Below are positions 1-64,000 of a stretch of 64,000 bases of DNA, piece after piece. Numbering within the stretch: the stretch's first letter is position 1; each line of letters opens with the position of its first letter. Source of the stretch: an uncultured Eubacteriales bacterium (GTDB lineage Bacteria; Bacillota; Clostridia; Oscillospirales; CAG-272); the NCBI GenBank assembly GCA_934503195.1, contig CAKSVM010000006.1:1927-65926 (forward strand). The letters are read 5' to 3'. Position numbers and translations under genes: made by a program. Below the pieces are notes generated by a model that saw nothing but the letters and a program-made list of their open reading frames with translations, searched no databases and was not told the origin of the DNA.

Positions 1-2
1 TC

Positions 3-524
3 GTCGTCGAATCGACTGAAGATCGGCTCAACCTCTACGAAAATCCGTTCGGCGTCCTCACAAATGAGCCGTCATTCCCGCTCCAGAGCTTCATGCTGAA
101 CAACTATCTGAATCTCTCGGCAAAGCCGGCCGAAAACCGCTCCGGACTCGGAATCGAGTCCTACAGTCGCGGAATGGGCGCGATCGGACTTCCCGGCGAC
201 CTCTCGTCGGCGTCAAGATTCGTACGCGCCGCGTTTGTCCGCGCAAACTCGGTGTCAGACGGTTCGGAGGCCGGGAACGTCAGCCAGCTCTTCCACATTC
301 TCGGCTCGGTCGAGCAGCAGCGCGGATGCTGCGAGCTTGAAAACGGCGAACACGAGTACACGATCTACACGTCCTGCGTGAACGCCGACCGCGGGATTTA
401 CTACTACCGCACCTACGACAGCTGCCGTGTCGCCGCCGTTGATATGCACCGCGCAGAGCTTGAATCGGAGGAGCTTGTAAGCTTTCCGATCGTGCGGGAC
501 ACGGAGTTTGAGTTTTTGAACTGA
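3..524 (+). CDS. choloylglycine hydrolase / linear amide C-N hydrolase (Ntn, bile-salt hydrolase-penicillin V acylase family), C-terminal part; 5' end outside window
   Basis: Frame 3 is open from the window edge (..NLYENPFGVLTNEPSFPLQSFMLNNYLNLS..). GLPGDLSSASRFVRAAF and YTSCVNADRGIYYYRTY are typical of the C-terminal half of this family. Confidence 0.8.
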   Translation, partial: VVESTEDRLNLYENPFGVLTNEPSFPLQSFMLNNYLNLSAKPAENRSGLGIESYSRGMGAIGLPGDLSSASRFVRAAFVRANSVSDGSEAGNVSQLFHILGSVEQQRGCCELENGEHEYTIYTSCVNADRGIYYYRTYDSCRVAAVDMHRAELESEELVSFPIVRDTEFEFLN

Positions 525-527
525 CAG

Positions 528-555
528 AAAAAACGACGGGTGACCGTCGTTTTTT
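528..555. terminator. bidirectional rho-independent terminator hairpin (A6-CGACGG-GTGA-CCGTCG-T6)
   Basis: Perfect 12-bp stem including A/T runs, 4 nt after the stop codon at 522-524 and 8 nt from the stop of the convergent gene at 564. Confidence 0.85.
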
Positions 556-563
556 ATTTGTGA

Positions 564-1703
564 TCAGGGTTTGAGGTAGTAGAGTTTTCCGTCCTGCAAG
601 AGAAGAGAGAGATCACTTTCGCAAAATCTCAAATTCTCAACCTCTGACAGGTTCTCGCTCAATCCCCGTCTTTTATCGGATATTTTATCAATTTTCTTCT
701 GAAACTCATTCAAAACCCAATCATCGGTTTTTTTTCCGATTGAAGACAATATTCCAAAACTGCCTATATTCGAGACTATACCAGAGGCTTTGCAAAGCTT
801 CTCATATCGGTGCTTTCTTCCGTACAACTCTGCTTCAAGATTTTTGCCGAAATTTTCGATTTCATCACTATTTTCCGGACATTCAGAAAAATAATCTTCA
901 AGCTCGCCATGTAAATACTCTATCGGAATATCTTTATCATCGAAAACACATTTGAGTTCGCATACTAAACGTAAAATGCAGTAAAAAGCATTTTTATATG
1001 TAATATTGTTTTCAATATAACCGGACTTTTCTTCGAAGGTCTTATACGTGGTAAGCTTTTCATCGCAATATCTGTTTATTCTTATGCAAGCACCAATTAT
1101 ACATTTTTTACAATCATCTTCAATGTTGTAAAGCTTGTCCAGCGTTCTCTTTCTTTCATCATCATGTTCAAATATTTCCGCTCTACGCGCGGATATGCTC
1201 TTAAGATCAATCGAATATTTAATGATTTTAGCCTTTATTTCATCGTCATTTCTTCTGAGTATCTCATCCACCTTCGCGTTAAGCTCTCCGAGCTGATCTG
1301 AGAGCTTCGACATATAATACTGCCCAACGATCATCGACGCCACATTCATAACCGATGAAACCGCGTTCGCGACGCCGAACGCGCTTTCTCCGGCGTTCAC
1401 AAGGTTCGCCTGTCCGATTATCTTACCGCCGCTGTCTTTGATTATTCCTCTGAAAGCGTTTGGCATATTGCCCGATTTCGCGAGTTCCATGCCTTTGACA
1501 AGTCCCCTGACTTCATAAAGCTGTCCCATCTTCCCAGTCGTCGCGGTATTCGTGACAAAATTCATAAGTCCCGGCATAGCGGCTGAAAGACGCGCCAACA
1601 CATCCTTATCAGTGATTTCAATTTTTCTCTCCGGTGGTATATTGTCTTCTGTATGTTCGATTATTTCGATATCAATACTATCGCCGCTTTTGATTTGTTC
1701 CAT
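564..1703 (-). CDS. hypothetical protein, 379 aa, AT-rich orphan (acidic N-terminus, Gly/Ala/Asn-rich hydrophobic segment, Cys-rich helical C-terminal half)
   Basis: Long ORF with its own consensus promoter and RBS (GAAAGGA). Composition is clearly lower in GC than both flanks. I recognise no family motif. Confidence 0.75.
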   Translation of the reverse strand: MEQIKSGDSIDIEIIEHTEDNIPPERKIEITDKDVLARLSAAMPGLMNFVTNTATTGKMGQLYEVRGLVKGMELAKSGNMPNAFRGIIKDSGGKIIGQANLVNAGESAFGVANAVSSVMNVASMIVGQYYMSKLSDQLGELNAKVDEILRRNDDEIKAKIIKYSIDLKSISARRAEIFEHDDERKRTLDKLYNIEDDCKKCIIGACIRINRYCDEKLTTYKTFEEKSGYIENNITYKNAFYCILRLVCELKCVFDDKDIPIEYLHGELEDYFSECPENSDEIENFGKNLEAELYGRKHRYEKLCKASGIVSNIGSFGILSSIGKKTDDWVLNEFQKKIDKISDKRRGLSENLSEVENLRFCESDLSLLLQDGKLYYLKP

Positions 1704-1760
1704 ATTTTTATCCTTTCAAAATATATTATCAGACAAATAATCATCTTGCCCAACAACACG

Positions 1761-1789
1761 ATTATAACACACTTTTCCGTAATTGTCAA
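1761..1789 (-). promoter_or_regulatory. sigma-A promoter of the AT-rich orphan gene
   Basis: Minus strand reads TTGACA (1789-1784) - 17 nt - TATAAT (1766-1761), with a TGT extended -10. Confidence 0.7.
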
Positions 1790-1801
1790 TATATCTGCCG
1801 C

Positions 1802-1828
1802 AAAAAACGACGGTCTCCCGTCGTTTTT
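1802..1828. terminator. terminator hairpin (A6-CGACGG-TCTC-CCGTCG-T5), second copy of the 528-555 hairpin
   Basis: Same 12-bp stem as 528-555. Lies 17 nt downstream of the lipoprotein gene stop (1845, minus strand). Confidence 0.8.
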
Positions 1829-1844
1829 CGCCAATTGTCTTTCC

Positions 1845-3005
1845 TCACTCACTGATCCCGCATTTGCCCGTGCGCGTGTCAATTATAATAAACCTGTCGG
1901 AAACATTGTAATCAAACCCGCTCGCGTAATATTCCTCTGCGACGTCATCCATAAACGAAAGCGCGATATATCCGCCGCGAAATCCCGCGAACGTCCCGCC
2001 GCTGACACTCAGGTCATACCCTATCTCGCAGAAAAGCTCGGTTTTCACGCCATCCGAGCGGTAAACCTTCCCGCCGAACAGATCGTAATACGTCTCGCTG
2101 TTCTTCACGAATCCGCGCGGCTCTGGTTCGACCGACACAAAGAATATTCCGTCGTCCGTGACGATGTAATCAGCGACATTTTCGGAGATTATCGTCTTCC
2201 CGCCGCCCGAAAGCTCAACCCGGCAGAGACGGTTCACGTTCATCCACTCAAGCCGCTCAAGCTGATCCGAACACTCCGAAAACGCCTTTTCGCTGACCCT
2301 TTCGGTGAAATACGCGAATCCGTCATGGTACACGCCGTTCATAAGGCACGGCTCGTCGATCTCAATCGCCCGCTTATTCTTCCCCGCAAGGTCGGTCGTG
2401 AAATACTCATATCCGTCCTCGCCCGGCAAATACCAGTAAACCCTGCCGTCCGCGATCGTCCAGACAGCCGGAACCAGACTCGTGTCGACATTCTCCTCCG
2501 CCGCAAACTCGCCGAGCGGCAGCGAGATCACCTTACGGTTCTTTATGTCGGCGCGGAAGACGCGAAAAACGCTTTTCCCGGACTCATCCCTCTCGGCGGC
2601 ACTGAAAAACACATATCTGTCACAGCTTCCAAGCAGAATAATCGCGTCGTCCATCCGGTCGAGCCGCGCCGCCTCGCCGCTTGTCATGTCATACGCGATA
2701 AGCTCGATCGCACCCGACTGTTCGCCCGTGTTCCGGTCAACCGAAAGATTTCCTCTGACAAAGACGAACTGATTTCCGCACACGATATAATCCTCACAGC
2801 CGTAAAGCGTGCAGTCCACGCCGTGATCACAAAGCGGATCGACGCAGACCGCCGTTCGCTTTCCGGTCGAAAGCATCGTCTTCATCGGAATTCCGTCGGC
2901 TGTCAGACTGAAAACGCAGAGATCCGAAACAGTCGTCCCCTTTTCGTCCGCACAGCCAGTGAAAATGAGCGCGGACAGCGTCAGAATCATAAGCAGTTTT
3001 TTCAT
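1845..3005 (-). CDS. lipoprotein with repeated beta-propeller-like (DUF5050-style) segments
   Basis: Start moved to MKKLLMILTLSALIFTGC (lipobox L-I-F-T-G-C), preceded by GGAGATGAG. Repeated DGxxY/F motifs (DGRVYWY, DDGIFFV, GGKVYRS). The 5' extension to 3098 in the ORF track lacks an RBS. Confidence 0.7.
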   Translation of the reverse strand: MKKLLMILTLSALIFTGCADEKGTTVSDLCVFSLTADGIPMKTMLSTGKRTAVCVDPLCDHGVDCTLYGCEDYIVCGNQFVFVRGNLSVDRNTGEQSGAIELIAYDMTSGEAARLDRMDDAIILLGSCDRYVFFSAAERDESGKSVFRVFRADIKNRKVISLPLGEFAAEENVDTSLVPAVWTIADGRVYWYLPGEDGYEYFTTDLAGKNKRAIEIDEPCLMNGVYHDGFAYFTERVSEKAFSECSDQLERLEWMNVNRLCRVELSGGGKTIISENVADYIVTDDGIFFVSVEPEPRGFVKNSETYYDLFGGKVYRSDGVKTELFCEIGYDLSVSGGTFAGFRGGYIALSFMDDVAEEYYASGFDYNVSDRFIIIDTRTGKCGISE

Positions 3006-3094
3006 TTTCTCATCTCCTTCACCTATAAAGACACTGAAACGGCGCGAAATCTGCCGCTGAAAGCGAAAAACGGCGGAAAATTCTCCACCGTTCT

Positions 3095-4150
3095 TCACTG
3101 TTCATCAAAGCTTAACGCCACATCGTCCTTCCAGAGCCTTCCGGCCGTCTCGGTGACAAGCTCCTTCTCACGACGCGTAAGTGTCCTGAATGGTGTGACC
3201 AAAAGCTTTCCGCCCTTCTTTTTCCATTTGCCGACCACCTCGCCGCCGATCATCAGCGCGGGCATCACGATTCCGGCGAGGTTGAAAATCGCTCTCAAAT
3301 CTTCCCCGCGCAAAAACAAACTTTCCTTCTTCTCGTGAGCCAGCAGAAGCTGGTCAAATCCCGCGAGGAACAGACATTCCGGAATTTCCTTGTCATATGA
3401 CTGACCGTTTTCGATATAATAATACGTCTTGCCTTCGCATTCTACCGCCGTGACAGGCAGCTCTGAGAGCCATTCTTTTACCTGCGCGGCGGTCGCGTGG
3501 AAGTAATACATCGCGTCGTGTATCGTCGACGGTCCCATGTTTGTGAAATACCGCCGGGCGATTTCAAGGTTCGCCTCCCGCTCGGGGATCGGCATGAATG
3601 GGGGCGAGAGACAGAACGCCTTCTTTTCCTGAACGACATAGTTCATGAAGCCGCGCTCGCAGAGCTCACGGATTCCGCCGCCCCACTGTTCGAACATACA
3701 GCCCTCCTCGGTCGCGGTCATGCCGTTCTGTCTGCAAACTATCTTGAGTTCCTCTCTCGTAAGCTCTGATTCTCTGAGTGCCGCTAAAATCACCTCCGTG
3801 AGATATGCCTGCCTCTCGGGCGAGAGCACCCACTTGTCGCGCTGATTCCAGTATGTGTATCCGCGCCAGTTCTTGCTCAGGTAATCCTTTCCGTTGTTGC
3901 AGTGAATGAACAGTGGTAGATCATCCTGTGCGAACACGTGGACTGTTCCGCGGACAGTCCAGTTCTTCACAATTCCTTCCCGGATCGTTTTCTCGTCAAA
4001 GTCCTTGCACCGTATTCTCAGCGAATGCAGAGCGTTTGACATGAACTGTGCCTGAACTCCGCATAGATCATGGAGCACCGTCAGCTTGTCCGCCGGGGTC
4101 AGCAGGTGCTGGTTTGCCATCTGGCGGACTTTTATCTCTTCAATTGTCAT
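3095..4150 (-). CDS. winged-helix DNA glycosylase of the YcaQ/AlkZ (HTH_42, interstrand-crosslink repair) family
   Basis: 351 aa. N-terminal MANQHLL..LHDLCGVQAQ and overall length/pattern match the DUF1006/HTH_42 family. RBS GGGAGGTGAG. Confidence 0.65.
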   Translation of the reverse strand: MTIEEIKVRQMANQHLLTPADKLTVLHDLCGVQAQFMSNALHSLRIRCKDFDEKTIREGIVKNWTVRGTVHVFAQDDLPLFIHCNNGKDYLSKNWRGYTYWNQRDKWVLSPERQAYLTEVILAALRESELTREELKIVCRQNGMTATEEGCMFEQWGGGIRELCERGFMNYVVQEKKAFCLSPPFMPIPEREANLEIARRYFTNMGPSTIHDAMYYFHATAAQVKEWLSELPVTAVECEGKTYYYIENGQSYDKEIPECLFLAGFDQLLLAHEKKESLFLRGEDLRAIFNLAGIVMPALMIGGEVVGKWKKKGGKLLVTPFRTLTRREKELVTETAGRLWKDDVALSFDEQ

Positions 4151-4172
4151 CGTAAACTCACCTCCCGCGGTT

Positions 4173-4210
4173 AAAAAAGGCGGTATCCGACCGCGGATAT
4201 CGCCTTTTTT
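4173..4210 (-). terminator. asnS terminator
   Basis: A6-GGCGGTATCCG..CGGATATCGCC-T6 hairpin 10 nt downstream of the asnS stop. T-run on the minus strand. Confidence 0.8.
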
Positions 4211-4219
4211 GCTGTTTTA

Positions 4220-5614
4220 TCAGAACTCTGCGTTGCCGACCGTTCTCGGGAAGGGCAGGACATCGCGGATGTTCGAAACCCCGGTGATGTACATGATGAT
4301 GCGCTCGAAGCCGAGACCGTAGCCCGCGTGCTTCGTTCCGCCGTACTTGCGGAGGTTGAGATACCACCAGTAATCCTCCTCGGAGAGCTTGAGCTCCTTC
4401 ATGCGCTCACGGAGAACGTCAAGACGCTCCTCACGCTGTGAGCCGCCGATGATCTCGCCGACACCCGGAACGAGAAGATCCATCGCCGCGACGGTCTTTC
4501 CGTCGTCGTTGAGGCGCATATAGAAGGCCTTGATCTCCTTCGGATAGTTGATGAGGAAGACCGGCTTCTTGTATACCTGCTCGGTGAGGTAGCGCTCGTG
4601 CTCGGTCTGGAGGTCGACGCCCCAGTAAACCGGATACGAGAACTGCTGTCCGGACTTTAAGAGAATGTCAATAGCGTCGGTGTAATCAACCTTGACGTAA
4701 TCGGCGTCGCGGAGCGCGGTCAAACGGTCAAGGAGAGTCTTGTCCACAAACTTGTTGAAGAACTCGATCTCCTGCTTGCAGTTTTCGAGAACGTGGTTTA
4801 TGATGAACTTGATCATATCCCACGCGAGCTGCATATCGTCATTGAGGTCGGCGAACGCGATCTCAGGCTCAATCATCCAGAACTCGGCGGCGTGACGCGC
4901 GGTGTTCGAGTTTTCGGCACGGAAGGTCGGACCGAAGGTATAGACATTTCCGAAGGCCATCGCGAAGGTCTCGGCCTCAAGCTGTCCGGAAACGGTGAGG
5001 TTGGTTGACTTGCCGAAGAAATCCTTCGAGAAATCGACCTTGCCGTCCTCGTTTTTCGGGAGATTGTCAAGATCAAGCGTGGTGATGCGGAACATCTCGC
5101 CCGCGCCCTCGCAGTCGGAGCCGGTCACGATCGGAGTGTGGACATAGACAAAGCCTCTCTGATGGAAGAAGCTGTGGATCGCGTACGCGACCTCGGAGCG
5201 GACTCTGAACACCGCCGAGAAGAGATTCGTTCTAGGGCGGAGATATGCCTGCTCGCGGAGAAACTCGACGCTGTGACGCTTCGGCTGGAGCGGGTAATCG
5301 GGAGTCGAGGTTCCCTCGACCTTTATCTCGGTCGCCTTCAGTTCAAAGGGCTGCTTCGCGCCGGGAGTGAGCGTGAGAACTCCGGTGACGACCAGAGCCG
5401 CGCCGACGTTCTGAGAGGCGATCTCGTCGTAATTATCTATCTTGTCGCGCTCGAAAACGACCTGAATATTCGAGTGGCAGGAGCCGTCGTTGAGGTCGAT
5501 GAAGCCGAAGGCCTTTGAGTCGCGGAGATTTCTGACCCAGCCGCCAAGCGTGACAGTCTTGCCGCCAAAGGTTTCGCTGTCGTCGTAAATATGCTTTACA
5601 AGTTCTCTTTCCAT
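4220..5614 (-). CDS. asnS: asparagine--tRNA ligase
   Basis: 464 aa. N-terminal OB-fold segment [22 protein letters not shown]. Class II motif [24 protein letters not shown]. Confidence 0.95.
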
Positions 5615-5647
5615 AGTATCTTCCCCTGAAAAAATATTTGATATTAT

Positions 5648-5676
5648 AGTATATCACACAAATCGCGGTTTGTCAA
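5648..5676 (-). promoter_or_regulatory. asnS promoter
   Basis: Minus strand TTGACA - 17 nt - TATACT, about 35 nt upstream of the ATG. This leaves no room for a T-box leader. Confidence 0.6.
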
Positions 5677-5874
5677 GCCCATATCCGATTTTTCCGCAGG
5701 AATCCGGAAATTTACATTACGAAAGCTGTGTTAATTGTCATATATCACAATTGACAGCAATCGTGGAGTCTTATTCTGGGCATCGCAGACTCCGTCCGCG
5801 GAACATGGAACCTTCTCTGCCTCTGCGTAAAGGAATTCAGCGAGGAAAATTAACAATATTATCGAATCTGCCGA

Positions 5875-5903
5875 TTGACAGAGAGTTTCCGACGTGATAT
5901 AAT
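5875..5903 (+). promoter_or_regulatory. glnA promoter
   Basis: TTGACA (5875-5880) - 17 nt - TATAAT (5898-5903) with TGA extended -10. RBS AAGGAG at 5921. Confidence 0.7.
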
Positions 5904-5937
5904 ATTATTGAATCCACATTAAGGAGATTACGGTAAT

Positions 5938-7140
5938 ATGAAATATACCGCCGACGAAATCTTCGACTTCATCGAGCAGGAAGACGTGAAGTTCATAAGA
6001 CTCGCCTTCTGCGACCCCAAGGGAAGACAGAAAAACGTATCAATAATGCCCTCGGAATTAAAACGCGCTTTCGAGGACGGAATTTCCTTCGACGCCTCGG
6101 CGATTCACGGTTTCGCGGGCGAGGAGCGGAGCGATCTCATGCTCTTCCCCGTCCCCTCGACGCTGAACGTCCTTTCGTGGCGTCCGTCGCACGGCAAGGT
6201 CGTGCGGATGTTCTGCGACATCCGCTATCCTGACGGAAGCCCCTTTGAGTGCGACAGCAGATATATCCTGAAAAACGCTATCGACGCGGCCAAGAAAAAG
6301 GGAATCTCGGTCAGCTTCGGCTCGGAATTCGAGTTCTACCTCTTCAAGACCGACGAGGACGGATACCCGAACATGATCCCCTTCGACCGCGGCGGATACA
6401 TGGACGTCGCGCCCGAGGACAAGGGAGAGAATATCCGGCGCGAGATCTGCTTAACTCTCATCGATATGGGAATCCGCCCCGAGTCCTCTCACCATGAGGA
6501 GGGACCCGGACAGAACGAGATCGACTTCAGATTCAGCGACGCGATGACCGCCGCCGACAACGCCGTCAACTTCGTGACCGTTGTCAAGGCCGCCGCGATG
6601 CACAACGGACTCTACGCCGATTTTTCGCCGAAGCCGCTTGAGGGCGAGAGTGGAAACGGTATGCACGTCAACATTTCGCTGAAATCGACCGACGGCATTG
6701 ACCACACGCCCGAATTCATGGCCGGAATCATGGCGCACATCCGCGAGATGACGGCCTTCTTCAACAACCGTCCCGAATCTTATCTCAGACTCGGCGAGAT
6801 GAAGGCTCCGAAATATGTCACGTGGTCGCCCGAAAACCGCTCGCAGCTCATAAGAATCCCCGCCGCGAAGGGCGAATATCAGCGCGTCGAGCTTCGCTCG
6901 CCCGACCCCTGCGCAAACCCCTACATTGCCTACGCGATGCTGATTTACGCCGGACTTGACGGAATTGAGAAGAAGCTGAAATGTCCCGATCCGGTCAACC
7001 TCAATCTCTACACGGCCGACAGCTCGGTGACCGACAAGCTCGAAAAGCTACCGTCGTCGCTCGACGAGGCGATGGAACTCGCGGGAACCAGTGAGTTCAT
7101 AAAGTCGATCCTCCCCGAAAAACTCATAAAGTCGCTCTGA
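5938..7140 (+). CDS. glnA: glutamine synthetase (short type I-like, 400 aa)
   Basis: N-terminal beta-grasp (VKFIRLAFCDPKGRQKNV) and catalytic region (GSEFEFYLF, HHEEGPGQNEIDF, NGMHVNISL, RVELRSPD). Confidence 0.9.
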   Translation: MKYTADEIFDFIEQEDVKFIRLAFCDPKGRQKNVSIMPSELKRAFEDGISFDASAIHGFAGEERSDLMLFPVPSTLNVLSWRPSHGKVVRMFCDIRYPDGSPFECDSRYILKNAIDAAKKKGISVSFGSEFEFYLFKTDEDGYPNMIPFDRGGYMDVAPEDKGENIRREICLTLIDMGIRPESSHHEEGPGQNEIDFRFSDAMTAADNAVNFVTVVKAAAMHNGLYADFSPKPLEGESGNGMHVNISLKSTDGIDHTPEFMAGIMAHIREMTAFFNNRPESYLRLGEMKAPKYVTWSPENRSQLIRIPAAKGEYQRVELRSPDPCANPYIAYAMLIYAGLDGIEKKLKCPDPVNLNLYTADSSVTDKLEKLPSSLDEAMELAGTSEFIKSILPEKLIKSL

Positions 7141-7154
7141 AACGGTAAGAATCT

Positions 7155-7739
7155 ATGACGCCAACAAGACAAAAGCACCGTGTCCTGATCGTCAGCGCGA
7201 CCGATAAATTTTTCGATTTTGTGAAAGAAACTCTCCCGAACGACGAGTTTGAGCTTGAAGAGCCGCTGCATTCGGCCGGAGAGGCGAAGAGATTCTTAAT
7301 ATCGGCGCAGTCGGATATCCTGATAATCAACGCGCCGCTCCCCGATGATTTCGGCATCGAGCTTTCGACCGAGCTTGCCGACAGCACAATGGGAATCATG
7401 CTCTGCGTCAAGGGCGATATCTATGACCAGACGGCCTATAAAGTCGAGGACAGCGGAGTCCTGACGCTCGGAAAGCCGCTGTCGCGCCAGAGCTTCTACG
7501 CCGCGGTCAAGCTTCTCGCCGCGCTCAGTTCAAGACTCTCGCGCATGGAGATGAAGAACCGTTCGCTCCGTGAAAAGATGGAGGATATCCGTATGGTCAA
7601 CCGCGCGAAGTGGCTTCTCATCGAGAATCTCAACATGACCGAGAAGGACGCGCATCATTATATCGAAAAGCAGGCGATGGACACGAGATTCACCAGACGC
7701 GAGGTCGCCGAGAATATCGTCCGCACATACGATAAATAG
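7155..7739 (+). CDS. ANTAR-domain RNA-binding antiterminator with atypical (pseudo-)receiver domain
   Basis: C-terminal ANTAR helices (IRMVNRAKWLLIENLNMTEKDAHHYIEKQAMDTRFTRREVAENIV). In the N-terminal REC-like fold the acidic pocket is replaced (IVSATD; ILIINAPLPDD). Confidence 0.8.
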   Translation: MTPTRQKHRVLIVSATDKFFDFVKETLPNDEFELEEPLHSAGEAKRFLISAQSDILIINAPLPDDFGIELSTELADSTMGIMLCVKGDIYDQTAYKVEDSGVLTLGKPLSRQSFYAAVKLLAALSSRLSRMEMKNRSLREKMEDIRMVNRAKWLLIENLNMTEKDAHHYIEKQAMDTRFTRREVAENIVRTYDK

Positions 7740-7778
7740 GACAATGACGTCCCGGAACGAAAGGGGAATCCTCCTCTC

Positions 7779-7800
7779 TCGCGCCGGGGCGCGCTTTTTT
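7779..7800 (+). terminator. terminator of glnA-ANTAR operon
   Basis: GC hairpin CGCGCC-GG-GGCGCG followed by T6. Confidence 0.65.
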
Positions 7801-7867
7801 GGCGGAAAATTTTTGAAGAAAAATCACGTCCCCAAAAATCGGGACGCTTTGAAAGGCAGGAAAATTT

Positions 7868-9289
7868 ATGTTCGGTAATATCCATGAGGAATGCGGAGTC
7901 TTCGGAATCTACTCCGCGAAGGATCAGAATGTCGCGGCAACCGTTTACTACGGACTCTATTCGCTCCAGCACCGCGGTCAGGAAAGCTGCGGAATCGTCG
8001 TCGACCGCGACGGAGTCTTCACGTCGCACAAGGATATCGGCCTTGTGAACGAGGTGTTCGATCACGAAACACTCGCGAAGCTCGGCGAGGGCAACATCGC
8101 CGTCGGCCACGTCCGCTACGGAACGACCGGAGGAGGCAGCCGCGCGAACTGTCAGCCGATCGAGGTTCATCACATCAAGGGCAACATGGCGGTCGCGCAC
8201 AACGGAAATCTCACAAACGCCGCCGAGCTTCGCGCCGAGCTTGAACTCAAAGGCTCAATATTCCACACGACGAGCGACACCGAGATCATCGCCTACACCG
8301 TCACGCGCGAGAGACTGACCCATCCGTCGATCGAGGAGGCGATCAGCGCGGCTATGGACGAGCTTGAAGGCTCGTATTCGCTCATCATCATGTCGCCGAT
8401 GAAGCTGATCGCGCTTCGCGACAAGCGCGGAATGCGCCCCTTGTGCTACGGAATACGTCCGGACGGAAGCTATATAGTCGCGTCCGAGAGCTGCGCGCTT
8501 TCGGCGGTCGGGGCTATCTTTGTCCGCGATATCGAGCCGGGCGAGATCGTCGTCTTCGGAACCGAGGGCGTGAAGTCGATCAAGGATCACTGCAAGAAAG
8601 CTACGCCCGCGCTCTGCCTTTTCGAGTACATCTATTTCGCGCGCTCGGACTCGGTGATCGACGGCGTTTCGGTTCAGGAAGCGCACTTAAAAGCCGGAGA
8701 ATATCTCGCCGCCGAGCATCCGGTTGACGCGGACATCGTGATCGGCGTCCCCGACTCGGGAATCGACGCCGCGCTGGGATACTCAAGAGCGTCGGGAATT
8801 CCCTATGGAATCGGATTCGTCAAGAACAAATACATCGGCCGCACCTTCATCTCGCCCGGGCAGTCCGAGCGCGAGGACAAGGTCCGCATCAAATTGAGTC
8901 CGATTGAAAGCGCGATAAAGGGAAAAAGAGTCGTCCTTGTCGATGACTCGATCGTCAGAGGAACGACCTCGGGACACATCGTGAAGCTCGTACGTGAGGC
9001 GGGAGCGACCGAAGTCCACGTCCGGATCTCTTCCCCACCCTTCGTAAGCCCGTGCTACTACGGCACCGATATCGACTCCTGCGACAATCTGATCGCCTGC
9101 CACCACACGAACGAGGAGATCGCGCGGATAATCGGCGCAGACTCGCTCGGTTATCTGAGCCTTGACCACGCCTGCCATTTAGCCGGAAACGCACCGCACT
9201 GCGCCGCCTGCTTCGGCGGAGGTTATCCGACGAAAATTCCCGAGGAAGGCGCGAAGAACCGCTTCGAGAACCCCATAAAGAAGAAATAA
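7868..9289 (+). CDS. purF: amidophosphoribosyltransferase
   Basis: 473 aa. ECGVFGIY Ntn cysteine, PRTase loop VVLVDDSIVRGTT, C-terminal Fe-S cysteines. Confidence 0.95.
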   Translation: MFGNIHEECGVFGIYSAKDQNVAATVYYGLYSLQHRGQESCGIVVDRDGVFTSHKDIGLVNEVFDHETLAKLGEGNIAVGHVRYGTTGGGSRANCQPIEVHHIKGNMAVAHNGNLTNAAELRAELELKGSIFHTTSDTEIIAYTVTRERLTHPSIEEAISAAMDELEGSYSLIIMSPMKLIALRDKRGMRPLCYGIRPDGSYIVASESCALSAVGAIFVRDIEPGEIVVFGTEGVKSIKDHCKKATPALCLFEYIYFARSDSVIDGVSVQEAHLKAGEYLAAEHPVDADIVIGVPDSGIDAALGYSRASGIPYGIGFVKNKYIGRTFISPGQSEREDKVRIKLSPIESAIKGKRVVLVDDSIVRGTTSGHIVKLVREAGATEVHVRISSPPFVSPCYYGTDIDSCDNLIACHHTNEEIARIIGADSLGYLSLDHACHLAGNAPHCAACFGGGYPTKIPEEGAKNRFENPIKKK

Positions 9290-9294
9290 CAAAT

Positions 9295-9322
9295 CACCGT
9301 CAGCGAAAAAACGCTGACGGTG
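9295..9322. terminator. bidirectional terminator between purF and GNAT gene
   Basis: CACCGTCAGCG-A6-CGCTGACGGTG, an 11-bp perfect stem. Confidence 0.8.
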
Positions 9323-9326
9323 TCGT

Positions 9327-9848
9327 TTATTTGTTCATTTTCTTCCATTCGCCGCGGCTTATCGAATATACCTCGCAAAGCTCGCCATCATTGTCGGTGA
9401 ACCCGGACTCAAACTTCATGCCGATCGACTTTGCCGTCGCTGACGACGCGATGTTGTCCTTCTTCATGTAAGAGCAGATCACGCCGAACGGAGTGCTTTC
9501 GAAGCTGTAATCGAGTACGCCGCGCGCCGCCTCGGACGCGTAGCCGCGTCGCTGATGAACCCGCGCGATGTGATAGCCGATCTCCGGGCGGATGAATCCG
9601 TTCACGTTCTGCATCGTAAGTCCGCAGTCGCCGATCATCTCTCCGGTCGATTTCAGCGTCACCGCCCAAAGTCCGAAGCCGAAGACACGATAACGTTCGA
9701 TGTTGCGGTCGATCCAGAATCTGACCCGCTTTTCGTCAAAGGTGTGCGGATAGTGCCGCATTATGTCCGAGTCGCCAAGAACCTTATAGAGAGCGTCGAA
9801 GTCGTCGTGCGTCATCTCGCGCAGGATAAGGCGTTCAGTCGTTATCAT
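9327..9848 (-). CDS. GNAT family N-acetyltransferase (RimJ/RimL-like)
   Basis: 173 aa. TERLILREMTHDD..FGLWAV..IGYHIARVHQRRGYASEAA pattern of the Acetyltransf_3 type. Confidence 0.8.
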   Translation of the reverse strand: MITTERLILREMTHDDFDALYKVLGDSDIMRHYPHTFDEKRVRFWIDRNIERYRVFGFGLWAVTLKSTGEMIGDCGLTMQNVNGFIRPEIGYHIARVHQRRGYASEAARGVLDYSFESTPFGVICSYMKKDNIASSATAKSIGMKFESGFTDNDGELCEVYSISRGEWKKMNK

Positions 9849-9888
9849 ATTTTCCGCCTTTCATATCATTTAATATATATCATATGAT

Positions 9889-9917
9889 ATTATACATTGT
9901 CCGAAGCGTTTTGTCAA
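9889..9917 (-). promoter_or_regulatory. GNAT gene promoter
   Basis: Minus strand TTGACA - 17 nt - TATAAT. Overlapped by the 14-bp palindrome ATATCATATGATAT (9877-9890). Confidence 0.65.
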
Positions 9918-9988
9918 GTGATTCCAAAAAATGTTACAAATCAAAACCCACGGTTGTTTTTTCAAGCATATGATATACCAAGCGGTGC

Positions 9989-10017
9989 TTGACTTTCCCA
10001 CCTCGCTGTGGTAAAAT
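9989..10017 (+). promoter_or_regulatory. promoter of XRE-family regulator
   Basis: TTGACT - 17 nt - TAAAAT with TGG extended -10. Confidence 0.6.
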
Positions 10018-10062
10018 ATAGACAGGATGATCGATCGTCACTTTTTTCTAAGGAGCAATAAA

Positions 10063-11157
10063 ATGAACATCACAATGAATTCCACCCTCCGCGCGCTCAG
10101 GCGCGAGAAAAACGTCACTCAGGAGGAGCTCGCAAATCACCTCGGCATCACCGCGCAGTCGGTCGGAAAATGGGAGCGCGGCGAGGGATTTCCCGACATA
10201 ACCCTTCTCCCCGCGCTCGCGCTCTACTTCGGCGTCACGACCGACGAGCTTTTGGGCATCGACAAGGCGCGGATTGATGAGCGGATAAAATCGCTCGAAG
10301 CCGAAAGTCTCCGGCTCCGGAATCTCGGCGACGTCCCGGCGAATCTCGCGCTCTGGGAGGACGCTTACAAGGAGTTCCCGAACAACTGCCGCGTCATGGC
10401 AGGCCTCATGGACGCGCTCGGTCAGGATCCGCACTATCCGCACCCGAAGGAGATCTGCGAACGCCGCATCGAACTCGGCGAGCGCGTTTTAGCGGAGTCG
10501 ACCGACTCAAAGCTCCGCGAACACGCCGCTTCGTCGCTCTGCTATGTCTACAATGAGCTTCACGAAACAAAAAACGCGCTGAAATACGCCGATATGTGCG
10601 GCTCGGTCTACTGCACACGGCAGAGTCTGTCCGCATTTGTCACCGACGGCGAGGAGGGCGTGAAATTGACGCAGAAATATCTGCTCGCGCTGATTCAGAG
10701 CGCGGCGTTCGCCGCCTCCGACATGACGCTGAAATCCTGCTCGACCGACGACGAACGGCTCGCCGCGCTTGAGTTCGCGGTCTCGCTTTTCAGGCTGCTC
10801 TTCTCTGACGGGCGGTCCGGCTTCTGTGCGAATGATCTGTCGGTATTCCACGAATGGATCGCCTTCGTGCACGCGAAGCGAGAGGATAAAGAAAAGACGC
10901 TCGCGGCTCTCGCCGAAAGCGTCAGATACGCGGTCGAGGCGTCGGAAATCACCGTCGGCTACGCTTACACCGCGCCTATGGTCAACCGCCTCGTCTTCGA
11001 TCAGAGGTCAGGCTCGAAGAACTACAAGGGCAATGCCTGCGACTTACTGCTCGATGATTTCACCACAAAATCCTTTGATTTCATCCGAGACGACGAGCGG
11101 TTCAGTGAGCTTGAATTAAAACTGAGATCTCACGCCGAAAATCAGAAGACGAGCTGA
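10063..11157 (+). CDS. XRE-family HTH transcriptional regulator with long helical (TPR-like) C-terminal domain
   Basis: Start set at [40 protein letters not shown], preceded by AAGGAG. About 300 aa of helical-repeat-like C-terminus follow. Confidence 0.8.
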
Positions 11158-11468
11158 ACCAGCAGCATATATACGATAGTTCCGCCCGCGATTGAGAGCA
11201 GCATCTGCCGTCTCCAAGCGTGGAGTCCGACGACGACGGCGATCGCGATAAGCTCGGGAATTCCGTGGCTTCCGGTGAAGATACTGACATTTTTGAGGCA
11301 GTAGATTATCAGCATCCCGAAAACGGCGGGCGGAAGAACTTTGCCGAGATATTTCACATATTTCGGCGTCAGCTTTCCGGCCGGGAAGATTATAAACGGC
11401 AGGAAACGCGTGACCATCGTGCCGAGCACGACCATCGCGATCGTGATTATCTGTTCGGTGAACGTCAT
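11142..11468 (-). CDS. azlD: branched-chain amino acid transport protein AzlD
   Basis: 108-aa hydrophobic protein directly downstream of and overlapping azlC. Confidence 0.8.
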
Positions 11469-12169
11469 GCCGCCTCACCGCCCTTCTCCAGCTTGAGTCT
11501 CGCCGCGCTCAGGATAACGAGAATTCCGATCATCGACGGGATTATGAAGCTGTCCGCGCCGAAGATGATAAGGCAGAGAAGCGAAATTCCGAGTCCGAGG
11601 AAGGACGGGATGTGATTTTTCTCCTTTAAGAACTGCTCCATGAAGATGACGACGAACATCGCCGTCATGACGAAATCGAGTCCCTCGGTGTTGAATTTGA
11701 TCAGCGAGCCGAAGATTCCGCCGAGCGTCGCGCCCGAGACCCAGTAGAGCTGATTCAAGAGCGTAACGAAGAACATGAACCAGCCCTTGTCGACGTCCTC
11801 GGGAATGTCGGCGGTGTAATTTATCGAAAAGGTCTCGTCGCACATTCCGAAGATCAGATAGAGCTTTTTGAGTCCGGTGCCGCGGAACTTGTCGAGCATC
11901 GGGATGCCGTAGAATAAATGCCGCGCGTTCACCATGAGCGTCAGCATGAACGCGCCAATCGGATCGAAGTTTCCGAGAAGAAGCGTCACCGTCACAAATT
12001 CCATCGAGCCCGCGAAAATCGTCATGCTCATGAGACAGGGATAGAGGAATCCGAAGCCCTCGGCGTTCATATAGATGCCGTAGGTCAGAGCGATGAACCA
12101 GAACCCCGCGAAAATCGGGATCGTGTGCGGAAACGCCGCTTTTAACGCTTTGAGGTATTTGCTTTCCAT
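11465..12169 (-). CDS. azlC: AzlC family branched-chain amino acid exporter subunit
   Basis: 234-aa polytopic membrane protein. N-terminus [22 protein letters not shown] is typical of AzlC. Confidence 0.8.
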
Positions 12170-12185
12170 TTTCTTTTTCTTTCTT

Positions 12186-12221
12186 AATAAAAATACGCGG
12201 TGGGAATTTCTCCCACTGCGT
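12186..12221 (-). terminator. terminator at the end of the BMC operon
   Basis: ACGCAGTGGGA..TCCCACCGCGT hairpin followed by a T-rich tract on the minus strand, 30 nt after the Fe-ADH stop. Confidence 0.7.
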
Positions 12222-12251
12222 ATGTGTCGTTTTATGTCAGATTTGTTACAC

Positions 12252-13397
12252 TCAGAGAAGCTTCGAGAGTATCTCCTCGACTCCCTCGGGCGTCATCTTA
12301 CGCGGATTTGTCGCCGTGCAGGCGTCCTTGAGAGCCGCCTCAATGATCGCGGGCTTCTGCGCCTCGTAAGCCTCGCGCGAAACTCCGGCGTCAGCGAGGG
12401 TGAGCGGGGTTCCGGTCATCCTGAGCATATAGGTCAGATGATCGCAGAGCGCGATTACGAGCGAGTTCGTGTCGAGCGGATTTTTTCCGCCCGAAAGACC
12501 GATCATCTTCGCGATATTCGCGAGTCTCAGCGAGGCTCTTGTCTCACACTTCGCGCCGAAGTTCGCCGAAAGATCGGCGTTGTAGCGCATGACGTGAGGC
12601 AGAAGCATCGCGTTCGCGCGTCCGTGCGGAATGTGGAACTTCGCGCCGAGCTGATGCGCGATTCCGTGATTCACTCCGAGCGAAACGGCGTTGAAGGCCA
12701 TTCCGGCAAGGCAGGACGCGGTGTGCATCTTGTCGCGCGCCTCGATATCGGCTCCGTTCGCGTAGGCTCTCGGAAGATACTCGAAAGCGAGTTTCAGTGC
12801 CTTCTCGGCGAGCGCGTCCGAATAATCGTTCGCCGCCGTAGAGATGTAAGCCTCCATCGCATGGGTGATGACGTCAAATCCGGTGTCGGCCGTGATTCTC
12901 GGCGGCGCGGAGACGACAAGCTCGGGATCGAGAATCGCAATATCGGGAAGAAGCTCGTCGTCAACGAGCGGATACTTGATTCCCTTCGCCTTGTCGGTGA
13001 TGACCGCGAAGCTTGTGACCTCAGATCCGGTTCCGCTGGTCGTCGGGATCGCGATGAGCTTTATCTGATCCTTGAAGCCCGAACGCTTCGCCATCAGAAT
13101 CGTCGCCTTCGCCGCGTCGATCGACGAGCCGCCGCCGAGCGCGACGACACAGTCGGCCTTCGCGTCAATAAGGAAAGCGAGTCCCGCGGCGATAAGCTCG
13201 ATCGGGGGATCGGGCTTGATCTCGCCGAAGATCTTCACCGAGTCAGCCGAGCCGAGCTTTGATTTTATATTCTCAGCCGCGCCCGAGCTTACCATGAAGG
13301 CGTCGGTGAAGATGACGACATTTCCCTTTTGCTCCGAGAGGACGTTCAACGCGCCCTCTCCGAAGCAGACATTTGTTTTGACCTTGAAGTTCTGCAT
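12252..13397 (-). CDS. iron-containing alcohol dehydrogenase (FucO/PduQ-like lactaldehyde/propanol dehydrogenase)
   Basis: 381 aa. GGGSSIDAAK, IPTTSGTGSEVT, LLPHVMRYNAD (shared with FucO as I recall it). Confidence 0.85.
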   Translation of the reverse strand: MQNFKVKTNVCFGEGALNVLSEQKGNVVIFTDAFMVSSGAAENIKSKLGSADSVKIFGEIKPDPPIELIAAGLAFLIDAKADCVVALGGGSSIDAAKATILMAKRSGFKDQIKLIAIPTTSGTGSEVTSFAVITDKAKGIKYPLVDDELLPDIAILDPELVVSAPPRITADTGFDVITHAMEAYISTAANDYSDALAEKALKLAFEYLPRAYANGADIEARDKMHTASCLAGMAFNAVSLGVNHGIAHQLGAKFHIPHGRANAMLLPHVMRYNADLSANFGAKCETRASLRLANIAKMIGLSGGKNPLDTNSLVIALCDHLTYMLRMTGTPLTLADAGVSREAYEAQKPAIIEAALKDACTATNPRKMTPEGVEEILSKLL

Positions 13398-13400
13398 AAC

Positions 13401-13949
13401 TTACAGAATAGAATCCCAGAGACGTTTGTCGGGATTCGGGATGACCGAGCTGTCGAGGAGCATTCCGTCCTCGGAAGCCACGGTCTCGGCGCGCTCGATT
13501 GCCGCGGTGACAGCCGCTACGTCTCCGGTGAGGAGGACATACGACTTGCCGCACATTCCGCGCGCGAGTCTCAGCTCGATGAGCGAGACGAGCGAGGTCT
13601 TAGCCGCCGCGTCAGCCGCCGTGATAGCCGCCGCCGCGTTGAAGGTCTCGATGACTCCGAGAGCCTTTACGTCGCCGAACTCGGCCGCGCCGTAGATCGC
13701 GGGAAAGATCGAGTCGTGCGGATTTCCAAGCACGAACGATCCGATTATTTTCTGTGAGTGAGCGGTCTTTGCCGCGTCGACCGAAGCCTTTACCGCGCTG
13801 AGATCGCCTGTGATGAGGACAAGATACTTTCCGGGGCAGACAGGCTGGCTTTCGAGAATCTCGACCTCTGCGGTCTTGAGCATAAGATCCGCGCACTGAA
13901 TTCCGGTCGAGATCGTCTGACACTCGACCATTCCGATTGCTTTACTCAT
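13401..13949 (-). CDS. pduT: tandem-BMC-domain shell protein (BMC-T, PduT-like)
   Basis: 182 aa with two BMC repeats. Cys38 in VCPGKY sits at the position of the PduT pore Fe-S ligand. Confidence 0.8.
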   Translation of the reverse strand: MSKAIGMVECQTISTGIQCADLMLKTAEVEILESQPVCPGKYLVLITGDLSAVKASVDAAKTAHSQKIIGSFVLGNPHDSIFPAIYGAAEFGDVKALGVIETFNAAAAITAADAAAKTSLVSLIELRLARGMCGKSYVLLTGDVAAVTAAIERAETVASEDGMLLDSSVIPNPDKRLWDSIL

Positions 13950-14075
13950 TTTATCAATATTTAGCTTTCGCCGCTGCGAAAGCTTCCTTTCGCTTGGTTA
14001 GTTTTCGGCGGTTCTCCGCAGGAGAATGACGGTCATCGGCCGTCAGGACGAAAACTATTATTCCTCTTCGCAGAT

Positions 14076-15443
14076 TTATGCGTGTATGATGACGTACTTC
14101 GGAGTGACCTCGGTGACCGTTCCGTCGATCGAGGCGTGAACCGGCATCGAGAGCTTGCCCTCAGCCGCGGTTCCGATAACGTCGCCGGTCTTTACCGCGT
14201 CGCCCGGCTTTACCGAAGCGGCCGCCGGAACGCCTATCGACTGGCTGAGCATAACCTTTACGGTTGCCGGCTTAATCTCGGTGTCGACGATCGGAGCCGG
14301 CTTGTCGTAGGACGAGAGTCCGAGTCTCGCGGTAAGCCGCTCGACCGGAACCATTCTGCCCGAACGATAGGGATTGACTTCGTCCATCTTGACGTTCGGA
14401 TCGGGCTTGATTCCGTTCGCGCGGAGTCCGGCCTTGACCTCGCCGATGAGCGTGCGCGGGGAGAGTCCCTGTCCGCAGGCGTACATCTCGCAGAGTCCGC
14501 AGGCCGAGCAGTACATGGTGTTGACGAAAGGCTTCAGATCCTTCGTGACACCCGAGGTTGCCGAGCGCATGAAAAGGTGCGGCTCGATCGGATGTCCGAG
14601 AAGATGACGCGAGCAAAGGTCAGTACACATACGGCACTGGCAGCAGGCCGCCATCGCGCGGTGCATATCGATTTTGATCTTCGCGGTCTTCTTCTGGATG
14701 ACGAAGCTGTTCTTCGGGAGTACGAGAACGGCGTTTGAGGTCTTCGTTACGACGTCATTTTCGGTGACGATACGTCCGGTCATGGGGCCACCGCCGACAA
14801 GGGCGTAGTCCTTTATCGTCGCGCCTCCGGCCATTTCGATGAGTTCTCCGTAGGTCATTCCGAGCGGAGCCTTGTAGGTGGAGGGGTTCTTAACCTCTCC
14901 GGCGATTGTTATGTACTTCGATGTGACCGGCTTCGACTCGTTCATCGCGCACCAGATGTTATAAACCGTCTCAACGTTGTAGACGATACATCCGACCGTG
15001 ATCGGAAGCGCGCCCGGACGGACAACTCTTCCGGTTGTCTCGTAGATGGTCACGACTTCGTCGCCCGCCGGGTAAACCTCGGGCAGGAAGCCGATCGACG
15101 CCTTCGGAAATTCGGGAAGCACCTTCTCGACCGCCTTGACCGCCTCCTTGTAAGCCGGCTTTACCGCGATAATAACGCGTCCGGCGTCAAGGGTGTCGGC
15201 GATTATGGAAAGCGTTCCGACGATCTCGCGCGCGTATCTTTCGAGAACCTGTCTGTGGAGCTTAAGAAGCGGCTCACATTCAGCACAGTTGAGGATGACC
15301 GTGTCAGCGGCGGCGTTGAGCTTGGCGTAGGACGGGAATCCCGCGCCTCCCGCGCCCGCGACACCGGAATTCCTCATGAGTTCCGATAATTCAGTTAACT
15401 GCATATTTTTATCTGCCCTGCCGGACGGAAATCCGTCCGGCAA
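14076..15443 (-). CDS. pduS: PduS/RnfC-like flavin/Fe-S oxidoreductase (SLBB + 2x[4Fe-4S] motifs)
   Basis: GVAGAGGAGFPSYAKL NADH-binding-type N-terminus; CCQCRMCTDLC and CSACGLCEMYAC clusters. The start is ambiguous: TTG 15443 or ATG 15404 (MQLTELSEL). Confidence 0.8.
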   Translation of the reverse strand: MPDGFPSGRADKNMQLTELSELMRNSGVAGAGGAGFPSYAKLNAAADTVILNCAECEPLLKLHRQVLERYAREIVGTLSIIADTLDAGRVIIAVKPAYKEAVKAVEKVLPEFPKASIGFLPEVYPAGDEVVTIYETTGRVVRPGALPITVGCIVYNVETVYNIWCAMNESKPVTSKYITIAGEVKNPSTYKAPLGMTYGELIEMAGGATIKDYALVGGGPMTGRIVTENDVVTKTSNAVLVLPKNSFVIQKKTAKIKIDMHRAMAACCQCRMCTDLCSRHLLGHPIEPHLFMRSATSGVTKDLKPFVNTMYCSACGLCEMYACGQGLSPRTLIGEVKAGLRANGIKPDPNVKMDEVNPYRSGRMVPVERLTARLGLSSYDKPAPIVDTEIKPATVKVMLSQSIGVPAAASVKPGDAVKTGDVIGTAAEGKLSMPVHASIDGTVTEVTPKYVIIHA

Positions 15444-15475
15444 GGCTCCTTTCTCTTGTTCAGATGTTCAGAGCT

Positions 15476-15748
15476 TCAGACTTCAAGTCCCTGCGCGTCG
15501 TCAACGATTCCGACGACCGCCGCGTCGCAGGGCGCGTCGGTGATCTGGCAGGCGAGTCTCGCCGCGCTTCCGGTCGAAACGAGTACGATGTCTCCGATGC
15601 CCGCGCCGATGTTATCGACCGCGACAAAACTCTCGCTGGGAATATTTCCGGATTTCCGAAGCGGCTCAATCACAAGGAACTTTGAGCCGATGAGCTTTTC
15701 GTCCTTGCGCGTCGCCACAACGCTTCCGGTGACTTTTCCGATTATCAT
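15476..15748 (-). CDS. eutN: BMC vertex pentamer protein (EutN/CcmL/PduN family)
   Basis: 90 aa. MIIGKVTGSVVATRKDEKL..FLVIEPL pattern. Confidence 0.9.
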   Translation of the reverse strand: MIIGKVTGSVVATRKDEKLIGSKFLVIEPLRKSGNIPSESFVAVDNIGAGIGDIVLVSTGSAARLACQITDAPCDAAVVGIVDDAQGLEV

Positions 15749-16357
15749 TTACTTGAGAATGGGAAGGATCTTCTCCACATCGTCGTGAGGACGCGGGATG
15801 ACATGAGTAGCGATGACCTCGCCAAGACGCTCAGCCGATGCCGCGCCGGCCTCAACCGCGCTCTTCACGGCTCCGACGTCGCCGCGTACCATGACCGATA
15901 CGAGTCCGGATCCGATCTTCTCGGTTCCGACGAGCTCGACGTTAGCCGCCTTGAGCATAGCGTCTGCCGCTTCGATTGCCGCAACGAGACCTTTGGTCTC
16001 GATCATTCCAAGTGCCTGAGTCATTTTTCTTACCTCCGAAATAATCTTTTCTTCGTGTTCTTCGCTTGTTTTCGCCGCCGGGATTTCCGGGGCGTTCTCC
16101 TTTGCCGGGCTGACCTCCGCGGTCTTTGTGTCGGCGGGAATACTTTCCGCCTTACTGTCTGACGCGGGAAGATCTTCCTTAAGCTCCGGCGCGGGAGATG
16201 CCGACGCGCTTTCACGCGCGGCTTCTGATGTTTTTTCCGGATCGACCTTTACGGTCTCCGGGATTTCCTTTTCAGGGGGCTTCGTTTCGGCCGCTTTTGA
16301 CGCGGTTTTGCGTCTGCGCGGCTTCGGAGCCGATTCGTTTGACTTATCCTCGGGCAT
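15749..16357 (-). CDS. BMC-H shell protein (PduA/EutM type) with 111-aa Pro/Glu/Lys/Ala/Ser-rich N-terminal extension
   Basis: The C-terminal 91 aa are a canonical BMC-H ([27 protein letters not shown]..). GGAGG RBS lies 8 nt before both ATG 16357 and internal ATG 16024. Confidence 0.75.
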
Positions 16358-16360
16358 ATT

Positions 16361-16666
16361 TCAGTCCTCCGATATGTCTATATTGTGATTCTTCGCGCTG
16401 AGAGCCAGAATCCGCTTTGTTTCCTCGTGCGGCGAGGCTATCACCGCCGACGCGACCGGCTTCATTATACAGCCGGACACGACCGCGTCAACCGCGGCTC
16501 TGACGTCCGAAACGTCGCCTGAGACGACTACCGTGACGAGTCTGCCGCCGAGCTTACGCTCAATCGTGACGAGAGTCACGTTCGCCGCCTTGCACATGAT
16601 GTCGAGCGCGTCGACAGCCGCGACGCTTCCCTCGACCTCGACAAGGCCGATTGCCTTAATTGCCAT
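16361..16666 (-). CDS. BMC-H shell protein
   Basis: MAIKAIGLVEVEGSVAAVDALDIMCKAANV.. BMC fold. I prefer ATG 16666 (AAAGG RBS). The ORF track extends to GTG 16699. Confidence 0.8.
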   Translation of the reverse strand: MAIKAIGLVEVEGSVAAVDALDIMCKAANVTLVTIERKLGGRLVTVVVSGDVSDVRAAVDAVVSGCIMKPVASAVIASPHEETKRILALSAKNHNIDISED

Positions 16667-16797
16667 TGTGATCAAGCCTTTCGCTTTGATGTCGGTCACT
16701 CCGGAAAAAGCCGGAATAATCGGAACTTCAGGGAAGGATATTCCGTGAAAACCACATTAAATAAGCCTTTTCCGTGACCGTTTAACGGGGATGCCGA

Positions 16798-17076
16798 TTA
16801 CTGGATGTGCGGAAGGATCTTCTCAACGTCGTTATGCGGACGCGGGATGACGTGGGTAGCGATGACCTCGCCGAGACGGCCGGCCGCCGCGTTTCCTGCC
16901 TCAACAGCCGCCTTGACAGCTCCGACGTCGCCGCGGACCATGACGGATACGAGTCCGGATCCGATCTTTTCGGTTCCGACGAGAGTTACCTCAGCTGCCT
17001 TTACCATTGCGTCAGCTGCTTCGATTGCCGCGGTGAGACCTCTGGTCTCGATCATTCCGAGTGCTTCCTGTGCCAT
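16798..17076 (-). CDS. BMC-H shell protein (PduA/EutM type)
   Basis: 92 aa. About 85 % identical by eye to the C-terminal domain of 15749-16357. Confidence 0.9.
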
Positions 17077-17103
17077 TTTAATTTTCCTCCAAAATATTTT
17101 TCT

Positions 17104-17445
17104 TTAAGCTTCTTTGATATACTCAGTCTTCTTCGGCTTATCGAAACCGCTTAAGGTGAGCATCTTTTCGGTCCCTTCCCCGGGACGCGGGATTATGTGC
17201 TTCGCGACGACTCCGGAAATTCCGTTCGCCGCTGTTTCGGCCGCCTCCATAGCTGCCTCGACCGCCGCCACGCTGCCGCGGAACTTGACCACGACGATGA
17301 GCGGAACCGGAAGAGTTTCGGGATGGAGAGGCTTGTTCTTGTCAAAATTCTCGACCGTCACGTCGGCCGCCTTACAGCCCGCGTCGCACGCGACAAACGC
17401 CGCTACGAGCCCGTAGACCTCGAGAATACCGACTGCCTGTGACAT
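17104..17445 (-). CDS. BMC-H shell protein with loop insertion
   Basis: 113 aa. MSQAVGILEVYGLVAAFVACDAGCKAADV.. with inserted DKNKPLHPETLPVPL. Confidence 0.75.
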   Translation of the reverse strand: MSQAVGILEVYGLVAAFVACDAGCKAADVTVENFDKNKPLHPETLPVPLIVVVKFRGSVAAVEAAMEAAETAANGISGVVAKHIIPRPGEGTEKMLTLSGFDKPKKTEYIKEA

Positions 17446-17457
17446 CGGCTACGCCCC

Positions 17458-18690
17458 TTACTTGTTGACAATCGCGATCTTGAGGCCTTCCTGACGGAGG
17501 TTGACCGCGAGAGCCTCGTTGATCTCGTCAAGCGGGAACTTGTGAGTGATGAGCTTCTTCATCGGAAGTCCGATTGCCTGCGAACGCTTTAAGAAATCAA
17601 ACGTCGTGGCGTAGTCACGGAGAGTGTAAACCCACGAGCCGACGATCGTGATCTCCTTCGAGCAGATGTCGAAGTGCGGGTTGATCGTGGCGTCGCCGCC
17701 GTTGATGAAGAATCCGAGCTCGCAGAGTCCGCCGCCGTTGCGGATGAACTTGTAGATGTTCGAGTGAGCGACGGGAGAACCGGTGCACTGGAACGCGAAA
17801 TCAGCGAGATAACCGCCGAAAGCGTCCTTCACGTGAGCGGTGAGATCCTCGATGCCCTTCGTGTCCTTGAAGTTGACAGTCGCGCCCGCGCCCATTTCCT
17901 TCGCGAAGGAAAGACGCTTTTCGTTTCCGTCGACAGCGACGATGTGCTCAATGCCCATCGTTCTGAGAACGGCGATGCAGATGAGTCCGATCGGTCCGCA
18001 GCCCTGAACGACAACGCGAGAGTTGAAGCGGAGGATTCCGGTTGTCTTCGCGCGCTCAACGGCGTGTACGAGGACGGCGCAGGGTTCGATCAGGATACGC
18101 GAATCGAGATCGAGATCCGATACGTTGAAGATTGTCGAGCCGCCGCGGACGAAGATGTAGTCCGAGAACCAGCCGTTCAGATGAATGTCGTCGTCCGGGA
18201 GAAGTCCGTAGACATCCGCGCCGCCGACGTTCTGCTTGTTGAGGTCGAACATCGTGATGTCGGGGTTGTCCTTGAAGATCATGCAGGTGACGACCTTGTC
18301 GCCGACGTGAAGCGGCTTTCCGGCCGAGTCGCGCGTGACATTCTTACCCATCTTGACGATCTCTCCGGTTCCCTCGTGACCGAGAGCGACCGGGATGAGT
18401 CCGAAGGGATCGCGTTTGAACTCGTGCGCGTCGGTCCCGCAGACTCCGCAGCCCTCGACCTTTACGAGGATATCGTTGTCGCCGAGCGGCGGGATCGGAT
18501 ATTCCTTGACCTCAAAACGCTCCTTCTCGACGAGAACGGCGACGTGCGCCTTGTCGGGGATTCCCGCGGTCTTAACCGCCGGAGCGGCCGTGACGCAGGC
18601 CGGGGACGGAGCCGTCTTCGGCTCGTCGTTAATCATTCCGGCGAGAACCTTTTTTACGATCTCTTCTATATTTTCTGCTTTGTAATCCAT
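17458..18690 (-). CDS. zinc-dependent medium-chain alcohol/polyol dehydrogenase with about 55-aa N-terminal extension (putative encapsulation peptide)
   Basis: GHEGTGEIVKMGKNV zinc-ADH signature, CGVCGTDAHE, GCGPIG Rossmann. N-terminal amphipathic ENIEEIVKKVLAGMI plus a Pro/Ala linker. Confidence 0.85.
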   Translation of the reverse strand: MDYKAENIEEIVKKVLAGMINDEPKTAPSPACVTAAPAVKTAGIPDKAHVAVLVEKERFEVKEYPIPPLGDNDILVKVEGCGVCGTDAHEFKRDPFGLIPVALGHEGTGEIVKMGKNVTRDSAGKPLHVGDKVVTCMIFKDNPDITMFDLNKQNVGGADVYGLLPDDDIHLNGWFSDYIFVRGGSTIFNVSDLDLDSRILIEPCAVLVHAVERAKTTGILRFNSRVVVQGCGPIGLICIAVLRTMGIEHIVAVDGNEKRLSFAKEMGAGATVNFKDTKGIEDLTAHVKDAFGGYLADFAFQCTGSPVAHSNIYKFIRNGGGLCELGFFINGGDATINPHFDICSKEITIVGSWVYTLRDYATTFDFLKRSQAIGLPMKKLITHKFPLDEINEALAVNLRQEGLKIAIVNK

Positions 18691-18713
18691 AGTTTACCTC
18701 ATTTAATAAACCG

Positions 18714-19223
18714 TTATTGTTCCGAAACGAGTCTTTCGAACACAGTCGCGCCGAACGCCGCGAGCGCGGTGTCCTCGGCCTCGGTTCCGCCCGAGACTCC
18801 GAGTCCGCCGACGACCTTACCGCCGACTTTGAGCGGCTCTCCACCGCCGAAGACGACGATACGCGAATCGTTCGTGAACTGAATTCCGTAGAGCGAACCG
18901 CCCGGCTGTGCCAGAGGCTTCAAGTCGATGGTCGACATTTTCAGCGACACGACCGTGAAGGCCTTCTGAAGCGCGACGTCGAAGCTCGCGATAAACGCGT
19001 CGTCCATGACCTCGCAGAGAATCGGTCTTCCCGAATTGTCCGCGACGACCACAACCGCCTTCACGCCGACTCTCTCAGCCTCAGCCTCAACCTCGGCCGC
19101 GAGTTTCTTAGCGAGCTGGAGCGTCACTGTTTTCACTCCGCGGAGAGCCGGATGAGCTTCGGATCCGCCCTTTACCTCGCCAACGACCTTCTCGATCAGA
19201 GCTTTCAGCTCATTTTCGTTCAT
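18714..19223 (-). CDS. GlcG/HbpS-like heme-binding protein (DUF336, PduO C-terminal-domain type) with N-terminal amphipathic helix
   Basis: 169 aa. ..VVVVADNSGRPIL..GGLGVSGGTEAEDTA is typical of DUF336. N-terminus is NELKALIEKVVGEV. Confidence 0.75.
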   Translation of the reverse strand: MNENELKALIEKVVGEVKGGSEAHPALRGVKTVTLQLAKKLAAEVEAEAERVGVKAVVVVADNSGRPILCEVMDDAFIASFDVALQKAFTVVSLKMSTIDLKPLAQPGGSLYGIQFTNDSRIVVFGGGEPLKVGGKVVGGLGVSGGTEAEDTALAAFGATVFERLVSEQ

Positions 19224-19232
19224 TTCCGGAAA

Positions 19233-20051
19233 TTACTTGCCCATCGCGGCGATGACGCGGCGGGTGATCTCAGCGACGAGATCCTCGTTCACCGACTTTG
19301 TGCCGTTCTCAGCCTTCTTGCAGTCGACACCCGAAAAATCGCAGTTCGGGCAGGGAGTCTTGCCAGCCGCGAGAACAGGACAGAGGTCAGCCGGATGCTT
19401 GCCCTTCATACCGAACTTGCGGCGGATCTCATAAAGTCTCTTTACCTGCTCCTCGTTCAGTTCCTTCGGACCGCCGAGCATCTTCGAAATGAACATCAGC
19501 TGTGCGTAGAACTCGACCGACTCCATCTTGTGGTAAGCGTTGAGAAGCGAATCCGAGTAAGCGAGCGCGCCGTGGTTCTCAAGAAGAACCGCGTCGTAAT
19601 GCTGGAGGTACTTCGCGACGTGATCCGGGATCTCCTCGGTCGAGGGTGTGCCGTACTCAGCGATCGGAACACATCCGAGCGCGATGACAGCCTCGGGCAT
19701 GATCGGAGCGGTCAGCGGGATTCCGGCGATAGCAAAGCCGGTGGCGTACATCGGGTGAGCATGCACGACCGAGACGACGTCGGGTCTTTCCTTATAGACG
19801 CGCATGTGCATCTTGATCTCGGAGGACGGGCGGAAGCCTTCATAAGCCTGAAGAACCTCGCCCTTGGAGTTGACCTTGCAGATATACTCAGGAGTCATGA
19901 AGCCCTTGGAAACTCCGGTCGGGGTGCAGAGGAACTCGTCCGGTCCGATCTTGACCGAGATGTTTCCGTCGTTCGAAGCGACCATTCCGCGGTCGTAAAT
20001 GCGTCTGCCGATCTCGCAGATCTGTTTTTTGATTTCGTATTCGGATGCCAT
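19233..20051 (-). CDS. class II aldolase (L-fuculose/rhamnulose-phosphate aldolase family) with C-terminal extension (putative encapsulation peptide)
   Basis: ASNDGNISVK, VVHAHPMYATGF metal-binding His pattern. About 60 extra C-terminal aa end in EDLVAEITRRVIAAMGK. Confidence 0.85.
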   Translation of the reverse strand: MASEYEIKKQICEIGRRIYDRGMVASNDGNISVKIGPDEFLCTPTGVSKGFMTPEYICKVNSKGEVLQAYEGFRPSSEIKMHMRVYKERPDVVSVVHAHPMYATGFAIAGIPLTAPIMPEAVIALGCVPIAEYGTPSTEEIPDHVAKYLQHYDAVLLENHGALAYSDSLLNAYHKMESVEFYAQLMFISKMLGGPKELNEEQVKRLYEIRRKFGMKGKHPADLCPVLAAGKTPCPNCDFSGVDCKKAENGTKSVNEDLVAEITRRVIAAMGK

Positions 20052-20116
20052 TGTTTTGTCTCCTTAATAATAATTATTTCGTGAATTTATCGAAAAACCC
20101 GATTCCGGGTGTTTCT

Positions 20117-20548
20117 TCAGTTATGAAGGTAATCTAAAACCTCTTTGATTCCCCGACCTGTCACCGAGTCGACCCGGAATATCGGATCGCAGCCCGAGTT
20201 TCTGAGCCAGAGCTCGGCCATATCGGGATTCGCGTCCGGCTCGTCGCATTTTGTGACGATGCCGATCACCGGGCGGCAGGCCGTCGCGGCAATCGCCGGG
20301 GAAAAGAGTGAGTAAGGCTCGGTCGCTGACGCCAGAAGTCCGATCACGTCGGACTCGTAGGCGTAAACCGCAAGCGCGCCTCCGAGATGCCTTGTCTGGA
20401 TATACTCACCCGGCGTGTCGACAACGATTCCGGATGGGTCGTAGCCGACCGCCTGAGTCTTGGCGTAGTGTATGTTTTCGCCGCGCAGAGCCTGCGTCAG
20501 CGTGGTCTTTCCGGCCTCGGAGCGGCCTATCAGGATAATGCGTTTCAT
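20117..20548 (-). CDS. pduV: EutP/PduV family small GTPase
   Basis: 143 aa. P-loop GRSEAGKTTL, KTQAV, VDTPGEY. Confidence 0.85.
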   Translation of the reverse strand: MKRIILIGRSEAGKTTLTQALRGENIHYAKTQAVGYDPSGIVVDTPGEYIQTRHLGGALAVYAYESDVIGLLASATEPYSLFSPAIAATACRPVIGIVTKCDEPDANPDMAELWLRNSGCDPIFRVDSVTGRGIKEVLDYLHN

Positions 20549-20611
20549 ACTTCTATCGTTTGGTAAATTCCGGCGTCAAGCCGGAATTTTCTGACTTGAA
20601 GAACCTGTTCT

Positions 20612-21001
20612 TCAAGTCTTTGTTAACTCGCACACCGAGAACCCGAGCTTCTCCTCGCAGTACTCAAGCGTCGCGCGGAAGGCCGCCTCGACGTCCGAGA
20701 TAGTCCCGGTGATGAGAAGCGTTCCCGAGAAGCGGTCGACGAAGCCGATCTGCGCGCCCGACTGCTTTGTAGCGATGTCGGCGGCGATTATCGCCGTCTC
20801 GGCCGGGGAAAGCGTGATCATTCCGATCGCCGAGTGCGACCAGTCGACATTCGGATCAAGTCCGAGCTTTTGGTAGAGAATCTTGTCGGGGCTCGCGATT
20901 ATGTGCGCCAGGGTTATCTGCTTTCCGGGGACAAGCTCCTGAATTATCCTGACCTTGCCGTCGGTTCCGATGTTGTCGGGTATTGAAAATGCTGGTTTCA
21001 T
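20612..21001 (-). CDS. pduU: circularly permuted BMC shell protein (PduU/EutS type)
   Basis: 129 aa. RIIQELVPGKQITLAHIIASP..FVDRFSGTLLITG pattern. Confidence 0.8.
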   Translation of the reverse strand: MKPAFSIPDNIGTDGKVRIIQELVPGKQITLAHIIASPDKILYQKLGLDPNVDWSHSAIGMITLSPAETAIIAADIATKQSGAQIGFVDRFSGTLLITGTISDVEAAFRATLEYCEEKLGFSVCELTKT

Positions 21002-21003
21002 TT

Positions 21004-21792
21004 TTATCCTCCGATATGGCAGATAATTCCGGTCGCCGCGCAGACACTTTTGAGATATTCCATCTTCGCCTTCTCGGGCGGCTTCACGTCGCCCATCGGA
21101 TAATCGCGCCCAAGCCCGATGTATTTGTCATAGCCGAGCCGGTGGTACGGCAAGATGTGCATCTCGCCGACTCCGAGCGTCGAATACGCGAATTCCGCGA
21201 TATCGTGAAGCTCCTTCGCCGTGTCGTTGAAGCCCGGGATCACCGGGACGCGGATGATGAGCTTTTTCGCTTTTTTCGCGAGAAGCTTCGCGTTTTCGAG
21301 GATTCTCCCGTTCGGCATCGTCGTGTATTCGCGGTGCTTTTCGGAATCCATGTGCTTTATGTCCATTAAGAACGTGTCGACAAGCGGGATGAAACGCCCG
21401 ACGATCTCGCTCTCAACGGCGCAGGTCGTCTCGATCGCGGTGTTCAGTCCGCGATCCTTCGCGGCTTCGAGAAGCGCGCAGGCGAAGTCAGGCTGACCCA
21501 TGCACTCGCCGCCCGAAAGAGTCAGCCCACCGCCCGAACGGCGGTAATAAGGCATATCCTTCATGACGATTTCAAGCACGTCGCCGACCGTCGTGTCGTA
21601 TCCGATCGTCTTCTTTGCCCCGTTCTGGAGCATCGTTTCGATCTCATAGCTCTGCGACTCGGGATTGCAGCACCACCGGCAGCGCAAATAGCAGCCTTTG
21701 AGGAAGACTATCGTCCGGATGCCGGGTCCGTCGTGAACCGAGAATTTCTGGATATCGAAAATCCTGCCCTTTACATTCAGAATATCGTCCAT
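21004..21792 (-). CDS. glycyl-radical enzyme activating protein (radical SAM)
   Basis: 262 aa. CYLRCRWCCNP (CxxxCxxC). Start overlaps the GRE stop (TGATG). Confidence 0.9.
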   Translation of the reverse strand: MDDILNVKGRIFDIQKFSVHDGPGIRTIVFLKGCYLRCRWCCNPESQSYEIETMLQNGAKKTIGYDTTVGDVLEIVMKDMPYYRRSGGGLTLSGGECMGQPDFACALLEAAKDRGLNTAIETTCAVESEIVGRFIPLVDTFLMDIKHMDSEKHREYTTMPNGRILENAKLLAKKAKKLIIRVPVIPGFNDTAKELHDIAEFAYSTLGVGEMHILPYHRLGYDKYIGLGRDYPMGDVKPPEKAKMEYLKSVCAATGIICHIGG

Positions 21793-24341
21793 CAGAATCC
21801 CGTCTGCTCGGTGCGGTTGATTATGTCGTCCTGAAGCGACTTCGAGAGCGTAACGAAGAGCGCGGAATATCCGGCGACGCGGACGACAAGCGACTTGTAT
21901 TTCTCGGGATGCGCCTGAGCGTCGCGGAGCGTCTCGCGGCTGACGACATTGAACTGCACGTGGCTTCCTTTCTGGTCGAAGTAGCCGCGGATCAGCGCGA
22001 CGAAGCTTTCAAGTCCGGCCGTTCCCTCGAGCGCGGAAGGATGAAACTTCATGTTGAAGAGCGTTCCGTTCGAGGCGATTCCGTGGTCGAGCTTTGAGAC
22101 CGAGTTGCAGGAGGACGTCGGACCGTGCGTGTCCTTTCCGGCCGACGGCGAAACGCCGTCAGCGATCGGTGTGAAGGCGAGTCTTCCGTCGGGTGTCGCT
22201 CCGGTCTGCGCGCCGAGCGGAACGTTCGCCGAGACCGGGTAAAGTCCGGCCTGGAACTGTCCGCCGCGCGGATTTCTGTATTTTTCAAGCGGGCGCGTGT
22301 AGGTGTACGCGACGTCGCGGGCGAAGAGATCGACTTCCTCGATATCGTTTCCGTATTTCGGGAGCGCGTCGATCATCGACTTTATCTTTCTGTAGCAGTT
22401 CCTCTGGAAATCGCCGGAATTTCCCTGAGTCTTCACTTTTCTGAAGATCTCGCGGATAACGCCTTCGCTTATCAGCTTTCCCTCGGCGGCGAGCTTCTTC
22501 GCCTCGAAGGCGGTCAGCTTTTCGGCCATCTTGTCCGGGATGTCCTCGCCGAAGTTGTGACCGAGAGCCTCCTTGAGTTCGGCCATCGTGATAAGCTTCT
22601 TGTCGAAGACGAGCGTTTTCACCGCCCAGAGCGAGTCGGTCATGTTCGCGATTCCGAAGCCCTGCGGTCCGGTGAAGTTGTAGACCGCGCCGCCGCACTG
22701 AGTCGGCTTTCCGCGTCCAATGCAGTCAAAGATCATCGACGACTCGAACGGGAGCGGGCAGCGTTCCATATGCGCTCTGTCAATCGCGTTGTCGGCGTTG
22801 ACAAGGAGCTTTATCATGTAATTCGTCTGAGCCTTGAAGGCGTCGTAGAACTCGTCGAAGGTTTTCATTCTCGTGACGTCCGGCGTTTCTACTCCGATAA
22901 GCTCTCCGGTCGGATCCGAGCCGCTCTCGTCGCGTCCGGAGTTCATCGTGAGTTCGAGCGGGCGGCACATATTGAAGAACGCGGCGTCGTGCCAGCCCTC
23001 GGTCTTGCCGGCCTTCTGAGGCTCGACGCAGCCGATTATGTTGTAATCGCGCGCGTCCTCGACCGAAAGTCCGCGGCTTATCAGCGCGGGGATTATGACC
23101 TCGTCGTTGTAGTAGGCGGGAAGTCCGATTCCGGTGCGCGTCAGCTCGGCGGCCTTGATGAGAAAATCGTGCGGCGAGCCGTTCCAGACCCTGACCGAGA
23201 AGGACGGCTGGGGAAGCATCACGTGGCGGGTCGCCTGAATGCACATGAACGAGAGGTCGTTTGTCGCGTCGAGCCCCCCGGGCGTCTGACCGCCCGCGAT
23301 GAGATTCTGGAAGAGCGAATATCCGGCAAATCCCTCGGCCGATCCGGCGTCGCGGCACTTGTTGAGATCGTTTAATTTAACCCAGATGCAGTCCATCAGC
23401 TCCTGAGCGAACTCGGGCGAGATCTTCCCCGCTTCAAGGTCGGCCTTGTAGTAGGGGTACATATACTGGTCAAAGCGTCCGGGCGAGATCGAGTGTCCCG
23501 ACGACTCGACCTGAAGGAGCATCTGAATGAACCAGAACGACTGGCAGGCCTCGTAGAAGGATTCCGCGCCGTTTTCGGGAACCTTGCCGCAGATCCGCGA
23601 AATCTTCGTAAGCTCGGCCTTGCGCTTGTAGTCATCGCACCCGGCCGCCATTTCCGCGGCCAGAGCCGAATAACGCTTGGCGTAGGTGATCGCCGCCTCG
23701 CAGCTTTCAATCACGGCCTCAAGGAATTTCGTGCGGGTCGCGTAATCGGCGTCGCCGAAGTCGCGCTTTTCAAGCTCGGCCTTCGCCTCGGCGATGATTC
23801 CCTTGTAGCCGATTTTCAGCACTTTCGCGTAATCGACCGTGACGTGGCCGACGCCGTTGTAGAAATAGTTGCCCGGCGTGAACATGTTGTGCTCCATCGC
23901 TTTGAGCGTTTCGGGAGCCATGTATGAGGTCGCAAGCTCGGAGGTTGTCTTTCCGCCCCAGTACTTGTAGACCTCGTGGAGGGTCTTTTTCGTCTCGTCC
24001 GAGATGTAGAATGGATCGGCGATTCTGGTCGCGACCGTGTCGAACTCGTCCTCAAGCCAGGTGAACGAGAACTCCGGGAAAACCTGACAGCCGCGCGGGG
24101 ATTTTGTCGCCGAGCCGACGATAAGCTCGTTTTCGCGGATAGTTATCGGAATGTTCTCGCAGATGTGTCTGAACGCGTGCGCGCGGCGCGAGATTATCGG
24201 TTCGCCCTCGGTCGCCTTGTAGGATTCGGTGAGAAGAACGGCGCGGTCGGCCTCAATCTCGGGAAGATGATCGTAGAGCGCGTCTATGAGCTTTGGTATG
24301 CGCTCACTGCGCGTGATGTTTATGATATGATACTTAGCCAT
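21792..24341 (-). CDS. glycyl radical enzyme, diol/choline-lyase clade (probable B12-independent 1,2-propanediol dehydratase)
   Basis: 849 aa. Glycyl loop RVAGYSALF; thiyl loop IIGCVEPQKAGKTEGWHDAAFFN. Substrate is inferred from the aldolase context only. Confidence 0.8.
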   Translation of the reverse strand: MAKYHIINITRSERIPKLIDALYDHLPEIEADRAVLLTESYKATEGEPIISRRAHAFRHICENIPITIRENELIVGSATKSPRGCQVFPEFSFTWLEDEFDTVATRIADPFYISDETKKTLHEVYKYWGGKTTSELATSYMAPETLKAMEHNMFTPGNYFYNGVGHVTVDYAKVLKIGYKGIIAEAKAELEKRDFGDADYATRTKFLEAVIESCEAAITYAKRYSALAAEMAAGCDDYKRKAELTKISRICGKVPENGAESFYEACQSFWFIQMLLQVESSGHSISPGRFDQYMYPYYKADLEAGKISPEFAQELMDCIWVKLNDLNKCRDAGSAEGFAGYSLFQNLIAGGQTPGGLDATNDLSFMCIQATRHVMLPQPSFSVRVWNGSPHDFLIKAAELTRTGIGLPAYYNDEVIIPALISRGLSVEDARDYNIIGCVEPQKAGKTEGWHDAAFFNMCRPLELTMNSGRDESGSDPTGELIGVETPDVTRMKTFDEFYDAFKAQTNYMIKLLVNADNAIDRAHMERCPLPFESSMIFDCIGRGKPTQCGGAVYNFTGPQGFGIANMTDSLWAVKTLVFDKKLITMAELKEALGHNFGEDIPDKMAEKLTAFEAKKLAAEGKLISEGVIREIFRKVKTQGNSGDFQRNCYRKIKSMIDALPKYGNDIEEVDLFARDVAYTYTRPLEKYRNPRGGQFQAGLYPVSANVPLGAQTGATPDGRLAFTPIADGVSPSAGKDTHGPTSSCNSVSKLDHGIASNGTLFNMKFHPSALEGTAGLESFVALIRGYFDQKGSHVQFNVVSRETLRDAQAHPEKYKSLVVRVAGYSALFVTLSKSLQDDIINRTEQTGF

Positions 24342-24348
24342 AGAAACT

Positions 24349-25113
24349 TTATCCTTTGCTTTTCAGGAGAAATCTTACATATTCCGCCACGTTCGCGGTG
24401 TGTCTTGTCGAGAGTGAGAAGATCCCGTGCTTTGAGCCGTAGATCGTCACCGGTATTCCGGCAAACTCAAGGAGCGTCCGGTCGTTTTCCGAGTCGCCGA
24501 ACGCGGCGGCCTCAGAGGCGTCGATCCCGAGTTCGCCAAGCAGGAATTTCGCCGCCGCGGCCTTGTCAACGCCGTCTCGGACAAGCTCGGTTATCGTCTC
24601 GCCACGGTAAACGGCGCGAAGTCCGGGGATATCGGCGTGATATCCGCGCTTTGTGAAGAGGATGATCTTATAAACTCTGCCGGGAAGCTCCGAAATGCCG
24701 TTTATCCCGCGATACTCGTCCGGAATCCGGCGGGACTCGGATTCGTGTAATTCTCTGCTTTCAGAGAGAAGGCAGGAATTCTCGCCGGCGCAGAACTCGG
24801 TGCCGACAATGTCGGACGTCTTCGCGAGATCCGCGACCGCTTTTACCTCGTTCTCCCCGATCGGGAAATCGGCGAGCTTTACGCCGCCGGCCGATATGTA
24901 CGCCCCATCGAGCGCGAAGAAGACGAGCTTTCCGGAATTTTTCGCGAAGATCTTACGAAGCGAGGGAAGCGTTCTGCCGCTCGCGATGACGAAGGGAATT
25001 CCCACCGCCGCGCACTCGGAAACCGCGAGGTCGAGGTCGCGCGGATATAAAATCTCACCGCGCCTTAACAGTGTGCCGTCAGCGTCACTTATTACTATCC
25101 GGATAAGGCTCAC
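24349..25113 (-). CDS. Cof-type HAD-IIB phosphatase
   Basis: IVISDADGTLL (DxD motif), SGR, GDSENDRTLLE. The stop lies only 7 nt before the GRE start, so it is the first gene of the operon. Start is GTG. Confidence 0.75.
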   Translation of the reverse strand: MSLIRIVISDADGTLLRRGEILYPRDLDLAVSECAAVGIPFVIASGRTLPSLRKIFAKNSGKLVFFALDGAYISAGGVKLADFPIGENEVKAVADLAKTSDIVGTEFCAGENSCLLSESRELHESESRRIPDEYRGINGISELPGRVYKIILFTKRGYHADIPGLRAVYRGETITELVRDGVDKAAAAKFLLGELGIDASEAAAFGDSENDRTLLEFAGIPVTIYGSKHGIFSLSTRHTANVAEYVRFLLKSKG

Positions 25114-25140
25114 TCCCCCACTTTGATATCTCTATATAAT

Positions 25141-25169
25141 ATAATACAACATTTTTCGAAAAAAGTCAA
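25141..25169 (-). promoter_or_regulatory. promoter of the HAD/GRE/BMC operon
   Basis: Minus strand TTGACT - 17 nt - TATTAT, about 25 nt upstream of the HAD start. Confidence 0.55.
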
Positions 25170-25323
25170 GGATAGTTTATGAATTTTCGGATTTCCGCCC
25201 ACAGAATTTCGAAATGACGCCCTCATTTGTTTTGTCATATTTGTCAAAATAATGTTCATGTTCTCGCTTTTTCACATTTTTCCTCCAAACTGACTCGGTT
25301 TCAGCCGATTTTTTCCAAAAAAG

Positions 25324-25355
25324 AAAATGTGAATTTGTAAACAAATTCACATTTT
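25324..25355 (-). terminator. terminator of ABC exporter operon (perfect 15-bp AT-rich palindrome)
   Basis: AAAATGTGAATTTGT-AA-ACAAATTCACATTTT, 10 nt after the stop at 25365, followed by CTTTTTT on the minus strand. Confidence 0.7.
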
Positions 25356-25364
25356 TCCGAAGAC

Positions 25365-27131
25365 TCAGTGAGCGAACTGACTCTTATAGAGATTTGCGTA
25401 GAAACCGCCCTTCGCGAGAAGCGTATCGTGATTTCCGGTCTCGATTATATGGCCGTCCTTCATGACGAGAATCACGTCGGCCTCTCGGATCGTCGAAAGT
25501 CTGTGCGCGACGATGAATGAGGTTCTGCCCTCCATCATGCTCGCGAAGGCTTTCTGAATCTTAAGCTCGGTGCGCGTGTCGATCGACGACGTCGCCTCGT
25601 CGAGAATCAGCATCGGCGGCAGGCAGAGCATGACGCGGGTTATGCAGAGAAGCTGCTTCTGTCCCTGAGAAAGTCCGCCGCCGTCCTCACCGATGACCGT
25701 GTCATAGCCGTTCGGCAGACGCTTGATGAAGCTGTGGGCGTGCGAGGCCTTCGCGGCGGCCTCGACCTCCTCGTCGGTCGCGTCGGGCTTTCCGGTGACG
25801 ATGTTGTCGCGGATCGTTCCCGAGCGGAGCCATGTGTCCTGAAGCACCATGCCGTAGTTCTTGCGAAGGCTCTCGCGGGTTGTCTCGCGGATATCCCCGC
25901 CGTCAACCTTGATCGCGCCAGAATCGACGTCGTAGAATCGCATCAGGAGGTTAATAAGCGTCGTCTTTCCGCATCCGGTCGGGCCGACGATCGCGACGCG
26001 CTGTCCGGGCTGAACCTTAAGATTGAAGTCCTCGATGAGCTTCTTTTCGGGGACATACGAGAAGTAAACGTGCTCGAGTTCGACGCTTCCGTCGGCCTCG
26101 CCGAGAACTCTTGCGTCAGGAGTATCAGGGATCTGCGCGGGTTCCTCGATCAGCGCGAAGACTCTCGCCGCACAGGCGAGTGCGTTCTGAAGCTCGGTTA
26201 TGACGCCCGAGATCTCATTGAATGGCTTCGTGTACTGGTTCGCATAGGAGAGAAAGCAGGTCAGTCCGCCGACCGTGAGTCCGCCCGAGATCGCGCTCAA
26301 GGCTCCGGCCAGAGCGACTCCGGCGTAGACGACACTGTTGACGAATCTCGTCGACGGGTTGGTTATCGACGAGAAGAAGATCGCCTTGAGCGACGCGGCG
26401 CGCAGATCCTCGTTCACGCGGTCGAAGTCCTTCTTCGCGCGTTCTTCATAGCCGAAGGCCTGAACGACCTTCTGTCCGCCGATCATCTCGTCGATCATCG
26501 CGGTCTGTTCGCCGCGGGTCTCGGTCTGACGTCTGAACATATCATAGGTGTGCTTAGCGATGAAGGCCGCCACAAAGAGCGAAAGCGGCGTTATAAGAAG
26601 CACGACGAGCGTGATTCCGGGATGAATTGAGAGCATGAAGCCGATCGTTCCGAGAATCGTCGCGACGCCCGAGAAAAGCTGCGTGAAGCCCATCAAAAGT
26701 CCGTCAGCAAAGGTGTCGGTGTCGGCGATGACGCGGCTGACGATCTCGCCCGACGGATGCGAGTCGAGATACGAGAGCGGAAGCTCCTCGATGCGGATAA
26801 ACGCCTCGTTTCTTATGTCGCGGACGATCTGATAGGTAATGCGGTTGTTGAGCGCGTTCATGAGCCACTGAGCGGCGGCTATCACGCCCGTGCAGATTCC
26901 GATCTTCAGGAGAATCTTTCCGATCGAGGCGAAATCAACAAGTCCCTTGTCGACGATAAGGTCGACGACGTCTCCGACGAGGAGCGGAATGTATAAAGTC
27001 AGCGCGACGCTGATCGCCGCGAGAATTACCGAGACCACAAGTCCCCATTTGTACGAGCCGATATGCGAAAGAATCTGCTTTATCGTTCTTTTCCGGTCAA
27101 ATCCGGGATCTTTTTTCTTCTTTGCCATCAC
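25365..27131 (-). CDS. ABC transporter ATP-binding protein/permease (type I exporter half-transporter)
   Basis: 588 aa. 6-TM domain plus GPTGCGKTT, LSQGQKQLL, LILDEATS. Confidence 0.9.
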   Translation of the reverse strand: MMAKKKKDPGFDRKRTIKQILSHIGSYKWGLVVSVILAAISVALTLYIPLLVGDVVDLIVDKGLVDFASIGKILLKIGICTGVIAAAQWLMNALNNRITYQIVRDIRNEAFIRIEELPLSYLDSHPSGEIVSRVIADTDTFADGLLMGFTQLFSGVATILGTIGFMLSIHPGITLVVLLITPLSLFVAAFIAKHTYDMFRRQTETRGEQTAMIDEMIGGQKVVQAFGYEERAKKDFDRVNEDLRAASLKAIFFSSITNPSTRFVNSVVYAGVALAGALSAISGGLTVGGLTCFLSYANQYTKPFNEISGVITELQNALACAARVFALIEEPAQIPDTPDARVLGEADGSVELEHVYFSYVPEKKLIEDFNLKVQPGQRVAIVGPTGCGKTTLINLLMRFYDVDSGAIKVDGGDIRETTRESLRKNYGMVLQDTWLRSGTIRDNIVTGKPDATDEEVEAAAKASHAHSFIKRLPNGYDTVIGEDGGGLSQGQKQLLCITRVMLCLPPMLILDEATSSIDTRTELKIQKAFASMMEGRTSFIVAHRLSTIREADVILVMKDGHIIETGNHDTLLAKGGFYANLYKSQFAH

Positions 27132-28861
27132 GCGTTCGCCCCGCCTTTCTTTTCAAACTGGGAATAATAGATCTCGCCGTAAACCGGGCAGGATTCAAGC
27201 AGCTCGTCGTGCGTTCCCGCGCCGACAAGCGCGCCGTCGTCAAGTACGAGAATCAGATCGGCGAATCTCACCGAGGACGCTCTCTGAGAGACGATGAACA
27301 CCGTCGGGTTTCCGTCCATTTTCGCTATCGACATTCTGAGCGCGGCGTCGGTCGCGTAGTCAAGCGCGGACGCGCTGTCGTCGAGGATCAGAATCTCCGG
27401 CTTTTTTACAAGCGCGCGGGCGATCGTGAGTCGCTGCTTCTGTCCGCCCGAGAAGTTCTTGCCGCCCTGAGCGACCTCCTCGTCAAAGCCCTTTTCCTTC
27501 GACGCGATGACGTCGGATGCCTGAGCGGTCGCCGCAGCTTCGTTCATCTCATCGAGAGTCGCGTCCTCCTTGCCGAAGCGGAGGTTGTCGGCGATGGTTC
27601 CGTGGAAAAGCAGTGCCTTCTGCGGAACGACTCCGATCTTGTCGCGAAGCTCGGATTTCGGATAATCCTTCGCGGGAATTCCGTCGATCAGCACGCGTCC
27701 CTCAGTCGCGTCGTAGAAGCGCGGGATGAGGTTGACGAGCGAGGATTTTCCCGATCCGGTTCCGCCGATGACTCCGACCGTCTGTCCCGGCTTTACCGAG
27801 AAGCTGATGTCCGAAAGCGAGGGCGCGCCGGCATTCTTGTAGGTCAGCGTCACGTGATCGAAGGTCACGGCGTCGTCGTTTTCCTTTTTCGCGGTGAGCT
27901 TTTCGGGATAGGTCATCGAGGACTCAAGCTCAAAGACCGACTGGATGCGGTCTCCGCAGGCGACGGCCTTGGTCAGCGTGATTATGAGGTTCGCGAGCTT
28001 TATAAGCTCAACGAGAATCTGCGACATATAGTTGTAGAGCGCAACGACATTTCCCTGCGTGATAACGCCGTCGTTGACCTGATCCGCGCCGACCTTCAGG
28101 AGGACGATTATCGCGAGGTTGATGATGACATAGGTCATCGGGTTCATGAGAGCCGAGATTCTGCCGACAAAACGCTGGATCGCGGTCAGCTCGTCGTTCG
28201 ACTTCTCAAAGCGTTCGGTCTCGCTCTTCTCGCGGCAGAACGCGCGGATCACGCGGACGCCGTAGAGATTCTCGCGGACGGCCGAAAGCACGCGGTCGAG
28301 CGATTTCTGCACCTTTTTATAGAGCGGGATCGAGATAAGCATGATTCCGAAGACGATCACCGAAAGCACCGGAATCGCGACGGCGAACACGAGCGCGGAT
28401 TTCACGTCGATCGTGAAGGCCATTATCATCGCGCCGAAGACGATGAAGGGCGAGCGCAGAAAGAGCCTGAGAAATAGATTGAGTCCCGACTGAACCTGAT
28501 TCATGTCGCTTGTCAGGCGGGTGATCATCGTCGAGGTTCCGAGCGAGTCGAGTTCGGTGTACGAAAGCGACTGGATATGCTCAAATAGCTTTGACTTGAC
28601 CTTGGCGCAGAATCCGGTCGAGGCCTTTGCCGCGAAGTACTGCGCGGTCAGCGACGAGGCGAGTCCGACGAGTCCGAGCGCGACGAGAACGAGCGCCATC
28701 CTTATGACATATCCGCTGTCGCCGTTTTCGATGCCGTTGTCGATTATCGCCGCCACGACGAGCGGAACGATGAGTTCGAACGACGCCTCAAGGAGCTTGA
28801 AGAGCGGTCCGAGCACGCACTCCTTCAGATACCCGCGCATGAATTTCAGAAGCTTGAACAA
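27128..28861 (-). CDS. ABC transporter ATP-binding protein/permease (heterodimer partner)
   Basis: 577 aa. GGTGSGKSS, FSGGQKQRL, LILDDSAS. Has a 4-nt overlap with the downstream partner. Confidence 0.9.
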   Translation of the reverse strand: MFKLLKFMRGYLKECVLGPLFKLLEASFELIVPLVVAAIIDNGIENGDSGYVIRMALVLVALGLVGLASSLTAQYFAAKASTGFCAKVKSKLFEHIQSLSYTELDSLGTSTMITRLTSDMNQVQSGLNLFLRLFLRSPFIVFGAMIMAFTIDVKSALVFAVAIPVLSVIVFGIMLISIPLYKKVQKSLDRVLSAVRENLYGVRVIRAFCREKSETERFEKSNDELTAIQRFVGRISALMNPMTYVIINLAIIVLLKVGADQVNDGVITQGNVVALYNYMSQILVELIKLANLIITLTKAVACGDRIQSVFELESSMTYPEKLTAKKENDDAVTFDHVTLTYKNAGAPSLSDISFSVKPGQTVGVIGGTGSGKSSLVNLIPRFYDATEGRVLIDGIPAKDYPKSELRDKIGVVPQKALLFHGTIADNLRFGKEDATLDEMNEAAATAQASDVIASKEKGFDEEVAQGGKNFSGGQKQRLTIARALVKKPEILILDDSASALDYATDAALRMSIAKMDGNPTVFIVSQRASSVRFADLILVLDDGALVGAGTHDELLESCPVYGEIYYSQFEKKGGANA

Positions 28862-28898
28862 ATTTTACATCCTCCGTTTCTTTTTCCGTAATACATAA

Positions 28899-28927
28899 TT
28901 ATACCTGAATTCCCGCGATATGTCAAT
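28899..28927 (-). promoter_or_regulatory. ABC exporter operon promoter
   Basis: Minus strand TTGACA - 17 nt - TATAAT. Confidence 0.7.
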
Positions 28928-29026
28928 AGAGTTTTCGGAGTATTTTGAAGGGCTCCCGCGGCGTTATTTGTCAAAATGCACAGAACGCGAGGTTGTGAAC
29001 TTTTCGTAATATTTTCGCCGCACGAC

Positions 29027-29055
29027 TTGATAAAAATACGCTTTTATGATAAAAT
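29027..29055 (+). promoter_or_regulatory. promoter of PPIase gene
   Basis: TTGATA - 17 nt - TAAAAT with TGA extended -10. The leader contains the palindrome GTTTTCACGTGAAAAC (29090-29105). Confidence 0.6.
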
Positions 29056-29156
29056 ATTCAGAGCGTTAAGGAAACGCTGATTTAAGGTTGTTTTCACGTG
29101 AAAACCGCATTTTATTCAGCTTATTCCTGAAAACACGCCAAAGGAGAAATAAAAAA

Positions 29157-29909
29157 ATGAACGAACAGATACTCGCATCAGTAAACGGAAAGGCAATCAC
29201 CGCGGCCGACGTCGACGCTTATCTCGCCGGAATGGGTCAGCGTGGCCAGTCCTACGACAACCCGAAGGGACGCGCGATGATCCTCGAACAGCTCATCAAC
29301 AAATCGCTTCTCGTCCTTGACGCCACGAGAAACCTCTATGAGCGCGATCCTGAGTTCAAGGCTCAGCTTCAGCGCGTCAAGGAGGAGCTTCTCGCGAATT
29401 ACGCCGTCGAAAAGGCAGTCTCGAGCGTCAGAGTCACCGACGCCGAGATCGAGAAGTACTTCGAGGAGAACAAGGACAAGTTCGTCGCCGACGCCACCGT
29501 CAACGCAAGCCACATTCTCGTCGATTCCGAGGAAAAGGCCAACGATATCATGGCGAAGATCAAGGCCGGAGAAATCAGCTTCGAGGACGCGGCAAAGCAG
29601 TTCTCGTCCTGCCCGTCGGGCAAGGAAGGCGGACTTCTCGGCGACTTCGGACGCGGACAGATGGTTCCCGAGTTTGACGAGGCCTGCTTCTCGATGGAGG
29701 AAGGCGAGCTTCGCGGCCCGGTAAAGACTCAGTTCGGCTATCACATCATCAGACTCAACTCGAAGAACGCGCCGAAGGAATTAACCCTCGCTGAAGTCCG
29801 CGACCAGCTCCGCGAAAAGCTCCTCGCCGACAAGCAGCAGGCGGCTTATCAGTCGAAGATCAACCAGCTGAAGATCCTCTACCCCGTCGACAAGCCGTCG
29901 ATGTTTTAA
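29157..29909 (+). CDS. peptidylprolyl isomerase (parvulin, PrsA/SurA-like)
   Basis: Start at MNEQILASVNG after AAAGGAG. Parvulin core ASHILV..FSSCPSGKEGGLLGDFGRGQMVPEFD..GYHII. Confidence 0.85.
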   Translation: MNEQILASVNGKAITAADVDAYLAGMGQRGQSYDNPKGRAMILEQLINKSLLVLDATRNLYERDPEFKAQLQRVKEELLANYAVEKAVSSVRVTDAEIEKYFEENKDKFVADATVNASHILVDSEEKANDIMAKIKAGEISFEDAAKQFSSCPSGKEGGLLGDFGRGQMVPEFDEACFSMEEGELRGPVKTQFGYHIIRLNSKNAPKELTLAEVRDQLREKLLADKQQAAYQSKINQLKILYPVDKPSMF

Positions 29910-29951
29910 TGGATTCCAAAGCGAAGTCGGCCGGAAGGATTCCGGATTCAG

Positions 29952-30404
29952 ATGCCGGAATCCGCTTCGTCCGCCTGTCCGACCATCCGGAGCTCTTCCC
30001 CGCGCGGCGAAATGGTTCTCGGAAAAGTGGAAAATTCCCGGAAATGCCTATCTCGACAGCATGAACGAGAGTCTTTCGTCGGACGTCCCGGAGTGGTATC
30101 TCGCGCTTTCTGAAAACGGGATCGCCGGGGACTCGGGGTCATCGCAAACGACTTCCACGAGCGGCGCGATCTTTCCCCGAACGTCTGCGCGGTTTTCACC
30201 GAGGAAAAATTCCGCCGCCGCGGAATCGCCGGAAAGCTGCTCTCGCTCGTCTCGCGCGATATGGCGGAAAAGGGGATAAAGACGCTCTATCTCGTCACAG
30301 ATCACGATTCCTTCTACGAACGCTACGGGTGGGAATATCTCACGGATGTGAAATGCGACGGCGGCGAAATCTCGCGGATGTATATCCACAGAGCTGTGGA
30401 TTAA
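29952..30404 (+). pseudogene. GNAT acetyltransferase gene disrupted by three single-base frameshifts
   Basis: Frames 3->2->1->3 read M P (G) IRFVRLSDHPELFP / AAKWFSEKWKIPGNAYLDSMNESLSSDVPEWYLALSENGIAG / GLGVIANDFHERRDLSPNVCAVFTEEKFRRRGIAGKLLSLV..GWEYL. Each shift sits at a short G or C run. Confidence 0.7.
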
Positions 30405-30407
30405 ACG

Positions 30408-30441
30408 AAAAAATCAGGACGGAAGCCCGCCCTGATTTTTT
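30408..30441. terminator. bidirectional terminator
   Basis: A6-TCAGGACGG..CCGCCCTGA-T6 long hairpin between the convergent GNAT pseudogene and the LCP gene. Confidence 0.8.
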
Positions 30442-31777
30442 ATTCGCCATAGATGAACTCGCAGAGTCTCTCCGCCGCCTCGTCGATGTCGAACGAGAGT
30501 ATCGCCATCCGGTTGTACCACGCGAACTGATAGGAATCGGCGTATGGCACCTGCTGACTTGAAAAGCTCAGCTTCGACGCGTTAGAAAGCACCGATGTCG
30601 CGAGCGAGACCAGCGTCGTCGCGGGAATGTTCGTCTTGACAATCGTCATAGCGTAGTCGATGAGATCGCTTATCTCGGTGATCGACATTCCGGTCAGAAT
30701 CTTGTTCATCACGGCCGTTATAACGTCGCGCTGACGGCGCGCGCGGCCGAAATCACTGTCGGTCGTGCGGTTCTGCATATGCGCCATCGCCAGTTTGCTG
30801 TCCATATGATTCATTCCGACAACAAGATCCTGCTTTATGAACGCGGAATAGTAATCAATCTCGGCCTTCGTCAGATTCACGTCGACGCCGCCGATCTTAT
30901 CGATGAACTCGGCCGCGCCTGTGAAATCGATCACGACGAAATTCTGCAAATCAAGCCCGAAGAGATCGTTCATCGTGTTGATCGCCAGTCCCGCGCCGCC
31001 AAAGGCGTAAGCCGTGTTCAGACGGTTCCAGCCGTGATCCTGAATCGGCACAAGCGCGTCGCGCAGAAGCGACACCATCTTTACCTCGGCCGTCTTCTTG
31101 TTGTACGAGACGATCAGCATTGTGTCGCTCCGCCCGCGTTCAACCGTGACGTCGCGCGCGTCGGTTCCCATCACAAGGATGTTAATTATATCCTTGTTCT
31201 TCTGAGAAACGCTGTACATCGGGTATTTTTTGCTGTAGACGCTGACCGCGTTCGAGGAAGTCCCGAAGGAATTGTTCTTGTTTTCAGTCGTCTCCGCCGC
31301 GGGCTTTGTCGTCACCGGAGCCGACGGCTTAGTCGTCTCAGAAGGCTTTGCGGTCGTCGGAGTCTTGGTGTCGTCAGTTGTCGGCCTCGGACGCGCCGTC
31401 TCGATTGTCGGAGCCTCGGTGTCGCGCGGGGCGCGGTAGGTCGTGTCCTCCGGCTCGGTGACGGGCCCGGTCTCGGTGACGGGTTCGGTTTCGGTCACAG
31501 GCTCTGTCCCGGTATCGGGCTCGGTATCGGGCCCGGTGATCGGCTCCTCGGTCTCCTCGGGGAGATCGGAGATCCCGTCCGAACCGATTACCACCTCCGG
31601 ATACTCGGGTCTAACATACGAGTCCGAACGCTCGACCGGAGCCTCGTTTATATACGACGTGCGGTGATACTTCACCGCGAGAATTATCACGGGTACACAG
31701 CAGAGAAGAACGAGGATGATTAGTACGGTGATGATTATCTTCACCGCGCGGTTAGATCTCTTGTTTTCTTTTTTCAT
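30440..31777 (-). CDS. LytR-CpsA-Psr (LCP) family glycopolymer transferase with Thr/Pro/Glu-rich linker
   Basis: Start at MKKENKRSN (AAGGGA RBS). One TM helix, about 130-aa TEPV-type linker, LCP core INILVMGTDARD..RSDTMLIVSYN. Confidence 0.85.
   Translation of the reverse strand: MKKENKRSNRAVKIIITVLIILVLLCCVPVIILAVKYHRTSYINEAPVERSDSYVRPEYPEVVIGSDGISDLPEETEEPITGPDTEPDTGTEPVTETEPVTETGPVTEPEDTTYRAPRDTEAPTIETARPRPTTDDTKTPTTAKPSETTKPSAPVTTKPAAETTENKNNSFGTSSNAVSVYSKKYPMYSVSQKNKDIINILVMGTDARDVTVERGRSDTMLIVSYNKKTAEVKMVSLLRDALVPIQDHGWNRLNTAYAFGGAGLAINTMNDLFGLDLQNFVVIDFTGAAEFIDKIGGVDVNLTKAEIDYYSAFIKQDLVVGMNHMDSKLAMAHMQNRTTDSDFGRARRQRDVITAVMNKILTGMSITEISDLIDYAMTIVKTNIPATTLVSLATSVLSNASKLSFSSQQVPYADSYQFAWYNRMAILSFDIDEAAERLCEFIYGE
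31452..31548 (-). repeat. in-frame degenerate 18-nt tandem repeats encoding (T/G)EPVTE units
   Basis: Protein segment TEPDTGTEPVTETEPVTETGPVTEPED. The DNA shows reiterated GGTNTCGGTGAC-like units. Confidence 0.7.
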
Positions 31778-31802
31778 ACTTTTTTCCCTTGAGGTATCCG
31801 CC

Positions 31803-32321
31803 TCAGTTTCGTTTGCCATCGCGGACAAAGAACCGCTTCAGCCCTATCGCCGCTCTCAGAATCACCGGACGCGCGGCGTATGTCGGCGTCCAGAAAAAGC
31901 GGTAGAGCCGGAGAGGAAGTCCCTCCGCGTCGTGAATTTTCCCGCCGGAGTCAATCTTCCTCACCACCGCGACAACCCTTTCGCGGCTTATGATCTCGCA
32001 CCAGTTCTGCGCGTCGCCGTTCATTAAAAGCCGGCCGTCCGGAAGACATTTTCTCACTCTGTGGAGAACGAACGCGCCGTTCTCCCGCCTGAAAAGCAGT
32101 ATGTCGCCGCGCTTTGCCCTGTCGCCGCTGATCCCTTCGAGGATCACGCCAGACCGCCCCGGATGAAGGAGCGGAAGCATACTTGTCCCGGTGACCTTTA
32201 GCGGAAGCGTCCCGCCGCCGTCAAAAAGCCGCTCAAAATCGTCCCCGTCGCGCAGAGCGTCGATTATTACAGTGTCGCGCCCCGAACTGTTCTTAGCCGC
32301 GGCCGGAATCCCGCCGCTCAC
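31803..32321 (-). CDS. S24/S26-family (signal-peptidase/LexA-like) serine peptidase domain protein
   Basis: VTGTSMLPLL..RGDILLF..LHRV pattern. I place the start at a GTG forming a GTGA overlap with the upstream kinase stop. The longer ORF-track form would overlap that gene by 150 nt. Confidence 0.6.
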   Translation of the reverse strand: MSGGIPAAAKNSSGRDTVIIDALRDGDDFERLFDGGGTLPLKVTGTSMLPLLHPGRSGVILEGISGDRAKRGDILLFRRENGAFVLHRVRKCLPDGRLLMNGDAQNWCEIISRERVVAVVRKIDSGGKIHDAEGLPLRLYRFFWTPTYAARPVILRAAIGLKRFFVRDGKRN

Positions 32322-33793
32322 TCGGAATCGTCCTCGATGGTTATCTCGGGTTCCTCCGGTCCGGTTTTCTTTTCGCCGTAGCCGTAGCCGCTCCGATAAC
32401 CGTATCTGTAGTAGTGCGAATACCTGTATCCGTACCCGCCCGCGAAGTCGGGATAAGCGTTCAGAACGCATCCGAGCAGCTTCGCGCCGTTCTGGAAGGT
32501 GATCTGACCGAGCGCGTCGAGGATTCTCGACGTCCTCACCGTGTCGTGACGGACGACCATGATTATCGAGTCGACCGCCTGCGCGATCAGCGAAGGCTCG
32601 GACGTCAGCCCGGCCGGGGGAGTGTCGATTATAACGTAGTCATAGATCCCCGCGAGCCGTTCGAAAAGCTCATTCAGCTTCCCGATTCCGAGAAGCTTCC
32701 AGATGTCAAAAGCCGCCGTGTTGAAGTTCATCACCGAAATCCCGGCGTTTTCGACGTCGACAATCTCGCCCGGACGCTTGTCGTCCTTGTCGGGGAGATA
32801 CGGATCGATTCCGAGAAGCTTGTTGACGCTCGGATTCTTTACGTCGCCATCGACGACTATGACCTTTTTCCCGGTCGCCGCGATCGCGACCGCGAGGTTG
32901 ACCGAAACGGTCGTCTTCCCCTCGCCCGGCGCGGTACTCGTCAGCATTATGATCCGCCCGGCGTCCTTTGAACTTATCACCGAGTTTCTGAGCGCGCGGA
33001 AGGCCTCGCGGTACGAGTCGCCGACCTTCGGGTTAGTGAGCAGCACCGAGTTCGCAGCCTCGGTTTTGTATTTTTTGAAGGAGACCCCGGGAAGAGTCGC
33101 CACGCAGTGACGGTTCAGCTTCTGACGGATATCGCCGCGCGACCTGATCGTCCTGCGGCAGAGCGCGTAGAAGACCACCCAGACGAGCGAGAGCGCGATT
33201 CCCGCCGCCGCGCCTTTCACCATGCTCACGCGGTAGGAGAACCGATTGTACGGCTCAGTCGCGCGCTCAGGCGGATTCAGGATGTTGAGGTCGGTGTTTC
33301 CGATTACGTACTGCGCGACGGCCGGATAGTTCTTGATTACCGACAGAAGCACGTCATACGTAAGCTCCGGATCGCGTCCGCGCGCCGTGATCGTGAACAT
33401 ATTCGTCCCCTTGACCGAGGACGCCGAAAGCGTCGCAGGGAGGTACGGAAGCTCCATGTCGTTGCAGATTATGTCGTGCAGGATGTTGCTCTCGATTATC
33501 GCCGGGAAGGTCGACGAGAGCTGCGACGCCGTCGATCGCGCGTAGGAGAACGAGTAGGTCGAGATTCCGATTCCCGACGAGCCCGGATCCTGCGTCCGCA
33601 CCGTGAAGGTGACGCTCGACTCATACATCGGAACGTATCTCATCCTGTTGCGGCAGAACATCGCGCCCGCGCCGAGAACGGCGAGCAGAAGGCAGAGCCA
33701 CCAGAATTTAGAAAGGCCGCGGAATATCTCCGGAAAGTCGATCGAGACAAGTCCCTCGGAATTTTCGGATGAGGTCTTTTCGGTTTCGCTCAT
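32318..33793 (-). CDS. polysaccharide co-polymerase/BY-kinase fusion (Wzz domain + CpsD/CapB-type tyrosine autokinase)
   Basis: 491 aa. Two TM segments flank an extracellular Wzz-like domain. Walker A TSTAPGEGKTT, A' VIVVDGDVKNP, B DYVIIDTPP. Tyr-rich tail GGYGYRYSHYYRYGYRSGYGYG. Confidence 0.85.
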   Translation of the reverse strand: MSETEKTSSENSEGLVSIDFPEIFRGLSKFWWLCLLLAVLGAGAMFCRNRMRYVPMYESSVTFTVRTQDPGSSGIGISTYSFSYARSTASQLSSTFPAIIESNILHDIICNDMELPYLPATLSASSVKGTNMFTITARGRDPELTYDVLLSVIKNYPAVAQYVIGNTDLNILNPPERATEPYNRFSYRVSMVKGAAAGIALSLVWVVFYALCRRTIRSRGDIRQKLNRHCVATLPGVSFKKYKTEAANSVLLTNPKVGDSYREAFRALRNSVISSKDAGRIIMLTSTAPGEGKTTVSVNLAVAIAATGKKVIVVDGDVKNPSVNKLLGIDPYLPDKDDKRPGEIVDVENAGISVMNFNTAAFDIWKLLGIGKLNELFERLAGIYDYVIIDTPPAGLTSEPSLIAQAVDSIIMVVRHDTVRTSRILDALGQITFQNGAKLLGCVLNAYPDFAGGYGYRYSHYYRYGYRSGYGYGEKKTGPEEPEITIEDDSE

Positions 33794-35268
33794 TTGTCCT
33801 CGTCCTCCTTCTTCACGGCGTTCTGATATTTGTATTTGTAATTCTTATATTTGTAGTAGTAACCGTATTTTCCGCCGTGATTTCCGCTCTCGTCGGCGCC
33901 GAGTTGACCGAGAAGCGAGATCTCGGGATGGACGTCGTTCAGGACGCATCCGGTGAATTTTCCGCTCTCGTTCGAAAGCGAGAGAATCGAGTCGTTTATG
34001 TCGGCCGCCTGAACACAGTCGGTTCTGACCGCGACGAAAACCGCGTCGGCGAGTCTCGCGATCACCGGGACGTCGGCCGCGGCGAAGAGCGGCGGCGTGT
34101 CGATTATCACGTAATCGAAAATTTCGTTCTTGAGCGAATCGACAACCTCGCTGACTCTCTCCGAGTGGATCCAGCCTACATAGTCCTCGTGCGGCAACAT
34201 ATTGACCGCGAGGTAAAGTCCGCTTCCCTGATACTGACGGAGTGCGTAGCCGCTAAGCTCGGATTTTCCCGAGAGAACCGTTCCGAGATCGGGGAGCTTT
34301 GATTTTTTCACCTCGAAGATCTTATGCAGCGCGGGCTTCTTGAAATCCATGTCGAGAAGCGCGACCTTGTGTCCGCGTCCTGAGAGCGAGAGCGCGATAT
34401 TCGCCGCGATCGTGGATTTTCCCTCGTTCTCGGCGACGCTCGTGATCAGGAAGACCTTCGCGCCGTTTGTGCGGTTCATATATTCTATCTTCGTCGAAAG
34501 GCGGTTATAACCCTCGGCGAATCTGAAGCTGGCGTAGGAATCGGTCACGAGAAGCGCGGATTTTTTCTTTCCGAACAGGAAATTGCGAAGACTCGTGTGC
34601 GGACGCTCATGCGCGATTGATCCGATAAGCTTCGCGTCGATCTTCGCGCCGAAGGATTTTTCGTCCTTCACCGTGTCGCGAAGGAGCGACAGCAGCACGA
34701 TCGCCGCGAGAACGAGGAACGCGCAGAGTCCGGCGATCTTCGTGCGGTTTCCGCCCGAGATAGAGTTTGACGCCCCTGACGGAAGATCGGGCGAGCGCAT
34801 GACGTCGATCACCGCGTCCGAAAGCACCGCGTCGGCGATCTCGGGGTAAATTTCCAGCACCGAACCGAGTTCGCGGTAGGCGAGCTCGGGCGAAGACGCC
34901 GTGACGCTGACCGTGAAGATATTCGTGTCGCTTATCGGCGACGCCGTGAGTTTTCCCGAAAAGCTGTCGAGTCCGAGATTTTCGGCCGCGCGCTTTGACA
35001 TCGACGGCTGAACGAAGACGCTTGAAAAGATCTCGGCCATCTCTGAAGCGACCGAGACGTTGGCATAGGAATAGGCCGAGGAATTCTTCAGGTTGACGAT
35101 AAGCGTCGCGCTGCTCGTGTATTCGGGACGGTAAACGCTCCGCGTGTAGATTCCGACGCCCATGTAGCCGATGAGCGCGGCGAGTATACAGAGCCAGATA
35201 TTTCTCACAATGTCGGAGATAAGACTGTAGGGTTCGAACGTGAACCCGCTTTTTTCATTCTGATTCAT
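33790..35268 (-). CDS. polysaccharide co-polymerase/BY-kinase fusion, second paralog
   Basis: 492 aa. Walker A SVAENEGKST, A' VALLDMDFKKP, B DYVIIDTPP. Tail GGKYGYYYKYKNYKYKYQ. ATGA overlap with the next gene. Confidence 0.85.
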   Translation of the reverse strand: MNQNEKSGFTFEPYSLISDIVRNIWLCILAALIGYMGVGIYTRSVYRPEYTSSATLIVNLKNSSAYSYANVSVASEMAEIFSSVFVQPSMSKRAAENLGLDSFSGKLTASPISDTNIFTVSVTASSPELAYRELGSVLEIYPEIADAVLSDAVIDVMRSPDLPSGASNSISGGNRTKIAGLCAFLVLAAIVLLSLLRDTVKDEKSFGAKIDAKLIGSIAHERPHTSLRNFLFGKKKSALLVTDSYASFRFAEGYNRLSTKIEYMNRTNGAKVFLITSVAENEGKSTIAANIALSLSGRGHKVALLDMDFKKPALHKIFEVKKSKLPDLGTVLSGKSELSGYALRQYQGSGLYLAVNMLPHEDYVGWIHSERVSEVVDSLKNEIFDYVIIDTPPLFAAADVPVIARLADAVFVAVRTDCVQAADINDSILSLSNESGKFTGCVLNDVHPEISLLGQLGADESGNHGGKYGYYYKYKNYKYKYQNAVKKEDEDK

Positions 35269-35280
35269 CTCACACCCCCG

Positions 35281-36090
35281 TCATCTCACAACGACCGTGA
35301 ATATCTCATGCGAAGTGCGTCCCTCGAAATCGGTGACGTAATAGTGGACGAAATACGTCCCCGCCGTTCCGGTGTCGAGATCCGAGTCGATTCTCACGGC
35401 CGACATGAGGTCGGTTCCGTTTGACGCGACGGCCGAAACGAGATTATCGAAAACGTCGCATTCCTCTCCGACGCCGACATATGAAAGATAGCTTTCAAGC
35501 GTTATGACCGGAGCCGAGACGCGCTTTTCCTCGATGAAGACCGGAAGCTCAAGCGACGCCGTGTCGCCCTTGCTGTTCGTGACCCGCGCCGAGATGTAGA
35601 AAACCCCGGCCGTGTTCGTCTGATAATCGCTTGTCGTGATTATCACGCGGTCGCTGACATCTCCGTCGATCGAGTCGGCTGCCCCGAGATATTTCGGGAT
35701 GTTCACAGTCTGCGAGATTCCGAAGACGAGTGAACCCGAGAGCGTGAAATACGGCGGCGTGTAATCGTCATAAACAACCTTTCGCGAGGCCTTGGCAACG
35801 TGATTGTCGTTGTCGCAGACCGCGTAGGTGACGACTGAAACGCCGGGATCCGTGAATCTCGAAACCGACTCGACGATAACCCGGTCAGTGAGATCTCCGT
35901 CCTTTTCGTCAAACGCCGTGACTCCCGAAAGCAGCGCGTCGTCGCCGTCCGAAAGGCTCACGCGGAGCAGATCGGAATCAAGCTTTACGACCGGGAGAGT
36001 CTCATCCTTTTGGGTAAGCAGTCCGGTCACTATATTCACGATGAGGACAACGAGAAAGAGCGCGAGAACACAGACGCGAAGAATCCTCAT
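35281..36090 (-). CDS. membrane-anchored protein with bacterial Ig-like (DUF5011-type) repeats
   Basis: N-terminal TM helix. Repeated ..A.D..DGDL(V)SDRVI.. motifs. Confidence 0.6.
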   Translation of the reverse strand: MRILRVCVLALFLVVLIVNIVTGLLTQKDETLPVVKLDSDLLRVSLSDGDDALLSGVTAFDEKDGDLTDRVIVESVSRFTDPGVSVVTYAVCDNDNHVAKASRKVVYDDYTPPYFTLSGSLVFGISQTVNIPKYLGAADSIDGDVSDRVIITTSDYQTNTAGVFYISARVTNSKGDTASLELPVFIEEKRVSAPVITLESYLSYVGVGEECDVFDNLVSAVASNGTDLMSAVRIDSDLDTGTAGTYFVHYYVTDFEGRTSHEIFTVVVR

Positions 36091-36108
36091 TATTCCGGCT
36101 CACCCCTT

Positions 36109-36840
36109 TCAAATTTGCCCGCGTCTTTTCACGCGGAGATTTTTAATGATTCTGAACGGATTTTCCTTGAGAAGCAGATCGGCGTAATCACCCGACCATT
36201 CGGTGCTTAAATACTCATGTATGTCGGCGAGATAGGGAGTGCGCATATACGGTCCGTGCGCGTCGCTCGCCACGACGTCGGCGAGTCCCTCGTCCATCAT
36301 TTTCCGCGCGCATCTGTACGCGGCATTGCCGAAGGCCCCCTTGAAGCTGCCCTTGTTGAGCTGAAGCACGCATCCCATCGAGCGGATATATCCGGCCGCG
36401 TGTATGTCCGAGGCGACGAAATCATACCTCTCTGGATGCGCGACGACCGGGATGAAGCCCTTCGTCACGAGTTTTTCGAGAAGCTTCATCGGTTCCCTTC
36501 CCTCGCCCTCGAAATCGAACTCGACAAGCGGGTAAACCGAGCCGTTCAGCGTCAGATACTCGCCCGCGATGAGCCTTTCCGCGCTCTCGTCGTCGAGGAA
36601 AATCTCCTGCCCAGCGAAAAGCGAGAGCCTTATCCCGTGGCGGAGAAGCAGCTCCTGAAGCTTTTTCGTGACAAACGGGATCATTTTCACCTCATAATCG
36701 CTGCCCGGCCGCTGATGCGGAGTGCAGACAATGCCGCTGCACCTGCCCTTAACGGCGAGCGCGGCCATTTTTATCGTGTCGTCAAGGATATCGGCTCCGT
36801 CGTCGATACCCGGAAGGATGTGGCAGTGGATATCAAACAT
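36109..36840 (-). CDS. cpsB: PHP-family tyrosine-protein phosphatase (CpsB/CapC)
   Basis: MFDIHCHILPGIDDGA N-terminus, VVAHPERY, ASDAHG. Confidence 0.9.
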   Translation of the reverse strand: MFDIHCHILPGIDDGADILDDTIKMAALAVKGRCSGIVCTPHQRPGSDYEVKMIPFVTKKLQELLLRHGIRLSLFAGQEIFLDDESAERLIAGEYLTLNGSVYPLVEFDFEGEGREPMKLLEKLVTKGFIPVVAHPERYDFVASDIHAAGYIRSMGCVLQLNKGSFKGAFGNAAYRCARKMMDEGLADVVASDAHGPYMRTPYLADIHEYLSTEWSGDYADLLLKENPFRIIKNLRVKRRGQI

Positions 36841-38728
36841 TTACATTTTTATTTTCCTGAATCGGGGAGTGGTGCGAGAAGGTCGGGACAATCTCTTTCA
36901 ACTTGTCCACGACCATTTTGTCGGTGAAGCCATCCGAGTCGACAAGCGCGCGAAGCTCCGAAAGCTCCTTTTCGAAGAGTTTGTCGTCCATATCGATCGG
37001 ATTTCCGATGAAGATCTTGTCGTTCTTTGTCTTTCTGAGGCCTTCCTCGTTCATCAGAAGCTCTTCGTAAAGCTTTTCGCCGGGGCGCAGGCCGATGTAT
37101 TTTATGTTTATGTCGCGGCCGATGAGGAGTCCGGAAAGGCGGATCATGTTCCGCGCGAGATCATCGATCTTGACCGGCTTTCCCATATCGAGGACGAAAA
37201 TCTCGCCGCCTTTCGCCATCGCGGACGCGGTGAGGACGAGCTGGCTGGCCTCGGAGATCGTCATGAAATAGCGGATCATCTCGGGATCAGTGACCGTGAC
37301 GTCTCGGCGTTCCTCAATCTGACTCTTGAAGAGCGGGATGACCGATCCGTTCGAGCCGAGGACGTTTCCGAATCTGACCGCCGCGAAGCTTGTTTCGGGC
37401 GAGAGCTTGTCCATCGTCTGGATGATCATCTCGCAGACGCGCTTTGTCGCGCCCATGACGTTTGTCGGGTTGACCGCCTTGTCGGTCGAGATGAGGACAA
37501 ACTTTCCGACCTTCGCCTCGCGCGCGGCAAGGCAGGTGTTGAGAGTTCCGAAGATGTTGTTCTTTACCGCCTCGTCAGGAACCGTTTCCATCAGCGGAAC
37601 GTGCTTGTGAGCGGCAGCGTGGATCACGAGTTCGGGCTTTTTCTCGGCGAAAATTCTTGTGATCTTCGCTTTGTCGCAGACCGTGGCGATGCAGACCTCA
37701 AGGTCGAGTTCGGGGTATTTCGCGATAAGCTCCTGCTGAATCGTGTAGGCGTTGTTTTCGTAAACGTCTATTATTATGAGCTTTTTCGGCTCGTGCGCGG
37801 CGATCCGGCGGCAAAGCTCGGATCCGATCGATCCGCCGCCTCCGGTTATCGCGACGACCTTGCCGACAAGGAAATCGAGCATTCCGTCGTCGGTCAGCGA
37901 GACGGGATCGCGGCCGAGAAGCTCCTCGGGATCGATACTTCTGACCTTTGAAATGAGATTGTCGCGGTCGGCGAGTTCGGTGAGGCGCGGGAGAATCTTG
38001 ACCTCGCACCCGGTTTTGAGACATTCGTCGAGAATCATCGAGCGGCGTTCGTTCGAGATCGAGGGGATCGCTATGTAAATCACTCTGACGCCGAGCTTTT
38101 CGCAGACTTCGCCGATATCCGTGACCTTTCCGCGGACACGGCATCCGGCGACCGAGCGTCCCTGCTTCTGTTCGCTGTCGTCAATGAATCCGCAGGGAAT
38201 GAGTCCGCAGGAAGGAGTCGAATAGATTTCCTCAAGGAGTCTGACCCCGGCCGAGCCCGCGCCGATAATGAGAAGGCGTTTGGATTTGGGATCCGAGCCC
38301 TTGCGGCGCCGGGTGATCAGACCCTGATACGCGTTTCTCGAAAAGGCGACGACCGCCGCGGTGACGAGAATCGCGAAGGAGTAGTAAATCATCCCGAGAT
38401 TCGCGAGTCCGAAGGCCCCGCATAAAAGTCCCGCGACCGCGCCGGCGGCAAGCTGAACCGCGACCATATAAAGATACTCATAGCTTCCCGCGTAACGCCA
38501 GATTATCCGGTTGACGCCGAATATGACCGAGACAAGGCAGTAGACGGCGGCCGTCAGCCCGATCTCCGCGAGAATCAGCGGTATCGGCGGCTTTATTCCG
38601 GTGTCGAAGTAGCGCGCGACGAAGATGAGAAAAAACGACACCGCGGCGGCGGCCGCGTCAACAAGCTGCAAAATTACGACTCTGTGCATCGGCTTTTTGA
38701 TGCGCAGACGTGTGAAAGCAATATTCAT
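36833..38728 (-). CDS. capD: membrane-bound NDP-sugar 4,6-dehydratase/epimerase (CapD/PglF/WbpM family)
   Basis: 631 aa. Four N-terminal TM helices, IIGAGSAG and ITGGGGSIGSEL Rossmann motifs. Confidence 0.9.
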   Translation of the reverse strand: MNIAFTRLRIKKPMHRVVILQLVDAAAAAVSFFLIFVARYFDTGIKPPIPLILAEIGLTAAVYCLVSVIFGVNRIIWRYAGSYEYLYMVAVQLAAGAVAGLLCGAFGLANLGMIYYSFAILVTAAVVAFSRNAYQGLITRRRKGSDPKSKRLLIIGAGSAGVRLLEEIYSTPSCGLIPCGFIDDSEQKQGRSVAGCRVRGKVTDIGEVCEKLGVRVIYIAIPSISNERRSMILDECLKTGCEVKILPRLTELADRDNLISKVRSIDPEELLGRDPVSLTDDGMLDFLVGKVVAITGGGGSIGSELCRRIAAHEPKKLIIIDVYENNAYTIQQELIAKYPELDLEVCIATVCDKAKITRIFAEKKPELVIHAAAHKHVPLMETVPDEAVKNNIFGTLNTCLAAREAKVGKFVLISTDKAVNPTNVMGATKRVCEMIIQTMDKLSPETSFAAVRFGNVLGSNGSVIPLFKSQIEERRDVTVTDPEMIRYFMTISEASQLVLTASAMAKGGEIFVLDMGKPVKIDDLARNMIRLSGLLIGRDINIKYIGLRPGEKLYEELLMNEEGLRKTKNDKIFIGNPIDMDDKLFEKELSELRALVDSDGFTDKMVVDKLKEIVPTFSHHSPIQENKNVNV

Positions 38729-38831
38729 AAAGTTTAATTCCCCCCAGAACTCAAAACCTTCAGCGGTAAATCCGCCGTGAGATTCCCGAAATCGGAAGAT
38801 CCCACGTTTACACCTTACTAGTCCATCTTAT

Positions 38832-38860
38832 ATTATAACACATAAATCACGGTCTGTCAA
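38832..38860 (-). promoter_or_regulatory. promoter of the capD-LCP operon
   Basis: Minus strand TTGACA - 17 nt - TATAAT. About 95-nt leader. Confidence 0.7.
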
Positions 38861-38970
38861 CAGTTATGTTGAATATTTGACAAACCGAATTATCAGAATA
38901 TTTGGGTCATTATACAAAAAAGCACCGCGATCAGCGACAACGCGGGAATTTTGTCTTTTGTCGTCAGAAC

Positions 38971-39007
38971 AGAAAAAGCGGTGCCGTCGTGCGGACAACA
39001 GCACCGC
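38971..39007 (-). terminator. terminator of lactate operon
   Basis: GCGGTGC..GCACCGC hairpin followed by T5 on the minus strand, 20 nt after the larA-like stop. Adjacent CCGGAAGCTTCCGG palindrome. Confidence 0.7.
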
Positions 39008-39025
39008 CCGGAAGCTTCCGGATTT

Positions 39026-40306
39026 TTATTTTTTCACCGGGATGACCGAAACTCCGTCCGGAATCGCGATAACCGTCGGCTTCTCAACGCCGCAAAGCCC
39101 CTTCGCGATTTCCATCGCCTCGCCGATCGAGTGCGCCGGAGTCATCCGCAGTGCCTTTATAAGCTCGTCGTCCGCGTCTGAGACGTAGATAACCTTCGCT
39201 TTCGTCAGAATCCGGAAGAATATCTGCGCTTCCCACTGATCGGGCAGCGTCTCGTCGGGCGAACGCTTTATCACCTCTTCGAGGAAATCCTCCGGCGACT
39301 CCGCCCCGCTTATCATCCTGTAGAAGGATTCCCCGCCGTGACCATCGTTCGTCGCGGCGCACATGATTATCACGCCACCAGGTTTTACGGCCTTCTCGGC
39401 CGCCGTCATTCCCTTCACCGCCTGATAGACGTTCTGGTCGAGCGGATATCCGCCGTTCGTCGAGATGACGATATCGGCCTCCTCCCTGAATTTCGCGCAG
39501 CAGAGAACGCCTAGGAATGAGCATCCGACATGATGCGCCAGAATCGGATCGCCCGCGCAGACCCGGATTATCCGCCTGTCCTCGTTTATAACGACGTTGA
39601 CTATGAACGCGAGCTTCGCCATCCGCGCCGCCGCTTCCATGTCGATGTTGATCGGATTGTCCGTGAGCCTTCCGGTGCGCGCGTTTTCGCTCGCTATGAA
39701 GGCCGCGCAGTGATTCCCGAGAACCGTCTTCCGCGCGGCGACGCCCGGAAGCACACTCTTGCGTCCGCCCGAGAACCCCGCGAAGAAATGCGGCTCGATG
39801 AACCCCTCCGAAACCAGCAGATCGCATTCCGCCGCCTCGCGGTTTATGATAAGCTCCGCGCCCGACGGAAGCGTGCCGAGATCAACAAGATTTTCCTCGT
39901 CAAGGCAGTCGTGGATCACGATCCGCTCGTTTCTCACGATCTCCTCGCCGAATTTGTCGATAAGCTCTTCTCTCGTCGTCGAACGATGGCATCCGGTCGC
40001 GATCAGGATCGTGATCCCGGCGTCGGGATTTCCGAGTCTTATCTCCTCTAACATATGCGGGATTATGTGCCTGCTCGGAACCGGGCGCGTGTGGTCGCTC
40101 GCGATGATCGTGATCTTTTTCTTCCCGGCCGCTAGCTCGGAGAGCCTTTTCGCGCCAGACGGCATTTCAAGCGCGGCGCGGACGGCGGCGTCATCGTCGC
40201 GGAAGGTTCCGCGCTTGTTGACCGACGATTTCAGAACCGCCTTCAGCTCGTCGCCGAACTCATATGACAGCGATCCCCTTCCGTAGGCGAAATCGACCTT
40301 TGTCAT
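39026..40306 (-). CDS. larA: nickel-pincer-dependent lactate racemase family protein (LarA/DUF2088)
   Basis: 426 aa. IIASDHTRP and [21 protein letters not shown] motifs of the LarA family. ATGA overlap with the upstream gene. Confidence 0.75.
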
Positions 40307-41724
40307 AGATTCTCACCCTTCCCGCAGAAAACCTTTCCGGGATTCAGAATATCGTTCGGGTCAAATACTCTCTTTATTCCGGCCATGAGCGAAAGCTGCG
40401 CGTCGTCAAGGAATTCGCCGAGATAGGCCTGCTTCGCATGGCCGATGCCGTGTTCACCCGAGACCGCGCCGCGAAGCTCCTTCGCCTTTTTATACATCTT
40501 GTCCATCGCCTCGTTGAGTCTTTCCTTCCAGAGATCGTCCGAAAGTTCGTCGCGAAGGACGTAGATATGCAGATTTCCGTCGCCCGCGTGGCCGAAATAC
40601 TTGATTCTGATCCCGACCTCGTCCTCCAGCTTTCCGACATACTCGACCATGTCGTTTATCCGGCTCCTCGGGACGACGACGTCGACCTCGTCCATCTCGG
40701 TCGTTGAATTCTTGATCGCCTCAAGGAACGCGCCGCGCGCCTTCCAGACCGCGTCGCTCCGCTCTTCGGTGTCGAGGATGAAGATATCCGGCGCGCCGAG
40801 CGTCAGGCAGAGCTCGGCGACAGATTCATAGTCGCGCTCGATCTCCTCCTTCGTGTTTCCGTCGAATTTGAGGAGCAGATACGCGTCATACGCGCGGTCG
40901 GGGAACTTCACTCCAAGATAGCTCTCGGCGTCAAGGATGACCTGTCTCTGCATGAACTCGACGGCGGTCGGAATCGCCTTCGATTTGATGATCTCCGGCA
41001 CGGCGTCGATTGCCTGCTTGAGCGTCGGGAAGGGAATCAGAAGGCTTATGCTCCGCTTCGGAAGCGGGAGAAGTCTCAAAACCGCCTTTGTTACGATTCC
41101 GAGCGTTCCCTCAGAGCCGACGATCAGATCCTTCAGAGCGTAGCCCGAGCTGTTCTTGACCATCTTTCCGCCAAGTTCGACAACTCTTCCGTCGGCGAGA
41201 ACGACTTCGAGTCCGCGCACGTAGTCGCGCGTGACTCCGTATTTTACCGCGCGCATTCCGCCCGCGTTGGTGTTGATGTTTCCGCCGATCGTCGCGGTCT
41301 TCTCACCCGGATCGGGCGGATAGAAGAATCCGTTCTCCTCGGTGAACGCGGCGACCTCCATTAAAAGCACGCCGGGTTCGACGGTCAGCGTGAGGTTTTC
41401 GCGGTCAAGTTCGAGGATCGATTTCATCCCCGAGAGATCGACTACGATTCCGCCCTTTACCGGGACGGCCGCGCCGACAAGTCCGGTTCCGGCTCCGCGC
41501 GGAGTCACCGGGATTCTGTGTTCGTTCGCGTATGAAAGCGTCTTTGAGACGTCCTCGGTACTCATCGCCTTCACTACGATCTCAGGACGGCTGCTCACCG
41601 CCGAAAGCTCGTCGCGGCCGTAATCCTCGCCGACCTCCTCGCCGAAAAGCACGCGGTCACATGAGACGAGCGTCTTCAGGTTTTCGTAATCAGCCGCCGT
41701 GACGGTGTTGTATTTTTCTGACAT
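40303..41724 (-). CDS. lctD: FAD-linked oxidase (GlcD family), probable lactate dehydrogenase subunit of an LDH/Etf complex
   Basis: Start at [16 protein letters not shown] after [24 protein letters not shown]-binding PCMH domain. The ORF-track start 41775 overlaps etfA. Confidence 0.8.
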
Positions 41725-41740
41725 TTTCTGACTTCTCCTT

Positions 41741-42916
41741 TCAGCGGCCGAGCTTTTCGATGAGCTTCGGGACAATCTCGCAGAGATCGCCTACGATTCC
41801 GTAGTGCGCGATACTGAATATCGGCGCGTTCTTATCGGTGTTGATCGCGACGATCGTGTCCGCGCCCTTCATTCCGGCAGCGAACTGAACCGCGCCGGAG
41901 ATTCCGCAGGTTATGATGAGTTTCGGTCTGACCGTGCGTCCGCTGAGACCGATCTGACGGTTCGCCGGACATTTTCCGCTCTCGACCATCGGACGGGTGC
42001 AGGCCCACGTTCCGCCGAGCGCGTCGGCGAGCTTTTTAACGAGTTCAAGCTCAGAATCGTTCCGGCATCCGCGTCCGGCCGCGACGATGATCTCGGCGTT
42101 CTCGATGCCCTCGACCTTCGGCTTCTTTTCGACCGAAAGAATCTCGACGCCCGATTTCAGCTTATCGTCGGAGATGTCGAAGAAGGTCAGCTTTCCGAAA
42201 GGCTCGCAGCGTTTCGCTTGATCCATAACCTTGTAGCGTACGGTCGCCATCTGTGGACGGTTATTCGGAGTCGCGATCTGCGCCATGATGTTTCCGCCGA
42301 AAGCCGGACGGATCTGGACGAGATCGGTGTTCTCCTCGATATCAAGCACCGTACAGTCGGCGGTGAGTCCGGTTCTGAATCTCGCCGCGACTCTTGGCGC
42401 GAGCTGACGTCCGACCGTCGTCGCGCCGACAAGGATGACCGACGGCTTCACGCGGTTTATGAAATCCTCGAAAACGCTCGCGTATGTCTCCTGTATGAAG
42501 CTCTTCAGCTCCGGTTTGTCGTAAACAAATACCTCGTCGACCGGATAACAGAGAAGCTCCTTAGCCGACTCCGACACATTTTCGCCCATCATCAGGCAGA
42601 AGACCTTGTGTCCGATCTTGTCGGCAAGCTCGCGCGCCTTCCCGATAAGTTCTAGCGTAACCGGGTGAATTTCGCCGTCGATATGCTCGACATAAACGCA
42701 GATTCCGTTCCAGATCGACTTGTCGACCGACTCGGTCTTTTCCTCGACTATCTCGATCTCGCCGTTTTTCGAACGCTTCGCGCAGACTCCGCACATCTTA
42801 CAGGCCGGGTTCGTGACGACCTTTCCGTCGGAGATCTCAAGCGCGCCGAAGGGACATACCTTTATAAGCCCCGCGGCGTCGGAAATCCTTTCATTATGTA
42901 TAATCAGCTTTTTCAT
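41741..42916 (-). CDS. lctC: electron transfer flavoprotein alpha subunit with N-terminal ferredoxin-like domain
   Basis: 391 aa. CPFG..CKMCGVC Fe-S motif, then the EtfA fold (..[15 protein letters not shown]..). Confidence 0.85.
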
Positions 42917-43716
42917 TATCTCTCACCCCCGACATACTTAAGCTCAACGAGCTTGTCAAAGAGCTTTTCCGAAAGCTCAGACGCTCCGCCCTCCCACATC
43001 ACGCGCTCGGAATTATCCTCGGGCGGGAAGATGCGTCTGACCTGCGTCGGCGACGCGGCGAGTCCGTAATGCTTCGCGTCCATGTCGTCGAAGGAATCGA
43101 GCGTCAGCGTGGTGATCTCGCGGTCGGCTGTCGCCTTTTTTCTGACGTACGACGGAAGTCTCGGCTGGAAGATATCCTTGTCGACGCAGATGAGTCCCGG
43201 GAAGCTTACCCGCGCGACCTCATAGCTGTCGCCCATGTCCATCCGCACCGTGATATTATCGTCGCCGACCGCCATTATCTCGGAAACGCCCGCGATGCAG
43301 GGGAGCCCCATGTATTCGCTGACCTCGGCTCCGACCTGAGCGGTATCGCCGTCGGTAGTCTGCTTTCCGCAGATGATGAGATCAAAATCCCCCGCCGCGG
43401 CGATTCCCTGCGAAATCGTCTTTGAGGTCGCCAGAACGTCGGCTCCGGCAAATCTGCGGTCGGTCAGAAGCACGCCCCTGTCCGCACCCATCGAATAGGC
43501 CTCGCGGATTATCTCGGCCGCTTTGGGCGGACCCATCGTGATGACGGTGACCTCCCCTCCCTTTTCCTCTTTCAGTCTGAACGCCGTTTCAAGCGCGTAG
43601 AGATCGTACGGATTCATCTTTGAGTCCGCGCTGTCGCGCCTTATGGTTCCGGTGACCGGATCGACCTCAACCTTGTTAGAGTCCGGCACCTGCTTTATGC
43701 AAACGCAAATCTTCAT
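42916..43716 (-). CDS. lctB: electron transfer flavoprotein beta subunit
   Basis: Start at MKICVCIKQVPD after AAGGA. The ORF-track extension to 43854 runs through the promoter. Confidence 0.85.
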   Translation of the reverse strand: MKICVCIKQVPDSNKVEVDPVTGTIRRDSADSKMNPYDLYALETAFRLKEEKGGEVTVITMGPPKAAEIIREAYSMGADRGVLLTDRRFAGADVLATSKTISQGIAAAGDFDLIICGKQTTDGDTAQVGAEVSEYMGLPCIAGVSEIMAVGDDNITVRMDMGDSYEVARVSFPGLICVDKDIFQPRLPSYVRKKATADREITTLTLDSFDDMDAKHYGLAASPTQVRRIFPPEDNSERVMWEGGASELSEKLFDKLVELKYVGGER

Positions 43717-43765
43717 TAGAAAATATCCTTTCATATATTCCTCGTTCCGAAGAAACTTTTTGTCC

Positions 43766-43794
43766 ATTATATCATATTTTGAGCCGGATGTCAA
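43766..43794 (-). promoter_or_regulatory. lactate operon promoter
   Basis: Minus strand TTGACA - 17 nt - TATAAT. Confidence 0.7.
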
Positions 43795-43870
43795 CAATAT
43801 TCCGCAAATTATTTTCAGTTTTCTGCCGAAGTGTGAAATTATTATTAAATTCACATTCTGATATTGCCCC

Positions 43871-43899
43871 TTGACCGGAGAGGAAAAATGTGCTATAAT
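43871..43899 (+). promoter_or_regulatory. promoter of histidine kinase/response regulator genes
   Basis: TTGACC - 17 nt - TATAAT with TGC extended -10. Confidence 0.65.
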
Positions 43900-43918
43900 A
43901 AACGGGGGGTGAACCTTT

Positions 43919-45838
43919 GTGAAGCGAAAAATTCTCTATGCCGCCGGAATAATTCTCACGGTGATCTGTCTTGTGCTTGTGATGTCGGCCGTGTTCCGCC
44001 GCGACAGCGGCGAGATGGTGAGCCTGACGGCTGAAGACGGAATACTTGATCTTAAGGAATACAGTCTTGCCGAAACGACAATCCGTATTGGCGGCGGATA
44101 CGCGTTCTACGGCGAAAAATTTCTCTCGGAGGAGAATTCCTCCGACCCGCCCGGCGAGTTTGACGGAAGCCTCAGATACGGAACGCATAAGCTCACGATA
44201 ATCTCAAAGCCGGACGAGTGCCTGACTCTCACGGGATATTCGGTCGACTACTCGACCCGCGTCTTCGTGAACGGCGGCAAGGTGCTTGAAATCGGAAAGG
44301 TCTCGTCGGATCCGGAAGCCTCGACGCCGCGGATCGGCTACATGACCATCCCGGTCTTCACCAGAGACGACGGAACCGCAGAGATTCTGATCGAATACTC
44401 GAATTTCGTCCATCCGGACGGCGGATTCGTTCCAACCCTCTTCCTCTCGTCGCCCTACAGAATAGATCTGATGCAGAGAGTGAACGATCTCCGCTCGATC
44501 GCGCTCGGCGGCTCGCTTTTAATGTTCGCGATGTATTTTCTGCTCTGCGCGGCCTTTCAGCGTCAGTTACAGTATGTCGCGCTCTCGGCCTGCTGTCTGC
44601 TTTTAGGCCTTCGCGATCAGGATTTCTTCGTCGTCCACCTGCTCCGCCCAGACTATGACTGGAATATCGCCTATCGCTTTCTCGTCATGATGATTTCGTT
44701 ACAGTTCCCCGCTCTGCTGATTCTCCTTTCGAGTCTCTGGCCGGGATGCGTGAAGAAGAAGTGGAACATCGCTTTTTCGGGTCTGATCGGCGTCGTCGGG
44801 ATACTTCATTTCGTCCTCTCGACGATGTACACAGCGAAGCTCGCGACGCTTTCGTATATCCTCTGCGTACCCTACGCGCTGATTATCGCCGCCGGAGCGG
44901 TGAAAAGGACGAAAAACGGAGTAAAGCCGACCAGCGAGGGGATCGTCACGCTCGCCGGATATCTTCTCCTCTTCGCGTCGCAGTTCTATGAGGCGGTGCT
45001 CGGCCGTCAGGTTCAGAGCGTGACCCGGAACGGAACCACGCCGATCTTCATGCTCATCTTCGTGATGCTGATCGCCGCGTCGATCGGAATGGGAATCAGC
45101 CGCCGCGAGCGCGAGCTTGAGGAGAGCCGCCGTCAGAACTCGGTTCTCGAACAGCTGAATTTACTCAAAAACGATTTTCTCCACCGTGTCGCTCACGAGC
45201 TTCGGACGCCGCTGACCGTCATGAGCGGCTACGCTCAGCTCACCGAGCGTCAGATTCTCCGCTCGACGACTGACGAAAAGACGATCGAGCACCTGAAAGT
45301 TATCTCCTCCGAGGCGAAAAGACTTTCGGATCTCGTCTCAAAGCTCACCGAGATGCTCAAAGGCCGAACAGAACCTCCGGAAATGCGGCGGGTCGACGTG
45401 AAAAAGCTCCTCTCCGACTCGGCGGAAATCTGCCGCCCGATGCTTCTCAAAAACTCAAACTCGCTCGTCATCGAGTGCCCCGACGAGCTTTACATAAGCG
45501 GAAACCGCGAGATGCTGATGCAGCTCTTCATAAACCTCGCCGCGAACTCGAATCGGCACACACAAAACGGAGTCGTCACCTTCAAAGCCGAAAAGGAGCG
45601 TCAGAGCGGCATTCTCGTCCGCGTCGCCGACAACGGTGATGGGATTCCGAAGGAACATATCGACCATATCTTTGAAAACGGCTACAGCCCTGACAACGGA
45701 AGCGGTCTCGGACTCACGATCTGCAAGGACGCGGCCGAAATTCACGGCGGCGAGCTTAAGCTTGAATCGACCGGGGATTCCGGCACGGTCTTCGTCTGCC
45801 GCTTCCCGGAATATAAGGATGAAAGGAGGGAGATCTGA
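43919..45838 (+). CDS. sensor histidine kinase with extracellular domain and 7-TM (7TMR-DISM-like) module
   Basis: 639 aa, GTG start. Multiple TM helices. H-box HELRTPLTVMSGY; N/G boxes NLAANSNRH, DNGDGIP, GSGLGL. Confidence 0.85.
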   Translation: MKRKILYAAGIILTVICLVLVMSAVFRRDSGEMVSLTAEDGILDLKEYSLAETTIRIGGGYAFYGEKFLSEENSSDPPGEFDGSLRYGTHKLTIISKPDECLTLTGYSVDYSTRVFVNGGKVLEIGKVSSDPEASTPRIGYMTIPVFTRDDGTAEILIEYSNFVHPDGGFVPTLFLSSPYRIDLMQRVNDLRSIALGGSLLMFAMYFLLCAAFQRQLQYVALSACCLLLGLRDQDFFVVHLLRPDYDWNIAYRFLVMMISLQFPALLILLSSLWPGCVKKKWNIAFSGLIGVVGILHFVLSTMYTAKLATLSYILCVPYALIIAAGAVKRTKNGVKPTSEGIVTLAGYLLLFASQFYEAVLGRQVQSVTRNGTTPIFMLIFVMLIAASIGMGISRRERELEESRRQNSVLEQLNLLKNDFLHRVAHELRTPLTVMSGYAQLTERQILRSTTDEKTIEHLKVISSEAKRLSDLVSKLTEMLKGRTEPPEMRRVDVKKLLSDSAEICRPMLLKNSNSLVIECPDELYISGNREMLMQLFINLAANSNRHTQNGVVTFKAEKERQSGILVRVADNGDGIPKEHIDHIFENGYSPDNGSGLGLTICKDAAEIHGGELKLESTGDSGTVFVCRFPEYKDERREI

Positions 45839-45840
45839 TC

Positions 45841-46521
45841 ATGATGAACGAAAAGCCGCTGATACTGCTTGTCGAGGACAACCCTTATATAATGGAAATA
45901 AACCGAACCGAGCTTGAGGAAAGCGGATTCGAGGTCATCGGCGCGGACACGGTGAAACGCTGCCGCGAGCTTCTCGGCTTCTACGACGTCGACCTGATCA
46001 TCCTCGACATAATGCTTCCTGACGGCGACGGGGTCGGACTCTGCCGCGAGATCCGTAAGATCCGCCGGACGCCGATACTCTTCGTCTCCGCGCTCGGCGA
46101 GAGTCCCGACATTGTGAAGGGACTCGCAAGCGGCGGCGACGATTATCTCCCGAAGCCGTACGATCTTGAAATCCTGACCGCGAAGGTAAACGCGCTCCTG
46201 CGGTCGAGTCAGCGGATCGGGAGGCACGTGCGATTCGAGGGGATTTTAATGAATCTTTTAAGCGGCGAGGCCGAGATCGACGGGCGTCCGCTTAGCCTGA
46301 CGCAGAAGGAATTCGCGCTTCTGGCGTCGCTGGCCAAGGACCCGGTCGAGCAGGACGGTGAAAATCTCCTCACAAAGCTCTGGGGGCAATCAGGCGACAT
46401 GAACGCGCTGAGCCTCACAATCTCGCGCCTAAAACAAAAACTCGCGGACAGCTCGGTCACGATAACGACAAGACGCGCGCCGAATTATCTTGTCAGCATA
46501 AAGCGCACCGAACGGCAGTAA
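45841..46521 (+). CDS. OmpR-family response regulator
   Basis: LILLVEDN, DLIILDIMLPDGDG, KPYD, C-terminal winged helix. Confidence 0.9.
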   Translation: MMNEKPLILLVEDNPYIMEINRTELEESGFEVIGADTVKRCRELLGFYDVDLIILDIMLPDGDGVGLCREIRKIRRTPILFVSALGESPDIVKGLASGGDDYLPKPYDLEILTAKVNALLRSSQRIGRHVRFEGILMNLLSGEAEIDGRPLSLTQKEFALLASLAKDPVEQDGENLLTKLWGQSGDMNALSLTISRLKQKLADSSVTITTRRAPNYLVSIKRTERQ

Positions 46522-46611
46522 TCTTCGGCCGGAACCCGGCATATACTTTCGCAAAGGACAATCAGGCTGAGTCCTGACCCGAAACCACGCGAAAGGAATG
46601 AAAAGCTCACT

Positions 46612-49242
46612 TTGGATAAGCCCGCAGGATTAAACGAAAGCGAAGTCGAACTCTCACGGAATAAGTTCGGCGCGAACCGACTCACCAAAAGAAAACGCAA
46701 GAGCTTCTTAAGACAGTTCCTCGAAAATCTCGGAGATCCGGTCATCCGGATACTTCTCTGCGCACTCGCCGTGAATATTCTCTTTCTCTTTAAGCGCGCC
46801 GACTGGTTTGAGACGGGCGGAATCGCCGCGGCGGTATTTCTCGCCACGCTGATCTCAACCCTCTCGGAATACGGCGGCGAGGCCGCTTTTGAACGACTGT
46901 GCGCCGAGTCGGAGAAAACCCGCTGCCGCGTCAGACGCTCGGGGAAGATCATCGAAATCCCGTCGTCCGAGCTCGTTGTCGGCGACCTTGTGATAATCTC
47001 GGCCGGGGAAGGAATCCCGGCAGACGGGCGGATTGTCTCAGGAAAGCTCGGCGTCGACCAGTCCGCGATGACCGGGGAAAGCCGCGAGGTGCAAAAATTC
47101 CGCGAAAGCAGCTCCGGAAATGGCGTTTCGGACGGTTCTCCGTCCGACCCGAACGCGCTCTTTTCGGGAACCGTCGCGGTCTCGGGCGAATGCGGGTTTG
47201 TCGTCACCGCGGTCGGAGACGAAACCGCGCTCGGCGGGATTTCCGGAGAGATTCAGACCGACACCCGCCCTTCTCCGCTCAAAATCCGCCTTTCAAAGCT
47301 CGCCGCCGTGATAAGCAGAGTCGGATACATAGCGGCGGGACTCGTCGCGGCGGCGTTTCTCATCAACACTTTTTTAATTGACAGCCGCTTTGACCCGGCG
47401 GTGATCACGAAAAAGCTCTCGGACTGGAGATTTCTCCTCGAAAGCCTGACCCACGCGCTTACACTCGCGCTGACCGTTATCGTCGTCGCGGTTCCGGAAG
47501 GGCTTCCGATGATGATCGCGGTCGTTCTCTCGGCGAACACCAGACGGATGGTGAAGGACAAGGTGCTTGTCAGAAAGCCGACCGGAATCGAGGCGGCCGG
47601 GAGCATGAACATCCTCTTCACCGACAAGACCGGGACGCTTACCGAGGGAAAGATCAGCGTGATCTCGTTCGCGACTCCCGACGGGGACTATAAAAAGCCG
47701 TCCGGCGCGCTTCTTGACGCGCTGAGACTCCACGCGGCCGCGAACTGCAAGGCGTCCTTCGGCGAAAAGGAGCTTCTCGGCGGCAACGCGACCGACCGCG
47801 CGCTCGCGGGGTTCGCCGGGAAGAATATTCCGAGGTGTGAGATCATCTCGACCCTCGACTTTGACAGCGCGCGTAAATTCTCGGCCGCGGCGGTGAGGGT
47901 AAACGGTAAGATCTTCACCCTCGTGAAAGGCGCGCCCGAGCTTCTGTCGCCGTCGATTTCGGATCACATTACGGAAAACGGACAGAAAAAGCCGATGCCG
48001 CCGGGATTCGTGCAGAATCTCCAGAATAAATCGACAAACGGCGAACGTCTTCTTCTCCTCGCCGCGGCCGACGGAAACCACGTGAAAGAGCTCGGAAACG
48101 GCAATATTCCGAAGCTGACGCTCCACGGGATTCTCATAATGCGCGACCGGCTCCGGAAATCCGCGAAGGAATCGGTAAAGACGCTCCGCGGCGCGGGAAT
48201 CGGCGTCGTCATGATCACCGGAGACAGCAGACAGACCGCCGAGGCGATCGCCAGAGAATGCGGTCTCTGCGACGGCGGCCGCGACGTGATCCTGACCGGA
48301 AGCGAGCTTTCGGCCTACAGCGACAAAAAGCTCGGCGAACTTTTGCCGCGTCTCGCGGCCGTGGCGAGAGCCCTTCCGTCCGACAAAAGCCGGCTTGTCA
48401 GAGTAGCGCAGGAGCGCGAGCTTGTCGTCGGCATGACCGGGGACGGAATCAACGACGCCCCGGCTCTCAAACGCGCCGACGTCGGATTCGCGCTGGGAAG
48501 CGGAACGCAGGTCGCGCGAGAGGCCGGGGACATAATAATCCTGGACGACGATCTCGCGTCGATCTCAAAGGCCGTGCTTTACGGCCGGAACATCTTCAAG
48601 AGCATACGGAAATTCATCACTTTACAGCTGACGATGAACATGAGCGCGGTCGGTGTCTCGATGATCTGTCCGTTTCTCGGGATCGACGCCCCGGTGACGG
48701 TCGTGCAGATGCTCTGGATAAACATTATAATGGACACTCTGGGCGGACTCGCGTTCGCGGGGGAGGCCGCGCTTCCCTTCATAATGAAGGAGCCGCCCAA
48801 GCGCAGGAGCGAGCCGATACTGAATTCCTACATGGTGAATCAGATCGCGGTACTCGGCGGATACACGACCGCGCTTTCGATATTCTTCCTGAAATCGCCG
48901 CGCGTGACGTCGCTTTTCAGATCCGCGCCCGACGACATTTATCTTCTGACGGCCTTCTTCGCGCTATTCATCTTCGCGGGAGTCTTCAACTGCTTCAACG
49001 CGCGCACCGACCGACTGCGGCTGCTCTCGGGGCTTCACAAAAACCCGGCCTTCATCGCGATAATGACTCTGATCGCGTTCGTGCAGATTCTGTTCGTCTA
49101 CCTCGGCGGCGCGGTGCTGAGAACGGCTCCGCTGACGCTTCACGAGCTTTTTGTGAGTCTCGTCTTCGCGGCGAGCGTTTTCCCGGCCGAGTTCATACGA
49201 AAGCTCATCTGGCGGACATTCTTCGGGAAGAAGGGATTCTGA
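46612..49242 (+). CDS. cation-translocating P-type ATPase (Ca2+/PMCA-SERCA-like P2 type)
   Basis: 876 aa, TTG start. TGES, DKTGTLT, MTGDGINDAPAL. Confidence 0.9.
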   Translation: MDKPAGLNESEVELSRNKFGANRLTKRKRKSFLRQFLENLGDPVIRILLCALAVNILFLFKRADWFETGGIAAAVFLATLISTLSEYGGEAAFERLCAESEKTRCRVRRSGKIIEIPSSELVVGDLVIISAGEGIPADGRIVSGKLGVDQSAMTGESREVQKFRESSSGNGVSDGSPSDPNALFSGTVAVSGECGFVVTAVGDETALGGISGEIQTDTRPSPLKIRLSKLAAVISRVGYIAAGLVAAAFLINTFLIDSRFDPAVITKKLSDWRFLLESLTHALTLALTVIVVAVPEGLPMMIAVVLSANTRRMVKDKVLVRKPTGIEAAGSMNILFTDKTGTLTEGKISVISFATPDGDYKKPSGALLDALRLHAAANCKASFGEKELLGGNATDRALAGFAGKNIPRCEIISTLDFDSARKFSAAAVRVNGKIFTLVKGAPELLSPSISDHITENGQKKPMPPGFVQNLQNKSTNGERLLLLAAADGNHVKELGNGNIPKLTLHGILIMRDRLRKSAKESVKTLRGAGIGVVMITGDSRQTAEAIARECGLCDGGRDVILTGSELSAYSDKKLGELLPRLAAVARALPSDKSRLVRVAQERELVVGMTGDGINDAPALKRADVGFALGSGTQVAREAGDIIILDDDLASISKAVLYGRNIFKSIRKFITLQLTMNMSAVGVSMICPFLGIDAPVTVVQMLWINIIMDTLGGLAFAGEAALPFIMKEPPKRRSEPILNSYMVNQIAVLGGYTTALSIFFLKSPRVTSLFRSAPDDIYLLTAFFALFIFAGVFNCFNARTDRLRLLSGLHKNPAFIAIMTLIAFVQILFVYLGGAVLRTAPLTLHELFVSLVFAASVFPAEFIRKLIWRTFFGKKGF

Positions 49243-49246
49243 CAAT

Positions 49247-49283
49247 AAAAGCGTTTCCCAATGATGCGGGAAACGCTTTTATT
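49247..49283. terminator. bidirectional terminator
   Basis: A4-GCGTTTCCC..GGGAAACGC-T4 between the ATPase gene and the convergent lipoprotein gene. Confidence 0.8.
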
Positions 49284-51485
49284 TTATTCGGCGAGATAAG
49301 TCGACGCGCGGTCCTGAATTATCCTCACCGTCTCGTCAATATCCTTCGCGCCCGAAATGTACGCGCCGACCTCCTCGGAGATTATCGACGAAATTTTCTG
49401 GAATTCAGGATAGGGCTTCGACGCGCCGTTAATCAGCGATTCTAAGAACCTCAGGTCGTCCTCGGTGAAGTCGCGCCTTGTAGTTCCGGGATATCCGCCG
49501 TCTTCCCCGTCCTTCCATTTCGTATATCCGCCGTTCGGCATGATCGCGTAATGGTACTCCATCTCACTCTCAGCACATTTTCTGAAAACCGGGATATTCG
49601 ACGAGAATCCGTCCCTCGCCCGCTCGGATTCAGCGACGAACTTAAGGAACTCAAACGCGCCTTCCTTCGCGCCGCTCTTTTCGGAGATCGCGAGGGTCAG
49701 CATCGGGAGGATGAAGCTTCCGTTTCCACGATCGGTCGCATAGCCGACATACGTAACGTCTCCGCCGAACCTGACCTCATCCAACGCGACACTTAAAAGA
49801 TTCGTTATAGTTTCATTATTGAGCATTATCCGGCTTTCGCGGTAGACAGCGTACCTGTCGGCGTTGTAATCCGCCAGATCGTCGCCAGAAAGCGTCCTGC
49901 TGTAGTCGAAAAATCCGCTCGGCTGAGTCTTCAGGAACTCAAGGAATTTTCTGAAAAGCGGCGTGTCAAAATCACACTTTCCGTTTTCGTAGTCAACCAC
50001 CCCGCCCGAGCCGAGCTTCAGCGCGAACTGCACGAGCGTCTCTGGCATCGATTTTCCGAAAAGATACTGCCCGTCCTCAAGCGTCCAGATAAACTCAATG
50101 AACTCCTCCGCGTTCCACGAATCGGGGAGGTTCTCTTTTTTCCCGACCGCCGTCTGGAGAGCGAACCGCGCGACGAATTCGGTCATCCGCCCGTCCCTGT
50201 CGGTTCCGTAGTCAAGCGCGCTCGTGAAATAATCGCCGCGGTCAAACCCGCCGTCAGCGTCAATAAGCTTCAAAATGTCCGCGAACGCGCCGCTTTTCTT
50301 AAGATCATTGATGCACGAAAATCCGTTAGTCGCCACGATATCCGGCGCGCCGCCCGAGACGAACTCGTTTTTCAGCACCTTGTCGCTCGCCTCGCGGTCA
50401 TTGTAGAGCGCGCGGTACTCGGAATAACCCACAAGCTTCACCCGGTACTTTTCGCTCTGGCGGTTAAACCTGACCGCGAGCGTGTTGAGATCATGCCCGG
50501 TCGTCATGTAAGCGACCTTAATCTCCCTTTTGAGCGGAACCTCGTCGTCGGGAATCCGCTTCATGAAGAGAAGCTCTTTTTCCACCGGGAGAGATGAGTA
50601 ATCCGTCGCAAAGCAGACCACCGACTCGGCGTCGATCACCGAAAGATTCATGTAGAGCGACGGATCGACGTCCGAATTGAGAAAATCCAGAATCTTTTCC
50701 CCGCCATAAGCGCGGTGAATCTCGCCGTTATAGTCGTAGAAAAGGCCGTCTTCCGCGCTTCCGTAAAGCTTCGCGTTCACCGGGACGTCTTCGAGAACCT
50801 CCCATTCCGCGAGATTTTTCGTCTCCGGATCGATCTTCGCGATCTTCCTTTTAATAAGCGTCGCGTCCGAGGTCTCGACATAAACCTCGCCGCCGAGCGT
50901 GAGGATATACGCGTTGTTGTCAGAGTCGACCTCGAAGATAAGCTTCATTCCGGGATCGAACACAGCGATCACATTTTCGCCCGCGATGTAGATGAGTCCG
51001 TCCTTGTCAACAGCGATTCCGCGCGGCGTGTTGTCGGTAAAATCCTGCCCGAACGCCTCATTTACGCTCCCGCACAGCGTGACGATTTCCCCGTCCTTCA
51101 CCTTCGTGACGTAATAATCCCTCCTCGCGGTGAAATCGGGATCTCGTCCGATGACATAAATCTCCCCTCCGGCCGCGGCGATTCTCTCGGGATACCCGTC
51201 CCCGATTTCGACGAGCATCGAAAAATTCCCGTCGCGGTCGAGCTTATAAATCACCGTCGAGTAGTTTGTCTTCCCTTCAAGATATTCATAGCCGTTGAAA
51301 AGCAGATACGCTGCGTCGCCGTCAGACGCGATATCCTTGTAGAAAACGTTTTCGCCGAAATCATGGCTCACCGTGCTGAAAACGCAGTCGGCGCGGGTCA
51401 GCTCCTCATCCTTTCCGCAGGACGACGAAAGAGTCATCGAAAAGATCATCAGAATCGTAAGAATAATTGTGGTAGTCTTTTTCAT
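49284..51485 (-). CDS. large lipoprotein: N-terminal beta-propeller-like region + C-terminal ABC solute-binding-protein-like domain
   Basis: Start at MKKTTTIILTILMIFSMTLSSSCG (lipobox) after GGAGG. Paralog of 51552-53462. Confidence 0.7.
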   Translation of the reverse strand: MKKTTTIILTILMIFSMTLSSSCGKDEELTRADCVFSTVSHDFGENVFYKDIASDGDAAYLLFNGYEYLEGKTNYSTVIYKLDRDGNFSMLVEIGDGYPERIAAAGGEIYVIGRDPDFTARRDYYVTKVKDGEIVTLCGSVNEAFGQDFTDNTPRGIAVDKDGLIYIAGENVIAVFDPGMKLIFEVDSDNNAYILTLGGEVYVETSDATLIKRKIAKIDPETKNLAEWEVLEDVPVNAKLYGSAEDGLFYDYNGEIHRAYGGEKILDFLNSDVDPSLYMNLSVIDAESVVCFATDYSSLPVEKELLFMKRIPDDEVPLKREIKVAYMTTGHDLNTLAVRFNRQSEKYRVKLVGYSEYRALYNDREASDKVLKNEFVSGGAPDIVATNGFSCINDLKKSGAFADILKLIDADGGFDRGDYFTSALDYGTDRDGRMTEFVARFALQTAVGKKENLPDSWNAEEFIEFIWTLEDGQYLFGKSMPETLVQFALKLGSGGVVDYENGKCDFDTPLFRKFLEFLKTQPSGFFDYSRTLSGDDLADYNADRYAVYRESRIMLNNETITNLLSVALDEVRFGGDVTYVGYATDRGNGSFILPMLTLAISEKSGAKEGAFEFLKFVAESERARDGFSSNIPVFRKCAESEMEYHYAIMPNGGYTKWKDGEDGGYPGTTRRDFTEDDLRFLESLINGASKPYPEFQKISSIISEEVGAYISGAKDIDETVRIIQDRASTYLAE

Positions 51486-51551
51486 GGTTCTTCCTCCAGT
51501 AACAGTGATATAATAAATAAGACGCAAAATTCGCGGGAAAGTTCCGGAAAA

Positions 51552-53462
51552 TCAGCGATTTTCCGAAATAAATGTGGAAACGCGGTCGTTTATCAGTCCG
51601 ATCGTCTCGTCGGCCGTCTTCACGCCGGAAAAATACGCCGAAGCCTCTTCAAGCACTATGCTAATCACCGGGTCGAAATAATCATATCCGCGCGACGCGC
51701 CGTCGATAAGCTCAAAAAGCTTGTCGGCGTGTTCCTCACCGAAGACGAATAAAAGCTTTCCGGCCGGAGGTTCCCTTCCGTCAGGAAGTCCGCTTATCGC
51801 CCCGTTTTCCGAAACGGCGTAGCGGTCGCCGATATTTTCCGAGAGTCTTTCACGAAGCGACGATTTCAGCGTCATCGGCCGCCCGCCGACAAAAAGCTCC
51901 TTTATAAGCTCCCAAGACTCGTCCTTCAGCGCGGATCTTGAGTAAATCGAAAAGCTCTCGTTGACGAAAATCGCGGTTCCGCTTCCGTTTCCGGTCGGAA
52001 GCCCGGTAAAGCCGTCAAGCTCACGCCCCGCCGCGAGTCTGATGAATTCGCTTATCAGGCTGTACTCATCGAGGTCGAGAATTCTGAACTCCTCCTCTCC
52101 GGAATCCCTGAAATTCTTTATCATCGAAAGCAGCCGTCTGAAATCCTCCTTGTCAAAATCGCATCCGCGGTCGGTGACGAATTCGTCCATCGAGAGCGTC
52201 AGGAGATTGTAGAGGAGAAAGTCCCCGCTGTAGGTGAAGGGATTTCCGCTCCTTTCGTCGACGTCGTCGAGCAGCGACGATAACGTGTAATGTCCGCTCT
52301 TCCCGTCTGAAAACATTGTCCGGAGCGAAAAATCCGAGATAAGCTCGTAAAGCTTCCCTTCCTTTTCGGCGTTCACCGTCGCGGCCGAGATGAGATCCCC
52401 GCGCGAAAGCTCGGGATCGGAATCAATGAAGCCGTATAAATCGGCGAACATCTTCGCCTTCACATAAGCCCGCTTGTAGCCGAACCGCTCGTCGTCGCGC
52501 GTGAAGATCATCACGTCGGGAATCTTTCCCGCGACGATATCATACCGTAATTTCACCGCGCCGCGCGTCGGGTCGTCGGGCGTGTTGTATTTCGAGTAGT
52601 CGTCGAGCAGAGCGCGCACCGACGTGTTTTTGCGGTTGAAACGGATTATCGCCGAACGCAGCTCGTCCGACGCTCCCGACCCGGCGACGCGGATTATGTA
52701 TTTTTCGGGGATTTCCGACTCGTCGAGCCGGTCAAAGCGGTAATATGAGGTCTCGTATCCGTCGGCCGACGCCTCGCGCAGCGCGGCGTAGAAGCGATCC
52801 TCCGACTCCACCGCGAGCTTAACGATGCTCCGCGCGTCGATGTCGGAATTTATGTAGTCGCACAAAAGCTCCGCCTCGCCGCCGTCCGACGCCCAGAGAC
52901 CGTCCCCGGTCGAGAGATAGACCTCGTGTCCCGGCGAGACAAAGATATCGGCGCGCGAAAATACAGTTTCGGGCGGAAGAGCCAGCGTTTCTCCCGGCTT
53001 TCCGTCCGGACCGATTTTCCTCAGAGTCCGCGAATAGTCAAAATCGAGATACGACGCGAAAACCTCGCCGCCCGACGAAAAAATCTCCGCGTCGCTGCCC
53101 GGGAGCTTCGCGGTAGTCACATTATCGCCATCAATCACCGCGATATAGGTTCCGCCGAGAAGATAGATCCGCCCATCCGAAACGGCAAGCGACGTCACGC
53201 GCCGCACCGGCTGGTCAAAGACCGAGGCCGCGTCGGAGAGGATTTCGGTTTCCTCTCCGTTCTTTTCGAGGACAAGTCTGCTTTCGCAGAGTTTAAGCGT
53301 ACCGCCGTCAAAGCTGACGGCGGACGAAAGCCCGTCCGGCTCGGCGTCAAGCTCTGTGCAGGAATAGACATGATCGGCGCGTGAAAGCTCCGGCTCCGCA
53401 TTCCCGCAGGAAACGAGCGGGGTAAACATGATCACAAGGAATAAAGCGATGATTCTTTTCAT
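51552..53462 (-). CDS. large lipoprotein, paralog of 49284-51485
   Basis: Start at MKRIIALFLVIMFTPLVSCG after AAAGGAGG. Shared blocks (NSD(I/V)D, IRFNR, C-terminal ..EE..AY(F/I)SG.K..DET..I(N/Q)DR(V/A)ST(F/Y)). Confidence 0.7.
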   Translation of the reverse strand: MKRIIALFLVIMFTPLVSCGNAEPELSRADHVYSCTELDAEPDGLSSAVSFDGGTLKLCESRLVLEKNGEETEILSDAASVFDQPVRRVTSLAVSDGRIYLLGGTYIAVIDGDNVTTAKLPGSDAEIFSSGGEVFASYLDFDYSRTLRKIGPDGKPGETLALPPETVFSRADIFVSPGHEVYLSTGDGLWASDGGEAELLCDYINSDIDARSIVKLAVESEDRFYAALREASADGYETSYYRFDRLDESEIPEKYIIRVAGSGASDELRSAIIRFNRKNTSVRALLDDYSKYNTPDDPTRGAVKLRYDIVAGKIPDVMIFTRDDERFGYKRAYVKAKMFADLYGFIDSDPELSRGDLISAATVNAEKEGKLYELISDFSLRTMFSDGKSGHYTLSSLLDDVDERSGNPFTYSGDFLLYNLLTLSMDEFVTDRGCDFDKEDFRRLLSMIKNFRDSGEEEFRILDLDEYSLISEFIRLAAGRELDGFTGLPTGNGSGTAIFVNESFSIYSRSALKDESWELIKELFVGGRPMTLKSSLRERLSENIGDRYAVSENGAISGLPDGREPPAGKLLFVFGEEHADKLFELIDGASRGYDYFDPVISIVLEEASAYFSGVKTADETIGLINDRVSTFISENR

Positions 53463-53484
53463 TCCGAAAGCCTCCTTTTTGTCT

Positions 53485-53513
53485 ATTATATCATAAAGCT
53501 CTGTGTTTGTCAA
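53485..53513 (-). promoter_or_regulatory. promoter of the lipoprotein pair
   Basis: Minus strand TTGACA - 17 nt - TATAAT. Confidence 0.7.
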
Positions 53514-53592
53514 GCACTTATTCTTCATTTGTCCCGCAAAACGAAAAATTCACATATACACGATTTTTCCCGACCGAATTCACAAATAAAGC

Positions 53593-53621
53593 TTGAAATC
53601 CCGCGCAAGTGGTGCTATAAT
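53593..53621 (+). promoter_or_regulatory. pepF promoter
   Basis: TTGAAA - 17 nt - TATAAT with TGC extended -10. Confidence 0.65.
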
Positions 53622-53652
53622 ATGGTTAATATCCTATGGAGGTATAAACGAA

Positions 53653-55431
53653 ATGTCTCTTAACCGTTCCGAAGTCCCGGCAAACCGCAAGTGGCGCACC
53701 GAGGACATTTACCAGAATCCCGACGAGTGGAACAAGGTCTACGCCGACCTTGAAACAAAGCTCGACTTCTCGAAATACGAGGGAAAGCTCGATAACGTCG
53801 ACACGCTCTTTGAGTGCCTCGAATCGCTCAACGCCGTCGCGCTCGACCTAAACAAGCTCGCCGTATACGCCTATATGCGCCACGACGAGGACACCCGCGA
53901 CTCGACCTTCACCGCGCTTCTCTCCAGAGTCGATCTCCTTGAGATGAAGCTCTCGGGAAGCACCGCTTTCATCACTCCCGAGCTTACCGCGCTCCCCGAG
54001 GAAACCCTCCGCGCCTTCGCCGCCGACCCGAAGCTTGCCGACTATGACTACACGCTCCGTCAGATCATAGACGAAAAGCCGCACGTTCTCTCAAAGGAGA
54101 CCGAGGAGGTTCTCTCGCAGGGCAGCAAGGTCTTCGGCGGATTCCACGACATCTACTCGATGATCGACAACGCCGACTTCCCCTTCCCGACCGTAAAGAT
54201 CGACGGCAAGGACGTAAAGCTCTCACACGGAAGCTACGGACTCTATCTCCGCGACGACAACCGCGAGACGAGAAAGACCGTCTTCAAGGCCTACTACGAC
54301 GCGTATATCAGCCTCATCAACACGATCACCGCGACCTATGTCGGAAATGTCGATAAGGACGTCTTCCTCTCAAAGGTCAGAAAGTATAAGAGCTGCCTTG
54401 ACCGCGCGCTCTCGGGCGAGGACGTTCCGGACGTTGTGTATCAGAATCTCCTCGAAAGCGTGAAGAAGGGGCTTCCGCAGCTCCACCGCTACTACCGCGA
54501 CCGCAAGGAAATCTTAGGGCTCGACACCCAGCATATGTACGATCTCTACACGCCGATCGTCGAGAACGCCGAGCTTGAACTCGACTACGAGGAAGCCTTC
54601 AAGGTCGTCAAGGAAGGACTCGCTCCCCTTGGCGAACACTACGAAAAGCTTCTCGACGAGGCTCACGACAACGGCTGGATCGACGTCGAGGAGACCGAGG
54701 GCAAGCGCAGCGGCGCGTACAGCATCAGCGTCTATGGCCTGAAGCATCCTTACGTTCTTCTCAACTATCAGAAGACGACGAACGATATCTTCACGATCGC
54801 GCACGAGCTTGGCCACGCTATGCACTCCTACCACTCCGAGCGTTATCAGCCGCAGGAAAAGGCAAGCTACCGGATTTTCGTCGCCGAGGTCGCGAGCACG
54901 GTCAACGAGGTGCTGCTCTACAAGCACATGATGAAGACAGTCACCGACCCGAAGCTCAAGAAGTATCTCCTCTCCTATTATATGGATATGCTGAAGGGAA
55001 CCCTCTTCCGCCAGACCCAGTTCGCCGAGTTTGAGTACAGGGCGCACGAGATGGCCGAAAAGGGCGAGCCGCTGACCAAGGATTCGCTCTGCGAGCTTTA
55101 TCTCGGACTCAACAAGGAGTATTACGGCGAGTACGTCGAGTCGGATCCCGAGATCGCGTATGAATGGGCGCGCATTCCGCACTTCTACACGAGCTTCTAC
55201 GTCTACAAGTACGCGACCGGAATCATCTCGGCCGTGTCGATCGCGAACCGCATCATAAACGAGGGTCAGCCGGCCGTTGACGACTACTACAAATTCCTCT
55301 CGTCGGGCGGAAGCGACAGCCCGGTCGAGCTTCTCAAACTCGCCGGAGTCGACCTCACGAAGACCGACGCGTTCGAAAGCTGCATGAACTCCTTCGCCGA
55401 GGCTCTTGACGAGCTTGAGGCTCTGAAATAA
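53653..55431 (+). CDS. pepF: oligoendopeptidase F (M3B)
   Basis: Start at MSLNRSEVPANRKW after GGAGG. HELGHAMH zinc motif. Confidence 0.9.
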   Translation: MSLNRSEVPANRKWRTEDIYQNPDEWNKVYADLETKLDFSKYEGKLDNVDTLFECLESLNAVALDLNKLAVYAYMRHDEDTRDSTFTALLSRVDLLEMKLSGSTAFITPELTALPEETLRAFAADPKLADYDYTLRQIIDEKPHVLSKETEEVLSQGSKVFGGFHDIYSMIDNADFPFPTVKIDGKDVKLSHGSYGLYLRDDNRETRKTVFKAYYDAYISLINTITATYVGNVDKDVFLSKVRKYKSCLDRALSGEDVPDVVYQNLLESVKKGLPQLHRYYRDRKEILGLDTQHMYDLYTPIVENAELELDYEEAFKVVKEGLAPLGEHYEKLLDEAHDNGWIDVEETEGKRSGAYSISVYGLKHPYVLLNYQKTTNDIFTIAHELGHAMHSYHSERYQPQEKASYRIFVAEVASTVNEVLLYKHMMKTVTDPKLKKYLLSYYMDMLKGTLFRQTQFAEFEYRAHEMAEKGEPLTKDSLCELYLGLNKEYYGEYVESDPEIAYEWARIPHFYTSFYVYKYATGIISAVSIANRIINEGQPAVDDYYKFLSSGGSDSPVELLKLAGVDLTKTDAFESCMNSFAEALDELEALK

Positions 55432-55434
55432 GGC

Positions 55435-55470
55435 AAAAAATATTCCCGTCGGTAACCCGGCGGGAATATG
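55435..55470. terminator. terminator (A-run/hairpin) between pepF and convergent gene
   Basis: ATATTCCCG..CGGGAATAT 9-bp stem. The T-run is on the minus strand. Confidence 0.7.
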
Positions 55471-55485
55471 AGGTTATGGGCGGTT

Positions 55486-56454
55486 TTATTCGTTTTTTTT
55501 ACAGAAATCGAGCACTTCGGTTCCCGAGAGGTTCTCGCATCTGACCCACTGCATATGAAGCTCGGGCGAGAAACTGCCCTTGAAGAACACGTCGCCGCTG
55601 TCCTTGAGTCCCTTGAAGGTTCCGCCCATCAGATAGAACGGCGCGGAGGTTTCGTAGGAGATGAAGGTATGCCCGCGTCCGCCGTATCTGTCGCAGTGGA
55701 AGCCGAAGACGTTTGACATCCGGCAGCAGGTTCCGCGAACCCGGACGCCGACGTTCGACGTGTCGACATAACAGTCCGAGAGCGTGACGCAGCTTCCGCC
55801 GACGTCAAAGGCGATCGTCTTTGAGATATCCGGAATCACGTCGGTCACCCATGAGTGGCACTTCGAAAGATACGTGCTGTAGCAGTTAAGTCTGAATCCG
55901 GTCTCGAAGTCGACGACGATAATGTCGTCGAGATAGTGGTCGCCGTGGCTCGGAATGTCGATTCCGACGCTTCCCGGGATTCCGATATCGTTCCGGAGAT
56001 AAATATTCGACGCCATAAGCTCATAGGTCTTGAAATCTGACGCCGAGCCGACCGAAAGTCCGGTCAGGCAGTCCTTTATATAGACGTCGCGCATCGTGAA
56101 ATGGTGGATGTTCCGCAGTCTGATTCCGCCCGAGATCCCCGCGCCGTCAAATCTTCCGCCCGTGATGAACATCCCGTAGTCGCCGAAAAGATTCTCGTTC
56201 CCGCCGTTCCAGTCGATGAGGAAATCCATCCTCGCGTCCGCCTTTATGACAGCGTCCTTGGCAAGCATCAGCGAGCAGTGATTCTCAATCACAAGCGGGC
56301 GGGAGAGAAGATATTCGCCCTTCGGAAAAAGAATCACGCCGCCCGGATTATCAGAGACCGCGCGAGAGAGTCTGCCCGAGTCGTCAGCCTCACCGGGAAG
56401 TCTTTCGTAGCGCGAGATATTCACGCCCATAAAATCAAGCTTTTCAAAATCCAA
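55486..56454 (-). CDS. right-handed parallel beta-helix (pectate-lyase-superfamily/GH28-like) protein, no signal peptide
   Basis: 322 aa. DDSGRLSRAV..GGVILFPKGEYLLSRPLVI N-terminus is typical of the Pectate_lyase_3-type fold. The rest shows repetitive beta-helix periodicity. Confidence 0.6.
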   Translation of the reverse strand: MDFEKLDFMGVNISRYERLPGEADDSGRLSRAVSDNPGGVILFPKGEYLLSRPLVIENHCSLMLAKDAVIKADARMDFLIDWNGGNENLFGDYGMFITGGRFDGAGISGGIRLRNIHHFTMRDVYIKDCLTGLSVGSASDFKTYELMASNIYLRNDIGIPGSVGIDIPSHGDHYLDDIIVVDFETGFRLNCYSTYLSKCHSWVTDVIPDISKTIAFDVGGSCVTLSDCYVDTSNVGVRVRGTCCRMSNVFGFHCDRYGGRGHTFISYETSAPFYLMGGTFKGLKDSGDVFFKGSFSPELHMQWVRCENLSGTEVLDFCKKNE

Positions 56455-56478
56455 AAAAAGTCACCTTCCTTTGAAACC

Positions 56479-56507
56479 ATTATACCATATCATGGAAAGA
56501 AAGTCAA
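56479..56507 (-). promoter_or_regulatory. promoter of beta-helix protein gene
   Basis: Minus strand TTGACT - 17 nt - TATAAT with TGG extended -10. Confidence 0.65.
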
Positions 56508-56565
56508 CCGTGCGGAATGTTTCATTCTGTTTCACAAAAAGACTTCTTTCCGCGAAAGGAGAACC

Positions 56566-57525
56566 ATGAAAACATCAGCGAAAATCGCGCTCGGACTTGC
56601 CGCCGCGGCGGCGGTCGGAACCCTCTCGTCCTTTGTGACGACGAAATGCCTTGTCGACACCGCGCTCGACCGCAGTATGCCGAAGATCATGAAACGCTCG
56701 AAAAAGGCGATCTCGGGATCAAAGAAAAAAACGACCGACAAATACCGCGAGATGCGGAAGGAAGCCGAGGAACGCTTCGCGTCGCTTGAAAGCGAAGCCG
56801 TCCGGATCACCGCCTTTGACGGCACAAAGCTTGTCGGCCATCTGATGAAAGTCGAAAATCCGAAGCGGCTCATCATCGCGGTTCACGGCTGGAGATCGAC
56901 TCCGGCGCACGATTTCGCGTTTGTGAGCGAATTCTGGCGGCGCGAGGGATGCGACGTGCTTTTCATCGAACAGCGCGGTCAGGGCGACAGCGGCGGCGAG
57001 TATATGGGCTTCGGGCTGACCGAACGCTACGACTGCCTTTCGTGGGCAGAATGGGCGGCGAAGGAAACCAGGCTTCCGATCTATCTTTCGGGCGTCTCGA
57101 TGGGCGGCGCGACGGTGCTTATGGCGTCGGATCTCTGGCTCCCGTCAAACGTGCGCGGAATAATCGCCGACTGCGGCTTCACGTCGCCCGACGCGATCTG
57201 GCGGTATGTCGTAAGCAACAATCTCCACCTCGGCTTCAGGCTGAAGAGTCTCATCGCGAACTCGCTCTGCAAAAGGAAGCTCGGCGTCGGCTCGTCCTCC
57301 TGCAAGACGACCGATTCGTTGAAGCGCGCGAAGGTTCCGGTGCTGTTCATCCACGGAAGCGACGACAAATTTGTCCCCGTGTCGATGACCTACGAGAACT
57401 ACAAGGCCTGCCGCTCCGAAAAGCGGCTCCTGATCGTCCCCGGCGCGGGACACGGAATGAGCTGCTATGTCGAGCCGGAAGCGTATGAGAAGGCGGTGAA
57501 GGGGTTTTTTGAGGAGTTTGACTGA
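56566..57525 (+). CDS. membrane-anchored alpha/beta hydrolase
   Basis: Start at MKTSAKIALGLAAAAAV after AAAGGAG. HGW oxyanion region, GVSMGG nucleophile elbow, C-terminal GAGHG. Confidence 0.8.
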   Translation: MKTSAKIALGLAAAAAVGTLSSFVTTKCLVDTALDRSMPKIMKRSKKAISGSKKKTTDKYREMRKEAEERFASLESEAVRITAFDGTKLVGHLMKVENPKRLIIAVHGWRSTPAHDFAFVSEFWRREGCDVLFIEQRGQGDSGGEYMGFGLTERYDCLSWAEWAAKETRLPIYLSGVSMGGATVLMASDLWLPSNVRGIIADCGFTSPDAIWRYVVSNNLHLGFRLKSLIANSLCKRKLGVGSSSCKTTDSLKRAKVPVLFIHGSDDKFVPVSMTYENYKACRSEKRLLIVPGAGHGMSCYVEPEAYEKAVKGFFEEFD

Positions 57526-57535
57526 GAGGTGAATT

Positions 57536-58726
57536 GTGTTTTACAGCGTGATACGAGCAAAGCTCCGCCGTTTACGGTACGTCATGCCGATAACAGGCGG
57601 ATTACTACGACCGACAGTTCTTCTGACCGCCACAATCTTCCTCTTCTCCGGATGCGGTTATACCGACACGAACGTGCTTTGCCGCAATGATTATATAACG
57701 GTCTCGCAAATATACGCATCGGAGGCCGACTCTCCCCGCGCTGACACCTCTGTTCAGCTGTTTTTCTACATTGAGGACAACCGGAATATGCAAAGAATCG
57801 ACAACCGCGCGTTCTACATCTCCGGTTTGGGAATAAAAGCGAGCGAATCGGCCTTTTTCAGAGGCTTCACCGACGCGGAATCAGAGGAGTCGTACAATTA
57901 CGCAAGCGCAAACAAGCTTGGCGGAACTCTTCTGACACACCAAAAACACAGCGACGGTGATTATTACATCGTTCATGACCCCGCGCGTGAAACAATCGCG
58001 CACTATATAAACCGCTACGGCAGACTATACGCGTATAAACTCCCGCATGATGACAGCGAACATAAGTTTCCTGATGATTTCCAGTGCAATGACGGCAATG
58101 TGTATCTCTTCTTTTACGAAGAGGACGGAATATCCATGAAAACCATCGACCCGCGGAAAAACGTTTCAGATTCACTGTCCGTAGATATTCCCGGCTTCGG
58201 CAGGCATCACATGAGGCACAGCTTTTCCGGTAACTGTTATTATGATGGAAACGGAAATTTCGGGGTTATCTTCAACTATCCGAATGGCTCCGAACACCGT
58301 GACGAGCTTTTATTATATAACAATGAGTGCGATGAATACCGCCGCATACCCGAAAAAGACGGCATTGATAATTTCTTCATAGGCGAAAAAATCCTGCTCG
58401 CGAGAGTAACCGAAAACATTCTGAAGCTGTCATATTATGAGCCGGATGGGTCTCTGACAGAAAGACACGATATAAATCTTTCTGACTATATTGACGGCAA
58501 TATGAGTATATCATACAGGCCGACGAAGCTTGGTATATGCGATGATACTCTGCATATTCTGATTGACAGCGATTCATCGGATGTCAATTATTGGCTTCAG
58601 CTTGACACCCGGACAAACACGGTAAGCAGGATACTGAAAATCGATCTGCGGTCTCACTTCGAAATGATGGATTATGAGTTTCTGCGCGAAGATGGGTCCG
58701 AACTGATTCTTCATGAATTCAACTGA
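57536..58726 (+). CDS. hypothetical lipoprotein (lower-GC)
   Basis: Lipobox LFSGC at aa 37-41. The start is GTG 57536 or ATG 57584. I recognise no family motif. Confidence 0.6.
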   Translation: MFYSVIRAKLRRLRYVMPITGGLLRPTVLLTATIFLFSGCGYTDTNVLCRNDYITVSQIYASEADSPRADTSVQLFFYIEDNRNMQRIDNRAFYISGLGIKASESAFFRGFTDAESEESYNYASANKLGGTLLTHQKHSDGDYYIVHDPARETIAHYINRYGRLYAYKLPHDDSEHKFPDDFQCNDGNVYLFFYEEDGISMKTIDPRKNVSDSLSVDIPGFGRHHMRHSFSGNCYYDGNGNFGVIFNYPNGSEHRDELLLYNNECDEYRRIPEKDGIDNFFIGEKILLARVTENILKLSYYEPDGSLTERHDINLSDYIDGNMSISYRPTKLGICDDTLHILIDSDSSDVNYWLQLDTRTNTVSRILKIDLRSHFEMMDYEFLREDGSELILHEFN

Positions 58727-58744
58727 AATCCCACAGCAAACGCG

Positions 58745-58780
58745 AATCGTCCCCGGCGAACCCGCCGGGGACGATTTTTC
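58745..58780 (+). terminator. terminator
   Basis: AATCGTCCCCGGCG-AACC-CGCCGGGGACGATT 14-bp stem followed by a T-run. Confidence 0.85.
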
Positions 58781-58801
58781 ATATCTGATCCGGATAAAAG
58801 C

Positions 58802-61800
58802 TCACTTCGACGGCTTGCACTCAAGATAAGCCTTCAGAAGCTCGCAGATATCGTAAAGCGGCCTTGAACCTTTGATCTTCCAGCTTATCGAACCGCGCCC
58901 GGCCATCTGATAGTTCAGCGTCATGTTGACCTTTGACGACGCCTCGGCAAATCTGATTGGATCAAAGGTCTCGGGGATGATCGTGATCATCTGCCCCTTC
59001 TGTTCAAGTCTCGGAATTCTCGCCGTCGAGCAGAGCGCGCGGGTCAGCGAGACGTACATGAGCGTGTCGGCCTGACGCGGAATCTCGCCGAAGCGATCCA
59101 TCAGCTCGTCGGCAAGGTCGTCAAGATCCTCCGGCGTCTCGATGTGCGCGATCTTCTTGTAGATGTCCATTCTCTGCGACTCACTCTTAATATACTTCTC
59201 AGGCAGATAAGCGTCCATCGAAAGGTCGACCGTCGACTCGAATTTCGGCTTCGGTGCCTCGCCCTTTTCCTCCAGCACCGCGTCGTTGAGGATCTTGACA
59301 TAGAGATCATATCCGATTGAGTCGAGCTGTCCGTGCTGTTCGGCTCCGAGAAGATTTCCCGCGCCGCGTATCTCGAGGTCTCGCAGAGCGATCTTGAAAC
59401 CCGAGCCGAACTCGGTGTACTCGCGCATCGCCGAAAGCCGCTTTGACGCGACCTCGCTTAAGGATTTGTTCGGCGGATAGGTGAAGTACGCGTAGGCTCT
59501 GCGGCTCGAACGACCGACGCGTCCGCGTATCTGGTGGAGCTGAGAGAGTCCGAGATGATCGGCGTGGTCGATTATCAGCGTGTTCGCGTTCGGGACGTCG
59601 ACTCCCGACTCGATTATCGTCGTGCTGACCAGAATGTCGATCTCGCCCATGACCATTCCGCTCCAGATATCGGATAACTGCTCCTTATCCATCTGTCCGT
59701 GCGCCGTCGCGATTCTGGCCTCGGGAACCGCCTTTGAGATCCGCATCGCGACGCCGTCGATATCATCCACAGTGTTGTGGAGAAAGAAGACCTGACCGCC
59801 GCGGCGGAGTTCCTTCTTGATCGCCTCGGTGATTATAAGCTCATCGTACTCCATGACAAAGGTCTGCACCGGGAAACGGTCGCCCGGAGCCTCGTCAAGC
59901 ACCGACATATCGCGGATTCCGCTCATCGCCATGTTGAGGGTTCTCGGAATCGGCGTAGCGGTCAGCGTGAGGACGTCGACGTTTCCGGCGATCTGCTTCA
60001 GCTTTTCCTTCTGCGCGACTCCGAAACGCTGCTCCTCGTCGACGATCACGAGTCCGAGATCCTTGAACTTCACGTCGCTTGAAACTAGACGATGAGTTCC
60101 GACGATTATGTCGACGTCGCCGCGCCTGAGGCTTCTCAGAGTCTCGGCCTGCTCCTTCGGAGTCCGGAAGCGCGAGATCATCTCGACCTTGACCGGGAAT
60201 CCGCGCATACGCGCGAGAAGCGTCTGATAATGCTGCATCGCGAGAATCGTCGTCGGGACGAGGATCGCGACCTGCTTTCCACTCATGACCGCCTTGAAGG
60301 CCGCGCGCATCGCGACCTCGGTCTTTCCGAATCCGACGTCGCCGCAGAGCAGACGATCCATCGGAACCTTGCTCTCCATGTCGGCCTTGATCTCGCCGAT
60401 CGACTGGAGCTGACCGTCGGTCTCGTCATACTGGAAGGCGGCCTCGAACTCGCGCTGCATCTCGTCGTCCTCCTCAAAGGCGAAGCCCTCCCTGCGCTGA
60501 CGCTCGGCGTAGAGTCTGATAAGCTCCTTCGCCATGCTCTTGGCGGCGAGCTTTGCCTTGGTCTTGGCCTTAATCCACTCGCTTCCGCCCATCTTTGAGA
60601 GCTTGACTCCGCCGTTCTCACTGTGCGAGCCGATGTACTTCGACACCATGTCAAGCTGATCGGTCGGGAGATAGAGAAGATCGGTTCCGGCGTATTTTAT
60701 CTTGATATAGTCCTTCGTCACGCCGACGACGGTCAGCTGCTCGATGCCCATGTACTGACCGATACCGTGATTCTGATGAACGACGTAATCGCCGATTTCA
60801 AGGTCATTGTACGAGAGAATCTTCTCCTGCGACGAACGGTTGTGCTTTGCCTTGCGCCCGTGCGAGAGGATCGTGCGCGAATAGGAATTCGGGTTCTGGA
60901 ACATCGAAAGCACCGCGAAGCGCGTTCCGGTAAGCTCAAACCCGGCGAGATTGAAGCCTGGGATGACAAGCGTGATTCCCTCGGGGAGAGTCAGGATTCC
61001 GTACGGCTTGTCGTCAGGCTGCTTTATCGCCTGAAGACCGTGTTCGCCGAGCGCGTCGATGACATTCCTTGCCGTTACGTCGTTTTCGCAGAGCAGCACC
61101 GTGCGGAATTTTCCGGCGGCGTAGGAAGTCAGATCCTCGATTAAAAGCTCGGTGTTGTCGGCGTAGGAAACCGTCTGCTTTGTGTGGAAGCCGAACATCC
61201 CGGCGAGCTTCATTCCCGACACGCCCGAGACAAACGCGTTTATGAGCAGCGCGCCGTTCTTGTCAAGGAACGCGCCGTAGGTATCCTCATGGCGCGAATA
61301 ATCTGAGTATTTCGCCGAAACCTCGCCGTTTTCGAGCAGCGACTCGATCTCGCTTCCGATGTGGAAATCGTACGCCTTCATTCGCTCGGTGCAGGCGACC
61401 GACTCCTGAACAAAAACGAGCGGATATTTAAGATCCGACATTATCGCGGCGTAGGAGGCGTAGTCGGCGAGCGTCGTATGCTCGGGATAGACGATCGACA
61501 TATATTTGTCGATGAACGGGAGTTCAAGTCCGCCGTCGATCGTTTCAAGCTCGGCCGAAAGCTCGCCGCGGACGCGGTCGTCCTTGGCCTTCGGAATCTG
61601 CGCCTTGACGGCGGCTCTGATCTCGGCGCGCTTTCCCTCGCCGAGAACCAATTCGCGCGCGGGAGTTATCGTGACCTTCGCGATGTTCTCGATCTTGCGC
61701 TGGGTCATTATGTCAAAGAGTCCCATCTGATCGATCTCGTCGTCAAAAAGCTCGATTCTGACCGGATTCTCGGCGTAAGGTGGATAGATGTCGACAATTC

Positions 61801-62377
61801 CGCCGCGGACCGAATACTGTCCGACTCCGTCAACCATGTCCGAGCGGACATAGCCGTTCGCCTCAAGATACGAGACGAGCTTTGAGAGATCGCATTTCTC
61901 GTCGCGGTCGATCGTCAGCGTTCCCTCCTTCAGGAAGGCGATCGGCATCGTGTACTGCATCGCGGCGTCGGGCGTCGCGATCACACAGTCATACGGCGAG
62001 TCGGGCGTGACAAAGGCCGAGAGTGCCTTAAGACGCTCATGCTCGTATTCGCGCGAGGAAACTATATTGTGGAAGACGAAATCACGGAGCGGGTACGAGA
62101 GCGGCTTCAGTGAGAGTTCTGACAGCGCGTTGAAGATCCGGAGTCCTTCCTTTTCGTCGTGAACAATTATGAGAGCCGGAACCTTGTATTTTTCGCGTGT
62201 CTTACGGATCACGGCGGCGTAGAATACGACTCTCGCGCCCTCGGAAAGTCCCGAGACGAGAATCGGGTGCGTGCTTTCGTGCCGTCTCGAATCAATGAGC
62301 TTCAGGATCTCGGAGGTCTCGCCCTCAAGGAGAATCGAGTCGGTGATAAGTCCGGTTTTGCTGATTATATCTGACAT
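58802..62377 (-). CDS. mfd: transcription-repair coupling factor
   Basis: 1191 aa. UvrB-homology N-terminus, CarD/RID (YVVHQNHGIGQY), helicase motifs GDVGFGKTEV, VDEEQRFG, TATPIPRT, C-terminal TRG region. Confidence 0.95.
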   Translation of the reverse strand: MSDIISKTGLITDSILLEGETSEILKLIDSRRHESTHPILVSGLSEGARVVFYAAVIRKTREKYKVPALIIVHDEKEGLRIFNALSELSLKPLSYPLRDFVFHNIVSSREYEHERLKALSAFVTPDSPYDCVIATPDAAMQYTMPIAFLKEGTLTIDRDEKCDLSKLVSYLEANGYVRSDMVDGVGQYSVRGGIVDIYPPYAENPVRIELFDDEIDQMGLFDIMTQRKIENIAKVTITPARELVLGEGKRAEIRAAVKAQIPKAKDDRVRGELSAELETIDGGLELPFIDKYMSIVYPEHTTLADYASYAAIMSDLKYPLVFVQESVACTERMKAYDFHIGSEIESLLENGEVSAKYSDYSRHEDTYGAFLDKNGALLINAFVSGVSGMKLAGMFGFHTKQTVSYADNTELLIEDLTSYAAGKFRTVLLCENDVTARNVIDALGEHGLQAIKQPDDKPYGILTLPEGITLVIPGFNLAGFELTGTRFAVLSMFQNPNSYSRTILSHGRKAKHNRSSQEKILSYNDLEIGDYVVHQNHGIGQYMGIEQLTVVGVTKDYIKIKYAGTDLLYLPTDQLDMVSKYIGSHSENGGVKLSKMGGSEWIKAKTKAKLAAKSMAKELIRLYAERQRREGFAFEEDDEMQREFEAAFQYDETDGQLQSIGEIKADMESKVPMDRLLCGDVGFGKTEVAMRAAFKAVMSGKQVAILVPTTILAMQHYQTLLARMRGFPVKVEMISRFRTPKEQAETLRSLRRGDVDIIVGTHRLVSSDVKFKDLGLVIVDEEQRFGVAQKEKLKQIAGNVDVLTLTATPIPRTLNMAMSGIRDMSVLDEAPGDRFPVQTFVMEYDELIITEAIKKELRRGGQVFFLHNTVDDIDGVAMRISKAVPEARIATAHGQMDKEQLSDIWSGMVMGEIDILVSTTIIESGVDVPNANTLIIDHADHLGLSQLHQIRGRVGRSSRRAYAYFTYPPNKSLSEVASKRLSAMREYTEFGSGFKIALRDLEIRGAGNLLGAEQHGQLDSIGYDLYVKILNDAVLEEKGEAPKPKFESTVDLSMDAYLPEKYIKSESQRMDIYKKIAHIETPEDLDDLADELMDRFGEIPRQADTLMYVSLTRALCSTARIPRLEQKGQMITIIPETFDPIRFAEASSKVNMTLNYQMAGRGSISWKIKGSRPLYDICELLKAYLECKPSK

Positions 62378-62381
62378 GGTT

Positions 62382-63014
62382 TCACCTCTGGTTCAGAAGA
62401 TTCATCGCGCGGTCAAAGTCGCCCGAAAGTATTATCGGAAGGCCGTCGGCCGCCTTTGTGAGCGCGTCGAAGAAGGCCTTTTTCTCTGATTCCGAAAAGG
62501 TTCCGAGAACCCAGTCGGCAAGATCGTAGTCGGGGTGCGGCTTTTCGCCGACTCCGAGCCGCACGCGCGGAAAAGCGTCGGAATTCAGCTGATAGATTAT
62601 CGATTTGAGCCCGTTGTGTCCTCCGTCGCTTCCCTTTTTCCGGACGCGGAGCTTTCCGGGCGCGAGGGTTATATCGTCGCATAAAACAATCACGTTTTCG
62701 GGCTTTATCTTATAGAAATCGGCCGCCTCGCGGATCGCCTCGCCCGAGTTGTTCATAAAGGTCTGCGGCTTCATCACAAGCCCGCGCTTTCCGTCAATCA
62801 CGGCCTCGCCGACAATCGCCTTGAAGCGCGATCGGTCAACCTTGAAATTATATTTTTCGGACAGGTAATCTATCGCCAAGAATCCGGCGTTGTGGCGGGT
62901 GAAGGTGTATTTGTCGCCGGGATTTCCGAGTCCGGCGATTATGAACGAGATCGGGGATGAGGGCGCGGTCGGCGTCTTCTCAATTTTTTTGAAGAGATCG
63001 AATATGTCCGGCAT
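62382..63014 (-). CDS. pth: peptidyl-tRNA hydrolase (with about 20-aa N-terminal extension)
   Basis: FIIAGLGNPGDKYTFTRHNAGF, GHNGLKS. Conserved pth-mfd order. Confidence 0.9.
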   Translation of the reverse strand: MPDIFDLFKKIEKTPTAPSSPISFIIAGLGNPGDKYTFTRHNAGFLAIDYLSEKYNFKVDRSRFKAIVGEAVIDGKRGLVMKPQTFMNNSGEAIREAADFYKIKPENVIVLCDDITLAPGKLRVRKKGSDGGHNGLKSIIYQLNSDAFPRVRLGVGEKPHPDYDLADWVLGTFSESEKKAFFDALTKAADGLPIILSGDFDRAMNLLNQR

Positions 63015-63093
63015 GAAATTTTACTTCCTTTCGAAAACGCCGAAAAGCCCACGTGACGTGTCACGTGGAGCGGCGGTATTTTTCAGAGACTTT

Positions 63094-63122
63094 ATTATAC
63101 CACGATGGCTCTGTTTTGTCAA
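63094..63122 (-). promoter_or_regulatory. pth-mfd promoter
   Basis: Minus strand TTGACA - 17 nt - TATAAT with TGG extended -10. Confidence 0.7.
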
Positions 63123-63141
63123 GTCTTTTTAATGAAATTTC

Positions 63142-63170
63142 TTGACAAAGCATTCTTTGTGTGATATAAT
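63142..63170 (+). promoter_or_regulatory. promoter of SGNH hydrolase gene
   Basis: TTGACA - 17 nt - TATAAT with TGA extended -10. Confidence 0.7.
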
Positions 63171-63200
63171 GAATCAAAAAACGAGAAAGGACGTACGCAA

Positions 63201-63836
63201 TTGAAAAAAATTTTTCTCATCGGCGACTCCGTGCGTCAGGGCTACGACAGATACGTAAAAGCCGCGTTGAAGGATATCGCCGAGGTTTCCTGGCCAGGCG
63301 AAAACTCGATGTACTCGGTTCACGTCCTCCGCTGGCTCCATGAGTACAAGCGTCAGTACAAACTCCCTGACGACCTCGACTGCATCCACTGGAACGCCGG
63401 GCTCTGGGACACGCTGACTCTCCCCGGCGTCGGAATCGTCACCCCGCTTGAAGTTTACAAGAACAACATCGACCGCGTCTGCCGGAGAATGCGCGATCTC
63501 TTCCCGAAGGCCGTCTGCGTCTTCGCGACAAGCACTCCGGTCATCGAGTCGAGATTCGACAAATCCTCCGCGATCCGTTACAACCGCGACATCGAGGAGT
63601 ACAACGCGGCCGCGATCGAAATCGTGAAAAGCCACGGACAGCTCGTCGATGATCTCTATTCGACTCTTATCGGAGTCCCGGAGGAATTCTACGACGGTCC
63701 GACTCACCCCTACACCGAGGCCGGGACGAAGATTCTCACCGACGCCGTGGTAAAGTCGGTCTGCGGCGCGCTCGGACTTGAGATCCCGCAATATGATTTT
63801 CCCGGTCTTTTCGCGAGAAAATTCCTCGGCGAATAA
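63201..63836 (+). CDS. SGNH/GDSL-type hydrolase
   Basis: TTG start. KIFLIGDSVRQGY (GDS block I), WNAGLWD (block III), C-terminal GPTHP. Confidence 0.75.
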   Translation: MKKIFLIGDSVRQGYDRYVKAALKDIAEVSWPGENSMYSVHVLRWLHEYKRQYKLPDDLDCIHWNAGLWDTLTLPGVGIVTPLEVYKNNIDRVCRRMRDLFPKAVCVFATSTPVIESRFDKSSAIRYNRDIEEYNAAAIEIVKSHGQLVDDLYSTLIGVPEEFYDGPTHPYTEAGTKILTDAVVKSVCGALGLEIPQYDFPGLFARKFLGE

Positions 63837-64000
63837 CCCCGGACCGACCGGAAATGTAAATTTATGACCATGTTTTATGCGAAAGTAACAATTTCCAACC
63901 GGATATCGGCCGAATATGAATGAAATCGAAGAAAATTATAAATTTTTCAAAATTCACTGGATATTTCCGATAAAATATGGTATAATGTATTGTGCAGCCG

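Follow-up and report, generated by a model that had tools for sequence, protein, structure and literature searches.

Xer-dependent pdif modules of Acinetobacter plasmids and the IMEX elements are small modules without a recombinase, which carry 28-bp palindrome-like sites in inverted orientation. The dif-type site is 28 bp long and consists of 11-bp XerC and XerD arms around a 6-bp core, and several modules are found per replicon. Integron cassettes are usually promoterless and contain a single attC site with R and L boxes, extrahelical bases and a GTTRRRY core. The minimal mobile elements of Neisseria are strain-variable cassettes that are exchanged via flanking homology and have no mobility genes. 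Morons are defined by a promoter of their own and a factor-independent terminator, a GC content unlike that of the neighbouring genes and an accessory gene or one that benefits the host (PMC3594210).

Here we analysed a single-gene islet, bracketed by two copies of one hairpin, in a window of 64,000 nucleotides, which is the whole stretch of DNA under study. Although unusually tidy, the islet is in essence an ordinary accessory-gene islet and not a new kind of mobile element, and it is probably a horizontally acquired, moron-like, terminator-insulated candidate defence gene at a recombination-prone housekeeping locus. As in a moron, the predicted promoter and terminator are its own, the single gene is of an accessory type, the GC content is 0.35-0.48 as compared to 0.54-0.58 in the neighbours, and relatives of the protein are found in prophages and on viral contigs. 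Unlike a moron, the islet is located in a chromosomal region of housekeeping genes (aminoacyl-tRNA synthetase, glutamine synthetase, a PurF-like protein, PFL and similar) and not in a phage or prophage genome, its two flanking genes are not adjacent in any related genome, and it is surrounded by two copies of one terminator, which the moron definition does not include. In the literature, we found nothing relevant on the duplication of terminators around acquired genes. The hairpins resemble bidirectional terminators in their A-tract, 6-bp G+C core, 4-nt loop and T-tract and in being stable on both strands, but here a second, inverted copy is placed 1.27 kb off, between two co-directional genes.

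The islet also resembles the pdif and IMEX elements in being a small recombinase-less module with 28-bp palindrome-like sites in inverted orientation. However, the sites are perfect palindromes of 12-4-12 geometry with A/T tracts, as compared to the 11-6-11 arrangement of XerC/XerD arms in dif, there is only one module, the sites do not follow the gene into its other contexts, and their sequence is fully explained as that of a terminator. A single gene beside a palindromic site, with no recombinase inside, is reminiscent of an integron cassette, but the islet has a strong promoter, perfect 12-bp stems and no GTTRRRY core. A scan of the large ORFs over the first 24 kb of the window identified no integrase, and the islet does not class as an integron cassette. 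Allelic variants between conserved flanks, homologous recombination and a lack of mobility genes are shared with the minimal mobile elements of Neisseria, although the unit of exchange is here an internal segment of one gene. Finally, members of the protein family adjoin McrBC, type I restriction-modification (R-M), AbiLi/AbiLii, PDC-S01 and PDC-S61, as do single-gene and Abi systems of defence islands, and, as in Abi systems with swappable domains, a domain of foreign, AT-rich composition is replaced from strain to strain while its anchors are conserved. In contrast to established defence systems, the family is absent from the defence catalogue searched (PADLOC), and the copy in the islet has no membrane anchor.

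Architecture of the islet

The islet and the two genes that flank it contain the following features.

3 to 524, plus strand: 3' part of a bsh-like gene of the choloylglycine hydrolase family (linear amide C-N hydrolase; Pfam CBAH, E=3.2e-47), with the stop codon TGA at 522-524
528 to 555, no strand assigned: left hairpin, A6-CGACGG-GTGA-CCGTCG-T6 (from sequence, terminator scan and RNA fold)
564 to 1703, minus strand: islet gene, an ORF of 379 aa, divergent member of a family with a VGQYYM motif
564 to 604, minus strand: conserved 3' end of the islet gene (…QDGKLYYLKP and stop), putative left anchor for allelic exchange, 94-98% identical to the related strains L003 and L004
605 to 1257, minus strand: allele-specific segment of the islet gene, about 218 codons (residues ~149-366), GC 0.348, GC3 0.34
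1258 to 1703, minus strand: conserved N-terminal part of the islet gene, 148 codons including VGQYYM (residues 126-131), GC 0.475
1705 to 1716, minus strand: ribosome-binding site AAAGGA (1716-1711), with an A5 run (1709-1705) immediately 5' of the ATG (from sequence)
1761 to 1789, minus strand: predicted sigma-70 promoter of the islet gene, TTGACA (1789-1784), a 17-nt spacer with TG, and TATAAT (1766-1761)
1802 to 1828, no strand assigned: right hairpin, A6-CGACGG-TCTC-CCGTCG-T5, which repeats the left hairpin in inverted form
1845 to 3008, minus strand: lipoprotein gene with the signal peptide MKKLLMILTLSALIFTGC and weak similarity to DUF5050 (from Pfam, NCBIfam and homologues)

The left hairpin reads AAAAAACGACGG-GTGA-CCGTCGTTTTTT and the right hairpin AAAAAACGACGG-TCTC-CCGTCGTTTTT. 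In the inverted reading, the hairpins agree at 26 of 27 positions (96% complementary) and differ at one of the four loop positions, while none of the four loop bases is shared in the direct reading, in which all four positions differ; the stems and tracts match perfectly over the 23 positions in common. The pattern AACGACGGN4CCGTCGTT, searched for in the 64-kb window with up to two mismatches, was recovered exactly at the two hairpins and nowhere else, as compared to a chance expectation of 0.07 matches and no case of two or more matches in 100 shuffles. We also searched the collections genome_contigs (596 Gbp) and metagenome_contigs for the hairpin pattern, and identified 45 single copies in the former and 42 in the latter. 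These 87 copies are located in unrelated contexts, and none of them is paired with another in one locus. The probability that a second copy arises by chance within 2 kb to the left or right, as calculated from the 596-Gbp count, is about 3e-7, and is still about 1e-4 or less after a generous enrichment for a genome of this type. The stem is thus rare and never paired elsewhere, which argues that the two hairpins are related by descent rather than by chance, and are paralogous.

Both hairpins have the properties of bidirectional intrinsic terminators, a G+C-rich stem-loop with a U-tract in both directions, located just downstream of stop codons. The terminator scan recovered 12 pairs, of which 5 are G-C, a 4-nt loop and a T-rich tail at 528-555. 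The left hairpin folds with -20.6 kcal/mol on the plus strand and -17.1 kcal/mol on the minus strand (z -4.5 and -5.3), and the right hairpin with -23.1 kcal/mol on the minus strand (z -6.6), so that all four strands of the two hairpins range from -17 to -23 kcal/mol (z -4.5 to -6.6). In the right hairpin, the T-tract counts six residues (T6) on the minus strand as compared to five (T5) on the plus strand. The left hairpin starts 4 nt past the stop codon of bsh and is 8 nt past that of the islet gene, and the right hairpin is 16 nt past that of the lipoprotein gene. No match to Rfam was obtained for positions 1-3200 at E<=1, nor for the whole window at the gathering score. We predict that both hairpins are Rho-independent terminators active in both directions, of which the left one would be common to bsh on the plus strand and the islet gene on the minus strand, while the right one would serve as the terminator of the lipoprotein gene and as an insulator of the islet promoter. 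Other terminators in the region are built along similar lines, with A5-CGGCGG at 3066-3098 and AAAAAAGGCGG at 4172. The former, the terminator of AlkZ, was considered as a third copy of the hairpin and rejected, as it is an ancestral terminator that is also present in the sister species.

The promoter of the islet gene matches the consensus at 12 of 12 positions and has a TG before the -10 box (extended -10). It is conserved in the related strains L003, L004 and L054, in which the A run before the ATG is A6 rather than A5. The -10 box is also found in L001 and L125, where it is inside a coding sequence and the -35 box is absent. A stretch resembling a transmembrane (TM) helix is encoded out of frame in the DNA upstream of the gene. 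The earlier note had described two hairpins with identical stems and loops one base apart if one is inverted, a stem shared with no other terminator of the window, a single gene with a perfect promoter, convergent outer genes and no recombinase, all of which agrees with our results; over the first 24 kb of the window, the scan of large ORFs recovered neither recombinases nor integrases. Its condition that the stem should not be a common genome-wide terminator is supported by the counts given above.

The islet was also said to be AT-richer than both flanks. This holds for the level, which is 0.306-0.475 GC in the islet as compared to 0.542-0.584 outside, but not for its uniformity, since the segment 605-1257 (0.348) is far below 1258-1703 (0.475); the remaining part, 1704-1801, is at 0.306. 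The surroundings have a GC content of 0.584 (1-527) and 0.542 (1829-5000), and the whole window of 0.554. GC3 is 0.43 for the islet gene and 0.34 for its variable part, as compared to 0.75 for bsh and 0.68 for both the lipoprotein gene and AlkZ. The islet gene is compositionally foreign in both GC and GC3.

Related strains and the origin of the bracketing hairpins

All relatives at the species level carry the islet gene, and a handful of metagenomic strains display a domain swap, a premature stop, an IS insertion, another upstream partner and decay of a neighbouring gene at this locus. The N-terminal part (1258-1703) is 93-100% identical per 60-nt block to L001, L002, L003, L004 and L054, as is the segment 1259-1737 to L001-L004. 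In contrast, the segment 605-1257 is only 35-67% identical to L003 and L004, while it is 97-100% identical to L001 and L002. The C-terminal codons are thus swapped between strains in which the N-terminal third of the gene and both flanks are 94-98% identical. The BLAST breakpoints fall at 604/605 and 1257/1258 within the gene, and the sharpest breaks in both composition and homology are inside the gene, away from the hairpins. L001 and L002 represent another genomic context of the gene, and their homology stops at 552, inside the T-tract of the left hairpin, and on the other side at 1769, 33 nt short of the right hairpin; an 8-nt match to this context, GCGGCAGA, directly abuts the right hairpin.

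In the related contig L125, the same gene (96% identical over window positions 1-1769) is followed by the left hairpin and bsh, with a zinc-ribbon gene upstream in place of the right hairpin and an intact lipoprotein gene; three contigs of L125-type strains end upstream of the zinc-ribbon gene. The L125 copy of the islet gene contains a premature stop. We considered whether the islet promoter was derived from that of the zinc-ribbon gene, with which it has TTGACAATTnCG in common, and rejected this, as the signal, at 9 of 500 shuffles, is marginal and the -35 consensus is a confounding factor. The left hairpin is identical and in the same place in L003 and L125, and in L004 it has the same stem and loop with other outer A/T tracts. 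L003 (as a variant), L004 and L054 have the right hairpin, which is absent from L125, L001 and L002 and thus occurs only where the lipoprotein gene abuts. In L003 and L054, the 5' end of the lipoprotein gene is deleted. The only change in a stem among the strains is from A to G in L003, which leaves a G.U pair on the sense strand of the lipoprotein gene and which we count as suggestive of selection on the hairpin at the RNA level. All four strains with two hairpins have the same orientation, with no inversion polymorphism seen. The sister species is 83% identical in nucleotide sequence over AlkZ and the lipoprotein gene, and the latter is followed there by another terminator, a further consensus promoter and a gene for a secreted protein in the same direction, with no bsh. 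No significant homology was found between the region of the right hairpin and the intergenic region of the sister species, with 209 (L051) and 67 (L050) of 500 shuffles scoring as good.

The earlier note interpreted the locus as a foreign promoter-gene cassette inserted into a bidirectional terminator that bsh and the lipoprotein gene had shared, with the terminator duplicated as a long target-site duplication. The hairpins do bracket the gene, the homology to L001 and L002 ends near them (552 and 1769) with the 8-nt match abutting the right one, and no recombinase was recovered in the scan of large ORFs over the first 24 kb. We nevertheless find this reading unlikely. Direct repeats are expected from a target-site duplication, yet in the direct reading all four loop positions differ despite identical stems and tracts, and the sharpest breakpoints are within the gene rather than at the hairpins. 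In L125, the gene and bsh are found with one hairpin, and both the second hairpin and the lipoprotein gene are lacking, which shows an arrangement of the gene with a single common hairpin that is independent of the lipoprotein junction. The sister species has a gene other than bsh after the lipoprotein gene, and the empty site that the note had proposed to look for (bsh, one hairpin and the lipoprotein gene) was not found in any collection searched: none of the 45 genome_contigs and 42 metagenome_contigs loci with the hairpin pattern is syntenic, a search of the JGI metagenomes with the lipoprotein returned nothing, and the homologues of the lipoprotein with their contigs yielded only the sister species with its different downstream gene. 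The best homologue of the bsh fragment in this search was 65% identical and did not inform on the site.

That the 1.3-kb unit is a non-autonomous mobile module, with 27-bp terminal inverted repeats as sites for a recombinase or transposase in trans (Xer-dependent pdif, resolvase/invertase or IS200/IS605-type), would account for an inverted repeat of 26/27 exactly at both ends, for the missing recombinase in cis among the large ORFs of the first 24 kb and for the occurrence of the gene in a second context. The 12-4-12 geometry presumably also resembles that of resolvase res site I and of the 28-bp dif-type sites. We regard such a module as very unlikely, however, given that the outer flanks, ...ACTGACAG and CGCCAATT..., have no direct repeat in common, that the window contains only one hairpin pair, and that the 87 other copies are all single and in unrelated contexts. 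By the features of TIR elements and MITEs, the islet has terminal inverted repeats (27 nt) but neither a target-site duplication nor multiple copies or ends that travel. As the right hairpin is absent from the other contexts of the gene (L125, L001/L002), the gene and the hairpins do not move as one; paired hairpins were likewise not found around distant family members, and the orientation is the same in all four strains with two hairpins. Independent terminators that converged by chance or under common selective constraints are more improbable still: the same hairpin, even with its GTGA loop, has arisen in unrelated genomes (L038/L120), and the terminators at 3066-3098 and 4172 are on a similar theme, but the exact 20 bases occur only 45 times in 596 Gbp, a chance copy within 2 kb has the probability of about 3e-7 given above, and no other terminator of the window is within two mismatches.

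Our preferred reading, a moron-like gene insulated by terminators, can be described as follows. The consensus sigma-70 promoter would drive the islet gene, and transcription would stop at the left hairpin, which would also terminate the convergent bsh-like gene, while the right hairpin would end transcription of the lipoprotein gene and shield the islet promoter from read-through. Since the left hairpin is present in every bsh-linked variant, it is taken to be the older, common terminator. The right hairpin most likely originated as an inverted copy made locally at a rearrangement junction, which would have joined the 3' end of the lipoprotein gene to the islet gene and removed or replaced the zinc-ribbon gene of other strains. 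No intermediate state of this copying was found among the related strains, and we know of no established mechanism in bacteria that places a 28-bp inverted copy 1.27 kb away. The C-terminal module would be exchanged between strains by homologous recombination, anchored on one side in the conserved N-terminal third and the promoter and on the other in the conserved last 13 codons, the left hairpin and bsh, a process that would need no dedicated recombinase.

The protein family

The search with the islet protein identified 37 homologues, which have no Pfam domain except for one Mrr_N fusion, and the family comprises at least 1,490 clusters (E<=1e-3). For most members, the matches have E values from 1e-27 to 1e-14 and cover 56-98% of the query. 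Residues V126-Y130 are invariant in the family alignment (A1) and M131 is nearly so, and a C-terminal DGKLYYL motif is kept across the family and is present in the window protein. In most members, the N-terminus forms a hydrophobic helix with basic residues after it, whereas in the window protein about 26 residues precede the first conserved block and the usual N-terminal TM helix is lacking. No family in Pfam, PADLOC, NCBIfam or PHROGs matched the protein (for the PADLOC 2.0 models, none at E<=1), and a profile search of the PDB gave nothing. The AlphaFold model is mediocre (pLDDT 62), and a Foldseek search of the PDB with this model recovered only generic helical bundles at E>=0.04. The match in BFVD is one uncharacterised siphovirus protein.

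The genomic neighbours of the homologues include an XRE regulator and a NACHT protein; a UvrD/GajB-like helicase, PDC-S61 and type I R-M; PDC-S01 and AbiLi/AbiLii; an ICE-like region with FtsK, WYL and NikA; and McrBC, Macro and WYL proteins. Matches to PADLOC arise only in these neighbours and not in the family itself. Relatives occur in prophages and are encoded on 15 viral contigs in IMG/VR, and fusions to PARG and Mrr_N were observed. The family is large and consists mostly of uncharacterised, membrane-anchored helical proteins of defence islands, integrative elements and prophages, and because of these locations we suggest that the islet protein is a candidate anti-phage or abortive-infection effector, with its C-terminal two-thirds as a putative specificity or variable module. 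Since the TM helix is missing in the window protein and the L125 copy has a premature stop, the gene may also be decaying rather than functional.

Implications of the locus and the family

The value of the locus is modest, as a natural and clean case of a foreign gene that is kept in a core region as a fully insulated unit. The protein family is the more useful by-product. With at least 1,490 clusters, no model in Pfam or PADLOC, and a recurrent place beside McrBC, type I R-M, AbiL and PADLOC candidate systems as well as within prophages, it is a reasonable candidate for defence-system screens.

If the copying of the hairpin is mechanistic and not incidental, it bears on how bacteria integrate and insulate genes without the machinery of mobile elements. 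The 12-4-12 palindromes might act as substrates for recombination or repair at the DNA level, with a resolvase/invertase- or Xer-like enzyme supplied in trans, or by synthesis at the junction that is templated on the hairpin, a "terminator capture" to which we attach very little probability. If true, promoter-gene defence cassettes would be caught next to existing terminators, with the terminator copied inverted in the process, and bacteria would have a recombinase-free route by which to acquire and insulate foreign genes.

The hairpin pair and the gene it encloses

The islet and its neighbours were read from the sequence as follows.

bsh, ending at 524 (+): choloylglycine-hydrolase-family gene
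528-555: left hairpin, AAAAAACGACGG-GTGA-CCGTCGTTTTTT
1703->564 (-): islet gene, the single ORF between the hairpins, 379 aa
1802-1828: right hairpin, AAAAAACGACGG-TCTC-CCGTCGTTTTT
1845-3008 (-): lipoprotein gene

The two hairpins that bracket the islet form a 27-nt inverted repeat (96% complementary by repeat finder), and a pattern search with up to two mismatches recovered only these two sites in 64 kb, as compared to 0.07 expected; the stem is thus not used by other terminators in the window, as the earlier note had claimed. It had also described the loops as differing by one base when one copy is inverted; the direct-repeat reading leaves zero loop bases in common. The core pattern AAAACGACGG-N4-CCGTCGTTTT was identified 45 times in representative genomes (596 Gbp) and 42 times in a metagenome collection, always in single copy, which makes it a rare rather than a common terminator stem; nor is it a repeat of the multicopy REP type. 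It occurs in unrelated hosts (Bacillus, Metabacillus, Clostridia MAGs, Bacteroidota and Proteobacteria), its loops are highly diverse, and none of the 45 genome and 42 metagenome loci is syntenic with the window or paired. Since the same hairpin, even with the GTGA loop (L038 and L120, two unrelated loci), occurs in unrelated loci, the sequence is a terminator design arrived at repeatedly but rarely in evolution.

Both hairpins are predicted to be stable as RNA on either strand (-17 to -23 kcal/mol, z -4.5 to -6.6) and are followed by a T-run in the directions of use. The left one is located 4 nt past the bsh stop and 8 nt past the islet gene stop, and the right one 16 nt past the lipoprotein stop, immediately upstream of the islet promoter. 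An Rfam search of the hairpin region gave no match. We infer that both are bidirectional intrinsic terminators. The sole stem substitution among four strains, A to G in the species-level relative L003, still permits G.U pairing on the sense strand of the lipoprotein gene, which fits selection on RNA structure. The terminator of the nearby AlkZ gene (3066-3098, GAAAAACGGCGG-AAAATTCT-CCACCGTTCTTC) shares an A5-CG[G/A]CGG theme with the islet hairpins; it is degenerate in the window, with a stem mismatch and a broken T-tract, and intact in L003 and L054 (…CCGCCGTTTTTT). It is not a third copy of the islet hairpins but ancestral at its position, as its presence in the sister species shows.

The islet gene has an AAAGGA ribosome-binding site and, as previously noted, a perfect promoter (TTGACA-17 nt-TATAAT with a TG extension, 12/12 consensus match). 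The foreign composition of the islet is directly apparent: it is AT-richer than both flanks, as the earlier note stated, but unevenly so.

GC content of the islet, its flanks and the window
605-1257: 0.348
1258-1703: 0.475
1704-1801: 0.306
1-527: 0.584
1829-5000: 0.542
Whole window: 0.554

The AT-richness is more than an amino-acid effect because GC3 is low in the islet gene (0.43; 0.34 in its C-terminal part) as compared to 0.75 in bsh and 0.68 in both the lipoprotein gene and AlkZ. Elsewhere in the window, a 323-nt AT-rich leader (5615-5937, GC ~0.40) separates a class II aminoacyl-tRNA synthetase gene (4220-5614, -) from a glutamine synthetase gene (5938-7140, +); it matched no Rfam family, T-box included.

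One- and two-hairpin variants of the locus

The species-level relatives L003, L004 and L054 are 94-96% identical to the window, with the same arrangement and both hairpins. The sister species (L050-L053) is ~83% identical over the AlkZ and lipoprotein genes; there, downstream of the lipoprotein stop lie a different terminator-like sequence, another perfect promoter and a secreted-protein gene, and both bsh and the islet are missing from the locus. In L050 (2646-2883) and L051 (2484-2737), this intergenic region contains TTGACA-17-TATAAT with a TG extension, ahead of a long structured leader and the secreted-protein gene. It seems characteristic of the locus that a consensus promoter directly follows the lipoprotein-gene terminator. 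The 5' half of the lipoprotein gene was lost in L003 (1465-2191) and L054 (3666-4364) by different deletions, and the gene seems dispensable and the region breakage-prone.

An empty site, with bsh and the lipoprotein gene but no islet, was sought in genome and metagenome collections and not found. The decisive comparator for the history of the locus is L125 (ENA ERZ15610125 NODE_20616, 1-2600), which is 96% identical to window 1-1769, unbroken, and contains bsh, an identical left hairpin and the same islet-gene allele with a premature TAG. Upstream of 1769, the -35 box, right hairpin and lipoprotein gene give way to a zinc-ribbon gene of 95 aa that has a promoter of its own (TTGACA-17-TAAAAT), giving the order zinc-ribbon gene, islet gene, left hairpin, bsh and MarR gene, with no intact lipoprotein gene. 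This arrangement recurs in L001 and L002, where an IS (DDE_Tnp_1/DUF772) interrupts the hairpin A-tract. These three loci thus show a one-hairpin state in which the islet gene already lies beside bsh; the second hairpin occurs only in the variant where the lipoprotein gene abuts the islet. The transposase gene in L001 (1434-3460) and L002 starts ~85 nt past the islet gene stop, and ORFs of a second IS (HTH_29/HTH_32) come after it; the first IS may have targeted the terminator.

All three independent contigs break off no more than ~120 nt upstream of the zinc-ribbon gene, and this points to a repeat or to heterogeneity among strains at that position. L125 7-38, at the far left end of the contig, matches window 2482-2514, in the middle of the lipoprotein gene, at 27/32 nt (GEFTAEKKVT vs GEFAAEENVDT; score 37 vs a shuffle maximum of 28), in the opposite orientation relative to the islet gene, a possible sign of an inversion, or of a paralogous fragment, at the junction. 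The deletions in L003 and L054 have their breakpoints (window ~2470-2560) grouped near where this inverted fragment ends.

Family members usually start with a transmembrane helix and basic residues, ~30-50 residues before the first conserved block, and the window protein only ~26 residues before it; the islet gene thus looks truncated or start-shifted. Positions 1704-1769, now 5' UTR and -10 box, encode a hydrophobic stretch (…VIIVLLGKMIICLIIYFERIK) that in L125/L001 forms the TM-like C terminus of the zinc-ribbon ORF. The present promoter was probably put together on DNA that was once coding, although the change may have gone the other way. The A-run between RBS and ATG (1705-1709) is A5 on the coding strand in the window, L001, L002 and L125, and A6 in L003, L004 and L054, where this TM-like hydrophobic stretch upstream is in frame with the islet gene; it could be a slippage-prone tract or mere strain variation.

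Allelic exchange inside the islet gene was apparent from sliding identity and BLAST breakpoints.

Identity to the window by segment (L003/L004/L054; L001/L002)
84-604 and 1258-2571: ~94-96% (BLAST); not comparable beyond 552-1769
605-1257: 35-67%; 97-100%
1259-1737: 95-100%; 93-98%

The split over 605-1257 marks the C-terminal ~218 codons as an exchangeable module that two locus variants recently shared. Homologous anchors for it are provided by the flanks, the first 148 codons at the N-terminal end and the final 13 codons. The alternative allele is likewise AT-rich (GC 0.38).

Origin of the second hairpin

From the genome count, the core-pattern density is ~7.6e-11 per base, and by our own calculation the probability of a second copy arising by chance less than 2 kb away in either direction is ~3e-7; the hairpins are therefore related by descent, chance convergence being disfavoured by their frequency. 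The earlier note proposed that a foreign cassette was inserted with duplication of a terminator once common to bsh and the lipoprotein gene. This is disfavoured by the loop orientation, by L125, with gene, bsh and a single hairpin, and by the sister species. A module bounded by terminal inverted repeats, or moved by a recombinase in trans, is also disfavoured: there is no target-site duplication and no other hairpin pair, and the hairpins do not travel with the gene in its other contexts. A scan of the large ORFs in the first 24 kb found no recombinase, in agreement with the earlier note.

Descent by local copying is preferred. The left hairpin would be the older, common terminator and the right hairpin an inverted copy made at the junction that joined the lipoprotein 3' end to the islet gene, with template switching or templated filler synthesis during repair as candidate processes; no significant homology accounting for this junction was found. 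The consensus promoter would transcribe the islet unit, with the hairpins insulating both sides.

The protein family and its contexts

The islet protein matched no family in Pfam, PADLOC, NCBIfam or PHROG, and no solved structure of any relative was found. The structure model (pLDDT 62) consists of a long bundle of helices, with small beta elements at either end; it retrieved only generic bundles from the PDB and one uncharacterised siphovirus protein from BFVD, so no function was assigned. The family, recognised by a VGQYYM motif, comprises 1,490 clusters at E<=1e-3 and 364 at E<=1e-30, and its contexts are consistent across homologues.

Contexts and fusions of homologues
XRE regulator, NACHT protein, methylase, PIN domain
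UvrD/GajB-like helicase, PDC-S61, type I R-M
PDC-S01, AbiLi/AbiLii
ICE-like region
McrBC, Macro and WYL proteins
IS fragments next to phage integrase
15 viral contigs
Fusions: PARG, Mrr_N

Members fused to microbial PARG (ADP-ribose glycohydrolase), Mrr_N winged-helix or DUF1643 include P0283, P0025 and P0276, and in L066, the locus of a homologue, a Macro-domain gene is the direct upstream neighbour; this hints at a tie to ADP-ribosylation biology.

The earlier observation of the islet is thus confirmed, and its interpretation is supported in part only. What the hairpins enclose is a moron-like, terminator-insulated accessory gene of an uncharacterised defence-island family, all of known kinds, with the inverted terminator copy as its one unexplained curiosity. 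Judged by association, the odds are about even that the protein acts in defence against phages or mobile elements, in which case the variable C-terminal region would be its specificity part.

Follow-up and report, generated by a model that had tools for sequence, protein, structure and literature searches.

The 16-gene operon described here is a GRM5-like glycyl radical enzyme microcompartment locus without an acylating aldehyde dehydrogenase (AldDH) and a phosphotransacylase (PTAC, PduL). These are two of the four activities of the canonical metabolosome core (signature enzyme, AldDH, PTAC and alcohol dehydrogenase), and both are missing not only from the locus but also from the window, that is, the whole 64 kb stretch of DNA analysed. 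In the usual pathway, AldDH and PduL convert the toxic aldehyde to an acid and regenerate the cofactors. Two explanations present themselves: the organelle now yields only alcohol, or both enzymes have their genes at another site of the genome. We tentatively favour the first option, in which the operon would be a net-reductive GRM5 derivative making 1-propanol only.

The genes run co-directionally on the minus strand from 25113 to 12252, where the first-pass annotation had placed them, and their families are backed by Pfam: a HAD/Cof phosphatase, the glycyl radical enzyme (GRE; PFL-like and Gly_radical domains), its activase, a PduU-type BMC protein, PduV/EutP, a class II aldolase, a DUF336 (HbpS-like) protein, a Zn-dependent alcohol dehydrogenase (Zn-ADH), four BMC-H proteins, EutN, PduS, PduT and an Fe-dependent alcohol dehydrogenase (Fe-ADH). 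All 16 ORFs are intact, the intergenic gaps measure 0-126 nt, and the sequence confirms the TGATG overlap of GRE stop and activase start. The single promoter proposed ahead of the operon finds its counterpart in a promoter-like site, TTGACT-17-TATTAT (25141..25169, minus strand), about 30 nt 5' of the first gene and matching the consensus at 10 of 12 positions. A terminator-like hairpin with a 13-bp stem, present on both strands, lies at 12193..12223, 29 nt past the Fe-ADH stop codon, and a second hairpin (25355-25324) stands between the operon and the upstream ABC genes. The promoter and hairpin calls are consensus matches, with function predicted only.

The closest known system is the GRM5 fucose/rhamnose microcompartment of Roseburia inulinivorans and Clostridium phytofermentans (Axen 2014, Ferlez 2019, Sutter 2021), and both gene set and encapsulation peptides (EPs) bear out the initial comparison with it. 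[quoted passage not shown] The gene order is the canonical GRM5 order minus the missing genes. Unlike GRM5, the locus lacks AldDH between DUF336 and Zn-ADH, PduL between BMC-H4 and EutN, and the DeoR regulator, and it carries Fe-ADH directly after PduT, within the operon.

The GRE (849 aa, 21792..24341, minus strand) aligns end to end with the R. inulinivorans 1,2-propanediol dehydratase (PDB 5I2A; 1247 bits, residues 2-847). It contains the motifs GVGHVTV, GCVEP, YPVSANVPLGAQ and RVAGYSALF, the second and last of which had already been noticed, and shares the H166, C438/E440 and V696 motifs with the Roseburia enzyme. In the YPVSANVPLGAQ segment it matches the Roseburia dehydratase, whereas glycerol dehydratase differs. 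An internal insertion of ~50-60 aa (residues ~598-650), absent in glycerol dehydratase, corresponds to that described as the internal EP of GRM3/4/5 GREs. The phylogeny and active-site comparison suggested by the first-pass annotation agree: in a neighbour-joining (NJ) tree the GRE groups with those of canonical GRM5 loci. Its best match among genome representatives is 78%. The sequence identifies the GRE as an ordinary member of the 1,2-propanediol dehydratases. The activase (262 aa, 21004..21792, minus strand) gave Radical_SAM and Fer4_12 hits only; it aligned in one stretch to PflA models, and in two stretches to the insert-bearing TIGR02494 model, skipping the insert. It is thus PflA-like and devoid of the ferredoxin-like insertion, a condition unique to GRM5 among GRMs. 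The Cof-type HAD-IIB phosphatase (254 aa, 24349..25113, minus strand) has no terminal extension and is thus probably cytosolic. It is poorly conserved (27-43% identity among relatives) and corresponds to the "hydrolase" published as a GRM5 ancillary gene.

Three further enzymes or cargo proteins carry EPs, which are conserved among the compared loci. The class II aldolase, of fuculose/rhamnulose-phosphate type (pfam00596; 272 aa, 19233..20051, minus strand; Aldolase_II domain at residues 10-186), ends in a C-terminal EP, ...EDLVAEITRRVIAAMGK, whose helix aligns with canonical-locus aldolases. The DUF336/HbpS-like protein (169 aa, 18714..19223, minus strand) has the N-terminal EP ELKALIEKVVGEV. 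The Zn-ADH (pfam00107/pfam08240; 410 aa, 17458..18690, minus strand) has the N-terminal EP NIEEIVKKVLAGM and a Pro/Ala linker, both conserved across locus types, with the enzyme domains beginning at residue 70; 197 GRM5 sequences went into the EP HMM that the catalogue provides for this enzyme. The Fe-ADH (381 aa, 12252..13397, minus strand) has no terminal extension, and no EP is visible in its sequence. Its nearest relative is the ADH domain of AdhE, which gives the best NCBIfam match (372 bits). FucO, a relative of solved structure (188 bits), is more distant, and the Fe-ADH falls below the cut-off of the FucO lactaldehyde reductase equivalog TIGR02638 (271 vs 523 bits).

The next group comprises a PduU/EutS-type shell protein, inferred to be of the permuted type (129 aa, 20612..21001), the PduV/EutP small GTPase (143 aa, 20117..20548), BMC-H1 (113 aa, 17104..17445), the PduA/EutM-like BMC-H2 (92 aa, 16798..17076), BMC-H3 (16361..16699; 112 aa in its longest reading frame, called by ENA as 101 aa), BMC-H4 (202 aa, 15749..16357) and the EutN/CcmL pentamer (BMC-P; 90 aa, 15476..15748), all assigned by Pfam and on the minus strand. 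In BMC-H4 a low-complexity N-terminal extension of ~110 aa, rich in Lys, Pro, Glu and Ala, precedes the BMC domain (residues 115-190). The adjacent PduS and PduT, a pair found in 57/57 GRM5 loci, are both intact. PduS (14076..15443, minus strand) is an RnfC-homologous flavoprotein whose domains are NADH/FMN, SLBB and 2x[4Fe-4S]; with its probable true start, the protein has 433 aa and the gene's end lies at 15377. PduT (182 aa, 13401..13949, minus strand) is a tandem-BMC protein that keeps the pore cysteine (PVC38PGKY) reported to ligate a [4Fe-4S] cluster.

Neither an N-terminal-EP type II acylating AldDH (pfam00171) nor a PduL-type phosphotransacylase (pfam06130) occurs in the locus. Their absence from operon and window, already reported, is upheld by Pfam scans, which found no Aldedh, PTAC or Pta among all other long ORFs of the 64 kb, and by six-frame tblastn of the same stretch with AldDH and PduL queries from related GRM5 loci, which gave nothing better than E = 0.05. 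The scans reach 12 kb downstream and 39 kb upstream of the operon. Where AldDH sits in 21 canonical loci, the DUF336–Zn-ADH junction measures 23 nt here, and where PduL sits in those loci, the BMC-H4–EutN junction measures 0 nt. The loss is clean and conserved. It is neither chance nor an assembly artefact, as the same contig was found in two independent ENA assemblies and other species have kept the architecture.

Related genomes were inspected over +/-10 kb around the locus. AldDH is present in 21/21 canonical type A loci, and in these DUF336, Zn-ADH and the hydrolase occur together with AldDH and PduL. The AldDH/PduL module is internal in type A; in the two other types it has moved, following PduT in type C loci and DeoR-AckA in type B loci. 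Six separate lineages share the core-less architecture ending in PduT-FeADH (the window, L003, L005/L088, L084, L092 and L093), as probably does a seventh, L004, whose locus is truncated. The genes downstream differ from one lineage to the next, and none of the lineages carries AldDH or PduL within 10 kb; downstream, this covers six other genomes with flanks that all differ. In the NJ tree, which carries no bootstrap support, the window's full-length GRE falls into a single clade with those of L003, L004 and L005, and the partial GREs of L084, L088, L092 and L093 find their best match in that clade. A second core-less form (L094/L095) keeps DeoR and has a GRE closest to those of canonical type A, which suggests that the core was lost there independently. 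Comparison between the core-less lineages gives a saturated dS and a dN of 0.04-0.35, with larger values for HAD and DUF336, and dN/dS, where calculable, is ~0.03-0.16 for core operon genes including Fe-ADH. The operon is under purifying selection and thus stayed functional long after core loss.

According to the propanol-only reading, the oxidative half of the core (AldDH and PduL, plus the DeoR regulator) would have been deleted in this lineage. We infer that L-fuculose-1-P or L-rhamnulose-1-P would enter the shell and be cleaved by the encapsulated aldolase to DHAP and L-lactaldehyde. Reduction of lactaldehyde to 1,2-propanediol would fall to the encapsulated Zn-ADH, perhaps with help from Fe-ADH, the GRE would dehydrate the diol to propanal, and Zn-ADH or Fe-ADH would convert propanal to 1-propanol. 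As AldDH is absent, propanal could only be reduced, and the organelle would become a pure electron sink consuming two NADH per deoxyhexose, with ATP obtained from DHAP in the cytosol. By our own reckoning from standard pathways, rhamnose would yield acetate, CO2 and 1-propanol, redox-balanced without H2. Luminal NADH would have to come from outside, either as NAD(H) crossing the shell or as electrons delivered via the PduT Fe-S pore to PduS. The intact PduS and PduT, with the pore cysteine, speak for this reading. Against it, NADH would be consumed but not made in the lumen, which contradicts the model of metabolosomes with a private cofactor pool, and the Fe-ADH, lacking a visible EP, is only a putative luminal propanal reductase. 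In addition, the cluster potential of Pdu PduT, measured at +99 mV, counts against its use to reduce NAD+.

The mobility of the AldDH module, indicated by its relocation in sister clades, also weighs against the propanol-only reading and lends support to a split locus, a live option that we consider somewhat less probable. The organelle would then be an ordinary GRM5 metabolosome producing propionate and propanol, with EP-bearing AldDH and PduL, perhaps together with AckA and DeoR, encoded at a chromosomal satellite and co-regulated in trans. A satellite-encoded AldDH is catalogued for the ACI BMC type, and the accepted logic of internal NAD+/CoA recycling would be preserved. Moreover, the sugar isomerase, kinase and transporter genes of the fucose/rhamnose pathway were not found among the long ORFs of the 64 kb window by Pfam, so this pathway is split across the genome anyway. 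However, no satellite was seen within the 64 kb here or within +/-10 kb of related loci, AldDH, PduL and DeoR are jointly missing in the whole clade, and the core was apparently lost again in a separate lineage.

The first-pass annotation had proposed that the two alcohol dehydrogenases and DUF336 occupy the space of the core. This does not hold: Zn-ADH, DUF336 and the hydrolase are published standard GRM5 components, Zn-ADH and DUF336 carry EPs here, and an Fe-ADH ortholog stands at the tail of one canonical GRM5 locus with both core enzymes. From the same proposal we retain the broad idea of an electron-sink compartment, but not the version in which an ADH/ADH pair recycles NAD(H) inside the shell, Zn-ADH oxidising a polyol or polyol phosphate and Fe-ADH spending the NADH on lactaldehyde or propanal. 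Zn-ADH does fall in the polyol/sorbitol/threonine dehydrogenase branch, where its best matches among solved structures are 1VJ0 (a zinc ADH not yet characterised), sorbitol dehydrogenase and xylitol dehydrogenase, and PduS is the only other NAD enzyme present. Nevertheless, the same EP-bearing Zn-ADH stands beside an NADH-producing AldDH in canonical loci and should therefore act reductively, in line with its literature name, the GRM5 "lactaldehyde reductase". As the locus also has no enzyme generating or consuming polyol phosphate, and Fe-ADH no EP, such a pair is improbable.

Still less probable is that the GRE uses a substrate other than 1,2-propanediol and hence does not need the acyl-CoA branch. 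The function of GREs is hard to predict from sequence, according to a review, and HAD phosphatase and DUF336 have no explained role in the locus. Yet these two are ordinary GRM5 accessories, and the full-length match, the catalytic Cys/Glu loop, His166 and the YPVSANVPLGAQ segment, together with the grouping among canonical GRM5 GREs, all point to PD dehydratase. That the locus is a decaying remnant no longer forming a working organelle, as the loss of two enzymes considered essential and the fast-evolving HAD gene could indicate, is hardly credible given 16/16 intact ORFs, conserved EPs and an architecture kept under low dN/dS in at least six lineages.

By the naming rule of Sutter et al. 2021, a BMC without AldDH is a BUF; the catalogue also defines MIC, a type whose core is incomplete. 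The locus resembles these in departing from the four-activity paradigm, but differs in that signature enzyme and substrate pathway are recognisable and shell and cargo are unmistakably GRM5-derived. A non-compartmentalised rhamnose cluster without shell genes (L090) carries a 63%-identical Fe-ADH, of FucO/RhaO (lactaldehyde reductase) type, directly after RhaA, within a sugar ABC transporter/AraC cluster, which suggests a rhamnose-pathway role for Fe-ADH, although the enzyme here scores under the NCBIfam cut-off for lactaldehyde reductase. The propanol-only reading also resembles the reductive branch of Pdu, with propanal reduced to 1-propanol by Fe-ADH or another ADH (the propanol dehydrogenase PduQ in Pdu) and a PduS-PduT Fe-S pair, except that dehydration is B12-independent here.

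In summary, the GRM5 organelle is known, but a core-less variant in a gut-bacterial operon and its closest relatives departs from the accepted metabolosome paradigm. In Pdu the reductive branch only regenerates NAD+ for PduP; here there is no PduP, and if the propanol-only reading is true, these reductive steps would make up the organelle's entire pathway.

The operon has 16 genes, all read from the minus strand between 25113 and 12252, with intergenic spacings of 0-126 nt. According to Pfam, the first eight encode a Cof-type HAD hydrolase, a PFL-like glycyl radical enzyme (GRE), a radical-SAM activase, a PduU-type BMC protein, PduV/EutP, a class II aldolase, a DUF336/HbpS-like protein and a Zn-ADH; four BMC-H proteins, EutN, PduS, PduT and an Fe-ADH follow. 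The TGATG overlap between GRE stop and activase start, reported in the first-pass annotation, is indeed present. As consensus matches only, we found a promoter-like site (TTGACT-17-TATTAT, 25169-25141), a hairpin with a 13-bp stem 3' of the Fe-ADH stop (12193-12223) and a second hairpin that would end the upstream ABC-transporter genes (25355-25324). The decamer AAAATGTGAA occurs twice 5' of the operon promoter (25268-25355), one copy lying inside the ABC-gene terminator hairpin. It may be a candidate operator, of relevance since a DeoR regulator is missing from the operon. The contig is present in two independent ENA metagenome assemblies.

The first-pass annotation had found neither the acylating aldehyde dehydrogenase (AldDH) nor the phosphotransacylase (PduL) in the operon or elsewhere in the 64 kb. 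Our searches lead to the same result. A Pfam scan of all remaining long ORFs of the window gave no Aldedh, PTAC or Pta domain, and AldDH and PduL queries from related loci gave no six-frame tblastn match better than E = 0.05. Thus, the absence of both enzymes is real for the whole 64 kb. The remnants at the two deletion points in the window are 23 nt and 0 nt long.

Further information was obtained by comparison with related loci. A GRE scan with one genome per species yielded 80 loci, annotated locally, the best GRE match having 78% identity. Four architectures were found among them. Type A (21 loci, Lachnospiraceae and others) has the order GRE-AE-PduU-PduV-aldolase-DUF336-AldDH-ZnADH-4×BMC-H-PduL-EutN-PduS-PduT, AE being the activase. 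In type B (10 loci, with 6 more truncated at the flank; several come from MAGs labelled Acutalibacteraceae), PduT is followed by DeoR, acetate kinase and an AldDH bearing an encapsulation peptide (EP); loci L006, L015, L031 and L046 are of this kind, the kinase being an acetate/propionate kinase. In type C (11 loci), AldDH, a BMC-H and PduL are located after PduT. Set against type A, types B and C show that the core module is strikingly plastic in its position. Type D runs from HAD and GRE to PduT and Fe-ADH, then into unrelated genes, AldDH and PduL being absent from every frame; it comprises the window, L003 and L005, together with the truncated L004. These four form one clade in a neighbour-joining GRE tree for which no bootstrap support was computed, and in the same tree locus types group largely by clade. 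Type D corresponds to the canonical GRM5 operon with AldDH, PduL and DeoR taken out; the likeness to fucose/rhamnose GRM5 loci proposed from the sequence alone is upheld.

Six other loci (L009, L010, L015, L024, L031 and L035) also lacked an AldDH match inside the 10 kb flank. In L015 and L031, PduT is followed by DeoR and then acetate kinase, L010 has DeoR at the flank end, and L009, L024 and L035 end shortly past PduT with only antisense-looking ORFs there. Since L046, where an AldDH match is present, has the order DeoR-AckA-AldDH, we treated the six as type-B-like loci cut by the flank and rejected them as core-less.

Additional core-less loci came from a homology search with the Fe-ADH, which gave graded relatives from 100% to 60% identity. 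The relatives at 81% (L084 and L093) and 67% (L088 and L092) form the tail of further type D loci, with different downstream neighbours: SmpB plus a GH106 rhamnosidase, FeoB, MntP and a HAD hydrolase. One relative at 63% (L094/L095) is the tail of a locus that keeps DeoR and is devoid of AldDH and PTAC. In this locus the partial GRE most resembles GREs of type A, pointing to an independent second loss of the core. Six-frame searches of all these loci failed to detect AldDH or PduL. Core-less loci are carried by the assemblies GCA_965320665.1, GCA_965317505.1, GCA_045580005.1, JAGBZV01 (RGIG9597), JAFYUZ01 (RGIG7446) and CAKSDR01, and the DeoR-retaining form by GCA_965317375.1. In a common gut species, the relative at 60% lies behind PduT and DeoR of a fully canonical locus with AldDH and PTAC. 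Another relative at 63% (L090/L091, 10001-11140) lies directly 3' of RhaA, in a cluster with AraC and a sugar ABC transporter and no shell genes, suggesting that the family is the lactaldehyde reductase of the rhamnose pathway. The Fe-ADH is an ancestral tail gene with a link to rhamnose metabolism. It carries no terminal extension, and its top score is to the ADH domain of AdhE, with FucO lower. In L084, a GH106 alpha-L-rhamnosidase gene (12674-15082) is found 1.5 kb 3' of the core-less locus, which fits rhamnose as physiological substrate. No sugar-catabolic genes were found beside core-less L003 and L005.

When the window was compared with three further type D loci, synonymous sites proved saturated, dS either exceeding about 1 or not being calculable. 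Most operon genes have a dN of 0.04-0.35; DUF336 exceeds this in the more distant pairs, and HAD does so by far. Where calculable, dN/dS is about 0.03-0.16 for core operon genes including Fe-ADH. All operon ORFs are intact, poor conservation being limited to HAD. The core-less operon has thus been kept by selection long after the loss of AldDH and PduL.

The proteins that remain are those expected in this type of microcompartment. According to the literature, GRM5 loci encode a propanediol dehydratase GRE carrying an internal EP, an activase that, uniquely among GRMs, has no ferredoxin insert, a pfam00596 aldolase and a pfam00107/08240 'lactaldehyde reductase', with PduS and PduT in 57 of 57 loci and a DeoR regulator, 'a hydrolase' and a DUF336 protein as ancillary genes. 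The BMC locus catalogue (Sutter 2021) includes EP HMMs for GRM5 Zn-ADH (197 sequences) and GRM5 DUF336 (77 sequences). The window's Zn-ADH has NIEEIVKKVLAGM and then a Pro/Ala linker at its N-terminus, its DUF336 protein starts with ELKALIEKVVGEV, and EDLVAEITRRVIAAMGK forms the C-terminus of its aldolase; each of these EPs aligns with its counterpart in canonical loci. HAD, DUF336 and Zn-ADH are therefore ordinary GRM5 components and no stand-ins for the lost core, contrary to the first suggestion that two ADHs and a DUF336 protein occupy its space, which fails for Zn-ADH and DUF336. The HAD gene (24349-25113) was found in every core-less relative with a visible upstream side (L003, L004 and L005). 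Its identity among them is only 27-43%, far below all other operon genes, reflecting either fast evolution or replacement by non-orthologous copies. The fourth BMC-H (15749-16357) has a low-complexity, Lys/Pro/Glu/Ala-rich N-terminal extension of ~110 aa in the window and ~50 aa in L003 and L005. We rejected it as a core-less hallmark because extended versions occur in types A-C too (L032, L044, L049, L055, L061 and others, with longest ORFs of 126-174 aa), and as a PduL remnant because it gave no Pfam PTAC or tblastn match.

In the metabolosome core, AldDH oxidises the aldehyde that is made, CoA is recycled by PduL and NAD+ by an ADH, all on cofactor pools kept private within the shell. In canonical GRM5, lactaldehyde reduction uses one NADH, propanal oxidation by AldDH gives back one, and PduL recycles CoA. 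If there is no AldDH, all remaining redox steps are reductive. Fuculose-phosphate or rhamnulose-phosphate would be split into DHAP and lactaldehyde, lactaldehyde would be reduced to 1,2-propanediol, the GRE would dehydrate this to propanal, and propanal would be reduced to 1-propanol, at a predicted cost of two NADH per sugar. This AldDH-free, 1-propanol-making pathway is the most economical reading, to which we give a little less than an even chance. By standard pathways, whole-cell conversion of rhamnose to acetate, CO2 and 1-propanol would be atom- and redox-balanced with no need of H2 release, which could plausibly be favoured by selection in H2-rich guts.

With only reductive steps in the lumen, an outside source of NADH would be needed. 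NAD(H) could permeate through the shell, or electrons could pass via PduT to the RnfC-like PduS. The PduT pore cysteine, Cys38, is retained. A review acknowledges as an open question what PduS does in B12-independent microcompartments, and the PduT cluster potential of the Pdu system, measured at +99 mV, counts against electron delivery from PduT to PduS. It is tempting to propose that, in a clade of gut Clostridia, GRM5 has turned into an AldDH-free, CoA-free, purely reductive organelle making only 1-propanol from the lactaldehyde that deoxyhexoses yield, its luminal NADH regenerated with electrons brought through the shell via the PduT Fe-S pore and PduS, a full scheme that we nonetheless consider unlikely. 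If true, it would be the first trans-shell electron transfer by PduS/PduT that is obligatory and not accessory.

As the main alternative, the locus could be split, with AldDH and PduL encoded elsewhere in the genome. The core module has already been relocated within the locus in sister clades, the sugar isomerase and kinase genes are likewise not in the window, and satellite AldDH genes are described for another BMC type in the catalogue. Against this stands the recurrence of core-less loci, and we regard a split locus as a serious possibility, if a doubtful one. A cofactor cycle between the two ADHs, suggested previously, is weak: it calls for an oxidising Zn-ADH, which fits poorly with this enzyme working next to AldDH in canonical loci. 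A non-canonical GRE substrate, also suggested, is contradicted by the full-length match and the motifs shared with the 1,2-propanediol dehydratase of Roseburia inulinivorans (PDB 5I2A). The two align end to end (1247 bits), including a ~50-residue segment missing from the B12-independent glycerol dehydratase. The alignment contains GVGHVTV (His166), GCVEP (Cys438/Glu440) and WHD, and YPVSANVPLGAQ (Val696) is the same as in the Roseburia enzyme, where glycerol dehydratase has YPSSINVYFGSL instead; the roles of His166, Cys438/Glu440 and Val696 are those assigned in structural work. Separately, L005, from a buffalo MAG, carries a second, unrelated GRE (55-2220, minus strand, 30% identical) 8 kb upstream of its GRM locus, with an adjoining AraC-type regulator and no shell genes near.

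Elsewhere in the window, a minus-strand run (39026-43854) encodes a LarA-type lactate racemase, an FAD-linked oxidase (490 aa) and EtfA/EtfB, and resembles an electron-bifurcating module for lactate use. Divergently transcribed genes for a histidine kinase and a response regulator follow (43919-46521). Three further features are consistent with a gut Clostridia host: a choloylglycine (bile salt) hydrolase, represented at the window edge by a C-terminal fragment (93-524), a glutamine synthetase with an ANTAR regulator behind it (5938-7739) and a capsule locus (32318-38728) comprising CpsB, a polysaccharide biosynthesis protein and two Wzz/ParA-like tyrosine-kinase-type genes in tandem. Adjacent 747- and 658-aa ORFs (49284-53528, minus strand) and a 396-aa ORF (57536-58726) had no significant Pfam match.

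We found no account of a GRM5 locus devoid of AldDH and PTAC in full-text searches or in Axen 2014, Ferlez 2019, Ravcheev 2019, Asija 2021 or Sutter 2021 and their supplements, which for Sutter 2021 covered part of the GRM5 text, without the locus diagrams. As it stands, such a locus is a new form of the known GRM5 locus and is moderately interesting. If the core is supplied in trans, the finding shrinks to locus plasticity. If the selected lineage truly works with neither AldDH nor PduL, an organelle can be worth building just to sequester an aldehyde, and reducing equivalents have to pass through the shell; the long-unexplained PduS/PduT pair of B12-independent microcompartments would then gain a testable function. 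The pduP gene is the marker used for the propanediol route to propionate. Carriers of the core-less operon would then consume fucose or rhamnose to make propanol rather than propionate, releasing no H2, and this would alter the reading of gut metagenomes.
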